Source: Eubacteriales bacterium
GTDB taxonomy: Bacteria > Bacillota > Clostridia > Oscillospirales > CAG-272
NCBI GenBank assembly: GCA_045536665.1
Contig: JAZSNX010000085.1
Location: 1 to 35,877 of the forward strand
Length of the DNA stretch: 35,877 nucleotides
Reading direction: 5' to 3'
Shown: positions 1-35,877 of the stretch, one piece after another
Position numbering within the stretch: the stretch's first letter is position 1
How the letters are laid out: every line of letters begins with the position of its first letter
Translations under genes and position numbers: made by a program
The notes under the pieces: generated by a model
The model's input: only the letters and a program-made list of their open reading frames with translations
Told to the model about the DNA's origin: nothing
Databases searched by the model: none

Positions 1-85
1 TTTGGGATCTCGGACGAAAAAGTTCGATTCCGCTTCGCTCCACTCAGGATGACACGGCGGGGGTGATTTTGAACGTAAATCTTTT

Positions 86-125
86 GCTTATTTTTTCTCG
101 TAAGATAAACGACAGACTCGACGTG
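86..125 (-). repeat. Displaced, decayed copy of the rlmD 3' coding end (att-like direct repeat, distal copy)
   Basis: The minus strand reads ..THVESVVYLTRK.., against the real RlmD C-terminus ..GHVESVVCLSRK* at 2810-2844. Codons align without gaps and roughly three quarters of the nucleotides are identical. There is no rlmD body upstream of it. Confidence 0.6.
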
Positions 126-229
126 GGTCAAGAGAGCAAAAGGTCTCATTTTAGCCGAAAAACGGGGGTTGTAAGTGCAAAAAGTCTCAATTTTTAGAGT
201 TGGAATGCAATATTGGTCCAAAATCGATA

Positions 230-1840
230 TTACATTTTATCACTTTTCCCCATATTACATCTATCGCAAAGTGTTCTTAAATTGCCCGCAACTGTTTGTC
301 CGCCCTTGGAAACGGGAATTATATGATCTACATGCAATTTAACTCCATCTTGGGCATTAGAGCCACATATTTGACATCGGAAATTATCGCGCTTTAAAAT
401 ATCATATCTTAAAGAGTTTGTCATTTTAGCACGTTCTACTTCGATTTGGTGTTGTCGTGTTTGGCGTTGTTTTTTGGCCTCAATCGTCTCCTTAAAAATA
501 CTTTCCAATTCTCCATAATAAAAACTACGATCTTTCCAATAATGGTTTCGCCCTTGCGGAGATATGTATGTAGCTTTGCAATATATCTCCACATTTACTT
601 GTGGTTCTTTTAATATTTTCTTTTTAAAAATCCGTTCCTCATATTTCAAAAAATTGGTTATAGTAAATCCAAAAGATTGGCAAAATTCTTCAGTAGCACT
701 CGATTTAATATTGCGCACTTGATTAATATATTTGTTATATTCTTTTTTATTTGAGGAAATTGTTTGGATTATGCTACGATAAAATGACTCATTTGAATCA
801 ATTAATGATACCAAATAATCATACAAAGACAAATTATCCAACTGCCTTTTTGAATTGCAGGTCGTATGATTTGTATATTTGGATTGTAATGTTGTAAAAT
901 GTGTGGTGCTGTTTAAAGAAAGTAACGCATTGATTTTTTCACTTTTTTCAGCAACAATCTTTTTATTCTTATAGTCAATAATTAAAAACACACAAAGAAC
1001 GATTATAACAATACCGACAACAATACTCGCTATAATTGAACCAATATTAACATTGTTTTGAGGTTGCTCAATATCCGTGCTAGTAGTGTTTGCTTCATCT
1101 TCTATAACATTGCTAATTGAGCTTTCTTCTTTGAGAATGTGTTCAATACTTGAAATTGGTTTGATTGAATATTGTGCCCATGCTGATTGTTGGTACGTTT
1201 CAACGGCATCGTCAAGCACATACACCGTGAAAGAGGGGTGTACTTTAGTTTGCCAATATTCCGATGGAGTTTGATTAAATATATCTCCAATACTAGGCGG
1301 AGTTGGATTATAAATTACCAGTGTTGTTAGATTTCCGCACCCTTCAAAAACGCCGTTCCCAAAGCTTTCAAAACTACAAGGAACAATTACTGTTGATAAA
1401 TTGCTACACTTAAAGAAAGCCATATCATCAATTCTTTTTAAGTTCCCGTCTTTTGGAAATTCGACTCTTTCTAAATTTCCCATGGAGTGTCCGTCTCTTC
1501 CAGCAAAAGTCCACGAATTGATAGCTACTAAATTTTTAGATCCTATAAGCTCAGTAATTCCTCTTCCAAAGCTACTTCCCATATAACCTATCGCTATGAT
1601 TGGCTTTTTTTCATAGGTTTCGGGTATTTGTAGAACGCCTTCATACTTGTTAGACGAGAATAATCCTGTCAATATTTTCTGTGACATTTCATATCCGCCT
1701 TCAATTTCTTCAAAATCAAACTTATCATAGTCAAATTTGTCAGTATTATCATCGGAGATTTCAACGGCACAGCCAGCTAAACTTATTAAAACAATTAGAA
1801 TGCAGAGAATTAAATATATTAGTTTTGATTTTCTTTTCAT
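230..1840 (-). CDS. Membrane-anchored LRR-TM-HNH protein: lipoprotein signal, BspA-type leucine-rich-repeat ectodomain, one TM helix, unassigned cytosolic domain, C-terminal HNH (beta-beta-alpha-Me) nuclease
   Basis: The tracked ORF is 230..1855. The preferred start is the ATG at 1840 (MKRKSK), preceded by a GGAG; 1855 is a TTG. The signal/lipobox is LIVLISLAGC. LRR units include NLERVEFP..LKRIDDMAFFKCSNLSTVIVPCSFESFGNGVFEGCGNLTTLVI. The TM helix IGSIIASIVVGIVIIVLCVFLII is followed by YKNKK (positive-inside). The HNH motif is CQICG..HVDHIIP..GNLRTLCDRCN. Confidence 0.8.
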   Translation of the reverse strand: MKRKSKLIYLILCILIVLISLAGCAVEISDDNTDKFDYDKFDFEEIEGGYEMSQKILTGLFSSNKYEGVLQIPETYEKKPIIAIGYMGSSFGRGITELIGSKNLVAINSWTFAGRDGHSMGNLERVEFPKDGNLKRIDDMAFFKCSNLSTVIVPCSFESFGNGVFEGCGNLTTLVIYNPTPPSIGDIFNQTPSEYWQTKVHPSFTVYVLDDAVETYQQSAWAQYSIKPISSIEHILKEESSISNVIEDEANTTSTDIEQPQNNVNIGSIIASIVVGIVIIVLCVFLIIDYKNKKIVAEKSEKINALLSLNSTTHFTTLQSKYTNHTTCNSKRQLDNLSLYDYLVSLIDSNESFYRSIIQTISSNKKEYNKYINQVRNIKSSATEEFCQSFGFTITNFLKYEERIFKKKILKEPQVNVEIYCKATYISPQGRNHYWKDRSFYYGELESIFKETIEAKKQRQTRQHQIEVERAKMTNSLRYDILKRDNFRCQICGSNAQDGVKLHVDHIIPVSKGGQTVAGNLRTLCDRCNMGKSDKM

Positions 1841-1895
1841 TTTTACACGCTCCAATTTTAAAACTGCGCCTTAATGAAATAAGCGAAAACATATA

Positions 1896-2516
1896 TTACG
1901 CCAATTCAATATACTGTGGTTTAATATGCCATTCACCGCAGTGCAATGTTAGATCTATTGCTCCTTTTGGAAGCAAGTTATTTGTTAAAACAAACCTAAA
2001 TTCATTTTGGTTATTGTGTTTCGCATCATGTATGAATAATGGGTCAACAAAATTATGTATTTTTGTGAGCCATGAATCATCTTGTAATTTATCAAAATCA
2101 TAGTAGATTATTTTTTCTCCACGTATTCCCCAATTATCTTCCTTAACCCCTTCGCTAATCAGCCGAAAAAGTTCATCCGTATCGAAATATACCAGATGCC
2201 TTCCTAATATCTTGTTTTCAGGAGGAATTAGAATGGTCAGTTTACCTTCGTCATAAACCGCATTGTTTTGGTTGATTGAAGTGCAACAAAATAAGGGTAC
2301 ACGTAAAGTTTCATCATACGATTGGTAATAAGGATTTGGCACTTGAATGTTCTCTATATAGCAAGGATGGGTATAAATAGGGACAGTACCTTCTGAATAT
2401 TGTCGCTGATTATCCCTTTCATTCATAAACCTGCCAGCGGCACTGAAATATATGTTACCCTCTATAAAACCATCTGCATGGTCTTTTTCTTTGAATATCT
2501 TATAACATAGTGGCAT
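1896..2516 (-). CDS. Hypothetical cytosolic protein (206 aa), upstream partner of the LRR-TM-HNH gene
   Basis: Clean ORF with an AAGGAA RBS and AT-rich codon usage like its neighbour, separated from it by 55 nt. It has no TM segment or signal peptide and no catalytic motif I can assign. There is only a weak DUF2971-like flavour (IYFSAAGRFMNERD near the N-terminus, NEFRFVL near the C-terminus), and this is unverified. Confidence 0.6.
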   Translation of the reverse strand: MPLCYKIFKEKDHADGFIEGNIYFSAAGRFMNERDNQRQYSEGTVPIYTHPCYIENIQVPNPYYQSYDETLRVPLFCCTSINQNNAVYDEGKLTILIPPENKILGRHLVYFDTDELFRLISEGVKEDNWGIRGEKIIYYDFDKLQDDSWLTKIHNFVDPLFIHDAKHNNQNEFRFVLTNNLLPKGAIDLTLHCGEWHIKPQYIELA

Positions 2517-2807
2517 ATAATTGTTCCTTTTTCGTTGTATTTTTGTATTTAATCGGTACGTGGAAACATATCAACGGATGTTTTTTATCTGAAATTTTGC
2601 GTTTTTGCAAAAAATGTGCAATTTCAAGGCAAAAACAGAGGTTTTTCCCAATATGTTTCCCAAAACTGCTGTATTTTGATTTTCGACCATAGGTTGAAAA
2701 TCACATTTGTCCCTATGTTAAAAATCGTTAAAACACGAAAAAGAACACCTGTTTTATCGAAAAATGCGCTCAAAAGGCTGAAAAATGCCCATTTTAGTGT
2801 CAAAATC

Positions 2808-2844
2808 GCTTATTTTCGTGACAGACAAACGACCGACTCGACAT
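2808..2844 (-). repeat. Proximal copy of the att-like direct repeat (the functional rlmD 3' end including the stop codon)
   Basis: Matches 86-125 (see that feature). The GC drop begins immediately after the rlmD stop codon at 2810-2812. Confidence 0.6.
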
Positions 2845-4165
2845 GTCCTGTACGGGGGAACATATCAACCGGCTGAACGCTGCCTATCTTGTAACCCGCC
2901 TCTTTGAACCACGCGCAGTCGCGGGCGAGTGTTGTCGGGTCGCAGGAGACGTAGACGATTTTAGGTACGCCAAGAGATGAAAGACACTCCACAAGCTCCT
3001 TTGTGCTTCCCTTTCTCGGTGGGTCGATGATGACGACGTCAGGGCGCGCTCCGCCCATGGCGGTCAGTATATTTTGTGCGTTTCCTGCGTCCGCGCAGTA
3101 AAACTCGGCATTATCTATACCATTGTATTTTGCGTTTTGCTTAGCACATTCAACCGCTGACTGCACTATCTCGATACCAACAAGCTTTTTTGCTTTATCC
3201 GATACGGAAAGACCTATCGTGCCAGTGCCGCAGTAAAGGTCGGCGACCCTCTGTGTACCGTCAAGCTCCGCTTCTTTTGCCGCGAGTCCGTAAAGAAGCT
3301 CCGCTCCCTCTCGGTTGACCTGATAAAACGACTGCGCGGTTATGCGGAAGCGCAGACCGCAAAGCACGTCCTCTATGTAGTCTCTGCCGCGCAAAATACG
3401 ATATTCCTTGCCAAGCACGACGTTTGTATTCTCTGTATTGGTATTGAGCATAAGACTGACTATATTGGGGAAATCAGCCGTTATTTTTTCTGTTATTTCT
3501 TTCTCGCTCGGAAGCGCTCTGCCGTTTACCACGAGGCAGAGCATTATCTCGCCCGTAGCCTCTGCTATGCGCAGATAGATATGGCGCAAAAGTCCGTTGC
3601 CCGTATTTTCGTCGTACGCCTTTATACCGTATTCGTCGCAAATGCGGCAGACCGCGCCCGTGATAGCGGCAAAGGCGGGGTTTTGTATAGCGCAGTCGTC
3701 GACGGGAATGATATTATGCGTTTTTGACGCGTAAAAGCCCGACCTCATACCGTTCTTTGAGTTTGCCACGGGATATTGCGCTTTGTTTCGGTATCCCTTT
3801 ACCTTTTGAGTACTCATAACGGGCAGAACGTCGACGTCCGATAACCCCGCCTTTACAAAAGCGCTTTTAACAAAACCGTGCTTTATCTCAAGCTCGTGCT
3901 CGTAGGTGACGTGTCTGTATACGCACCCTCCGCAGGACAGAGGGGTATCGCACAGCTCGCTCTCCATTCTGTGAGCAGAGGGAGATAGCACCGTGTCAAG
4001 TCTTGCCACGGCGTAGCTTTTATTGTCCTTTATGACGAGCGCGCGTATCCTATCGCCGCTCACAGCTCCCTTGACGAACACTACCTTGCCGTCAAGCCGT
4101 CCGACTCCACAGCCGAGATTGTTTATATCACTTATTTCAAGCTCTATGATATCGCCCTTTTTCAT
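2810..4165 (-). CDS. rlmD: 23S rRNA (uracil-5-)-methyltransferase, RumA/RlmD family
   Basis: N-terminal TRAM-like domain (MKKGDIIELEISDINNLGCGVGRL), Fe-S cysteines (CDTPLSCGGCVYRH), SAM motif DLYCGTGTIGL, and C-terminal VYVSCDPTTLARD. Confidence 0.9.
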   Translation of the reverse strand: MKKGDIIELEISDINNLGCGVGRLDGKVVFVKGAVSGDRIRALVIKDNKSYAVARLDTVLSPSAHRMESELCDTPLSCGGCVYRHVTYEHELEIKHGFVKSAFVKAGLSDVDVLPVMSTQKVKGYRNKAQYPVANSKNGMRSGFYASKTHNIIPVDDCAIQNPAFAAITGAVCRICDEYGIKAYDENTGNGLLRHIYLRIAEATGEIMLCLVVNGRALPSEKEITEKITADFPNIVSLMLNTNTENTNVVLGKEYRILRGRDYIEDVLCGLRFRITAQSFYQVNREGAELLYGLAAKEAELDGTQRVADLYCGTGTIGLSVSDKAKKLVGIEIVQSAVECAKQNAKYNGIDNAEFYCADAGNAQNILTAMGGARPDVVIIDPPRKGSTKELVECLSSLGVPKIVYVSCDPTTLARDCAWFKEAGYKIGSVQPVDMFPRTGHVESVVCLSRK

Positions 4166-4854
4166 TCGGCGTAAAATTCCTTTCCGTCTTCAAGACGCAA
4201 GCAACCGAGCGGCTCTCCGAATGCCGCGCCGCAGTCGAGGAGTATTCCGTACTCACCGCGGTATATTTTTCCGTTCTCCGCTCCGTCTATCTTATATGTG
4301 GGAACGTGTCCCGAAATTATGGTTGCGTCCTTAAAATACAGCTTATCGGGGTCTTGAGGCTCGGATATAAAATCCTCGGGCATATAGTCCTCAAGAGGGG
4401 TGCTCGCGTCGAAGTCCGCAATTCCCGCACCCACGAGAACGTATCTTTTATCCCCTATTTCCACTTCCTCGTAAAGCGACATATCCGAAAGGTATTCAAG
4501 CACGCCCTCGCGCATATCCGCGTCAAGCGCCTTAAAGCCCTCTATGGTCTTAGCTCCGCCGTTCTGCATCCACATCGCCATCTCGGAAAGCGTTTCTCCG
4601 TCGGGCGTCTCGCCATCGCTGAGCATTCTGTCAAGCGCTGTGAGCAGCTTATACGCGCGGTATTCGCACTCTCCAAGCACGGGAATTACGTTATATCTCA
4701 TACTCATATCGCAAAGAAGCTCAACCGGCTCATCTCCGTGGTCGACGATACCGCCGAGAACGTACATAACGTCGGTGTCCTTAAAATCTATCTTTTTCAG
4801 AATATTTTTGAATTTATCAAAGCATCCGTGTGGGTTCGCAATTACGTATGTCAT
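4162..4854 (-). CDS. Metallophosphoesterase (calcineurin-like phosphatase family)
   Basis: N-terminal ANPHG...GGIVDHGDEP and a later GHVP motif typical of dimetal phosphoesterases. It overlaps the rlmD start by 4 nt, consistent with one operon. Confidence 0.7.
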   Translation of the reverse strand: MTYVIANPHGCFDKFKNILKKIDFKDTDVMYVLGGIVDHGDEPVELLCDMSMRYNVIPVLGECEYRAYKLLTALDRMLSDGETPDGETLSEMAMWMQNGGAKTIEGFKALDADMREGVLEYLSDMSLYEEVEIGDKRYVLVGAGIADFDASTPLEDYMPEDFISEPQDPDKLYFKDATIISGHVPTYKIDGAENGKIYRGEYGILLDCGAAFGEPLGCLRLEDGKEFYAE

Positions 4855-4865
4855 ATCTGTTCTCC

Positions 4866-5627
4866 TTATATAAGCTTTATTTTGTTGCTGTTAACTATGT
4901 CGCAGGTAATACCGCCGTCGGTCTCCTCTATCATTTTTTTAAGCACCTTACATACGGGATACTCTGTATGGAAATGTCCTGCCTCGATTATGTTGATACC
5001 CATATCGGGGGCATCGACCAGATTATGATATTTGAGTTCTCCGCTGATAAATGTGTCTGCGCCCGCCTCTATTGCTGCATCTATATAGTCCGATCCGCCA
5101 CCGCCAAGAAGCGCTACCTTACGGCATTTCTTTTTACCGTCTGCCACGAAAACTCCCTCGCAGTCAAGGGCATTTTTTACTGTCCTTGCAAGCTCATCAA
5201 GGTCGGTATCGCAAGCAAGAGTACCTATTCTTCCCATTCCGTCCTCTCCAAATGGCTGGGTGTTGCCGACGCCGCAAAGCTTTGCGAGTGCGTCGTTTAC
5301 ACCGCCCGTGAGCGCGTCAAGACGAGTATGGAACGAAAAGACACAAACGTCGTTCTTTATTAGCTTTATTGCCTTGTCGCATATAAAGCTCTCGCTATCA
5401 ATGCTCTTTATTCCCTTGAAGATAAAGGGGTGGTGGGAGACTATAAGGTCGTAGCCGCCCGCGCACGCGCGCTCGACTATCTCACCCGTTACGTCAAGCG
5501 CAATAAGTACTTTTTTTATTTCTCTGTCTCCGTTCGGGCAGCACATTAGCCCGTCGTTGTCCCATTCGCAGGAAAGAGAGCGCGGTATTTTTTGGTCAAG
5601 TATTCTATAAAGCTCAGAAGCTGTCAT
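4866..5627 (-). CDS. Nif3-like dinuclear metal centre protein (YqfO family)
   Basis: DLIVSHHPFIFKG motif, a C-terminal GHFHTE motif, and conserved pairing with trmK upstream. Confidence 0.85.
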   Translation of the reverse strand: MTASELYRILDQKIPRSLSCEWDNDGLMCCPNGDREIKKVLIALDVTGEIVERACAGGYDLIVSHHPFIFKGIKSIDSESFICDKAIKLIKNDVCVFSFHTRLDALTGGVNDALAKLCGVGNTQPFGEDGMGRIGTLACDTDLDELARTVKNALDCEGVFVADGKKKCRKVALLGGGGSDYIDAAIEAGADTFISGELKYHNLVDAPDMGINIIEAGHFHTEYPVCKVLKKMIEETDGGITCDIVNSNKIKLI

Positions 5628-6315
5628 TTTCTTCTCCTTTTTTTATCGTATTTTCAAGCCTTGCGATAAGCTCTCTTTGCTCGCTCGCGTCCGCTCCCGA
5701 GCGCTCTATGCCCTCAGCTCGGCGCAAGAGCGCGTCGCGGTGGCGTTTCGCAAGCTCGCAAAGCTCTGCTCCGCCTTTTTGTATGTTTATTCGTCCGAGA
5801 AGCAGCTCCTCGGCCGACCATTTTTCTGTTTTTCCTGTGTATCTCGCGAGTATTATTTGATATATCCTCTCTTCCCTTGCGAGACGCTCGTCTATTATCG
5901 AGTAGCCGTTTTCCAAAAGGAAGGCGCGAAGCAGCTCGGGGTGCGTCATCGGCTGAAGACAAAGCTGTATGCCCTCGTTCTTTGTCCAAGGGGCGTCCTC
6001 AAGTATTCTCGCTATGAGCTCTCCGCCCATACCGAGTATGAGTATGTCCTCGGGACAGTATCTATCTATTCCGCAAAGCCCGTCCGTACGTATGGCGGTG
6101 AGCTTTTGGGTAAGTCCGTATTTTTTTATATTTTCTTTCGCACGCTGTATCGGACCGGCGTTTATGTCCGAGACAATGCCGCCTCTCGCCTTGCCATCAA
6201 GGCACAGAGCGATCGGAAGATAGGCATGATCAGTGCCTACGTCACAAACGAACGCTCCGTGGCGGACGAGCTCTGCCGCCGCCGCGAGACGCGCTCCTAA
6301 ATTAATGGAATTCAT
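5614..6315 (-). CDS. trmK: tRNA (adenine22-N1)-methyltransferase
   Basis: FVCDVGTDHAYLPIAL and ILILGMGGELI motifs of the TrmK/YqfN family. It overlaps nif3 by 14 nt, the classic trmK-nif3 pair. Confidence 0.85.
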   Translation of the reverse strand: MNSINLGARLAAAAELVRHGAFVCDVGTDHAYLPIALCLDGKARGGIVSDINAGPIQRAKENIKKYGLTQKLTAIRTDGLCGIDRYCPEDILILGMGGELIARILEDAPWTKNEGIQLCLQPMTHPELLRAFLLENGYSIIDERLAREERIYQIILARYTGKTEKWSAEELLLGRINIQKGGAELCELAKRHRDALLRRAEGIERSGADASEQRELIARLENTIKKGEENDSF

Positions 6316-6338
6316 TCTATACTCCTTAATATGCTTTT

Positions 6339-6365
6339 GGGGATCTCGGAAGTCCGAGATCCCCC
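6339..6365 (-). other. Perfect 12-bp hairpin (GGGGATCTCGGA agt TCCGAGATCCCC) between the DUF1858 stop and the trmK start, with no U-tract
   Basis: The palindrome is read directly from the sequence. The flanks lack a T-run on either strand, so it is not a canonical intrinsic terminator. Confidence 0.5.
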
Positions 6366-6378
6366 TAAACTATCCGCA

Positions 6379-6582
6379 TTATTTTTCGGACGCAAGAAAA
6401 TCGTTGATCTGCTTTACGAGCGCGTCGGCATCAGTGCCGTGCACCATGCAAGCGTCCTCGATAGACTCGCCACGAGCCGAAGGACAACCGAGGCAGTGCA
6501 TACCGATAGCGAAGAAGAACTGCGCTGTTGCGGGAGCGGCGTCAAGAACGTCACCAATGATGGATTGCTTTGTTACCTGCAT
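6379..6582 (-). CDS. DUF1858 / hybrid-cluster-protein-associated redox disulfide domain protein (67 aa)
   Basis: IGDVL...P.TA..F...GMHCLGCP....ESIE.A...HG pattern typical of this small family. It has a strong RBS (AGGAGG). Confidence 0.75.
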   Translation of the reverse strand: MQVTKQSIIGDVLDAAPATAQFFFAIGMHCLGCPSARGESIEDACMVHGTDADALVKQINDFLASEK

Positions 6583-6623
6583 TATATTTACCTCCTATTT
6601 TTAGATATTATTATACACTATAT

Positions 6624-6652
6624 ATTATAAGGCTTATTTGCTCCTTTGTCAA
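6624..6652 (-). promoter_or_regulatory. Sigma-A type promoter for the DUF1858 gene
   Basis: The minus strand reads TTGACA (6647-6652), 17 nt, TATAAT (6624-6629). Confidence 0.6.
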
Positions 6653-6904
6653 TAATTTGCCTCGAAATGCCCTAAAAATTCATTAAATTAGTATTTGTAG
6701 GGGAGTTAGCTTCATCAAGCAGTAGGAGAGGCTATCAGTCTCCGATTTTTACAAAATCATCTGCAGACAGATCCTAATTTGAAAGTCTATTGCCATCGTA
6801 AGCATCTCCGGAGGATATCACAATAAGGAGTACTGCCTCATCGATGCCCCAATATTTTGTCGATTTGTGCAAATTGGAGAAAAAGAAAAATTTTCAAAAA
6901 AGTC

Positions 6905-7036
6905 TTGACAAGCTTTTTAAAAAAGTTTTCCACAGGCAAAAAAACTTTTTTTATTTTTTTGCCCTTGATTTTCAAGGTTTTCCACACAATCCACAGAGTT
7001 TTCCACAGGCTCAAAAAACTCAAAAAAGCTTGTCAA
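6905..7036. repeat. 132-bp module bounded by perfect 14-bp inverted repeats (TTGACAAGCTTTTT / AAAAAGCTTGTCAA)
   Basis: IR-L is at 6905-6918 and IR-R at 7023-7036; they are exact reverse complements. The interior is AT-rich and contains the DnaA-box-like sites. Confidence 0.7.
6926..7007 (+). promoter_or_regulatory. Cluster of four co-oriented DnaA-box-like 9-mers
   Basis: TTTTCCACA occurs at 6926-6934, 6978-6986 and 6999-7007, and CAATCCACA at 6987-6995 (consensus TTATCCACA). Two boxes sit in a roughly 22-bp direct repeat, AGTTTTCCACAGGC(T)CAAAAAAC. Confidence 0.6.
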
Positions 7037-7097
7037 TACCCAATTTGCGTCTTTTGTCAATTTTATATATTTTTACCAAAAATAAAAATTTGCAATT

Positions 7098-7120
7098 AAA
7101 AAAACCCCCATTTTGGGGGC
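7098..7120 (-). terminator. Rho-independent terminator downstream of aroK
   Basis: The minus strand reads CCCCCAAAATGGGGG followed by TTTTTTTAA. Confidence 0.7.
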
Positions 7121-7245
7121 TGAGTGGTGGAAGCGATTGTAAATCGAAAGTGTATTTGTAAACAAAATGTAACTAAATGGTTAATACATTTAATGGAAGG
7201 AATTTTCCTCTCATTCTCCTAAACGCAGATGTTTTTGTGACGTGT

Positions 7246-7743
7246 CTATTTTTCGGAGAGTGCATTTAAAACACGCTCAAGAGTTGTGGAAATCTCTGCG
7301 TTTTCAACGGATATAACGGTGTCCGCATAGCGCTCGTATAGCTCTTTTCGCTCGTTATACATATCCTCAAGCGTTTCTCCTTTGCGAATAACGACGCCTC
7401 TGTGAACGTAATCGCCAAGACGGGAGAGCATAGTCTCAAGTGATACCCTGAGATAAACTATTTTACCGAGCTTCGCAAGGCTTTGCATGGCTTCTTCGCC
7501 GTAAACGGCGCTTCCGCCCGTCGATATCACGGCTTTCGTATCTGTGACCGAGCCGCAGATCTCGTTTTCGATCTCAAGAAAGCCTTCGATCCCCTTTTGT
7601 TCAATTATTTCGTGCAGAAGCATGCCCTCCCTTTCCTGAATGAGAAGGTCGGTATCTATAAAACGGTAGCCGAGCTTTTTGGCGAGAAGCACTCCGAGCG
7701 TGCTCTTTCCGCACGACGGCATTCCTATGAGAATGATGGACAT
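7246..7743 (-). CDS. aroK: Shikimate kinase
   Basis: P-loop GMPSCGKST at the N-terminus, followed by RFIDTD and STGGSAV motifs. The length (165 aa) is typical. Confidence 0.9.
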   Translation of the reverse strand: MSIILIGMPSCGKSTLGVLLAKKLGYRFIDTDLLIQEREGMLLHEIIEQKGIEGFLEIENEICGSVTDTKAVISTGGSAVYGEEAMQSLAKLGKIVYLRVSLETMLSRLGDYVHRGVVIRKGETLEDMYNERKELYERYADTVISVENAEISTTLERVLNALSEK

Positions 7744-7777
7744 TTAAGAAAAATTCCTTTCTTTTGATAGCAGTTTT

Positions 7778-7806
7778 ATTATATATTCTTTTAGCGTCAA
7801 TGTCAA
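7778..7806 (-). promoter_or_regulatory. Promoter for aroK
   Basis: The minus strand reads TTGACA (7801-7806), 17 nt, TATAAT (7778-7783). Confidence 0.6.
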
Positions 7807-7813
7807 GAAAAAC

Positions 7814-7842
7814 TTGACATCATAAGCAAAAGATGATACAAT
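7814..7842 (+). promoter_or_regulatory. Promoter for gatCAB
   Basis: TTGACA (7814-7819), 17 nt, TACAAT (7837-7842). Its -35 forms the palindrome TGTCAAGaaaaaCTTGACA with the aroK -35. Confidence 0.6.
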
Positions 7843-7876
7843 TCAATTAATGCTTATTGGGGGGAACGCAAGAGAC

Positions 7877-8179
7877 GTGGAAAATAAAAAGATCAATGTG
7901 GAAGCGATATCGCGCCTTGCGCGACTTGAGCTTGACGATAACGAGAAGCAAAGACTTGGGCGTGAGATGCGGCAGTTTGACGAGTTTGCCGCCTGCCTTG
8001 TGCGGTCTATGGAAAAAAGCGGAGATATTGATGCCACACGGCATTTTTCGGCTGCTACGAGACAGGATATGTTTATGCCCTCTGAGGTGAGTCCGACTGA
8101 GCTCGTCTCGCTGTCCGCCGCTGTAAAGGACGGATATATATCCGTTCCGATAACGGTTGGTAAGGAGGACGGGGAATGA
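7877..8179 (+). CDS. gatC: Asp/Glu-tRNA(Asn/Gln) amidotransferase subunit C
   Basis: INVEAISRLARLELDDNE is the GatC signature. The tracked ORF starts at 7850, but that ATG sits at the predicted transcription start with no RBS. The GTG at 7877 follows a GGGGGGA RBS and gives a typical 100-aa GatC. Confidence 0.8.
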   Translation: MENKKINVEAISRLARLELDDNEKQRLGREMRQFDEFAACLVRSMEKSGDIDATRHFSAATRQDMFMPSEVSPTELVSLSAAVKDGYISVPITVGKEDGE

Positions 8180-9624
8180 GACCAATTACACAGCTGTCTC
8201 TTTATGAGCTCTCCTTGGGACTCTCAAGGCTTGATTTTTCGTCGGCGGAGCTGACGGCGGCGTTTCTTGAGAGGATCGGTGAGACCGATAAGCAAATAGG
8301 CGCTTTTATCACGCTTTGCGAGGATAGAGCGATGGAAAAGGCAAAGGAGATAGACAAGCTGCGTGCGGCGGGAGCTCCGCTCGGGGCGCTTGCGGGAATT
8401 CCGTTTGCCGTAAAGGACAACATATGCACGAGCGGCGTAAGGACCACCTGCGCCTCGCGCATACTTGAAGCATTCGTTCCGCCGTATAACGCGACGGTGG
8501 TAGATAGGCTTGAGAGTGAGGGCGGTATAATGCTCGGTAAGCTCAATATGGACGAATTTGCCATGGGAAGCGCTACCGATACATCGGCATTTGGACTCAC
8601 ACGAAATCCGCTTGATATACGGCGCACGGCTGGCGGAAGCTCGGGCGGAGCAGCCGCGGCGGTCGCGTCAGGCTTTGTTCCCTTTGCGCTTGGCTCGGAT
8701 ACGGGTGGCTCTGTTCGCCAGCCAGCCGCGTTTTGCGGTGTCGTGGGTATCAAGCCGACGTATGGCACGGTATCCAGATACGGTCTGGTTGCTTTTGCGT
8801 CCTCTCTTGACCAGATCGGACCTATAACCAAAGACGTCCGCTCAAACGCTATGGCGCTTGGAGCGATAGCGGGCGCAGATACTAAAGACGCTACTACACA
8901 TAATAGAGCATACGATCTTGAGCGTTGTCTCGGTATGGACATAAAGGGGCTTCGCATAGGCGTTCCTTACGGGGTATTTGACGGTGTATCGGCTGACGTA
9001 GCCGCTGCCACTTTTTCCGCGATCGAGGCTCTTCGTGAGCTTGGCGTCGATATCGTACAGATAGCTCTGCCCGACACGGACGCTTTGCTTGCGGCATACT
9101 ATATCATATCGAGCGCTGAGGCGTCGTCAAATCTCGCGAGATTTGACGGAGTGCGCTACGGAAGGCGCGCCGAGGGCGCTCGGAGCATAGACGAGCTTAT
9201 GACAAAAAGCAGGAGCGAGGGCTTTGGAGACGAGGTAAAGCGCAGAATAATGCTCGGCACGTATGCGCTCAGCAGAGACGCAAGAGAGTCTTATTACAAG
9301 CGAGCGCTTGATCTACGGTCTCATTTAAGGCGTGAGCTTGAGACGGTATTTTTAGGCTGTGACGTTATGGTTATGCCTACCGCTCCGACGGTGGCGTATA
9401 GATTTGAGGATAAAAAGAGAACGCCTCTTGAGGTATATCTTGAGGATAAGCTCTGCGTTATAGCCAATATGGCGGGAGTGCCGGCGCTGTCTTTGCCTTG
9501 CGGCAAGGGAGAGGGCGATATGCCCGTTGGTATCCAGCTTGTGGGCAAGGCGTTTGACGAGCCTTTGCTTTACAGAATAGCGCTTGCTCTTGAGAGCTGG
9601 ACGGGAGGTGCTGAAAATGAGTGA
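8176..9624 (+). CDS. gatA: Asp/Glu-tRNA amidotransferase subunit A (amidase family)
   Basis: Amidase signature GGSSGGAAAAVA...GSDTGGSVRQPA. ATGA start/stop overlap with gatC. Confidence 0.95.
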   Translation: MRPITQLSLYELSLGLSRLDFSSAELTAAFLERIGETDKQIGAFITLCEDRAMEKAKEIDKLRAAGAPLGALAGIPFAVKDNICTSGVRTTCASRILEAFVPPYNATVVDRLESEGGIMLGKLNMDEFAMGSATDTSAFGLTRNPLDIRRTAGGSSGGAAAAVASGFVPFALGSDTGGSVRQPAAFCGVVGIKPTYGTVSRYGLVAFASSLDQIGPITKDVRSNAMALGAIAGADTKDATTHNRAYDLERCLGMDIKGLRIGVPYGVFDGVSADVAAATFSAIEALRELGVDIVQIALPDTDALLAAYYIISSAEASSNLARFDGVRYGRRAEGARSIDELMTKSRSEGFGDEVKRRIMLGTYALSRDARESYYKRALDLRSHLRRELETVFLGCDVMVMPTAPTVAYRFEDKKRTPLEVYLEDKLCVIANMAGVPALSLPCGKGEGDMPVGIQLVGKAFDEPLLYRIALALESWTGGAENE

Positions 9625-11023
9625 ATATGAGGCAATCATAGGACTTGAGGTGCACGTTGAGCTGTCTACTGAAAGCAAGATCTTTTGCTCTTGCTCAACA
9701 AGATTCGGCGCTCCGCCAAATACTCACGTCTGTCCCGTTTGTATGGGATTTCCCGGGGCGCTTCCCGTATTAAACCGTAAGGTCGTGGAATATGCCATAA
9801 GAGCGGGACTCGCGACGGGCTGTAAGATACAGGAGCGTACCCGTCTTGACAGAAAAAATTACTTTTATCCCGATCTTCCAAAGGCCTATCAGATATCGCA
9901 ATATGAATATCCGTTGTGCTTTGACGGTCATGTGAATATAGGCGAAAAAAGCATAGGCATAACGCGCATACATATCGAGGAGGATGCGGGCAAGCTCGTT
10001 CATGAGGGCGCGGAGACCTTGCTTGACTTCAACAGATGCGGAGTTCCGCTCATAGAGATAGTATCAGAGCCTGATATCAGAAGCGCTGACGAGGCAAGGG
10101 CATATCTTACGGAGCTGAGGACGCTGATGCTTTACGCGGGTGTGTCCGATTGCAGAATGAACGAGGGCTCGTTCAGGTGCGACGTCAATCTGTCTGTTCG
10201 TAAAAAGGGAGATAGGACGCTCGGCGTTCGTACCGAGATGAAAAATATCAATTCCTTTTCTTTTGTCGCCAAGGCGATAGAATACGAGTTCGCAAGGCAG
10301 GTGAGCGTTATAGCGTCGGGCAAAGAGGTGATACCCGAAACACGCCGATTTGAGGCGTCCGACGGCAAGACCTACGCTATGCGCTCAAAGGAGAGCGCGG
10401 AGGACTATAGATTTTTCCCCGAGCCCGATCTGCCCGAGTTTACGGTCGACACACAAACGGTAGAGCGCATAAAAGCGGAGCTTCCGATGCTTCCCGACGA
10501 GCGAAGAAAAATATATGTGGAAAAGCACGGGCTTGCGGTGAGTGACTCTTTGATAATGACCTCTCGTCCGGAGCTTGCTTGCTTTTTTGAGAGGGCGGCA
10601 GAGCTTACGGCATATCCGAAAATAGCGGCAAATATGATACTTTGCGATCTGTTGGCTCTTGTTGGAGCGGAGGGCTTTGACTGTCCCGTGTCCGCGGAGG
10701 CGCTTGCCGAGATCGCTACGATGTCGGGAGAGGACAGGATAAACAGCTCGACGGCAAAGAAACTCATAAAGCGGATCGCCGACGGCGAGACACGTTCACC
10801 CGAGACGCTTGTCAGGGAGCTTGGTCTTGAGCAGATAAACGACGGTGAGCGTCTTTTGGGTGTGCTTCGTGAGGTCATAGAGGAAAATCCAAAGCTTATT
10901 TTTGACTACAAGAGTGGAAAAACGGCGGCAAAAAAGGCAATTGTCGGCAAGGTTATGGCAAAGACCGCAGGTCTTGCCAACCCAATCGTACTAAATGAGG
11001 TTTTCGACAAAACAATAAACTAA
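9617..11023 (+). CDS. gatB: Asp/Glu-tRNA amidotransferase subunit B
   Basis: MSEYEAIIGLEVHVEL.. N-terminus, with a GGGAGGTG RBS before the ATG at 9617. The tracked ORF starts further upstream at 9584, inside gatA. Confidence 0.95.
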   Translation: MSEYEAIIGLEVHVELSTESKIFCSCSTRFGAPPNTHVCPVCMGFPGALPVLNRKVVEYAIRAGLATGCKIQERTRLDRKNYFYPDLPKAYQISQYEYPLCFDGHVNIGEKSIGITRIHIEEDAGKLVHEGAETLLDFNRCGVPLIEIVSEPDIRSADEARAYLTELRTLMLYAGVSDCRMNEGSFRCDVNLSVRKKGDRTLGVRTEMKNINSFSFVAKAIEYEFARQVSVIASGKEVIPETRRFEASDGKTYAMRSKESAEDYRFFPEPDLPEFTVDTQTVERIKAELPMLPDERRKIYVEKHGLAVSDSLIMTSRPELACFFERAAELTAYPKIAANMILCDLLALVGAEGFDCPVSAEALAEIATMSGEDRINSSTAKKLIKRIADGETRSPETLVRELGLEQINDGERLLGVLREVIEENPKLIFDYKSGKTAAKKAIVGKVMAKTAGLANPIVLNEVFDKTIN

Positions 11024-11047
11024 AAAAGGGCATATGCCCTTTTTTAT
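11024..11047 (+). terminator. Rho-independent terminator after gatB
   Basis: AGGGCATATGCCCT hairpin followed by TTTTT. Confidence 0.75.
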
Positions 11048-11306
11048 TATAATTTCAAAACACTGACATACAAAACAAACTCTTTGATAAATCCTAATTT
11101 AACGATTGCCTTAAGTCAGTGTTTTCTTTGACAACCGCTTGCGGTTATGGCTCGCATTCTCTATAAAGGAATAAATATAATGTTTAGTTTTCTTTTGCTT
11201 ACTTTTCTTTTTTAAAAGAAAAGTAAGTTTATCTCAGTCTTTCGGAATATTTATTTCCTATGTGTTATAAAATGTGGTGAGAAGCAAATTTCGGGAGGAA
11301 CATACT

Positions 11307-12614
11307 ATGAAGAAAAAGAGACACGTATTATACTCCGTTGGTATAGGCGCGGCTATAATTACGGCGGTCGCGGCGGCAAGTCTTAGCGCCGCGACGGGAG
11401 ATGAGCTGACGACTCTCGTCTCTCCTGCGCTTTCGGTTATCGCCGAGGACAACGGAATGGCTATGGCGGGGCTTATCGGCAACAGCATTACATTCGAGGA
11501 AAACGATTTCGCGCGGGCTCTTAACGTCAAGGACGTGGATAGCATTATAATAACGCAGACGCCACCCGTGAGTGACGGAGAGCTGAGAGTCGGAACGACG
11601 GTCGTAAATTCGGGGCAGCGCGTAAGTGCTGACAGCTTATCTCTTATGACTTATACGGCATCGTCCGCGGAGAGCACAAAGACATCTTTTCGCTTTAAAA
11701 CAGAGGGAGCGAGCTACGATATTCCCTGCACTCTTTACCTGCTTGACAAGGTAAACCATGCCCCCACGCTTGAAAATGTACCCGAGACCTCACTTGAGGT
11801 CAGTACACACAGAAACATCACGTATTACGGCACACTTCCCTGCTATGATCCTGACGGCGACGGAACTATCATTGAGATAGTGTCCTACCCAGATGACGGT
11901 ATTTTGTGCCTTGTTGACAAGAGTACGGGCGAATATACATACACGCCTAAGGCGGGATATTCGGGCAAGGACAGCTTTACGTATGTTGCGCGTGATATGT
12001 ACGGAAATTACAGCGCCTCTGCTGAGGTATCTTTGCGAGTTACCAAGCCAAAGACCACTGTGACCTTTGACGATATGAGCACATCTCCGTATTACAACGC
12101 CGCTCTGACTATGGTGGAAGAGGGCATTATGAGCGGTACGCAGGTTGGCTCTGATGTTTATTTTTATCCCGACGGAACGGTCACGCGGGGAGAGTTTGTA
12201 GTGATGACCATGCACGCTATCGGTATGGATAAGGTGACTGACGTTTCCTCAACTCGCTTTTCCGACGACGCGGATATTCCCGAATATATGAAGGACTATA
12301 TTTCCGCCGCATATGACCTCGGATACATAAAAGGTATCAGCACGGAAAACGGTATGTGCTTTGAGGCGAACAGACCGATAACTCGTGCCGAGGCGGCAGT
12401 TTTCCTTGGAAATATCCTTGACGTTGCCACGCCCACCTTGCTTCCTACCTTTGCCGATAGCGCGGACGTTCCCGCTTGGGCGGCTCCGTCTGTTTATTCG
12501 GTAAATTCCATAGGCGTTATGAACGCGCTTGACGGAAATATCTCCGCCGCCAGCGCGGTAACCCGTGCCGACGCCGCGCAAATACTCACTAACCTTATGG
12601 CGTATTTGGATTGA
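11307..12614 (+). CDS. Secreted cell-wall protein with a cadherin/Ig-like middle domain and three C-terminal SLH repeats
   Basis: The ATG at 11307 follows a GGGAGGAA RBS. Signal peptide MKKKRHVLYSVGIGAAIITAVAAASLSA. DPDGDG...YTYTPKAGYSGKDSFTYVARD is cadherin-like. There are three SLH-like units (FDDMS..YYNAAL, FSDDADIPEYMKDYISAAY, FADSADVPAWAAPSVY). Confidence 0.8.
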   Translation: MKKKRHVLYSVGIGAAIITAVAAASLSAATGDELTTLVSPALSVIAEDNGMAMAGLIGNSITFEENDFARALNVKDVDSIIITQTPPVSDGELRVGTTVVNSGQRVSADSLSLMTYTASSAESTKTSFRFKTEGASYDIPCTLYLLDKVNHAPTLENVPETSLEVSTHRNITYYGTLPCYDPDGDGTIIEIVSYPDDGILCLVDKSTGEYTYTPKAGYSGKDSFTYVARDMYGNYSASAEVSLRVTKPKTTVTFDDMSTSPYYNAALTMVEEGIMSGTQVGSDVYFYPDGTVTRGEFVVMTMHAIGMDKVTDVSSTRFSDDADIPEYMKDYISAAYDLGYIKGISTENGMCFEANRPITRAEAAVFLGNILDVATPTLLPTFADSADVPAWAAPSVYSVNSIGVMNALDGNISAASAVTRADAAQILTNLMAYLD

Positions 12615-12673
12615 GGGACGCGGCGACGCCAAACTCCCTTCAAAGAATTTAAAGCAGATCAAATTTGATCTAT

Positions 12674-12705
12674 AAAAAAGAGCTAAGCCTCAGCGACTTA
12701 GCTCT
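12674..12705 (-). terminator. Terminator after pflA (possibly bidirectional with the SLH gene)
   Basis: The minus strand reads AGAGCTAAGtcgctgaggCTTAGCTCT followed by TTTTTTATAG. The pflA stop codon lies in the loop. Confidence 0.65.
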
Positions 12706-13397
12706 AATGTTTTTTGTAAGCTTACGATTCGTTCATTACTCATCTGCGGTGTTCCCTCAAGCGGGAAGGGTATGCCGAGAGAGCGGTATTTTTCAAGACA
12801 AAGCGTTCTGAACGGCAGCAGCTCTATTTTCTCAACACAGGCAAACGGCTTGACAAGCTCACAAAGCTTTTTTACGTTCTCTTCGCCGTCGTTGATATCG
12901 GGTACTACGACGTGTCTTATCCACACGGGTATCCCTTTTTTATCAAGGATATCAAGAAAGGCAAGCGTGTCCGCAAGGCTACCGCCGATATATCGCTGAT
13001 AGCTCTGCTCGTCGGTCATCTTTATGTCAAGCAGCACGAGGTCAACGTAGGAGAGCAGGCGCTCCACGCTGTCGTTATATATCGCACCGCTCGTGTCGAG
13101 CGCTATATGCAAGCCCTTTTGTTTGAGAAGTACCGCTATCTCGCGGAGAAAGTCTGCCTGAACACACGGCTCGCCGCCGGAAAAGGTGACACCGCCGTTC
13201 TTTATATACGGATAAAGGCGCAAGATCTTGTCTGCTATGTCGCTCGCGTCCGCAAGGTCAGCCTCACGACATTCCCATGTGTCGGGGTTGTGGCAATAGG
13301 CACAGCGCAAAGGGCAGCCCTCGGTAAACAGCACCGCCCTTATGCCCGGTCCGTCCACTGTGCCAAGCGACTGTAAGCTGTGAACGTAGCCTTTCAT
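12690..13397 (-). CDS. pflA: Pyruvate formate-lyase activating enzyme (radical SAM)
   Basis: CPLRCAYCHN radical-SAM cluster motif. It lies directly downstream of pflB. Confidence 0.95.
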   Translation of the reverse strand: MKGYVHSLQSLGTVDGPGIRAVLFTEGCPLRCAYCHNPDTWECREADLADASDIADKILRLYPYIKNGGVTFSGGEPCVQADFLREIAVLLKQKGLHIALDTSGAIYNDSVERLLSYVDLVLLDIKMTDEQSYQRYIGGSLADTLAFLDILDKKGIPVWIRHVVVPDINDGEENVKKLCELVKPFACVEKIELLPFRTLCLEKYRSLGIPFPLEGTPQMSNERIVSLQKTLELSR

Positions 13398-13399
13398 AA

Positions 13400-15634
13400 T
13401 TATACCGTTTCGTGGAACGTTCTGCTTATGACTTCCTTTTGCTGTTCCTTTGAGAGCTTATGGAAGTTTACCGCATAGCCCGACACACGGATAGTGAGGT
13501 TGGGATATGCATCGGGATCGTTCATAGCGTCGATAAGCTTTTGTCTGTCAAGCACGTTGACGTTTATATGGTGCGCGTTCTGCGCGAAATATCCCTCAAG
13601 TATATTGACAAGGTTTGCGCGTCTTTCCGTCTCGTTCGTGCCAAGCGCGTCGGGAACTATGGAGAAGGTGTTGGAGATACCGTCGCGGCAAGCGTCATAG
13701 CTGAGCTTTGCTACGGAATTGAGCGACGCAAGAGCGCCGCACTTCTCGCGGTTGTGCATTGGATTCGCGCCCGGGGCAAACGGCTCGCCCGCCTCGCGTC
13801 CGTCGGGAGTTGCGCCCGTCTTTTTACCGTAAACGACGTTACTTGTTATTGTAAGCACGGAAAGCGTATGAACGGCATTTCTATAGGTCGGGTTCTTGCG
13901 AAGGTCGGTGATGAGCGTTTCAAGTATCTCCTGCGCGATGGAGTCAACTCTGTCGTCGTCGTTTCCGAACTTGGGGAAGTCTCCCTCTGTATCAAAGCCG
14001 CATATAAGTCCTCTTTCGTCTATTATCGGACGAACGGTCGCGTACTTTATCGCGGAGAGGCTGTCGGCAATAACTGAAAGTCCTGCCGCGCCAAACGCCA
14101 TAAGGCGCTCAACGTTTGTGTCGTGAAGCGCGAGCTGAGTTCTTTCATACGCGTACTTGTCGTGCATAAAGTGGATAACGTTCATTGTGTCGACGTACTC
14201 GCCCGCAAGCCAATTCATATAGTAGTCAAGACGTCTGCGTACCTCGTCGTAGTCAAGGACGTCACACTTCATAACGGGCATTTCAGGACCTATCTGCATA
14301 TCGTACTTTTCCTCGCGTCCGCCGTTAAGCGCGAGGAGCAGTATCTTAGGTAGGTTGCATCGAGCTCCGAAGAACTGCATCTGCTTGCCCACCTTCATCG
14401 CGCTTACGCAGCAAGCGATAGCGTAGTCGTCGCCGTATATCGGACGCATAAGGTCATCGCTCTCATACTGAATGGAGTCGGTGTCGATAGATACCTTAGC
14501 GCAATAGCGCTTGAACGTATCGGGAAGCTTGTTGGACCACAGTACCGTGAGGTTTGGCTCGGGCGCGCTTCCGAGGTTGTAGAGCGTGTGCAAAAATCTG
14601 AACGCGTTTTTGGTGACAAGCGTTCTTCCGTCGTTGCCCATACCTCCGACAGCCTCGGTTATCCACATAGGATCACCGCCGAAGAGCTCGTTGTATTCGG
14701 GTGTGCGCAGGTGTCTTATCATACGGAGCTTGATAACGAATTGGTCGATAAGCTCCTGAGCGCCCTGCTCGTCAAGTATTCCGCGGCGCAGGTCTCTCTC
14801 AAGATAGATATCGAGGAACGTGCCGACTCTGCCGAGCGACATAGCCGCGCCGTTCTGCTCCTTGTTTGCGGCGAGATAGCCGAAGTACAGCCACTGTACC
14901 GCCTCTTTTGCGTCGTTTGCGGGGCGAGAAATGTCGATTTCGTACAAAGCCGCCATCTCCTTGAGCTTGCCAAGGAATTCTATCTGCTTGTAAAGCTCTT
15001 CGGAAAGACGGATATTCTCCTCTGTCATTCTCTGCTTGCCGAGCTCAGCCTTATCAAGCTTTTTCTGCTCAATAAGATAATCTATACCGTAAAGAGCGAT
15101 ACGGCGGTAATCTCCGATAATTCTTCCTCTGCCGTAGGCATCGGGAAGACCTGTGAGTATTCCCGTATGTCTCATAGCTCTCATTGTGTCGGTGTATACT
15201 CTGAAAACTCCGTCGTTATGCGTTGTGCGGTAAAGAAACTCCTGCTCTATCTTGTCGGAAAGCTCGTAGCCGTAGGCGCGGCAGGCGCTTCTCGCCATTC
15301 TTATACCGCCAAAGGGGTTGACCTCTCTTTCAAGAGGAGCGCTCGTTTGAAGTCCGACGATAAGCTCGTCCTCTTTTTTGAGATATGCCGCGGGGTAGTT
15401 CGTAAGCGATGTTACAGTGCGGGTATCTATGCTGATAACTCCGCCCTTCTCTTTCTCCTCGCGCAGCTTGTCCTCAAACGCCGCCATAACTCTCTTTGTT
15501 CGCTCTGTGGCGGGCGCGAGAAAGCTCTCGTCGCCAATATACGGTGTATAATTCTTTTGGATAAATTCTCTGACGTTGATAGCGTCGCACCAAGTGCCGC
15601 CAATAAAACCGTTCCATTCCTTTTCAAATCTCAT
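13400..15634 (-). CDS. pflB: Formate C-acetyltransferase (pyruvate formate-lyase, glycyl radical enzyme)
   Basis: 744 aa, with the C-terminal glycyl-radical motif [11 protein letters not shown] and an active-site CC ([10 protein letters not shown]). Confidence 0.95.
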
Positions 15635-15673
15635 AGCATTGACCTCTCTATCTAAAAAATTACGTGTTTTGCG

Positions 15674-15712
15674 AAAAATAAAAGGGCAGTTTTGTTCTCC
15701 GCAAAACTGCCC
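15674..15712 (-). terminator. Expression-platform terminator of the ZTP riboswitch
   Basis: The minus strand reads GGGCAGTTTTGcggagaaCAAAACTGCCC followed by TTTTATTTTT, about 40 nt before the pflB ATG. The 5' arm overlaps the aptamer 3' end. Confidence 0.75.
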
Positions 15713-15783
15713 AGACGGTCGGCTTATTATTCTCGAGCTCCACGTAGGTCTCCCTACTATTTCCGTCAGTTACTCGGGAACTT
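15706..15783 (-). promoter_or_regulatory. ZTP (pfl motif) riboswitch aptamer in the pflB leader
   Basis: The minus-strand RNA reads ..CCCGAGUAACUGACGGAAAUAGUAGGGAGACCUACGUGGAGCUCGAG..(linker)..GCCGACCGUCUGGGCAG. It contains the conserved ACUGACGGA and CCGACCGUCUGGGC elements, and GACGG/CCGUC pseudoknot complementarity is visible. The genomic context (pfl) is the one that gave the motif its name. Confidence 0.8.
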
Positions 15784-15792
15784 CACAATAAA

Positions 15793-15821
15793 ATTATAAC
15801 ATTTATTTTTCAGTTTGTCAA
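15793..15821 (-). promoter_or_regulatory. Promoter of the ZTP-pflBA transcription unit
   Basis: The minus strand reads TTGACA (15816-15821), 17 nt, TATAAT (15793-15798). Confidence 0.7.
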
Positions 15822-15876
15822 CAGTATTTTTTTGACTTTTCTTACGCATATTAACTTTGGAATCTATGTTTTTCTA

Positions 15877-15905
15877 TTGATTTTTACTGATAGATGTGTT
15901 ATAAT
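15877..15905 (+). promoter_or_regulatory. Promoter for cysK
   Basis: TTGATT (15877-15882), 17 nt, TATAAT (15900-15905). Confidence 0.5.
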
Positions 15906-15943
15906 AATATCCTAAAAAAACAAAATTCTGCTTGAGGTGTGAT

Positions 15944-16876
15944 ATGCCGAAGATATATAATGGAGCGGACGAGCTCATAGGAAGAACTCCTCTTATGCGT
16001 CTTTGCCGTATGGAAAAATTGCTTGGACTTGAAGCAAGACTTCTCTCAAAGCTTGAATATTTCAATCCCGCAGGCTCTGTTAAGGACAGAGTTGCGAGAG
16101 CTATGATAGACGCTGCCGAGAAAAGCGGCGAGCTGACTCCCGACACGGTGATTATCGAGCCTACGTCGGGAAATACGGGCATTGGTCTATGCGCCGTAGC
16201 GGCGGCAAGAGGCTATCGCGCCGTTATAGTTATGCCTGATACTATGTCGGTGGAACGCCGTCAGCTTATGAAGGCGTACGGCGCTGAGGTGGTGCTCTCG
16301 GACGGCTCTTTAGGTATGTCCGGAGCGATAAAGAAAGCGGAGGAGCTTGCCGCTTCCCTGCCAAAGGCGTTTATACCCTCTCAATTTACAAATCCCGAAA
16401 ACGCGAGGGCGCACTTTGATACGACGGGCCCCGAAATATGGGAGGATACCGATGGGGATATCGATATCTTTGTCGCGGGTGTTGGCACTGGCGGTACTAT
16501 TACGGGTACGGGAGAGTACCTCAAGAGCAAGAGCGCGGACATTCGCGTAGTCGCGGTAGAGCCCGCGTCGTCGGCTGTCCTTTCGGGAGGCAAGGCGGGA
16601 ACTCACAAGCTTCAGGGTATTGGCGCGGGATTTGTTCCCCGCGTGCTTAATACGAGTGTTTATGACGAGATCGTTACCGTAGGTAATGACGAGGCAATGG
16701 ATATGGCAAGGCTTATTGCCAAGACAGAGGGAGTGCTGGTCGGTATTTCATCGGGCGCGGCGCTCAGCGCGGCTGTAAAGCTTGCGAAAAAGCAGGAGAA
16801 CAAGGGTAAGAGCATAGTGGCGCTGCTCCCCGATACGGGCGACAGATATCTTTCCACGGAGCTTTTTTCGGAGTAA
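15944..16876 (+). CDS. cysK: Cysteine synthase A (O-acetylserine sulfhydrylase)
   Basis: PLP-lysine motif NPAGSVKDR and a GTGGTITG loop. The ATG at 15944 follows a GAGGTG RBS; the tracked ORF starts at a TTG at 15932. Confidence 0.9.
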   Translation: MPKIYNGADELIGRTPLMRLCRMEKLLGLEARLLSKLEYFNPAGSVKDRVARAMIDAAEKSGELTPDTVIIEPTSGNTGIGLCAVAAARGYRAVIVMPDTMSVERRQLMKAYGAEVVLSDGSLGMSGAIKKAEELAASLPKAFIPSQFTNPENARAHFDTTGPEIWEDTDGDIDIFVAGVGTGGTITGTGEYLKSKSADIRVVAVEPASSAVLSGGKAGTHKLQGIGAGFVPRVLNTSVYDEIVTVGNDEAMDMARLIAKTEGVLVGISSGAALSAAVKLAKKQENKGKSIVALLPDTGDRYLSTELFSE

Positions 16877-16894
16877 TAATAAAGAGGAAAAACA

Positions 16895-17383
16895 ATGGTA
16901 CATTATGAGATAAGATCGGTCTCGGAGCACGAGCTTGACGCGTGTCTTGACACGCTGCACGCGGCGTTTGGAGAAAGCGAAAAGCGATTTGGATATACCA
17001 AAGAGAGCTATCCCTCAAGCGGTGCTTATATAACGCTTGACGACCTGAAAGCGGCCAAGCGAAGGGGCGTGCATATGTACGCGGCTTACGTTGGTGATGT
17101 GGTCGCGGGATACGTCCAGCTTGAAAAGAAAAAGGACGGAGTTTACGTATTCCGTCGCTTTGCCGTGCTTCCCGAATATCAGAATTTAGGACTTGGCAAG
17201 GCGCTCATCGCCCATTGCCGCAAGCGCGCCGCCGCGATAGGAGTAAGACGCATAGAGCTTTTGATGATGTATGAAAACACAGAGCTGCTTGCTTTTTACG
17301 AGCGAAACGGCTTTCGTCTCTTGCGAACGGGCAAGGACGAAAAATATCCGTTTGAGTACGCTATAATGGAAATGGAAATATAA
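16895..17383 (+). CDS. GNAT family N-acetyltransferase
   Basis: Acetyl-CoA binding motif VLPEYQNLGLGKALI. It starts 18 nt after cysK. Confidence 0.75.
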   Translation: MVHYEIRSVSEHELDACLDTLHAAFGESEKRFGYTKESYPSSGAYITLDDLKAAKRRGVHMYAAYVGDVVAGYVQLEKKKDGVYVFRRFAVLPEYQNLGLGKALIAHCRKRAAAIGVRRIELLMMYENTELLAFYERNGFRLLRTGKDEKYPFEYAIMEMEI

Positions 17384-17439
17384 ATGAGCCACCATAGCCG
17401 AGCCTTGGCGAAAAAATCAAAACTTTTTTTCAAAAGGTA

Positions 17440-17468
17440 TTGACAAACGTTTTTTTGCGTGCTATAAT
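17440..17468 (+). promoter_or_regulatory. Promoter of the T-box leader
   Basis: TTGACA (17440-17445), 17 nt, TATAAT (17463-17468). Confidence 0.7.
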
Positions 17469-17474
17469 ATGAAA

Positions 17475-17757
17475 AAATTTGAATATCACAAATAACGACT
17501 ATGATGAAGACGGTCGGATGTTGAAGCTTGACAGAGAGCTGCCGTGCGGTGCGAGGCAGTAGCAAATATTTCCAAATAACCTATCACTTCTAAATCAGAG
17601 GACCGAAAGGCAATGCTTAGTAGACTCCTTCCGTATTGCTGCGTGAAAGCAAAGGGCTTGTAAGAGCTCGGTAAGTGACGGAATTTTTCCGTAATTTGAG
17701 TGGTACCGCGGGTTTATAACTCGTCTCAAGGAATTTCTTTTGAGACGGGTTTTTTGT
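17475..17757 (+). promoter_or_regulatory. T-box riboswitch leader (tRNA-sensing attenuator), probable specifier AUC (Ile)
   Basis: K-turn-like GATGAAGA is at about 17512. The AG bulge AGAGAG plus distal loop GGTGCGA lie at 17533-17555. The T-box sequence TTTGAGTGGTACCGCGGG is at 17695-17712. The terminator CGTCTCAAggaatttctTTGAGACG followed by GGGTTTTTTG is at 17721-17756. ATC followed by A occurs at 17583-17586 (just before a CTTC that can pair with GAAG) and again at 17594-17597. Confidence 0.85.
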
Positions 17758-17813
17758 TTTATTCAGATTTGTAACCATTACCAAAAAAGTCACATCGAAA
17801 GGAGACAGTGAAA

Positions 17814-20117
17814 ATGGAGTACAGTTTGAAGGAAGTCGCAGGAAGAATCAAAGATCTGCGCGAAGCAAAGGGATATACGCAGGAAGAGCTTGCAAAGCTC
17901 ACGGGTGTATCCGTTGAGGAATACCGTGTCCTTGAAAAGGGAGACACGGATTTTAGCTTTACTTTTATTTACAAGTGCGCAAAGGCTTGCGACGTTGAGG
18001 TCGTCGACCTGCTTGAGGGTCGAAGCTCGACGCTTACGTCCTTTGCTATTACGAGAAAGGGAGACGGACTTAAGATTGTCAAGAAGCACGGATTTGTTTA
18101 TAACAACCTTGCGCCCAAGTTCAAGGATAAGCTCGCAGAGCCGTTCCTCGTTAAGTTCCCGTATCTGCCTGAGGAGCAGAACGCTCCCATAAAGCTCAGC
18201 TCACATAACGGCCAGGAATTTGACGTTATCGTCAAGGGCTCTCTTAAGGTTCAGGTCGGAAATCACGTGGATATCCTTCACGAGGGCGACTCCATCTTCT
18301 ATAACAGCCTTATTCCCCACGGTATGATAGCCGTTAGCGAGGGTGGCTGTGAGTTCCACGCGGTCGTTCTTAATCCTCAGGACGGACTTGTAAGCGAGGA
18401 ATATCCCGAGGTGCCTTATACGACAGCTAAGGTCGTTGATAAGGAAGAGACCGAAACGAGGACCGTCGCCGACAATTTCGTGGAATCCTACTACGACGAA
18501 AACGGCGTATTCAACGGAATCAAGTTCAAGAATGACGATAAGTTCAACTTTGCGTTTGACTGCGTTGACGCTATCGCCGACAAGACTCCCGATAAGCTCG
18601 CGATGATGTGGGTCGCAAACGACAAGACCGATCGTAAGTTTACCTTTAAGGATATGAAGAAGTACTCCGCAAAGACGGCAAACTACTTCGAGTCGCTCGG
18701 AATAAAGAAGGGCGATACGGTAATGCTCGTCCTTAAGAGACACTATCAGTTCTGGTTCTGTATGCTCGCTCTCCATAAGATCGGCGCTATCGCTATCCCC
18801 GCTACAAACCAGCTCGTGGAGCACGACTTTGAGTACAGATACAAGGCGGCGGGCGTTAAGGCTATCGTTTGTACGGCAGACGGCGACGTATCCGCCGAGG
18901 CGGAAAAGGCAGCGGCGCACTTCCCCGGAATGCTCAAGATATTGGTTGGCGGCAAAAAGGACGGCTGGAATGACTTCAACGTTGAAATGGAGCGCTTTAG
19001 CACGCATTACTTCCGCACCGAGAGCACTCCCTGTGGCAACGATCCTATGCTTATGCTCTTTACGTCGGGTACTACTGGATATCCCCGTATCGCGACACAT
19101 TCCTATAAATACGCGCTCGGTCACTATCCCACCGCAAAGCATTGGCACAACGTAAATCCGAACGGCTTGCACTTCACTATTTCGGATACAGGCTGGGGTA
19201 AGGCTCTTTGGGGAAAGCTGTACGGTCAGTGGCTGTGCGAGGCGGGTATATTTACATATGACTTCGACAGATTCCATTCCGAGGATATCCTGCCGATGTT
19301 CGCGAAATATCATATCACAACGTTCTGCGCTCCCCCCACGATGTACCGCTTCTTTATAAAGGAGGATCTGTCAAAGTACGATCTCTCCTCTATCGAGTAC
19401 GCGACGACAGCCGGCGAGGCGCTCAACCCCGAGGTATTCAACCAGTTCAAGAAGGCGACGGGACTTACCATTATGGAAGGCTTCGGTCAGACCGAAACTA
19501 CTCTTTCTATCGCAAACTTCGTCGGCTCTACGCCCAAGATCGGTTCTATGGGAAGACCCAGTCCTCTTTATGACGTTGTGGTTCTTGATCCCGACGGCAA
19601 CGAGTGCAGTATCGGTGACACGGGTGAGATCTGTATCCGCACAAAGGACAGCGTTCCCTGCGGACTCTTTATCGGATACTATCTTGACAAGGAAAAGACC
19701 GAGGACGTTTGGCACGACGGATATTACCACACGGGTGATACCGCTACCATGGACGAGGACGGATATCTGTGGTACGTCGGACGTATCGACGACGTTATCA
19801 AATCGTCGGGATACCGTATCGGCCCGTTTGAGATAGAAAGCGTTATTATGGAGCTTCCATACGTTCTCGAATGCGCGGTCACTCCCGTTCCCGATGAGGT
19901 GCGCGGACAGATAGTAAAGGCGACTGTCGTGCTCGTTAAGGGCAAAGAGGGCAGCGACGCGCTCAAGAAGGAGATCCAGGAATACGTTAAGACGCACACC
20001 GCGCCTTATAAGTATCCGAGAATAGTTGAGTTTGTCGACGAGCTTCCCAAGACCATCAGCGGTAAGGTAAGACGTGTCGAGATCCGCAAAAACGATTTGG
20101 AAAAATTGCAGAAGTAA
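17814..20117 (+). CDS. Fusion protein: XRE-type HTH + cupin + AMP-forming medium-chain acyl-CoA synthetase (ACSM/MACS-like)
   Basis: The ATG at 17814 lies 9 nt after an AAAGGAG RBS. HTH: GYTQEELAKLTGVSVEEYRVLEKG. Cupin: GQEFDVIVKGSLKVQVGNHVDILHEGDSIFYNSLIPHGM. Adenylation motifs: FTSGTTGYPR, YHTGD, GRIDDVIKSSGYRIGPFEIES, PKTISGKVRR. Confidence 0.85.
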   Translation: MEYSLKEVAGRIKDLREAKGYTQEELAKLTGVSVEEYRVLEKGDTDFSFTFIYKCAKACDVEVVDLLEGRSSTLTSFAITRKGDGLKIVKKHGFVYNNLAPKFKDKLAEPFLVKFPYLPEEQNAPIKLSSHNGQEFDVIVKGSLKVQVGNHVDILHEGDSIFYNSLIPHGMIAVSEGGCEFHAVVLNPQDGLVSEEYPEVPYTTAKVVDKEETETRTVADNFVESYYDENGVFNGIKFKNDDKFNFAFDCVDAIADKTPDKLAMMWVANDKTDRKFTFKDMKKYSAKTANYFESLGIKKGDTVMLVLKRHYQFWFCMLALHKIGAIAIPATNQLVEHDFEYRYKAAGVKAIVCTADGDVSAEAEKAAAHFPGMLKILVGGKKDGWNDFNVEMERFSTHYFRTESTPCGNDPMLMLFTSGTTGYPRIATHSYKYALGHYPTAKHWHNVNPNGLHFTISDTGWGKALWGKLYGQWLCEAGIFTYDFDRFHSEDILPMFAKYHITTFCAPPTMYRFFIKEDLSKYDLSSIEYATTAGEALNPEVFNQFKKATGLTIMEGFGQTETTLSIANFVGSTPKIGSMGRPSPLYDVVVLDPDGNECSIGDTGEICIRTKDSVPCGLFIGYYLDKEKTEDVWHDGYYHTGDTATMDEDGYLWYVGRIDDVIKSSGYRIGPFEIESVIMELPYVLECAVTPVPDEVRGQIVKATVVLVKGKEGSDALKKEIQEYVKTHTAPYKYPRIVEFVDELPKTISGKVRRVEIRKNDLEKLQK

Positions 20118-20130
20118 ATAGCAAAATTTA

Positions 20131-20165
20131 AAATCGGCAGAGATATTGTTTCTTTGCCGATTTTA
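20131..20165 (+). terminator. Terminator after the acyl-CoA synthetase gene
   Basis: AATCGGCAGAGAtattgttTCTTTGCCGATT (one mismatch) followed by TTT. Confidence 0.6.
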
Positions 20166-20184
20166 TGTTATAATAAATTGGGTG

Positions 20185-20518
20185 ATGGAAATGGAAAAGT
20201 TTGAAAAAAGGAAAACCACGAGATTGCAAGGCTTTGATTATAACCGTACAGGTGCGTTTTTTCTTACGATATGCACCAAAGATAGGCGTTGCTTGCTCTT
20301 GACAGAGGACGCCGGTCCCTACAATACAAAACACAGAGCCCTCGAAGTTTGTCTCTACGTTCAAGCGATTTTGTAATAAAGAATACGGAGAAAACATTTG
20401 GCAATACCGTTCCAACGATCATATTATACGCAATCGCGCTGACTACGAGGAGCATTTGAGATATATACACGAGAATCCATTGCGCTGGCAATTTGATAAA
20501 TTGTACGTTGAAGAATAA
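20185..20518 (+). pseudogene. Internally deleted, frameshifted RAYT/IS200-like (Y1, HUH) transposase relic
   Basis: The N-terminal piece reads RLQGFDYNRTGAFFLTICTKDRRCLL (frame of 20185). The C-terminal piece reads FVSTFKRFCNKEYGENIWQYRSNDHIIRNRADYEEHLRYIHENPLRWQ in the +1 frame and ends at 20518. The HUH-containing middle (about 70 aa in intact homologues) is absent, and the usual YDH tyrosine reads NDH. Confidence 0.6.
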
Positions 20519-20529
20519 GGAGATATTCA

Positions 20530-21030
20530 ATGAAAAATCAATACAAAATAACAAAGGAATTGATGATGTCTTGGGCAAAGGAATATTATTTACAAGGTGT
20601 CTCAAACATCTTGTTGTTTGTTCTATGGGCTTTTGTCGGAATTATGGGAGCGGGATTCTTGTGTCTGTTTATAGCTGTTGGCGGAAGCTTGACGAGCATA
20701 GCTTTGTCGATATTTTTTATAGTTATATCGGTCTTTAAGTTGTTTTTTTCTCGCTTTTTTGTGTTGTCAAACAGATATAAGTTATATTCAAAAACTTATG
20801 GAGTCAGCGAATGGCTTCGTACGACGGAGTTTTGCGACGATCACATCGTTCTAACGGATCATAATTCGGTTACAAGAATGAAATACAGTAATATCAAAAA
20901 AATCGTAGAAAAAGATAACGTTGTTATGATATTTTTTAACAACAATCTGGCGGTAAGACTTTATAAAGATGCTTTCGTTGAGGGTAATTGGGACGAATGC
21001 AAGGCGAAGCTTAACAGTGTACATAAATAA
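20530..21030 (+). CDS. YcxB-like membrane protein (two TM helices plus a C-terminal bPH-like domain)
   Basis: Two hydrophobic helices (ILLFVLWAFVGIMGAGFLCLFIAV, SIALSIFFIVISVF) and a C-terminal ..DDHIVLTDHNSVTRMKYSNIKKIVEKDNVVMIFFNNNLAVRLYK.. pattern. The gene is AT-rich. Confidence 0.5.
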   Translation: MKNQYKITKELMMSWAKEYYLQGVSNILLFVLWAFVGIMGAGFLCLFIAVGGSLTSIALSIFFIVISVFKLFFSRFFVLSNRYKLYSKTYGVSEWLRTTEFCDDHIVLTDHNSVTRMKYSNIKKIVEKDNVVMIFFNNNLAVRLYKDAFVEGNWDECKAKLNSVHK

Positions 21031-21036
21031 AAATTT

Positions 21037-21065
21037 CCCCCGACGGATTATCGATCCGTCGGGGG
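21037..21065. terminator. Bidirectional terminator between convergent genes
   Basis: CCCCCGACGGATtatcGATCCGTCGGGGG hairpin, with an A-run upstream and GTTTTT shortly downstream. Confidence 0.65.
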
Positions 21066-21084
21066 AGTCCGTTTTTAACGATTC

Positions 21085-21567
21085 TTACGTCATAGACGCT
21101 ATATTTATAACTCTGAGACCTTGCTTTTTGGCATAGTCGAGCGTGTATGCCGTGCCGCCCTCGCTTTTCTTGCAAAAGGCAACGCAAAAGCTTGCGCCCT
21201 TTACCAAGCATCTGTCTCGGTGGAGCATACACCATTTTGTGTATTCCTCGGAGGTGTAGGTCACCTCGTCGGCGTTGTCCATGATAAACTCATAAACCTG
21301 CATATTGTAGCCGTTCCATTTGTCAGTTTGGTTTTTGCAGGGCAGGAAAAGATGGAGCTTTATGTGAGGATATTTTTTCTTTTTGTCTATGACCTTTAGC
21401 GCCGCGAGAGTGTCAAAGCCTATTGCGCCGCCCGCGCGGAAAATTGTGACTCCGCTTTCGCAAAGCTTGTCCACAACGTCGTCAAGCACCTCGCCAAGGC
21501 GCTCTCTTTCGCTTCGGTCGATATTTCTGTGTCCTGTAAAGCAGCAGATATATTCCCCTGTCGACAT
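21085..21567 (-). CDS. SLOG-fold protein of the DUF1273 / YpsA family
   Basis: CCFTGHRNI N-terminal motif and the glycine-rich loop FRAGGAIGFDTLAA. At 160 aa the size is typical of YpsA-like proteins. Confidence 0.7.
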   Translation of the reverse strand: MSTGEYICCFTGHRNIDRSERERLGEVLDDVVDKLCESGVTIFRAGGAIGFDTLAALKVIDKKKKYPHIKLHLFLPCKNQTDKWNGYNMQVYEFIMDNADEVTYTSEEYTKWCMLHRDRCLVKGASFCVAFCKKSEGGTAYTLDYAKKQGLRVINIASMT

Positions 21568-21657
21568 ATCCTCACCCCCTCTTTTTCGCTTGTGTTAATT
21601 ATACCATACGAAAAAAGTGCTTGTCAAGTTGAGAGCTGTATATAAACAAAATCTTTC

Positions 21658-21686
21658 TTGACAAATTTTGACGGATATATTATACT
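21658..21686 (+). promoter_or_regulatory. Promoter for the YfcC-type transporter operon
   Basis: TTGACA (21658-21663), 17 nt, TATACT (21681-21686). Confidence 0.55.
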
Positions 21687-21717
21687 ATACTTATATTTAT
21701 TGAGAGGTCGGTTTTTG

Positions 21718-23121
21718 ATGAGTAATACTAAGCAGAGCAAGGGCTTGGGAATAAGCGCGAGATCTTTTATCGCGGCTCTCGCTATTCTTTTTATTTTGAT
21801 GTGTCTTACGTACGCGGTTACGTTCATAATTCCCGGCGGTGAATACCAAAGAATGACGGACGAAAACGGCGCTACGGTGATAGTTTCGGATAGCTTCGCT
21901 TACGTGGACGGCGGCTTGCCGTTCTGGAAATGGCTGTGCTCACCCGTGCTTGTGCTCGGAGCTGAGGGCAGCGGAACTATAATCGCCGTGATCGCGTTTT
22001 TGCTTGTGGTCGGCGGTGTGTTTAACGCGCTTGATAAGAGCGGACTTATGAAATATATGCTTGACAGGATAGTTCACCGCTTTGGCGCTGTCAGATATAA
22101 GCTGCTTGCCGTTGTTGTTCTGTTCTTTATGGCAATGGGCGCGTTTATCGGCTCGTTCGAGGAGTGCGTTCCGCTCGTGCCTATCGTGGTGGCTCTTGCC
22201 GTGGCTCTCGGCTTTGACGAGCTGACGGGACTTGGAATGAGCTTGCTCGCTATCGGCTGCGGATTTTCGTCGGGCGTGTGCAATCCCTTTACCGTTGGAG
22301 TCGCGCAAGAGCTTGCGGGGCTGCCGATGTTTTCCGGAATGTGGATGAGATTGCTCGCTTTCGCGCTTATCTACGGACTTGTTTTTCTCTTTGTGTTTCT
22401 CCGCGCCAGACGGGTGGCAAAGCCGCTTGACGAGATCACGGTAAACAGCGGCTTTGTAAGCGACAAAAAAATGGACAGAGGACTTATAGCCTTTGTTGCG
22501 GTGCTCGGTACGGGAATTCTCTTGGTTCTGTCGTCGGTGTGGATAACTGTGCTTCAGGACTACACGATGATAATAGTCGCGCTTATGTTCCTTGTTGCGG
22601 GTGTCAGCGCGGTGCTCCTGGCGGGAATGAAGCTCCCCTCTCTCGGAAAGCACTTTATAAACGGACTTATCAGCATACTTCCCGCCGTGCTTATGATACT
22701 TATGGCAAGCTCGATAAAGTATACGCTAACAGAGGGCAAGATACTTGATACGCTTCTTTATTCGGCGGTAGAGCTTGCGGAAACGCTTCCCCGCCCCGTG
22801 ATGGTGCTGTTTATCTATCTTATCGTTCTTGTTATGAACTTCTTTATAAGCTCGGGCTCGGCAAAGGCGTTCTTGCTTATGCCGCTTATCATACCGCTTG
22901 CTCAGATATTCGGTATTTCCTCACAGCTCGCCGTTCTCGCCTTTGGCTTTGGCGACGGCTTTTCAAACATACTCTACCCCACAAACCCCGTGCTTCTTAT
23001 AAGCCTTGGACTTGCGGGTGTCAGCTACACAAAGTGGTTTAAGTGGACGTGGAAGCTCCAGCTTGCCATTCTTGCGCTCACCTCGGGACTGCTTATGCTC
23101 GGATACGTGATAGGATATTAA
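21718..23121 (+). CDS. YfcC / DcuC-superfamily anaerobic carrier (multi-pass membrane transporter)
   Basis: The ATG at 21718 (MSNTKQSKG) follows a GAGAGG RBS. There are about 11-12 hydrophobic helices, and the N-terminal SARSFIAALAILFILM..IIPGGEYQR is typical of YfcC-like proteins. Confidence 0.7.
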   Translation: MSNTKQSKGLGISARSFIAALAILFILMCLTYAVTFIIPGGEYQRMTDENGATVIVSDSFAYVDGGLPFWKWLCSPVLVLGAEGSGTIIAVIAFLLVVGGVFNALDKSGLMKYMLDRIVHRFGAVRYKLLAVVVLFFMAMGAFIGSFEECVPLVPIVVALAVALGFDELTGLGMSLLAIGCGFSSGVCNPFTVGVAQELAGLPMFSGMWMRLLAFALIYGLVFLFVFLRARRVAKPLDEITVNSGFVSDKKMDRGLIAFVAVLGTGILLVLSSVWITVLQDYTMIIVALMFLVAGVSAVLLAGMKLPSLGKHFINGLISILPAVLMILMASSIKYTLTEGKILDTLLYSAVELAETLPRPVMVLFIYLIVLVMNFFISSGSAKAFLLMPLIIPLAQIFGISSQLAVLAFGFGDGFSNILYPTNPVLLISLGLAGVSYTKWFKWTWKLQLAILALTSGLLMLGYVIGY

Positions 23122-23147
23122 CTATAGAAATATTGGAGGACTTGACG

Positions 23148-24314
23148 ATGAAGGATCAACGTGTTTCAGCGGTTCTCGCTGAGCTTGACCGAGAATTTAA
23201 CAAAGAGGCGCTCGATTGGCTTATCGGTATGTACGACCCCAAAAGCGGAGGTATGTACTATTCGGGTTCATCTCGTGATAACGAGCAATTCGAGCCCGAC
23301 ATAGAAAGCACCACGCAGACGGTATCCTTGCTCCAAAATCTCGGACTTATAAATACCGACGAAAATGGTATTGCGACGGACGTTCCCGAATGGTTTGCGG
23401 CGGGGGCGTGTGAGTTCCTGAGATCTCGCCAGGACGAGAGCGACGGCTACTTCTACGACCCGATATACAGAGATATATCACCCAAGTCAAAAAAAGAGCG
23501 CAACACCAGCTTCACGGTTGAAGCCCTTAAGACGCTTGGTATGTCTCCACTTTATTTAACGGCTACGCAAAGGCTGTCCGATACGGTAAACGCGGACGAC
23601 AACGATCAGTCGATGTACGCTACAAAGGAAAGCTATCTTGAGTGGCTGGATAAAAACGCAGAGGAGAGGGGAGACAGCTATCATTGGGGTAGCGACCTCG
23701 CTTGCGCAAGACCTATGATAATCGCCTCGGGACATCTGCATACGACTGTTGAGTGGCTGAAGAAAAGACAAAACACGCAAAACGGAACTTGGGAAGATGA
23801 GTTTAATATGACTGCTGTCAACGGCGTCCTTAAGATACGCGGATATTTTAATGAAAATACCGAGGTTTTTCCAAATTACGATACTTATATACGTAATACC
23901 GTAGAATTTACAAAGACCTTTGAGCCCGAATTTGCCGCTTATGCGTGGAATCCGATAGGCTCGGTAAAGCGTATTATCGAAACACTTCCCGTCGAGCCAT
24001 CTGATGACATCAAGGCGTTGATCAGTGAGAGCGCCGCGGATATGGTCGCAAACACGACCGTACAGATTCGAAGATTCCGACAGCCTGATGGTGGATTCGG
24101 CTATAGCACCAAGGGTAGCAGTCCGCGTTCAAATCGAGTTACGGTTTCTCTCGGACTTACCGAGGGTGACGTCAACGCCCTCGCACTTATGGCGCTTATC
24201 TATAATGACGCATACAAGCTTTGCGGAGTTCCAAGCTCCCGCGTATGGTCAGAGCACCGCGACTATTTTTGGTCGGAAATGAAAAAGAAATACGACGCGG
24301 TACACGCCGAATAG
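23148..24314 (+). CDS. Hypothetical protein with prenyltransferase/terpene-cyclase-like (QW-type) repeats, probable alpha/alpha toroid
   Basis: The ATG at 23148 follows a TTGGAGGA RBS. Repeated R(S/K/F)RQ..(D/N)G.(F/W) units are visible: RSRQDESDGYFYD, KKRQNTQNGTWED, RRFRQPDGGFGYS. It starts 27 nt after the transporter gene. Confidence 0.45.
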   Translation: MKDQRVSAVLAELDREFNKEALDWLIGMYDPKSGGMYYSGSSRDNEQFEPDIESTTQTVSLLQNLGLINTDENGIATDVPEWFAAGACEFLRSRQDESDGYFYDPIYRDISPKSKKERNTSFTVEALKTLGMSPLYLTATQRLSDTVNADDNDQSMYATKESYLEWLDKNAEERGDSYHWGSDLACARPMIIASGHLHTTVEWLKKRQNTQNGTWEDEFNMTAVNGVLKIRGYFNENTEVFPNYDTYIRNTVEFTKTFEPEFAAYAWNPIGSVKRIIETLPVEPSDDIKALISESAADMVANTTVQIRRFRQPDGGFGYSTKGSSPRSNRVTVSLGLTEGDVNALALMALIYNDAYKLCGVPSSRVWSEHRDYFWSEMKKKYDAVHAE

Positions 24315-24330
24315 CTGTAGCAACGATTTT

Positions 24331-24367
24331 GGGAGAAACTTCTTTAAAGAAGTTTCTCCCGTTTTTA
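24331..24367. terminator. Terminator between convergent genes
   Basis: GGGAGAAACTTCTTTAAAGAAGTTTCTCCC followed by GTTTTTATTT. Confidence 0.7.
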
Positions 24368-24376
24368 TTTGCTGTA

Positions 24377-25657
24377 TTATTTTTTGTACCAATAGCATTT
24401 GGAGTATTCATCCATGAATAGCGCTACGTTGTGCTCAGGGTCGGATACGTCTACTCTCTTAGGAAAGATAGTATACATATGTCTTATCTTCCAACCCTCG
24501 GGATTTTCAAACGTTATCTTTTTCAATGCGGTGCAGCCGTCAAAGGCGTTGTCTCCAATTTCAACGACGCCGTTGCCGAAAGTTACGCTTTCAAGATTAG
24601 GGCAATAGCTGAATGCGGCATACGATACAGTCTCAACGCTATCGGGAAGCGTGAGTGTTGTAAGAGACGAGCAAAAGCCGAACGCCTGACCGCCTATGTG
24701 CTTTAGTCCGTTCCCCAGAGAAATGCTGCGTAGTCCTTCGCAATGGATAAATGCCGAGTGATCGATCTCCTCAACACTGTCGGGGAGAGTGATATGTGTT
24801 AGCTTTTTGGCATTTTCAAAAGCATAGCGGTCAATGATAACAGTACCGTCGGGTACTTGATAGTCGGTAGTATCCTGAGCTGCCGCATACTTTATAAGAC
24901 GTGTGCCATCACGTGAAAACAGACTTCCGTTTACCGATCTATAGCTCGTGTTTTCATCGGACACGGTGATCTTTTGAATGGAATCGCAGGATTCAAATAC
25001 CATAGTTCCTATTGATTCTACGGTTTTGGGAATATGTATCGTTTTGATATATGAGCAGTACTCAAACGCAAAGCTTCCAATCGATATTACTCCGTCGGGA
25101 ATGGCGAGCTCTCGCAGCTGATTACAGCGATCCAGCGCGCCTCCGCAAATAATGACTGTGTCGGGATGTATCGTGATATCGCCTATGCCTGTCGATGAGG
25201 CACAAGCCAAGGCATAATAGGGGTTATCCACAGTTCCGACGTAACAGCCGTTTTTGTATTCATTATAGGTCATTTTATCGCAAAATGAAAATATGTGAGT
25301 ATCTATTTCACGAATTCCGCTACCTAAGGTGACGCGCTCCAATGCGTAACATTTGCTGAACACGAAGCTTTCTATTTTGATAACACTGTCGGGAAACGTT
25401 ACCGATATTACGTTGTCGCAGTATTGAAATGCCGACCCACCGATGACGGTGACAGGCATTCCTTTGATGCTTTCGGGTATAGAAACGTCCGTATCTGCAC
25501 CCGTATACTTGGTTATCGTCACCTCGTTGTTTTCAACGGTATATTGGTAATTATCATACGTATATTCCTTTTTTTGGTTTGAACAGGACGATAAACAAAA
25601 TATGCACGAGGTCAATATTAAGACCAATAACAACAAAACGGAGAGTATTCTTTTCAT
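24377..25657 (-). CDS. BspA-type leucine-rich-repeat surface lipoprotein
   Basis: Signal/lipobox LILTSCIFCLSSC. It contains more than 10 repeats of the pattern IP.SV..IG..AF..C..L..I. Confidence 0.8.
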   Translation of the reverse strand: MKRILSVLLLLVLILTSCIFCLSSCSNQKKEYTYDNYQYTVENNEVTITKYTGADTDVSIPESIKGMPVTVIGGSAFQYCDNVISVTFPDSVIKIESFVFSKCYALERVTLGSGIREIDTHIFSFCDKMTYNEYKNGCYVGTVDNPYYALACASSTGIGDITIHPDTVIICGGALDRCNQLRELAIPDGVISIGSFAFEYCSYIKTIHIPKTVESIGTMVFESCDSIQKITVSDENTSYRSVNGSLFSRDGTRLIKYAAAQDTTDYQVPDGTVIIDRYAFENAKKLTHITLPDSVEEIDHSAFIHCEGLRSISLGNGLKHIGGQAFGFCSSLTTLTLPDSVETVSYAAFSYCPNLESVTFGNGVVEIGDNAFDGCTALKKITFENPEGWKIRHMYTIFPKRVDVSDPEHNVALFMDEYSKCYWYKK

Positions 25658-25691
25658 TGTTCTTACTTCCTTTCGTCAATACTACACCTTA

Positions 25692-25720
25692 AGTATATCA
25701 TAACGGCAGATGTTTGTCAA
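25692..25720 (-). promoter_or_regulatory. Promoter for the LRR lipoprotein gene
   Basis: The minus strand reads TTGACA (25715-25720), 17 nt, TATACT (25692-25697). Confidence 0.55.
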
Positions 25721-25746
25721 TAGACCGCAACCAATAGTTGAGATGC

Positions 25747-26514
25747 TCACTTATTCAAATAGTACTTGCGAAATTCAGTCGGACTCATACCCGAATAGCG
25801 GCGAAACGCGTTGGCAAAATAATATGGATTTGAATATCCGCACATTTCGGATATCTGAGTTATACTGTAAGGGTAATTGAGCAAAAGGCTTTTTGCGTTT
25901 TGCAGTCTTAGCATACTTAAATAATTTGACGGTGTTGTGCCGAGCTCTTGTCTGAATTTCCAAATGAGTCCCGAATGGCTCAAAAACACTTGCTTTGCAA
26001 GCTCGTCCATATCTATTTTTTTATTCAAATTGTTTCTCATATACCTTGTGGCAATTTCAATTTCCTTGCTGAAGGGCCGGGTTTTGGCTTTGCTTTTGTT
26101 ACCAAAAAGATAATTTTCAGCAAAGATATGCTTCAATATATGCGTTATCAGCACACGGTTGTCCGAGCGAAAAAAAGCATGCTTCATGCTTTCAAATATT
26201 GCCTCGCTCTGCTCGGTGGGTATATTTATCTTTCCGCAGCTTGCCGAAAGATAAAACGGATGGTCTGCCTGAGCGAAAAATTCCATATTGTAGCACGTCA
26301 AGGTCTTTGTGACTTTTCGCTCAAATTCAAGCCCCGCGGGCATAAACGCAATTTCGTTTTTTGATACGGTTACCGTTTTTTGCTCTTTTTTAAATGATAT
26401 CGTGCATTCTCCCTCTAGCACCATTATCAGCATATCCCAATTGTTTTTAGCTGACATCAGCTTGAATTGCTCAAAGCTCTCTCGATAGGTTTGTGTTATA
26501 AGCTCTATTTGCAT
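25747..26514 (-). CDS. AraC family transcriptional regulator (cupin-like N-terminus plus HTH_18)
   Basis: C-terminal double HTH ending ..GYSNPYYFANAFRRYSGMSPTEFRK. It is divergent from the MATE gene. Confidence 0.85.
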   Translation of the reverse strand: MQIELITQTYRESFEQFKLMSAKNNWDMLIMVLEGECTISFKKEQKTVTVSKNEIAFMPAGLEFERKVTKTLTCYNMEFFAQADHPFYLSASCGKINIPTEQSEAIFESMKHAFFRSDNRVLITHILKHIFAENYLFGNKSKAKTRPFSKEIEIATRYMRNNLNKKIDMDELAKQVFLSHSGLIWKFRQELGTTPSNYLSMLRLQNAKSLLLNYPYSITQISEMCGYSNPYYFANAFRRYSGMSPTEFRKYYLNK

Positions 26515-26616
26515 AGCTCACCCCAATTTACTGTAAAATTTTATAGGTTTATTATAAATCAGAGTATGGAGTTTGTCAATATAAAATGCTATAATTATCC
26601 TGAAAGGGGTGAAAAT

Positions 26617-27978
26617 ATGGCTAAAAAAGTTGATGCGACACAAGGAAATCTTATTAAGCACATATTTGTATATACCATTCCCTTGATCATCAGTATAGTA
26701 GTTCAAAACCTTTTCACCATCGCCGACAAGGCGGTGCTCGGAAATATGGCGGGAAGCGTCGCGGTGGCTGCAATAGGAGCTACGACGCCGATAACGTCGC
26801 TTGTTGTAAACGGCGCGATGGGGCTTTCGACAGGCACAGCGATAATACTTGCCCGCTTTGTCGGTCAGAAAAATGAAGAAAAGATACGACGGACGATGGA
26901 TACCTCGGTGATAACCGCGACATTGATCGGAGTCGTCGTTGCGATAATAGGTTTTTTTCTTACCCCCGTAATTCTTACGTTGACCAAGTGTCCGACAGAG
27001 TGCTACAATGACGCAATGCTGTATATGAGAATATTTCTTTGCGCAGCTCCCGCAACTCTGCTGTACAACTATGGCTCGAATATAATGCGAGTTCTTGGCG
27101 ACACCAAAAGACCGCTTTTGTATATTTCAGTAGCAGGTGTCGTTAACGTTGTGTTAAACGTTGTGCTTTGCCTGATACTCCCTCAAAAGGTGGTGGCAGT
27201 GGCTGTAGCGACCGTTCTTTCCAAAGTGCTCAGCGTCGTGATTTTGCTGTGGCGACTTTGCCACCTTGAGGATAACACAAGGCTGCGCTTGGGTTCAATG
27301 CGGTTTCAATTTGATATATTTACTAAAATACTTCGTTTCGGTATCCCCTCGTCAATTTCAAATCTCGTTCTTCCGCTTGGAAATATGCAGATAGTGACCG
27401 CGATAAATACGTTTGGCGTTGATGCGGTTGCGGGTGTGGCTGCCGCCACATCGGTCAACAACATCGTCTTGGCTGTAAACTCAGGATTTTCCTCTGCCGC
27501 AACAACCTTTATCGGGCAAAACATCGGCGCAAAAAACACAGACCGTGTAAAAAAATCGTTTTGGTATCTGCTCATTATCAATGTGCTTATCACGGGAACG
27601 GTCGGTGCAGTTGCCTTCCTTAGCGGCAGATTTTGGATAGGACTTATAATCGGAGCTTCGTCAAAGGCGGCTATAGATTTTGGTATGCAACGAATGTTTT
27701 ACGTAACGCTGTTTATGTTCATAAGCGCCGCAAACAGCATATTGACAAGTGCCTTGCAGGCTTTTGGATACCCACTTCTCATAAGCATTACAAATATTTT
27801 CTTCAACCTCGGATTTCGAGTGCTTTGGATGCAGCTTGTTTATCCGCAAGCGCCGAATTTTGCCACTATAATGCTGTGCTTCCCCGTTTCGTGGTTGCTT
27901 AATATGCTGTTTTTTGCTATATTTTTTACAGTTGTATATATACGATATATGAAAAAAGGTATCTGCAAAAAAATATAG
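26617..27978 (+). CDS. MATE family efflux transporter
   Basis: The ATG at 26617 follows a GAAAGGGGTG RBS. The N-terminal GNLIKHIFVYTIPLIISIVVQNLFTIADKAVLG is typical of MATE/NorM proteins, and there are about 12 TM helices. Confidence 0.85.
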   Translation: MAKKVDATQGNLIKHIFVYTIPLIISIVVQNLFTIADKAVLGNMAGSVAVAAIGATTPITSLVVNGAMGLSTGTAIILARFVGQKNEEKIRRTMDTSVITATLIGVVVAIIGFFLTPVILTLTKCPTECYNDAMLYMRIFLCAAPATLLYNYGSNIMRVLGDTKRPLLYISVAGVVNVVLNVVLCLILPQKVVAVAVATVLSKVLSVVILLWRLCHLEDNTRLRLGSMRFQFDIFTKILRFGIPSSISNLVLPLGNMQIVTAINTFGVDAVAGVAAATSVNNIVLAVNSGFSSAATTFIGQNIGAKNTDRVKKSFWYLLIINVLITGTVGAVAFLSGRFWIGLIIGASSKAAIDFGMQRMFYVTLFMFISAANSILTSALQAFGYPLLISITNIFFNLGFRVLWMQLVYPQAPNFATIMLCFPVSWLLNMLFFAIFFTVVYIRYMKKGICKKI

Positions 27979-27986
27979 GTCAAAAA

Positions 27987-28014
27987 AGCGATACGCATAA
28001 GCGTATCGCTTTTT
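27987..28014. terminator. Bidirectional terminator shared by the MATE gene (+) and the tRNA-Leu unit (-)
   Basis: AGCGATACGCataaGCGTATCGCT flanked by an A-run and a T-run. Confidence 0.75.
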
Positions 28015-28035
28015 GGTTGGTGCGGGTGACAGGAC
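28011..28035 (-). repeat. Extra copy of the tRNA-Leu 3' end plus 7 nt of trailer (25/25 identical to 28209-28233)
   Basis: Exact 25-mer TTTTGGTTGGTGCGGGTGACAGGAC. The similarity continues after a 4-nt indel (TTGAAC, the T-loop). Confidence 0.85.
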
Positions 28036-28215
28036 AAGGTTGAACAGGTTTCGCAAAGCGAAACCGCAAGTTTGTCTTGACGAACAAGGTTCGTCATTTG
28101 CTTTCGCAAACCGCCAAACGTTGCCGCCCGGCGACTAACGTCGCCTTGCAACTTCTACGAGCAAATCACACAGACCAACCAAAAGGCGGTAAGCTAATGC
28201 ATACCGGCTTTTGGT

Positions 28216-28298
28216 TGGTGCGGGTGACAGGACTTGAACCTGCACGAATTAACACAAGATCCTAAATCTTGCGCGTCTGCCAATTCCGCCACACCCGC
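28216..28298 (-). tRNA. tRNA-Leu (anticodon UAG), class II with a long variable arm and encoded CCA
   Basis: The minus strand reads GCGGGTG TG GCG GAATTGGCAGA CGC G CAAGA TTTAGGA TCTTG TGTTAATTCGT GCAGG TTCAAGT CCTGT CACCCGC A CCA. The cloverleaf was folded by hand. Confidence 0.9.
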
Positions 28299-28341
28299 AT
28301 AGTTTATTAAATTTTATCTCTCTATCTGCCCGTTTTACATA

Positions 28342-28352
28342 GGCAGACGCGC
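28342..28352 (+). repeat. Inverted 11-nt copy of the tRNA-Leu D-arm segment (GGCAGACGCGC)
   Basis: The plus-strand GGCAGACGCGC equals the minus-strand tRNA sequence at 28271-28281. In the minus-strand transcript it is therefore antisense to the D-arm. Confidence 0.6.
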
Positions 28353-28465
28353 CCGCGTGACAGCTTGAAACATAGTCGTCTTTCTCGCTTTGGCTCGAAA
28401 TACTCCTTGTTTCTGCGCCTTGTTAAACTCGCTTTATCACCCATCGGGTGCGCTCGTTTTCCAAG

Positions 28466-28490
28466 CTGCCAATTCCGCCACACCCGCATA
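28466..28490 (-). repeat. Extra copy of the tRNA-Leu 5' end (22 nt of the tRNA plus 3 nt upstream; 25/25 identical to 28277-28301)
   Basis: Exact 25-mer CTGCCAATTCCGCCACACCCGCATA. Confidence 0.85.
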
Positions 28491-28524
28491 TAAGAAATGC
28501 GATGTGATTTTTTTAGCCTATAAG

Positions 28525-28553
28525 AGTTTATCATATTTTTGCTTATTTGTCAA
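28525..28553 (-). promoter_or_regulatory. Promoter upstream of the 5' tRNA fragment (drives the whole tRNA-Leu unit)
   Basis: The minus strand reads TTGACA (28548-28553), 17 nt, TAAACT (28525-28530), with a TGn extended -10. Confidence 0.55.
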
Positions 28554-28604
28554 GATAAAAAAGAAATGGCGCACAATAATTTGTTTTAAAGTTCTTGAAA
28601 GGGG

Positions 28605-28640
28605 TTTGGGGAAAACTTCTTTCACGAAGTTTTCCCCAAA
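28605..28640 (-). terminator. Perfect 15-bp hairpin downstream of the M20 peptidase gene (weak U-tract)
   Basis: TTTGGGGAAAACTTCtttcacGAAGTTTTCCCCAAA. On the minus strand it is followed by CCCCTTTC. Confidence 0.5.
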
Positions 28641-28655
28641 CGCATCTTCGCGTCC

Positions 28656-30092
28656 TCAGCACTGTTTCATAAGTCTTATATAAAACTCGACTGCGCGGTA
28701 GGCGGTCTCAAGACGAATGCGCTCGTTATGACCGTGTATGGTGCTTCTCTCCTCTGATGTGAGGTCCATTGCCGAGAAGCGGTAGACTCTGTCGCATATC
28801 TCGCCGTAATGGCGGCTATCCGAGCACTGCACCATAAGGTAAGGCGACACGATGCAGCCCTTCCAGGTGTTTGCGACAGCCGCGGCGACCTTGTCGTATT
28901 CCTTGCAATCTGTGCGAGAAATGGGGCTTGGCTCCATACAGCTCTCAACGCAGAGCTCGATACCTTCGTTCTTTATTGTCCTTCTTATCCTTTCGGTCGC
29001 GGACGCAACGCTGTCCTCGGGATTAAGGCGAAGATTTGCGACCATAGACGACGAGGGCGGTATGACGTTGGGCGCGGCGCTTCCGCTTGCCTGAGTGAAC
29101 GCGACGGTGGTACGAACGAGGGCGTTTATCTCCCCACCGCTCTTTTTGCAGATAAGGTTAAGAATACCGCGAAACAGCCACATATTGGCGAATATCATAC
29201 GGAAAAGAAATGTTGAATGACGTCCGAGATTATCAAAAAGCTCGGAGACGGGCTTTGTGATATGCATTGGAAACGGCTTGTTCTCCACGTCACAGCAAGC
29301 CCTTGAGAGCTCGCCGATAGGCGTGTGAGGCTTGGGTGCGGAGGCGTGTCCGCCGTTTGACTGCATAGAGAATTTAAGATTCATCATTCCCTTTTCCGCG
29401 ATCCCTATAAGACCGCAGGGCTGCTTGACTCCGGGGAAAACGTTCTCTACGACCGCGCCGCCCTCATCTACCACAAGAGCGGGCTTAATGCCGTTTTCAA
29501 CAAAATATTTTACGATGTTCTCAGCTCCCTCTCCATTTGTCTCCTCTCCGCCCGAAAAGGCGAAGTACATATCCTGCTCGGGTACAAATCCCGTGGAGAT
29601 GAGCTTGTTTGCCGCCTGAAGAACGGCATTGAACGTGACCTTTGTGTCAAGAGAGCCCCTGCCCCAAAGCACGCCGTCCTCGATAATTGCCTCAAAGGGC
29701 GGCTTTTGCCATTTGTCTGCCTCTACGGGCACGACGTCGTAATGCGCCATCATAACCGACGGCTCATCGTGTGACTTGCCCTCCCACTTGAAGAGCAGAG
29801 CTCTGTCGGGCAGCTGCGTAAAGTCGCAAACGCGGAACACCTCGGAGTAAAGCGAGGGGAGCATATTGACCAGCTTATCGAATTCGTCGTTGTCCTCAAG
29901 TGAGCGGTCGTAGTATGAGACAGTCTTGCAACGAATGAGCTTTTGAAGAGCCTCTGTTACGTTGCCCTTGTCAAAGTCCTCGCACTCTATCTCGGGTATA
30001 TTCTGCTCCTTTGGACGGAATGCGGCGGTACGAATGAGAAGCACCGCGACAAGGACAGCAAGCAGACCGAGTATTATAAACAAAGCAATCAT
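28656..30092 (-). CDS. M20 family metallopeptidase with an N-terminal membrane anchor
   Basis: N-terminal TM helix MIALFIILGLLAVLVAVLLI. M20 metal-binding motifs MMAHYDVVP, GRGSLDTK and SGGEETNGEGA. Confidence 0.8.
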   Translation of the reverse strand: MIALFIILGLLAVLVAVLLIRTAAFRPKEQNIPEIECEDFDKGNVTEALQKLIRCKTVSYYDRSLEDNDEFDKLVNMLPSLYSEVFRVCDFTQLPDRALLFKWEGKSHDEPSVMMAHYDVVPVEADKWQKPPFEAIIEDGVLWGRGSLDTKVTFNAVLQAANKLISTGFVPEQDMYFAFSGGEETNGEGAENIVKYFVENGIKPALVVDEGGAVVENVFPGVKQPCGLIGIAEKGMMNLKFSMQSNGGHASAPKPHTPIGELSRACCDVENKPFPMHITKPVSELFDNLGRHSTFLFRMIFANMWLFRGILNLICKKSGGEINALVRTTVAFTQASGSAAPNVIPPSSSMVANLRLNPEDSVASATERIRRTIKNEGIELCVESCMEPSPISRTDCKEYDKVAAAVANTWKGCIVSPYLMVQCSDSRHYGEICDRVYRFSAMDLTSEERSTIHGHNERIRLETAYRAVEFYIRLMKQC

Positions 30093-30112
30093 TTATATAG
30101 ACCTCTTTTCTA

Positions 30113-30784
30113 TCATATCCAGCCCTTTTTATACATAATGCGGCTGACAAGGAGAGTGAACAATACTCCAACAGGTACCATTATACCAACAGTTCCCTCG
30201 TTGAACGCGGGAACGAAGATAAACAGCGCGAGCATAAGTATGACGGGGGCGATAGCTATCTTCCAGTTTCTCGAAATAAACACAACGCCAAGTCCGCCGA
30301 AGAGCGCGGGGAGTATCTGCGCGAAGGCGGGAGCGAGCACGGGCGCGTTGAGCACGGGGGAAAGCGGAACGAGCAGAATGACACCGAGAATGATTATGAG
30401 GGTGGTCACTATACTTGACACAGCAATAGCGATAGTGGAGACTACCTCTCCCTCCTCGCTGTTTGCCTTGACGCCCGCCTGCTCAAGAGCTCCGAGAGCG
30501 CAGGGGAGCTTGAGATTTGAGATGTTACCCGTTACGAACGATAGATAAGAGCCGCCCGCGCCGAGCATAGGGATATATGTAAATACCTCTACAAAGCCTA
30601 CCGCCCAATACATAGGAGCTGTCGCGATGAGTCCGCCGACAAGTCCCTTCCAATCGGGCAGGACGCCAAAGATGGCGCACAGCGCTATCGGAAAAGCAAG
30701 CAGAACTATCATAACGAGGATATTCCATTTAGCGCCCCAGGAATAGACGCTGTCCATATAAGAAAGATCGTTTCTGTTTTTCAT
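30113..30784 (-). CDS. Multi-pass membrane protein, function unknown
   Basis: About 6 hydrophobic helices. The ATG at 30784 lies 9 nt after an AGGAGG RBS; the tracked ORF starts at a GTG at 30793. Confidence 0.6.
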   Translation of the reverse strand: MKNRNDLSYMDSVYSWGAKWNILVMIVLLAFPIALCAIFGVLPDWKGLVGGLIATAPMYWAVGFVEVFTYIPMLGAGGSYLSFVTGNISNLKLPCALGALEQAGVKANSEEGEVVSTIAIAVSSIVTTLIIILGVILLVPLSPVLNAPVLAPAFAQILPALFGGLGVVFISRNWKIAIAPVILMLALFIFVPAFNEGTVGIMVPVGVLFTLLVSRIMYKKGWI

Positions 30785-30797
30785 TTCTCGCACCTCC

Positions 30798-31538
30798 TTA
30801 TGACAGCCAAGCCGTTATCGGTATAGCACTTGCCATATCGCCGATAAGACTTACGGGCAGAGCGTAATCGGATATCCATTTGGCGTTTTTGAATATCTTG
30901 ACGAGCAGTCCCGACAATAGCATAAGAACTGCCGATACAGCCATAACGCATACGGGGATAAGACCCGAAAGGTCTCCTTTGAAGACGGTTGAAAAGTCGC
31001 AGAAAACAAAGCCGACAAACGCGGATATCATACCGATGAACATTGACGCGGAGAAAATGTCCGACCACTTCTTGTCGCGCTTTTCAAGCGAGATCATACC
31101 GCCCTGAAGCTTTTTGCAGACAACGGGTACGAGCCAGATGCCTACCATAATGCTCAGGGTCATTACCAGAACGATGGTGACGTACTGCTGCGCGGTAAGC
31201 GCTGTTACTTGTCCAAGCGTCAACCCCATCGCGCTCTCCGCGTTGGCAGCCGCTATTGTCTCGTAGGAAAGTGAGCCTACAACGCTCAGCCTGAGCCACG
31301 GAAGCGCAATTCCAAGATCCTTTGCCAGAGCTATTACGCTGACAACTATCGCGACCGCGGGAGCGATAGTGAAGATAGCCGCGCTTATTGCTATCTTTTT
31401 GAGTTTTTTCTTGTCCATTCCAATGCGCACGCCCTGCTTCCACGCCTTGACGAGGAAAAATACCGATTGCCCAAGCACAAGGGCAATTATCAGAGCTACG
31501 AGCACGAAAAGAATGGGATGATTTACACTAAAGGTCAT
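30798..31538 (-). CDS. Multi-pass membrane protein, function unknown (possibly DUF5058-like, unverified)
   Basis: About 6 hydrophobic helices and an AAAGGAG RBS. It is tightly linked to the next two genes. Confidence 0.6.
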   Translation of the reverse strand: MTFSVNHPILFVLVALIIALVLGQSVFFLVKAWKQGVRIGMDKKKLKKIAISAAIFTIAPAVAIVVSVIALAKDLGIALPWLRLSVVGSLSYETIAAANAESAMGLTLGQVTALTAQQYVTIVLVMTLSIMVGIWLVPVVCKKLQGGMISLEKRDKKWSDIFSASMFIGMISAFVGFVFCDFSTVFKGDLSGLIPVCVMAVSAVLMLLSGLLVKIFKNAKWISDYALPVSLIGDMASAIPITAWLS

Positions 31539-31552
31539 TTTCGTTCTCCTTT

Positions 31553-31582
31553 AAATTTATTACTTTTAAATTTATTACTTTT
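31553..31582. repeat. Exact tandem duplication of a 15-nt unit (AAATTTATTACTTTT x2) abutting the RBS of the membrane-protein operon
   Basis: 31553-31567 is identical to 31568-31582, read directly. Confidence 0.8.
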
Positions 31583-31667
31583 TCAACATTTTACCATACA
31601 AATATGTATAAAATGTAAATATAGACATATTTCTCGAAAAGCCGATGTCTTTTTTGAAAATTGTCTC

Positions 31668-31697
31668 GGGGGTGCTTTCTCTCAGAAAAGCACCCCC
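31668..31697 (-). terminator. Hairpin downstream of the AraC gene (GGGGGTGCTTT..AAAGCACCCCC), weak U-tract
   Basis: 11-bp perfect stem, lying 12 nt beyond the AraC stop. Confidence 0.45.
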
Positions 31698-31708
31698 TAA
31701 AGGTATCC

Positions 31709-32539
31709 TTACATAAATTCCTTTTGATACTTATACGGCGTTATGCCGAATTTTTTGCGGAAGCGCATTATAAAATATGAGCAGTCCGAAAATCCGCTGC
31801 TGAGGCAGGCGTTTTGTACCGATTGACCTGCCGATAGCAGTTTCTTTGCCTCGGCAAAGCGCTTTGCCTCGATATAGTCCGATGGCGTTGTCTGGAAGTA
31901 GCGGCGGAAGCGGCGGCAGAGCGTGCTCTTGGAGATATAGAAATTATCGCAGATGAGTGTTACGGTGCAGGACGGCTCGGTGTAATGCGCGGATATATAC
32001 TCGACTATTTCCGAAAAGCTTGACGGCAGGCTCTGCGCCTCGATGGTGTCGTCTCGCTTGGCGCATATGATATCAAGTATCTCAAAAAAGTTCTTTATCG
32101 CCACGAAGGGATTTTTACTATCGGCTGAGCGTGCCTTGTGAAACTCAAAGCAAGCGTTTATTACTTTCTCCTTGTTTTCGTCGGACAGCACAAGAAGCTT
32201 GTTGCTTTCAAACTCTTCCTTGAGCTTGTCCGTCGCGAACGGAAGCTCGCGTATCCATATGCAAAAATGCTCGTGCGTACAGTTGCTGTGATAGATACAT
32301 CTATGTATCTCGTTTGGGGCTGTGACGATGATATCTCCTCTGTTTATTGAATAAAGATCGTCCTCAACGAGAAAGGAAACGTCTCCGCAGAGATTTATGT
32401 ATATCTCGTAAAAGTCGTGAATGTGCTCTCCGTCCCGAGTGATATCATCTACCTTGGTGAAGCGCTTGTCGTAGGTGATCTCGGTGTAGATATTGTCATT
32501 GTTTTCAAGCAAAGGCTTGAGTGTAGGTACGTATATCAT
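31709..32539 (-). CDS. AraC family transcriptional regulator
   Basis: Cupin-like N-terminus and a C-terminal HTH_18 (..GFSDCSYFIMRFRKKFGITPYKYQK). The ATG at 32539 follows a GGAGGA RBS; the tracked ORF starts at a TTG at 32554. Confidence 0.85.
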   Translation of the reverse strand: MIYVPTLKPLLENNDNIYTEITYDKRFTKVDDITRDGEHIHDFYEIYINLCGDVSFLVEDDLYSINRGDIIVTAPNEIHRCIYHSNCTHEHFCIWIRELPFATDKLKEEFESNKLLVLSDENKEKVINACFEFHKARSADSKNPFVAIKNFFEILDIICAKRDDTIEAQSLPSSFSEIVEYISAHYTEPSCTVTLICDNFYISKSTLCRRFRRYFQTTPSDYIEAKRFAEAKKLLSAGQSVQNACLSSGFSDCSYFIMRFRKKFGITPYKYQKEFM

Positions 32540-32696
32540 TTTTATCCTCCGCAAGTGACACGAAAGTTATATTTATTGACAATATATTTATAGTATTATT
32601 GTTTTTGTCGTGCTATAATTACTATGGTAACTATTATAGCATACAATTAATGAAATGTAAATAGCGTAAGTTAAAAAATTACGGAGGCAGAACGGT

Positions 32697-33728
32697 ATGT
32701 TGGCTTTGGTAAAAACAAAAAAAGGAGAGGGCTTTTTTTCACTTGAGGAGCGCCCTGTTCCCACCTACGGAGATGATGAGGTGCTGGTTCGCGTAGCTTT
32801 TGGCGGTATATGCGGTACGGACATTCACATTCTCCACGATCAGTTTACTTATTATCCGCCCGTTATCGTAGGACACGAGTTTTCGGGAGTTGTAGAGGAG
32901 GTCGGCAGCAAGGTTACGCTCTATAAAAAAGGTGACGCGGTTGTCGGTGAGCCTCACAACAAGGCGTGCGGCAAGTGCTATCTTTGCAGAAACGGACACA
33001 TTCAGAACTGTATGGATAAGCGCTCTATCGGTTGGGGTATCGACGGCTGCTTTACTACCTACGTGGTAATGCCCGAAAAGCTTCTTCATAAGATACCCGA
33101 GGGACTTTCCCTCAAGGAAGCGGCTATGGCAGAGCCTTCGGCTATCGTTGCTCATCAGCTTCTTGAGAGAGCGCGCGTGACACCCGGTGACAACGTAGTC
33201 ATTATGGGCGTTGGTCCTATCGCTCTTCTTGCCGCGCAGATGGCGAGAATAGCGGGAGCGGGAAAGATAATTCTTTGCGGCACTACGGCAGACGCTGAAT
33301 ATCGTTTGAAAATAGCCGATGAGTTGGGCTGCTACGATCTGTTTATAGACGTTATCAAGGAAGATGCCGCCGCTATCATAATGAGAGAAACTGGCATTGG
33401 AGCAGACCTTGTGGTCGAGGCATCCGGCGCGGGCAGCGCGATACGCACAGGCATAAAGGTGCTTCGCAAGTGGGGACGCTTTTGCGCTATCGGAATGACG
33501 GGCGCTCCCACGGTAGAAGTGCCGTGGAACGAGGCAATGATGAAGGTGCTGGATGTTCAGTTTAATATGAGCTCAAGCTATAACGGCTGGAATATAGCTC
33601 TCTCGCTTATGGCAAGCGGAAAGCTCAATGTCGCGCCTATGATAGGCGTAAGACCTCTTGCCGAATGGGAGCAGGCGTTCGCCGATCTTGAGGCAGGCAA
33701 GGCGATGAAGCTCTTGCTTGAAATCTAA
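32697..33728 (+). CDS. Zinc-dependent medium-chain dehydrogenase (sorbitol / threonine dehydrogenase-like)
   Basis: GICGTDIH, GHEFSGVV and the structural-Zn cysteines C..C..C...C (CGKCYLCRNGHIQNC). GVGPIALL is the Rossmann motif. Confidence 0.85.
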   Translation: MLALVKTKKGEGFFSLEERPVPTYGDDEVLVRVAFGGICGTDIHILHDQFTYYPPVIVGHEFSGVVEEVGSKVTLYKKGDAVVGEPHNKACGKCYLCRNGHIQNCMDKRSIGWGIDGCFTTYVVMPEKLLHKIPEGLSLKEAAMAEPSAIVAHQLLERARVTPGDNVVIMGVGPIALLAAQMARIAGAGKIILCGTTADAEYRLKIADELGCYDLFIDVIKEDAAAIIMRETGIGADLVVEASGAGSAIRTGIKVLRKWGRFCAIGMTGAPTVEVPWNEAMMKVLDVQFNMSSSYNGWNIALSLMASGKLNVAPMIGVRPLAEWEQAFADLEAGKAMKLLLEI

Positions 33729-33762
33729 TCACACTTAATTTTAAACATAGGAGATATCAATT

Positions 33763-34536
33763 ATGGTAATCGATTTCAAAAACAAGGTTGTAGTTATCAC
33801 AGGCGCGGCGGGAGGCATTGGCTCAGCTATGGCTCATCGCTTCGCTGAGGACGGAGCAAAGGTCGCCGTTTGTGACCTTCGCGGAACACAGACAGTTGCC
33901 GACGCGATAGCGGCTGACGGCTACACGGCAAAGGGATACGATTTTGATATTACCGACAGAGAGGCAGTCAAGGCGGCTATGGCAAAGATAGCTGAGGAGC
34001 TTGGCGGCATAGACGTTCTCGTAAACAATGCGGGTATCAACGTAGGACCTGACGAGAGAAAGCACGTTGACGAGTTCAGCGACAAGTGGTGGGACGCGAT
34101 CCTCAAGGTAGATCTTGACGGTACATATAACTGCACGAAGCTCGCTATTCCCTATATGAGCGAGGGCTCGAGCATAGTTAATATAAGCTCTATCGTAGGT
34201 ATGGTACCGCTCCGCAATCAGTGCGCGTTCACGGCGGCTAAGGCGGCGGTCATAAACTTCACTAAGGCTATCGCAATGGAGCTTGCTCCCAAGGGCATTC
34301 GCGCGAACGTTATCTGCCCCGGCACTATCGGCATTGCCGTTACCAACAAGCTTTGGTCGGAGAACAGCGCAATGGCGGGACTTCTCTCTCACATTCCTAT
34401 GGGACGTCAGGGTGTGCCCGATGAGATAGCGAACGCGACGGCGTTTATGGCGTCTGACGCGGCTTCCTACATAACAGGCGCGGTAATTCCCGTTGACGGC
34501 GGCTGGACCTGCGGCGGATTCGCGAGAAACTTTTGA
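33763..34536 (+). CDS. Short-chain dehydrogenase/reductase (SDR)
   Basis: TGAAGGIG cofactor motif and NNAG. The S..A(x3)K layout resembles the catalytic triad region (SIVG...FTAAKAAV); note A rather than the usual Y at the expected position. Confidence 0.8.
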   Translation: MVIDFKNKVVVITGAAGGIGSAMAHRFAEDGAKVAVCDLRGTQTVADAIAADGYTAKGYDFDITDREAVKAAMAKIAEELGGIDVLVNNAGINVGPDERKHVDEFSDKWWDAILKVDLDGTYNCTKLAIPYMSEGSSIVNISSIVGMVPLRNQCAFTAAKAAVINFTKAIAMELAPKGIRANVICPGTIGIAVTNKLWSENSAMAGLLSHIPMGRQGVPDEIANATAFMASDAASYITGAVIPVDGGWTCGGFARNF

Positions 34537-34547
34537 GGGGGCTGACT

Positions 34548-35309
34548 ATGGAAAATTTTGCGCTTAAGCTTATGGCAACTCCCGTAAAGACGGGTGAGGT
34601 CGGCGTGTTCTTTCTCGGTCAGGCGGGATTTGTGCTCAAAACACCTGCCGGAGAGCTTATAGCCGTTGACCCTTATCTCTCGGATTGCTGTGAAAGATAT
34701 TTTGGATTTAAGAGACTTATGCCTCACATTCTCGGAGCTGACGAGGTGATATTCGACTACGTCGTCGCTTCTCACGCGCACTTCGACCATTTCGACCCCG
34801 ACAGCGTTCCCACGCTTCTCGGAAACGGAAAGACAAAATTTGTTGGGGCAAAGGACACTGCCGCAGAGTGCGAGCGCCTTGGCATCAAGGACGGTCTCAC
34901 CTTTATTTCGGTCGGCGACAAGGTAGAGATGGGCGGAGCAACGCTTACCGCGGTTCGCTGTGACCACGGCGCTGATACCCCCCACGCTCTCGGACTTCTC
35001 TTTGAGATAGAGGGTAAGAGGATATATATGATGGGCGATACGGCGTACCGTCCCGAGTGGCTCGACGACGAGGCTATCAAGGGAGCTGACCTTTTGATAC
35101 TACCCATAAACGGCGCTTTCGGAAATCTCGATTCCGCACAGGCGGCAAAGGTCGTAAAGGCGCTCTCTCCCAAGCTCGCAGTTCCCTGTCACTATTGGAA
35201 CTTCGCGCAGCATTACGGAAGCCCGTATGAGTTTATGACCGAGATGGAGAACAACTGCCCCGATATTCCCTACCTGCTTATGCGTCAGGGAGAGGGCATG
35301 ATGCTTTGA
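34548..35309 (+). CDS. MBL-fold metallo-hydrolase (UlaG-like lactonase type)
   Basis: ASHAHFDHFD metal motif. The ATG at 34548 follows a GAGGGGG RBS. Confidence 0.75.
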   Translation: MENFALKLMATPVKTGEVGVFFLGQAGFVLKTPAGELIAVDPYLSDCCERYFGFKRLMPHILGADEVIFDYVVASHAHFDHFDPDSVPTLLGNGKTKFVGAKDTAAECERLGIKDGLTFISVGDKVEMGGATLTAVRCDHGADTPHALGLLFEIEGKRIYMMGDTAYRPEWLDDEAIKGADLLILPINGAFGNLDSAQAAKVVKALSPKLAVPCHYWNFAQHYGSPYEFMTEMENNCPDIPYLLMRQGEGMML

Positions 35310-35877
35310 TGATAAGCAAGACAAAATATAAGGACAGAGACGCGATAGTCGTTGAAGCCGAACGTCTGCGAGCTACGCTTTTGCCGTGTGACGGAGCAAA
35401 AATGGCTTCTCTTATCGACAAGAAAACGGGCAAGGAGCTACTTGCTGTAAAGGATACAGAAAAGTACAGAGTGCTGACATACGACGGAAGCTACGTGGAT
35501 TCGGAGTGCAGCGCGTTTGACGATATGTTCCCGACAATCGATCCGTATACTCCCGAGATCGGGGCATACAAGGGTATTTCCTATCCCGACCACGGTGAGG
35601 TGTGCAGACTTCCCTTTGAGACGGAAATATCGGATAGCTTCGTGACACTCACCGCAAGCTCTCGCATATTCCCAACGACCTACAAAAAGACCGTGATACC
35701 TACAGGTGACGGAATAAGCATAAGCTACTCTGTCGAAAACCGAGGAGACGAGCCCTTCCCCTTTATATGGGCGGGACACGTTATGCTCAAGGGAGAGGAC
35801 GGAATGCGTCTGCATACGCCGTTTGACGAGGACGCTCCTATAGAGATGATATTTGCGACGGACGGCTATGATACAAA
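35309..35877 (+). CDS. Aldose-1-epimerase-like (galactose mutarotase fold) protein, 3'-truncated by the window edge
   Basis: Own translation from the ATG overlapping the previous stop (TGATG): MISKTKYKDRDAIVVEAERLRATLLPCDGAKMASLIDKKTGKELL.., a mutarotase-like N-terminus. The frame stays open to the window end. Confidence 0.55.
   Translation, partial: MISKTKYKDRDAIVVEAERLRATLLPCDGAKMASLIDKKTGKELLAVKDTEKYRVLTYDGSYVDSECSAFDDMFPTIDPYTPEIGAYKGISYPDHGEVCRLPFETEISDSFVTLTASSRIFPTTYKKTVIPTGDGISISYSVENRGDEPFPFIWAGHVMLKGEDGMRLHTPFDEDAPIEMIFATDGYDT

What the first reader, a model, noticed from the sequence alone, without database searches (positions are those of the whole stretch)
86..2844. AT-rich two-gene islet inserted precisely at the rlmD 3' end, bracketed by a duplicated rlmD tail
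Base composition drops sharply immediately after the rlmD stop codon and recovers near position 126. At the far end (86-125) there is a decayed second copy of the last 12 or so codons of rlmD (THVESVVYLTRK vs GHVESVVCLSRK). That is the footprint expected when a site-specific element integrates into a gene's 3' end and supplies a replacement tail. The rumA/rlmD 3' end is an established integration hotspot for Tn5252-family ICEs in streptococci. Here the insert is only about 2.7 kb and contains no integrase, relaxase or transposase. It is therefore either a stripped remnant or a minimal cargo islet mobilised in trans. Its cargo is the candidate novel system.
Basis: partly seen in the sequence, partly recalled or inferred. 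Interest (0 to 1): 0.7.

Follow-up and report, generated by a model that had tools for sequence, protein, structure and literature searches.

The report
Integrase-less gene cassette in rlmD tail
A 2.7 kb horizontally acquired cassette with no recombinase of its own sits at one exact codon near the end of the ribosomal RNA methyltransferase gene rlmD; it belongs to an apparently undescribed family of small cassettes that stack up at this site in gut Clostridia, and it carries a candidate two-gene nuclease system.

Summary
Window 126-2809 has 33.7% GC against 50.5% in the flank. The rlmD tail is duplicated (86-125 versus 2810-2845, z about 8).

The insert runs from the His codon of rlmD (2845) to 126. 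The same element, 80-91% identical in DNA, sits at the same codon in hosts whose RlmD is only 33-48% identical. It always supplies the tail HVESVVCLSRK* and always ends in a conserved 66-nt arm (126-191) next to the host's displaced tail.

An arm pattern recovered 33 more metagenome loci. Almost all show arm | CAYGTNGAR | rlmD pseudo-tail, and up to four cassettes lie in tandem. Median cassette length is 549 nt. ORFs are co-oriented with rlmD 31 to 4, and identical cassettes occur in different arrays. Larger siblings carry restriction-modification (RM) systems; a TIR gene follows the arm in one locus.

No recombinase lies in any element or in the 33 kb of window beyond rlmD. The closest relative with the site in view (L124) lacks the element.

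The best reading is a cassette moved in trans by an unidentified site-specific recombinase. It resembles CIME, SCC or integron cassettes but is a member of none of them.

The cargo is an unknown-fold 206-aa protein and a lipoprotein-LRR-TM-HNH nuclease. Relatives of both form a gene pair elsewhere, and neither matches a known defence system.

The parts
2810..4165 (-). rlmD (23S rRNA U1939 methyltransferase, 451 aa). The host part is 4165..2846. The last 11 codons plus the stop (2845..2810) come from the element.
   Evidence: Pfam tRNA_U5-meth_tr plus TRAM. There is 80% nt synteny with relatives L118-L124 through the gene. The homology breakpoint is seen in alignment A1.
2837..2845 (-). Left core CATGTCGAG (His-Val-Glu codons), the attL-side junction and crossover region.
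   Evidence: Four loci are unrelated in DNA upstream of CAYGTCGAG and about 90% identical downstream of it. The same 9-mer follows the arm at the other end.
2810..2845 (-). Element-borne replacement tail HVESVVCLSRK*, which keeps rlmD intact.
   Evidence: The last seven residues plus stop (VVCLSRK*) are identical in the window, L081, L082 and L083 (the full tail in all but L082, which reads HVET), although the host RlmD proteins are only 33-48% identical.
2517..2809 (-). Conserved ~300-nt leader: spacer, CLE, and a stem partner. It is shared with sibling elements that carry restriction-modification systems.
   Evidence: Alignment A5 includes L093 (NgoPII RM) and L113 (RM). The consensus fold is -19.6 against -5.0 +/- 2.6 for column shuffles. 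No sigma-70 consensus was found here.
2644..2716 (-). CLE, a 72-nt conserved element (GGGACAAATGTGA, hairpin 2681-2705, ACAGCAGTTT..AACATAT) that precedes ORFs in rlmD-downstream arrays.
   Evidence: It is nearly invariant in A1. nhmmer finds about 30 copies in the related loci. There is no Rfam match.
2556..2577 (-). rlmD-like fragment CCGTTGATATGTTTCCACGTAC ('VDMFPRT'). It copies the rlmD segment just 5' of the core and is predicted to pair with the 3' end of the CLE.
   Evidence: Repeat D4 is 90% over 20 nt against 2850-2869. Close copies occur only in the ORF206 elements, and the GATATGTTTCC core is also kept in L093 and L113. A long-range stem appears in the consensus fold.
1896..2516 (-). 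Cargo gene 1: 206-aa protein of unknown fold and function.
   Evidence: No Pfam, NCBIfam or PADLOC hit; a weak hit to phrog_26561. The word-indexed search found 6 close homologues, the 4 whose contexts were looked up all lying next to rlmD; exhaustive HMMER found 24 proteins at E <= 0.001, mostly remote. AF2 pLDDT is 88.5, with no PDB or BFVD fold match.
230..1840 (-). Cargo gene 2: 536-aa lipoprotein (lipobox SLAGC), extracytoplasmic BspA-type LRR, one TM helix, a cytoplasmic helical domain, and a C-terminal HNH nuclease.
   Evidence: Pfam LRR_5 and HNH/HNH_5. Homologues P0007-P0029. Alignment A4 shows invariant HNH residues. AF2 pLDDT is 90, and only the HNH part matches PDB entries (Gme HNH, McrA).
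126..191 (-). Right arm of the element: 66 nt with two direct repeats GAGACYTTTTGC (175-188 and 134-147, 41 nt apart), ending in TTGACC. This is the presumed recombinase recognition site.
   Evidence: Repeat D7. Alignment A2 across 6 loci. The arm HMM hits the window at E = 4e-18. The metagenome scan found 33 loci (34 arm copies). There is no consensus fold on either strand.
86..125 (-). Displaced original host tail (core CACGTCGAG at 117-125, then SVVYLTRK..), the attR side. An AA insertion has shifted its stop out of frame.
   Evidence: Its first 17 nt are identical to the rlmD tail of the closest relative L124.
1..57 (-). Host flank: a hairpin-array repeat that in relatives precedes a small GIY-YIG or four-helix-bundle gene. 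It is probably the reason the contig ends here.
   Evidence: It is 98% identical to L118 10180-10236.

Best explanation
Window 126-2845 is a horizontally acquired integrative cassette with no recombinase of its own, inserted by site-specific recombination at the His-Val-Glu codons (CAYGTCGAG) 11 codons before the rlmD stop.

In its free form the element would read arm (66 nt, two direct repeats), then core, then a mimic of the rlmD tail, then leader, then cargo. Crossover in the core puts the element's tail onto rlmD, so the gene stays intact. It pushes the host's own tail to the far end, next to the arm.

The element carries no recombinase. Integration and excision must therefore be catalysed in trans by an enzyme that recognises the arm and core. 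That step is inferred and the enzyme is not identified.

The element belongs to a family of such cassettes, from about 0.2 to 3.8 kb, that accumulate in tandem downstream of rlmD in Oscillospiraceae-like gut Clostridia. They are co-oriented with rlmD. In the short cassettes the retained tail codons supply the ribosome-binding site of the next ORF.

The cargo here is a two-gene module: an unknown-fold 206-aa protein and a membrane-anchored HNH nuclease with an outward-facing LRR domain. By its company (the larger sibling cassettes carry RM systems, and a TIR gene follows the arm in L085), it is most likely a defence or abortive-infection system. In that reading, envelope-level sensing by the LRR domain gates a cytoplasmic nuclease. 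This functional reading is inference only.
For: Shown directly:
- GC 33.7% against 50.5%, and a significant tail duplication.
- A homology breakpoint exactly at CAYGTCGAG in four loci.
- Element DNA 91% (L083) and 80% (L081) identical while the host RlmD proteins are 37%, 48% and 33% identical, all ending in the same seven residues VVCLSRK*.
- ORF206 homologues lie directly downstream of rlmD in three different gene neighbourhoods.
- The right arm is conserved in the window, L003, L004 and L081-L084, each followed by a host-specific tail.
- The arm pattern found 33 metagenome loci. In 28 of 34 copies the arm is followed by TTGACC|CAYGTNGAR and an in-frame HVE[ST].V..L pseudo-tail. Two more have HIE variants and two run off contig ends.
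- Tandem arrays with up to 4 arms in 2.1 kb, where tail codons overlap the RBS and ATG of the next ORF.
- 29 delimited cassettes, median 549 nt, ORFs 31 co-oriented and 4 opposed; all arms lie on the rlmD strand.
- The same cassettes occur in different arrays and positions: L095 matches L103 at 96%, L091 matches L115 at 97%, and the ORF89 cassette is in L113, L004, L002 and L118.
- The closest relatives share 80% nt synteny through rlmD. L124 has rlmD followed directly by the hairpin array, with no arm. L118 has different content between the same flanks.
- No recombinase domain in the 20 long ORFs scanned between 7.2 and 32.6 kb, nor in the cargo; the three long ORFs between 32.7 and 35.3 kb were not scanned.
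- Sibling cargo: NgoPII RE with a C5 MTase, MjaI RE downstream of a methyltransferase-like partial ORF (not scanned), an N6/N4 MTase with an unknown protein, and in L085 a TIR-domain gene just downstream of the arm and tail.
- An ORF206-family protein also precedes a TM-HNH homologue at a non-rlmD locus (E = 9e-22), so the pair is a conserved module.
Against: No recombinase was found, either adjacent or on any element carrying this arm. Viral contigs, plasmids and phages gave no match. No excised circle or same-species empty site could be examined, because the nearest relatives share only 84% RlmD identity.

Many metagenome hits come from one sequencing project (JAEIGA01), so the copies are not all independent. 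The crossover point cannot be placed more precisely than the start of the tail.

L004 and L129 duplicate a long tail-plus-small-gene-plus-CLE segment on both sides of the cargo. Homologous recombination could also produce that arrangement.

The defence role of the cargo rests on domain content and guilt by association. PADLOC gave only HNH-domain-level hits.
Confidence: 0.75

Rival explanations
1. The islet is a stripped remnant. A full ICE, IME or prophage with its own integrase once integrated at rlmD and decayed in place to 2.7 kb. This is a classical CIME produced by deletion.
For: rumA/rlmD is a known target of integrase-bearing ICEs and IMEs in Firmicutes, and CIMEs arise by decay while keeping attL and attR. 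No integrase is present in the window.
Against: The same compact element with the same ends occurs in hosts whose RlmD is only 33-48% identical. Independent decay would not give identical architectures. Sibling cassettes are as small as 190-300 nt, carry a single ORF and have uniform arms. None of about 45 arm-bearing loci shows an integrase. Known rumA elements place attR inside a serine integrase gene, whereas this arm is non-coding, with a stop in the tail frame.
Confidence: 0.1
2. This is a hotspot exchanged by homologous recombination. The genes were swapped in by recombination in conserved flanks (rlmD on one side, the hairpin-array or small-gene region on the other), and no dedicated site-specific system is involved.
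For: L118 and the window share both flanks but have different content between them. L129 and L004 carry long duplicated leader segments that could support homologous crossover.
Against: Hosts carrying the same element share no usable DNA homology in rlmD; blastn finds only 42-135 nt patches. The breakpoint falls at the same codon each time. A tail duplication plus a conserved non-coding arm at every junction is not expected from flank-mediated replacement.
Confidence: 0.06
3. Mobility is homing-endonuclease-driven. The HNH protein, or the GIY-YIG genes seen nearby in relatives, cuts naive rlmD 3' ends, and repair copies the cassette in.
For: An HNH nuclease lies in the cargo. GIY-YIG and LEM-3 GIY-YIG genes sit directly after rlmD in L118 and L129.
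Against: The HNH protein is a lipoprotein with an LRR ectodomain and a TM helix, which is atypical for a homing enzyme. Most sibling cassettes encode no nuclease of this kind. Homing needs flanking homology, which is absent between the hosts, and it does not create tail duplications.
Confidence: 0.04
4. The ~100-nt arm+core+tail unit is itself a small repeat (MITE- or REP-like) that has spread between pre-existing genes. The genes between copies are not mobile.
For: The unit is short, highly conserved and repeated in tandem regions.
Against: Whole segments from core to arm, cargo included, are shared between unrelated hosts and between different arrays, with boundaries at the core. All copies are on one strand and in frame with an rlmD tail.
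Confidence: 0.05

Closest known systems
CIMEs (cis-mobilizable elements) and accretion at att sites of streptococcal ICEs and IMEs (PMC5704250)
   Same: The element is flanked by attL- and attR-like sites, has no integrase or transfer genes, is integrated in the 3' end of a conserved gene with the gene end restored, and accretes in tandem at the same site.
   Different: No cognate ICE or IME with the same arm was found. The cassettes are far smaller (down to about 0.2 kb), uniform, mostly single-ORF and co-oriented. They look like a cassette system rather than decay products.
rumA-targeting ICEs and IMEs with a single serine integrase (Tn5252-, Tn1549- and vanG-type conjugation modules, IME_SpnAP200_rumA, C. 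difficile CTn5; PMC4701971, PMC5704250)
   Same: The target gene (rumA/rlmD) is the same, and integration exchanges the gene's 3' part.
   Different: Those elements are large, encode the integrase, and have attR inside the integrase gene, which changes the protein ends. Here there is no integrase, the arm is non-coding, and the RlmD C-terminus is precisely preserved. Whether the same rumA position is used was not checked.
SCC and pseudo-SCC elements at rlmH (orfX) in staphylococci, and the Enterococcus cassette chromosome (bioRxiv 10.64898/2026.03.31.715619; PMC6222049; otherwise general knowledge)
   Same: Integration is at the 3' end of an rRNA methyltransferase gene without inactivating it. 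Direct repeats mark each junction. Tandem composites form, and many members lack the recombinase genes and depend on Ccr in trans.
   Different: The target gene, site sequence and host clade all differ. No ccr-type recombinase was seen. The cassettes are one to two orders of magnitude smaller than SCC.
Integron gene cassettes and CALIN arrays (PMC8618304)
   Same: Both involve short, mostly single-ORF cassettes with no sigma-70 consensus upstream where checked (this element only), co-oriented and stacked downstream of one fixed site. Each cassette carries its own ~100-nt recombination site, and cassettes are shared between arrays.
   Different: The site is not an attC. It has direct repeats and no conserved hairpin on either strand. 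No IntI gene lies next to the array. The insertion point is inside a housekeeping gene's coding end rather than an attI. The hosts are Clostridia; my recollection, not checked here, is that integrons are essentially unreported there.
HNH-nuclease defence components (Septu PtuB, McrA-type type IV enzymes) and membrane-tethered anti-phage nucleases
   Same: The C-terminal HNH matches PtuB and REase models at domain level and Gme HNH and McrA by fold. The neighbouring cassettes carry RM and TIR genes.
   Different: There is no ATPase partner (so not Septu), no methylase, and no DNA-modification reader domain. The lipoprotein-LRR-TM architecture and the ORF206 partner are not in PADLOC.

Membership tests
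Serine-integrase rumA ICE/IME (Tn5252 superfamily type) | Integrated within rumA/rlmD with exchange of the gene's 3' part | tested here: met
   The breakpoint is at the HVE codons and the element supplies the tail.
Serine-integrase rumA ICE/IME (Tn5252 superfamily type) | Encodes a serine integrase whose gene contains attR | tested here: not met
   No recombinase domain in either cargo ORF. The arm next to the displaced tail is non-coding.
Serine-integrase rumA ICE/IME (Tn5252 superfamily type) | Conjugation or mobilisation module (relaxase, T4SS, oriT) | tested here: not met
   The element has only two ORFs, ORF206 and LRR-TM-HNH.
CIME | Bounded by attL and attR generated by site-specific integration | tested here: met
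   Core repeat at both ends, a conserved arm, and displaced host tails across many loci.
CIME | Lacks integration and transfer genes | tested here: met
CIME | Derived from, and mobilised in cis by, a related ICE or IME using the same att sites | tested here: inconclusive
   No integrase-bearing element with this arm appeared in 33 metagenome loci, 80 GTDB loci, viral contigs, plasmids or phages. Most contigs are short, however.
Integron gene cassette | attC site: an imperfect inverted repeat that folds as single-stranded DNA | tested here: not met
   The alifold energy of 32 arm copies is 0.0 on both strands, no better than column shuffles. The arm consists of direct repeats.
Integron gene cassette | IntI integrase and attI adjacent to the array | tested here: not met
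   Upstream of rlmD lie a metallophosphoesterase (named from L118/L124 synteny), NIF3, TrmK and housekeeping genes. No recombinase was found in the long ORFs scanned, which cover 7.2-32.6 kb of the window.
Integron gene cassette | Short, co-oriented cassettes without their own promoter, stacked in arrays and shared between arrays | tested here: met
   Median 549 nt, ORFs 31 to 4 co-oriented, up to 4 per 2.1 kb, shared cassettes. For this element there are two co-oriented ORFs and no sigma-70 consensus upstream.
SCC / pseudo-SCC | Integration at the 3' end of rlmH through the ISS recognised by Ccr serine recombinases | tested here: not met
   The target is rlmD (PF05958), not rlmH. No ccr-like gene was seen. 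The resemblance is by analogy only.
Known anti-phage defence systems (PADLOC-DB v2) | Full-length match of the component proteins to a system model | tested here: not met
   There are only HNH-domain-level hits (REase_II 4.8e-8, PtuB 4.3e-5) and nothing for ORF206.
Type II restriction-modification system | Cognate DNA methyltransferase next to the nuclease | tested here: not met
   There is no methylase in the window element. The sibling elements L081 and L082 pair ORF206 with an HTH-C5 methylase and a different 365-aa protein.

The most novel reading that the evidence does not exclude
The rlmD 3' end in these gut Clostridia may be the docking site of a previously undescribed cassette-capture platform. 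It would be functionally analogous to an integron but mechanistically unrelated. Promoterless mini-cassettes each carry a ~100-nt double-stranded site (a 66-nt arm with two direct repeats, the CAYGTCGAG core, and an rlmD-tail mimic that doubles as the next gene's RBS). They are stacked and shuffled by a dedicated recombinase encoded elsewhere and expressed by read-through from rlmD. The window's element would be a large, leader-bearing member delivering a new membrane-gated HNH defence module.
Probability: 0.4. Interest if true: 0.85.

Novelty: new variant of a known kind. Interest (0 to 1): 0.7.

Why it matters
If the family is real and active, it gives Clostridia a compact way to collect and exchange single genes and small defence systems at a housekeeping gene without damaging it. 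From my own knowledge (not checked here), classical integrons are essentially unreported in this phylum.

The 66-nt arm is a simple sequence handle. It can be used to mine gut metagenomes for accessory and defence genes, and to look for the missing recombinase, which could be a useful site-specific tool targeting a near-universal coding motif.

The cargo pair is a testable candidate for a new defence architecture that links an extracytoplasmic sensor to a cytoplasmic nuclease.

Tried and rejected
- **Exact-sequence look-ups** of the three window proteins found nothing, although a 100% identical rlmD cluster on a 35,877-nt contig exists.
- **Rfam**, at gathering and E-value thresholds on the islet and on L004, found nothing for the arm, the CLE or the hairpin arrays.
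- **A tRNA or tmRNA target** was ruled out. The only tRNA is at 28.2 kb.
- **attC-like folding of the arm** was rejected.
- **A recombinase in the window** was not found in the long ORFs scanned, 7.2-32.6 kb.
- **Arm patterns in viral contigs** gave 0 hits, twice. The islet against annotated plasmids and phages also gave no match.
- **ORF365 of L081 as a relative of the HNH protein** was rejected: no similarity.
- **ORF206 function** could not be assigned. Pfam, NCBIfam, PADLOC and PDB sequence searches were negative. A confident AF2 model has no PDB or BFVD neighbour. I considered a PD-(D/E)xK reading of the conserved D..QNExR motif, but no fold search supports it.
- **The middle domain of the HNH protein** has no fold match.
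- **A literature search** for rlmD/rumA cassette arrays or integron-like systems in Firmicutes found nothing matching.
- **One profile comparison call** failed internally and was replaced by a local hmmsearch.


Full report
**1. The observation**

rlmD lies on the minus strand at 2810-4165 (Pfam tRNA_U5-meth_tr plus TRAM). Immediately past its stop codon the GC content falls to 26-38% and stays low until about position 126. Window 126-2809 is 33.7% GC, against 50.5% for 2810-6315. It is the lowest-GC 2.7 kb stretch of the contig. GC3 is 0.27-0.30 in the two ORFs and 0.50-0.58 in rlmD and its neighbours.

The repeat finder reports 93-125 against 2813-2845 at 79% over 33 nt. The local alignment scores 19, against 10.0 +/- 1.1 (maximum 16) in shuffles. 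The translations are THVESVVYLTRK and GHVESVVCLSRK.

The window is a complete contig from an NCBI MAG: a 100% identical RlmD cluster sits on a 35,877-nt contig. Only 85 nt of far flank exist.

**2. Where the foreign DNA begins and ends**

ORF206 has six close homologues in 5.8 billion proteins. The four whose genomic contexts were retrieved lie directly downstream of an rlmD gene. They sit in three different neighbourhoods: an AraC regulator upstream in L081, an RlmA-like methyltransferase upstream in L083/L084, and the metallophosphoesterase-NIF3-TrmK block in the window.

Aligning the four junctions (A1) shows sequences unrelated in DNA upstream of CAYGTCGAG and about 90% identical from that 9-mer onward. 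This places the left edge at window 2845, the first base of the His codon. The host RlmD proteins are 37% (L083), 48% (L081) and 33% (L082) identical to the window's. The element is 91% (L083) or 80% (shared part, L081) identical in DNA. All four rlmD genes end in the same seven residues, VVCLSRK*.

At the other end, window 100-185 matches L004 and L003. Alignment A2 shows a conserved ~66-nt arm. It has two direct repeats 41-42 nt apart and the consensus ..ATACCTTTTGGAGTTTCCACCCCCRTTTTTG.C...TTTTATACCTTTTGGAGTCTTGACC. The arm ends exactly at CAYGTCGAG and is followed by a tail that differs from host to host (HVESVVYLTRK, HVESVVCLTKK, HVETLVVLQRK, HVESVVCLTRR). In the window the arm is 126-191, its repeats are at 175-188 and 134-147, and the displaced host tail is 86-125.

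**3. A family, and arrays**

A pattern built from the arm (TTTGN3TTN3ACCCCYRTTTTTN13ACCTTT) found 33 metagenome loci and none in viral contigs. Of 34 arm copies, 28 are followed by TTGACC|CAYGTNGAR and an in-frame pseudo-tail HVE[ST].V.L. Two more have HIE variants, two run off contig ends, and two are fused to a hairpin array.

An arm HMM then revealed tandem arrays. L091 has four arm/core units within 2.1 kb, and L087, L095, L103, L104, L106, L110, L113 and L116 have two or three. In the short cassettes the last tail codons (..ACGAGGAG....GAAAGGAG..) are the ribosome-binding site of the next ORF, whose ATG follows within about 10 nt.

Across 29 cassettes delimited on both sides, the median length is 549 nt (range 188-3787). 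ORFs are 31 co-oriented with rlmD and 4 opposed. Every arm is on the rlmD strand.

Cassettes recur in different arrays and positions. L095 158-733 matches L103 2151-2687 at 96%. L091 595-783 matches the first cassette after rlmD in L115 at 97%. A small TM-protein cassette (ORF89) appears in L113, L091, L103, L118, L002 and L004.

Larger members carry restriction-modification systems. These include NgoPII endonuclease with a C5 methylase and DUF6680 in L093, MjaI endonuclease downstream of a methyltransferase-like partial ORF (not scanned) in L098, an N6/N4 methylase with an unknown protein in L113, and ORF206 with ORF365 and an HTH-C5 methylase in L081/L082. In L085 a TIR-domain gene lies just downstream of the arm and pseudo-tail.

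**4. Relatives without the element**

The closest RlmD proteins (84% identity; L118-L123 and L124) share the full upstream synteny at about 80% nt identity (SKI, gatCAB, DUF1858, trmK, nif3, metallophosphoesterase, rlmD).

In L124 the rlmD tail runs straight into a hairpin array and a four-helix-bundle gene, with no arm. That is what the window would look like without the insert. The window's displaced tail shares its first 17 nt with the L124 tail.

In L118 a different gene (a LEM-3-type GIY-YIG nuclease) lies between the tail and a hairpin array that is 98% identical to window 1-57. L129 (78% RlmD) carries another arm-bounded insert, ORF671, between two identical tail, hairpin, GIY-YIG and CLE segments.

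Still, the site is clearly polymorphic among near relatives.

**5. Mechanism**

The following are shown: precise, recurrent junctions at one codon; a conserved non-coding arm; element-borne tails; displaced host tails; tandem accretion; and transfer between hosts that lack DNA homology.

The following is inferred: a site-specific recombinase acting in trans. No recombinase domain occurs in the cargo or in the long ORFs scanned between 7.2 and 32.6 kb. None was seen in the ORFs listed for 14 of the larger arm-bearing loci, of which ten were also scanned against Pfam.

The arm has no conserved secondary structure on either strand. It is therefore not an attC-type folded site. Its two direct repeats, four helical turns apart, look like arm-type or accessory binding sites. 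CTTGAC-CCAC-GTCGAG is an imperfect palindrome at the junction (one search flagged it as a small hairpin).

Whether the enzyme is a tyrosine or a serine recombinase cannot be decided from these data. Known rumA-targeting elements in streptococci and C. difficile use a single serine integrase whose gene contains attR (PMC4701971). That architecture is absent here.

**6. The leader**

Between the tail and ORF206 lies a ~300-nt segment conserved not only in the ORF206 elements but also in the RM-carrying L093 and L113 (A5). It contains a 72-nt element that I call CLE (2644-2716). The CLE occurs about 30 times in rlmD-downstream loci, typically just 5' of an ORF and ending in an RBS-like AAAGGAG in most copies. 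It has a hairpin whose arms differ compensatorily between copies (CAACC/GGTCG against CGAG/CTCG).

The leader also contains a 22-nt copy of the rlmD segment just 5' of the core (2556-2577, 'VDMFPRT'). I first read this fragment as a relic of a nested insertion. However, its GATATGTTTCC core is conserved across elements with different cargo. The consensus fold pairs it with the 3' end of the CLE (-19.6 against -5.0 +/- 2.6 for shuffles). Its role remains unexplained; it could be regulatory RNA structure or a recombinase site.

No sigma-70 consensus was found upstream of ORF206. Read-through from rlmD, or a non-consensus promoter in the CLE, is the likely source of expression.

**7. The cargo**

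ORF536 (ATG at 1840) has four recognisable parts: a lipoprotein signal (lipobox SLAGC), a BspA-type LRR region, one TM helix followed by a Lys-rich segment, and a C-terminal HNH domain. The topology is therefore LRR outside and nuclease inside.

Its C-terminal half (TM, a ~170-aa helical domain, and HNH) exists alone in about 15 homologues with invariant HNH residues. The AF2 model (pLDDT 90) matches PDB entries only through the HNH domain (Gme HNH, McrA).

ORF206 has no Pfam, NCBIfam, PADLOC or PDB relative. It has 24 remote homologues in 1.84 billion representatives. Its confident model (pLDDT 88.5) has no structural neighbour.

A 232-aa member of the ORF206 family directly precedes a TM-HNH homologue (P0016) at an unrelated locus in three assemblies (hmmsearch E = 9e-22). 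The two genes therefore form a conserved pair.

Given the RM and TIR company at this site, a defence or abortive-infection role is the best guess. One specific possibility is that an envelope signal sensed by the LRR domain releases a membrane-tethered nuclease. Both statements are inference only.

**8. Comparison and verdict**

The element behaves like a CIME or pseudo-SCC: att-flanked, without a recombinase, and accreting at the 3' end of an rRNA methyltransferase gene. The family as a whole behaves like integron cassettes: short, co-oriented, stacked and shared. It fails the defining tests of each of these families, and of the serine-integrase rumA elements (see the membership table).

I found no description of such arrays in the literature that I could search. 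I rate it a new variant of a known kind.

Noticed in passing
window 2644-2716 (-); also L002, L003, L004, L129, L131 and many metagenome loci: A 72-nt conserved element (CLE: GGGACAAATGTGA, a hairpin, then AAAATACAATTTACAGCAGTTTAGTATAACATATCGAAAGGAG) sits just 5' of ORFs in rlmD-downstream regions, in about 30 copies. The hairpin arms co-vary. It has no Rfam family and no sigma-70 consensus.
   Followed up: partly
window 2556-2577 (-) together with 2651-2665 (-): A 22-nt copy of the rlmD 'VDMFPRT' coding segment lies inside the element. It is conserved in siblings with different cargo and is predicted to pair with the 3' end of the CLE (13-bp long-range stem). The CLE 3' end is also complementary to the genuine rlmD segment at 2850-2869.
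   Followed up: partly
window 1-57; L003 3750-3960; L004 9340-9530 and 10760-10970; L118 10060-10350; L124 9345-9575; L129 11350-11495: Arrays of short hairpins with fixed spacers ('gtcatcctgagtggagcgaagcg', 'catgaattg', 'gtgaagtt') precede small four-helix-bundle (23S IVS/Avd-like) or 84-93-aa GIY-YIG genes directly after rlmD tails. They look like a separate selfish or regulatory module, and they probably caused the contig break.
   Followed up: no
L002 10001-11743 (also protein P0083, 591 aa with PF04266): An ORF whose product resembles an ASCH domain (judged by eye; the homologue P0083 carries PF04266) is inserted in frame between a foreign tail (GHVETVALLSRQ) and the host tail (ESVVCLTRK*). 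The result is an annotated 580-aa RlmD fusion.
   Followed up: no
L129 11321-14560; L004 9309-11400: The cargo gene plus arm is flanked by two copies of a long tail, hairpin, small-gene and CLE segment. The flanking stretch inspected (about 190 nt) is identical in L129. In L004 they encode nearly the same protein with many synonymous differences. This suggests either repeated acquisition with the same leader or gene conversion.
   Followed up: partly
L126-L128 4935-6984: An ORF206-family protein (232-252 aa) and a TM-HNH protein (327 aa) form the same gene pair at a non-rlmD locus, downstream of a RadC-like gene.
   Followed up: partly
window 15702-15783 (-): A ZMP/ZTP riboswitch (56.8 bits) lies upstream of a pyruvate formate-lyase-like gene (13400-15634) and its radical-SAM activase (12690-13397). 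This is an ordinary 'pfl motif' arrangement.
   Followed up: no
window 24377-25657 (-); other low-GC patches at 6500-7200, 20000-21000 and 25500-26500: A second BspA-type LRR protein (426 aa) and several other AT-rich patches occur elsewhere in the contig. One of them holds a YcxB-like gene at 20530-21030. None was examined for insertion signatures.
   Followed up: no

Follow-up and report, generated by a model that had tools for sequence, protein, structure and literature searches.

What does a bacterium gain from joining an extracellular LRR domain and a cytosolic HNH nuclease in a single polypeptide? The question is raised by one gene in the window, the whole 35,877-nt stretch of DNA analysed here. 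The original prediction for this locus proposed that the LRR domain senses phage adsorption or another envelope event and switches the nuclease on. We asked what the protein, its relatives and its genomic setting say about that proposal and about the role of the ectodomain.

Architecture and predicted topology

The gene is an open reading frame at positions 230-1840 of the minus strand that encodes 536 aa plus a stop codon, with an ATG start at 1840 and a GGAG sequence 9 nt upstream. Homologues with 49-93% identity show the same full architecture (P0001-P0005), so the reading frame is not a chance product. An exact look-up of the protein in the assembly index gave no record. The gene and the parts of its product are as follows:

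230-1840, minus strand: gene for the 536-aa lipoprotein-signal/LRR/transmembrane/middle-domain/HNH protein, stop codon included
1769-1840, minus strand: signal peptide, residues 1-24, with lipobox L-A-G-C (Cys24), read from the sequence
1151-1723, minus strand: BspA-type LRR ectodomain, residues 40-230 (Pfam LRR_5, AF2, Foldseek)
1046-1150, minus strand: juxtamembrane linker, residues 231-265 (AF2)
977-1045, minus strand: predicted single transmembrane (TM) helix, residues 266-288, N-out/C-in (hydropathy and flank charges)
419-976, minus strand: predicted cytosolic middle domain and long connecting helix, residues 289-474 (AF2)
233-418, minus strand: HNH (beta-beta-alpha-Me) nuclease with Cys4 zinc site, residues 475-536 (Pfam HNH/HNH_5)

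Sequence, Pfam and AF2 confirm the combination of lipoprotein signal, BspA-type LRR, single TM helix and HNH domain that had been described in this reading frame. The N-terminus consists of MKRKSK, a hydrophobic core and L-A-G-C24, an order that fits the lipobox [LVI][ASTVI][GAS]C and predicts lipidation. Lipoboxes are also present in P0001, P0002, P0004, P0006, P0008 and P0044. Pfam LRR_5 (Pfam accession PF13306, BspA type) scores 37.6 bits over residues 96-178 (cutoff 27.7). For residues 40-230, AlphaFold gives a confident model (pLDDT mostly >90) that, by Foldseek, resembles TpLRR/BspA-type surface LRR proteins (6mlx, E 9e-6; 4fs7, 4gt6 and 4cp6). As modelled, the ectodomain is an LRR solenoid. 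It is acidic (pI 4.4, residues 25-265), and the linker that follows the solenoid is predicted to be disordered at residues 247-264 (pLDDT <50).

The TM helix (Kyte-Doolittle maximum 3.47) has an N-flank with a net charge of -2 and a C-flank (DYKNKK...) with a net charge of +2. Across the family, the C-flank carries a mean of 4.1 lysines and arginines versus 0.7 in the N-flank, and the C-flank count is the higher in 62/63 proteins. Family members have also acquired independent N-terminal additions (signal plus LRR_5, signal plus PG_binding_1 and a weak SH3_3), all of which are extracytoplasmic modules. The flank charges and these modules bear out the claimed placement of the LRR outside the cell and support a predicted N-out/C-in topology with the HNH domain in the cytoplasm. 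The reverse arrangement would make the protein an extracellular or contact-dependent toxin with its HNH domain outside the cell. HNH toxins exist, and the protein does carry a signal peptide. We nevertheless regard this arrangement as extremely improbable: the positive-inside bias holds in 62/63 members, the extracytoplasmic modules sit N-terminal of the TM helix, the neighbours include no conserved immunity gene, and a Cys4 zinc site suits the cytosol.

The HNH domain (Pfam accession PF01844) matches residues 489-534 (E 1.3e-13; 51.3 bits, cutoff 21.4). Its motif, C489-x2-C492 ... D505-H506 ... N520 ... C525-x2-C528-N529, is complete, and 52 homologues keep D505, H506, N520, N529 and the four cysteines invariant or nearly so. 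The original prediction had made conservation of the catalytic residues a requirement. The middle domain (residues 289-474) is predicted by AF2 to be a three-stranded sheet with helices (pLDDT 93.6). It is basic (pI 9.4, with a family median of 9.4 and a pI above 8 in 62/73 members). Its conserved residues are S300, N310, F315, K331, N364, Y371, E401, Y425-x-S-P-x-G-x-N-x-Y434 and R470. S300, just past the TM helix, is conserved in 66/74 members.

Foldseek searches with the confident cytosolic model, a step suggested in the original prediction, gave PDB and BFVD matches confined to the HNH part (among them 4h9d and 6ghc) and none to the middle domain. We found no Pfam family in the middle domain across 52 members, and an NCBIfam scan and PDB profile search of the query gave nothing beyond HNH. 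The predicted fold of the middle domain has no recognisable relative in Pfam, PDB or BFVD.

A horizontally transferred islet at the rlmD 3' end

The gene had been placed on a horizontally acquired, low-GC islet, and comparison with related loci confirms this. The 2.7-kb islet has a GC content of 33% versus about 50%, and is 92.9% identical to its counterpart in L007, in which the flanks are only 66-67% identical. Its identity to L169 and L170 is 91%. The islet consists of a new rlmD 3' end, a spacer, a 206-aa gene, the nuclease gene and a conserved right end. Its features and boundaries are:

121-2865, minus strand: horizontally transferred islet (identity to L007, L169 and L170; GC)
2810-4165, minus strand: rlmD/rumA-like methyltransferase gene, the 3' end of which is the insertion site (open reading frame)
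2813-2845, minus strand: att-like direct repeat, left copy, in the last codons of the rlmD-like gene (junction alignment)
93-125, minus strand: direct repeat, right copy, the displaced pseudo-3' end of rlmD, which reads HVESVVYLTRKK followed by a stop (junction alignment)
1896-2516, minus strand: orphan gene for a 206-aa protein, constant in the islet and 55 nt upstream of the nuclease gene

The rlmD-like label comes from L167, L169 and L170, whose genes at the equivalent upstream position carry tRNA_U5-meth_tr (Pfam accession PF05958). The direct repeat (D1) is 79% identical over 33 nt, and L007, L167 and L168 keep its right copy at the corresponding end of the islet. Wherever the upstream flank is annotated (L167, L169 and L170), the 206-aa gene is the next gene downstream of the rlmD-like one and is followed by either the nuclease gene or a putative R-M pair. 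The 206-aa protein has no match in Pfam, PADLOC or NCBIfam, a weak match to phrog_26561 and only 6 protein clusters; tblastn among 166 loci matched L007 only. A promoter and terminator scan of the islet was uninformative, since terminators were near the shuffled expectation and promoters only modestly above it.

L167 and L168 show the alternative cargo. Their islet slot, flanked as in the window by the same 206-aa gene before and the same right end after, holds genes for a 365-aa protein and an HTH-C5 DNA methyltransferase (PADLOC MTase_II, 5.6e-78). The 365-aa gene beside the methyltransferase in L167 has no Pfam or PADLOC match, and ‘restriction enzyme’ is thus a designation from position only.

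Distribution and variation of the family

An N-out TM helix, the novel middle domain and the HNH domain form a core of about 270 aa that defines an unnamed family. The family is AT-rich and horizontally spread, with hosts that include gut Clostridia, Bacilli, Melainabacteria and others. We identified at most 355 matching stretches among 185,579 species-representative genomes, distributed patchily over several phyla; full-library HMMER counts were swamped by LRR and HNH proteins and are of no use for family size. No full-length members were found among 50,697 GenBank phages and 72,556 plasmids. In 44/62 loci the GC content of the gene is lower than that of its flanks by 5 points or more. One clade occupies a stable position in rapZ-yvcK-whiA-[X]-dnaE with the GC content of the host, and some copies adjoin gyrB/gyrA. 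These host-GC copies could indicate a cellular role.

Conservation declines from the nuclease (0.79) through the middle domain (0.38) to the ectodomain (0.04). The TM helix is nearly universal (85% column occupancy), which argues that anchoring is functional. LRR columns, by comparison, are filled in only ~10% of the family, with ~90% having no ectodomain. Ectodomain-less proteins share up to 72% identity with the cytosolic part of the query, and P0009, P0010 and P0012 resemble LRR-deletion derivatives. The LRR is a rare add-on within the family, gained or lost among close relatives. Other extracellular modules include a signal plus PG_binding_1 in L063 (E 3e-8) and a weakly matching SH3_3 in L031. 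P0008 has an alternative C-terminus with no PDB sequence match.

The window also encodes a second LRR lipoprotein at 24377-25657 (signal ...LSSC), present as originally described. We rejected, as unsupported, the accompanying suggestion that the ectodomain could be a decoy of a phage receptor: its likeness to this lipoprotein is at the level of repeat motifs only (33-38% over about 50 aa).

Genomic neighbours

We identified several members of the family next to genes with links to defence or mobile elements. In the Gastranaerophilales loci L047, L051, L055, L074 and L030, the TM-HNH gene is packed with genes for vWA, PP2C and Ser/Thr kinase proteins. The Christensenellales locus L038 has the same association in a different gene order. 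In L104, a TM-less relative lies between a prophage holin and a serine integrase. Most genes immediately beside family members are housekeeping genes or unrelated, and only a minority are clearly defence genes. All-against-all clustering of 539 neighbours revealed no universal partner gene, and by BLASTP the genes upstream of three relatives are unrelated.

PADLOC gave only generic HNH-level matches for the query, and the vWA and PP2C proteins near relatives matched no PADLOC model. PADLOC mad3/mad8 matches near relatives suggested a MADS system, which we rejected, as the genes are gyrB and gyrA. The slot that alternates with a putative R-M pair, the TerY-P-like operons and the prophage lysis-integrase region support the defence role first proposed for this protein, which we infer to be probable from this genomic context.

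Comparison with known systems

The statement that no described defence family has this architecture is out of date. In SNIPE (PD-lambda-1) of E. coli, an N-out TM is followed by a middle domain that binds DNA and, at the C-terminus, by a nuclease (Saxton et al., Nature 2026, PMC13190303). This is the same order of TM, middle domain and nuclease, built from non-homologous domains and lacking an LRR. SNIPE cleaves the DNA of phages while it is being injected, and deletion of its TM is toxic and leads to self-cleavage; its N-terminal region is hypervariable and has been proposed to be an adapter (PMC13190303).

SNIPE resembles the present family in having a single predicted N-out TM close to the N-terminus, a nuclease at the C-terminus and, between the two, a cytosolic middle domain for which DNA binding is proposed. 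In both, conservation falls in the order nuclease > middle > N-terminus, the N-terminal region is highly variable in length and content, and the gene is a solitary one on mobile DNA. They differ in the nuclease (GIY-YIG in SNIPE versus HNH), the middle domain (DUF4041 versus an unrelated domain) and their hosts (enterobacteria versus gut Clostridia here), and no SNIPE homologue has been reported with an extracellular LRR. Using a SNIPE gene recovered through a published primer, we found no homology by BLASTP. The query has no match to PADLOC PD-Lambda-1. DUF4041 had no Pfam match in the query at E<=1 or in 52 relatives at E<=0.05, and hhalign against a 53-sequence SNIPE alignment gave a probability of 0.2% (E 0.32). 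As the middle domain shows no DUF4041 homology, the SNIPE mechanism would apply by analogy only.

Other systems share fewer features. The TerY-P triad comprises vWA, PP2C phosphatase and Ser/Thr kinase components, with defence activity reported by Gao et al. 2020 (as summarised in PMC7699616). Distant relatives in two phyla sit in operons with all three domain types in two gene orders, but the triad as described has no TM-HNH component. The islet in the window contains no vWA, PP2C or kinase gene; from the rlmD-like gene to its right end it carries only the 206-aa and nuclease genes. McrA-type and other solitary HNH restriction enzymes (EcoKMcrA, 6ghc; Gme HNH, 4h9d) share the C-terminal Cys4 HNH domain and the solitary gene, whereas their N-terminal part is unrelated and the known ones have no membrane anchor.

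Lactococcus AbiP is a membrane-anchored, nucleic-acid-binding Abi protein (reviewed in PMC13064643). Like the family, it is a single-gene Firmicute protein with an N-terminal TM anchor and a cytosolic nucleic-acid-binding part; it is set apart by its description in that review, which includes no nuclease domain. Zorya and Kiwa act at the membrane at genome injection, as we propose here, but each consists of several genes and has unrelated membrane components, and neither was matched in PADLOC. A PADLOC match to PtuB of Septu (PtuAB; 4.3e-5) covers the HNH domain only, and the islet has no ATPase gene that could stand for PtuA, the ATPase encoded next to PtuB in Septu.

Candidate mechanisms

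We give about an even chance to a SNIPE-like reading, in which the protein is a defence nuclease acting at the site of entry and the LRR serves as its adapter outside the cell. By analogy with SNIPE, the nuclease would be kept at the inner membrane face, away from the nucleoid; the basic middle domain would bind DNA and/or phage entry proteins, and phage or mobile DNA would be cut while entering the cell. The N-terminal region of the LRR subclade has grown into a BspA-type ectodomain with a predicted lipid anchor, which could place or retain the enzyme at phage entry sites by binding a host envelope component or a phage tail part. The LRR is most likely such an adapter and less likely an obligatory on-switch.

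The switch proposed in the original prediction would make the protein a transmembrane receptor, in which the LRR binds a phage or envelope ligand and clustering or a conformational change activates the HNH domain. The ectodomain is predicted to be a genuine ligand-binding LRR fold, and other members bear envelope-binding ectodomains (PG_binding_1, SH3_3). A single HNH domain nicks one strand, so activation that depends on dimerisation is mechanistically plausible. Such a receptor is nonetheless unlikely: an ectodomain is missing from about 90% of the family, proteins without one reach 72% identity to the query's cytosolic part, and the LRR has apparently been deleted in P0009, P0010 and P0012. 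Moreover, an 18-residue stretch of predicted disorder precedes the TM helix, and the N-terminal lipid anchor and the TM helix would tie both ends of the LRR to the membrane. Slightly less likely again is a one-polypeptide immune receptor, whose LRR would sense a phage tail or adsorption-associated ligand, cluster across the TM and turn on the HNH domain. If true, this would make it the prokaryotic equivalent of such LRR receptors as Toll-like receptors and plant receptor kinases, but with a DNA-cutting effector coupled to it directly.

On a par with the general receptor reading, and so also improbable, is a suicide or abortive-infection effector, an anchored nuclease that stays inactive until membrane perturbation or phosphorylation and then degrades host and phage DNA. 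Tight packing of the gene inside vWA-PP2C-STK operons in two phyla, conservation of S300 just after the TM in 66/74 members and the precedent of AbiP as a membrane-anchored, nucleic-acid-binding Abi protein are consistent with this role. However, most members, including the query, are not adjoined by a kinase or phosphatase gene, an immunity or antitoxin partner is lacking, and the equivalent SNIPE architecture gives direct, non-abortive defence. We assign a lower probability to a solitary type IV modification-dependent restriction enzyme, whose middle domain would read a DNA modification and whose anchor would be incidental. This would fit a solitary gene with a C-terminal HNH domain whose nearest solved relatives include EcoKMcrA (6ghc), that needs no methyltransferase and whose place at the hotspot is taken by an R-M pair in other genomes. 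Against it, only the HNH part matched in the Pfam, PDB and BFVD searches, the middle domain showed no similarity to known modified-DNA readers there, and the TM occupancy of 85% argues that the anchor is functional. Copies at host GC in housekeeping loci (whiA-dnaE, gyrB/gyrA) and the nuclease fold shared with phage HNH homing endonucleases raise the prospect of a non-defence role, either as a housekeeping membrane-proximal nuclease (DNA clearance or segregation) or as a selfish free-standing HNH homing endonuclease. Such a role is very unlikely given the patchy distribution, the AT-rich islets and the slot that alternates with an R-M pair, and homing endonucleases do not feature a TM anchor or ectodomains.

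Implications

If the defence role holds, location-based self/non-self discrimination by a membrane-parked nuclease has arisen at least twice from unrelated parts, and the strategy would also be common among Gram-positive gut anaerobes. The LRR, PG_binding_1 and SH3 forms, with recognisable ligand-binding folds, would be natural examples of the N-terminal adapter proposed for SNIPE, and the confidently predicted fold of the middle domain has no relative among solved or viral structures. The association with vWA, PP2C and kinase operons offers a candidate effector for TerY-P-like systems. Finally, the islet at the rlmD 3' end, small and integrase-less and with a swappable cargo slot, is a compact model of defence-cargo exchange.

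Architecture and topology of the nuclease

The nuclease is encoded by a single ORF:

230-1840, minus strand: 536 aa; ATG at 1840, GGAG 9 nt 5' of the ATG

Its residues 1-24 have the form of a lipoprotein signal, in which MKRKSK precedes a hydrophobic core and L-A-G-C24. Pfam identifies a BspA-type LRR_5 domain at residues 96-178 (37.6 bits, cutoff 27.7) and an HNH domain at residues 489-534 (E 1.3e-13). The single strongly hydrophobic segment, 266-288, has an acidic N-flank and a C-side flank of YKNKK. An AlphaFold model of the full-length protein, built on an alignment of 58 sequences (pLDDT 88.5), shows a confidently modelled LRR solenoid (40-230) after the signal helix, then a disordered linker (247-264) and a transmembrane (TM) helix that continues into a helical cytosolic domain. 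Foldseek matches the ectodomain to TpLRR and to surface LRR proteins of the BspA type from gut bacteria. Homologues that share the full architecture are 49-93% identical, indicating that the ORF is real. Sequence, Pfam, AlphaFold and Foldseek thus bear out the predicted order of lipoprotein signal, LRR, one TM helix and HNH, an architecture that is both real and unusual. The Cys4 HNH motif was likewise correctly described as complete, and none of its residues varies across 52 homologues.

We assigned topology by applying the positive-inside rule across the family. Lys and Arg are richer on the C-side of the TM helix in 62 of 63 family proteins (mean of 4.1 in the 15 residues after the helix vs 0.7 before), and all domains added N-terminal of the helix are of extracytoplasmic types. 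These observations predict a cytoplasmic HNH domain, as originally proposed, and make a position outside the cell very unlikely.

The cytosolic part (residues 290-536) is modelled with a pLDDT of 93.6 as helices around a three-stranded sheet, with a long helix at 442-471 and the HNH module last. Foldseek matches in PDB and BFVD are confined to this ~60-residue module and include Gme HNH (4h9d), EcoKMcrA (6ghc) and phage HNH proteins; PADLOC matches to the query are also at the HNH level only. The middle region has no Pfam family in any of 52 members, and it also went unmatched in a PDB profile search and when the query was scanned against NCBIfam. The domain is basic (pI 9.4 in the query; family median 9.4) and carries a conserved polar set (S300, N310, K331, N364, Y371, E401, Y425-x-S-P-x-G-x-N-x-Y434 and R470).

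Family distribution and the fate of the LRR

We scanned one genome per species across 185,579 species and kept the best 80 of at most 355 matching stretches. The hosts of these 80 loci are gut Clostridia (Christensenellales, Oscillospiraceae, Lachnospiraceae), Bacilli, Izemoplasmatales, Gastranaerophilales, Saccharibacteria and one MAG labelled as a methanogen. The whole query architecture is common to a handful only (proteins P0001-P0005; loci L005, L007, L010). Far commoner are ~270-aa proteins that match query residues 266-536 only and consist of an N-terminal TM helix, the middle region and HNH. Column occupancy in a 74-member alignment is 10% for the ectodomain, 85% for the TM helix and 95-100% for the middle region and HNH.

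Ectodomain-less proteins reach 72% identity to the cytosolic part of the query. In one relative (P0012) the lipoprotein signal and the very start of the ectodomain persist, and the TM helix follows at once; two others (P0009, P0010) have kept the juxtamembrane linker and a helix resembling a signal. Close relatives have therefore both acquired and lost the LRR. Different extracellular N-terminal additions in other members are a signal peptide with PG_binding_1 (L063:7371-8714, E 3e-8) and a weak SH3_3 (L031:7377-8744).

Four LRR proteins (P0006, P0007, P0044, P0162) have the TM helix and middle domain and end before HNH. In a further variant found on seven contigs (P0008; L251:2023-3930), the C-terminal half is replaced by ~240 unrelated aa with no known match. 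These HNH-less proteins represent either a swapped effector or decayed copies.

A mobile islet with exchangeable cargo

The nuclease gene lies in a low-GC islet at the 3' end of an rlmD-like gene:

121-2865: 2.7-kb islet
93-125 and 2813-2845: imperfect 33-nt direct repeat of the rlmD 3' end, bounding the islet
1896-2516, minus strand: 206-aa gene, constant in every islet copy seen

GC content is 33% across 1-2700 vs ~50% beyond. The repeat at 2813-2845 forms the last codons of the rlmD-like gene, and the copy at 93-125 still reads HVESVVYLTRKK*. From 2865 to 121 the window is 92.9% identical to a contig of a sheep-colon Clostridia MAG (L007), whereas identity drops to 66-67% in the flanks (the adjacent rlmD-like gene and the genes upstream); the islet recurs on two more contigs with 91% identity. 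This contrast and the terminal repeat indicate that the islet moves between species and brings along an rlmD 3' end of its own, in agreement with the horizontal acquisition originally proposed. No recombinase or integrase is encoded in the 2.7 kb.

The 206-aa protein is a near-orphan (6 clusters among 5.8 billion proteins) with a weak match to phrog_26561 only. Its gene directly follows the rlmD-like gene wherever the upstream flank has family annotation (L167, L169, L170). In two islet copies (L167, L168) the nuclease gene is missing behind it, and its place is taken by a gene for an uncharacterised 365-aa protein, then by a convergent HTH-C5 DNA methyltransferase gene (PADLOC MTase_II, 5.6e-78) and the same ~90-bp right end. 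Because the same 206-aa gene and right end enclose both cargoes, one slot alternates between a putative restriction-modification pair and the LRR-TM-HNH gene. Such alternation is the behaviour of defence hotspots, and the nuclease has no dedicated partner in the 206-aa protein. A second, 20-nt copy of rlmD codons (2556-2575 vs 2850-2869, 90% identical), found 40 nt upstream of the 206-aa gene, may have been left behind by nested or serial insertion.

Other features of the window

15702-15783, minus strand: ZMP/ZTP riboswitch (56.8 bits)
24377-25657, minus strand: host 426-aa BspA-type LRR protein with a lipoprotein-like signal (…LSSC)
28216-28298, minus strand: tRNA-Leu gene

The host LRR protein and the nuclease ectodomain are alike at the repeat-motif level only. 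Further low-GC patches (6500-7500, 20000-21000 and 25500-26500; 0.37-0.39 vs ~0.50) may be other acquired segments.

Gene neighbourhoods of relatives

Family genes have no universal neighbour. At 44 of 62 loci the family gene is at least 5 GC points below its flanks, and at none is it at least 5 points above. The clearest recurrent operon encodes vWA, PP2C, TM-HNH and Ser/Thr kinase proteins, often with a TPR protein. It is found in this order, with gaps of 2-27 nt, in Gastranaerophilales (L047:2178-6851, L051, L055, L074, L030); in a Christensenellales genome (L038:7920-11614) the order is TM-HNH, kinase, vWA, PP2C. The same three domain types (vWA, PP2C and Ser/Thr kinase) make up the TerY-P defence triad. 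The TM-HNH protein is a candidate nuclease effector of TerY-P-like triads. The operon proteins match PADLOC models at the kinase level only.

Other copies seem to have settled in housekeeping loci long ago. Three loci adjoin gyrB/gyrA, with family genes between gyrB and gyrA, and in an Oscillibacter clade the family gene, at host GC, is the [X] of rapZ-yvcK-whiA-[X]-C_GCAxxG-dnaE:

L034:5752-11079; L039, L043, L057, L064, L065, L068, L084: gyrB/gyrA and rapZ-dnaE copies

PADLOC mad3/mad8 matches at these loci are spurious, as the proteins matched are gyrase. In one prophage (L104:6422-10623) the gene of a relative that lacks the TM helix is flanked by the holin and serine integrase genes; full-length members are absent from the GenBank phage and PLSDB plasmid collections.

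Comparison with SNIPE and interpretation

The nearest known system is the membrane nuclease SNIPE (PD-lambda-1). Its N-terminus lies in the periplasm, a single TM helix leads to DUF4041 in the cytoplasm, and the C-terminal domain is a GIY-YIG nuclease (PMC13190303). DUF4041 binds DNA and probably also tape-measure proteins; lambda DNA is cut during injection, and SNIPE without its TM helix cuts the chromosome (PMC13190303). Both the length and the content of SNIPE's N-terminal region are hypervariable, and an adapter role has been proposed for it (PMC13190303). The TM-HNH family resembles SNIPE in layout, topology and conservation gradient but differs in nuclease superfamily. Using a SNIPE gene recovered via a published primer, we found no BLASTP match, and hhalign of the two family alignments gave a probability of 0.2%. 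Membership of SNIPE is rejected on these grounds.

The original prediction treated the LRR as a sensor that switches on the nuclease. The sparse occupancy of the LRR columns and the turnover of the domain among close relatives disfavour a switch, and we consider a ligand-gated receptor possible but unlikely. Two rivals are live. The protein could be a phospho- or membrane-triggered suicide effector. It could also be a membrane-anchored type IV-like enzyme; EcoKMcrA is among its structural matches, which are confined to the HNH module. The best-supported reading, which draws on the likeness to SNIPE, is that the family comprises SNIPE-like, membrane-parked defence nucleases built of non-homologous parts, in which the LRR would serve as an optional extracellular adapter and not as a switch.
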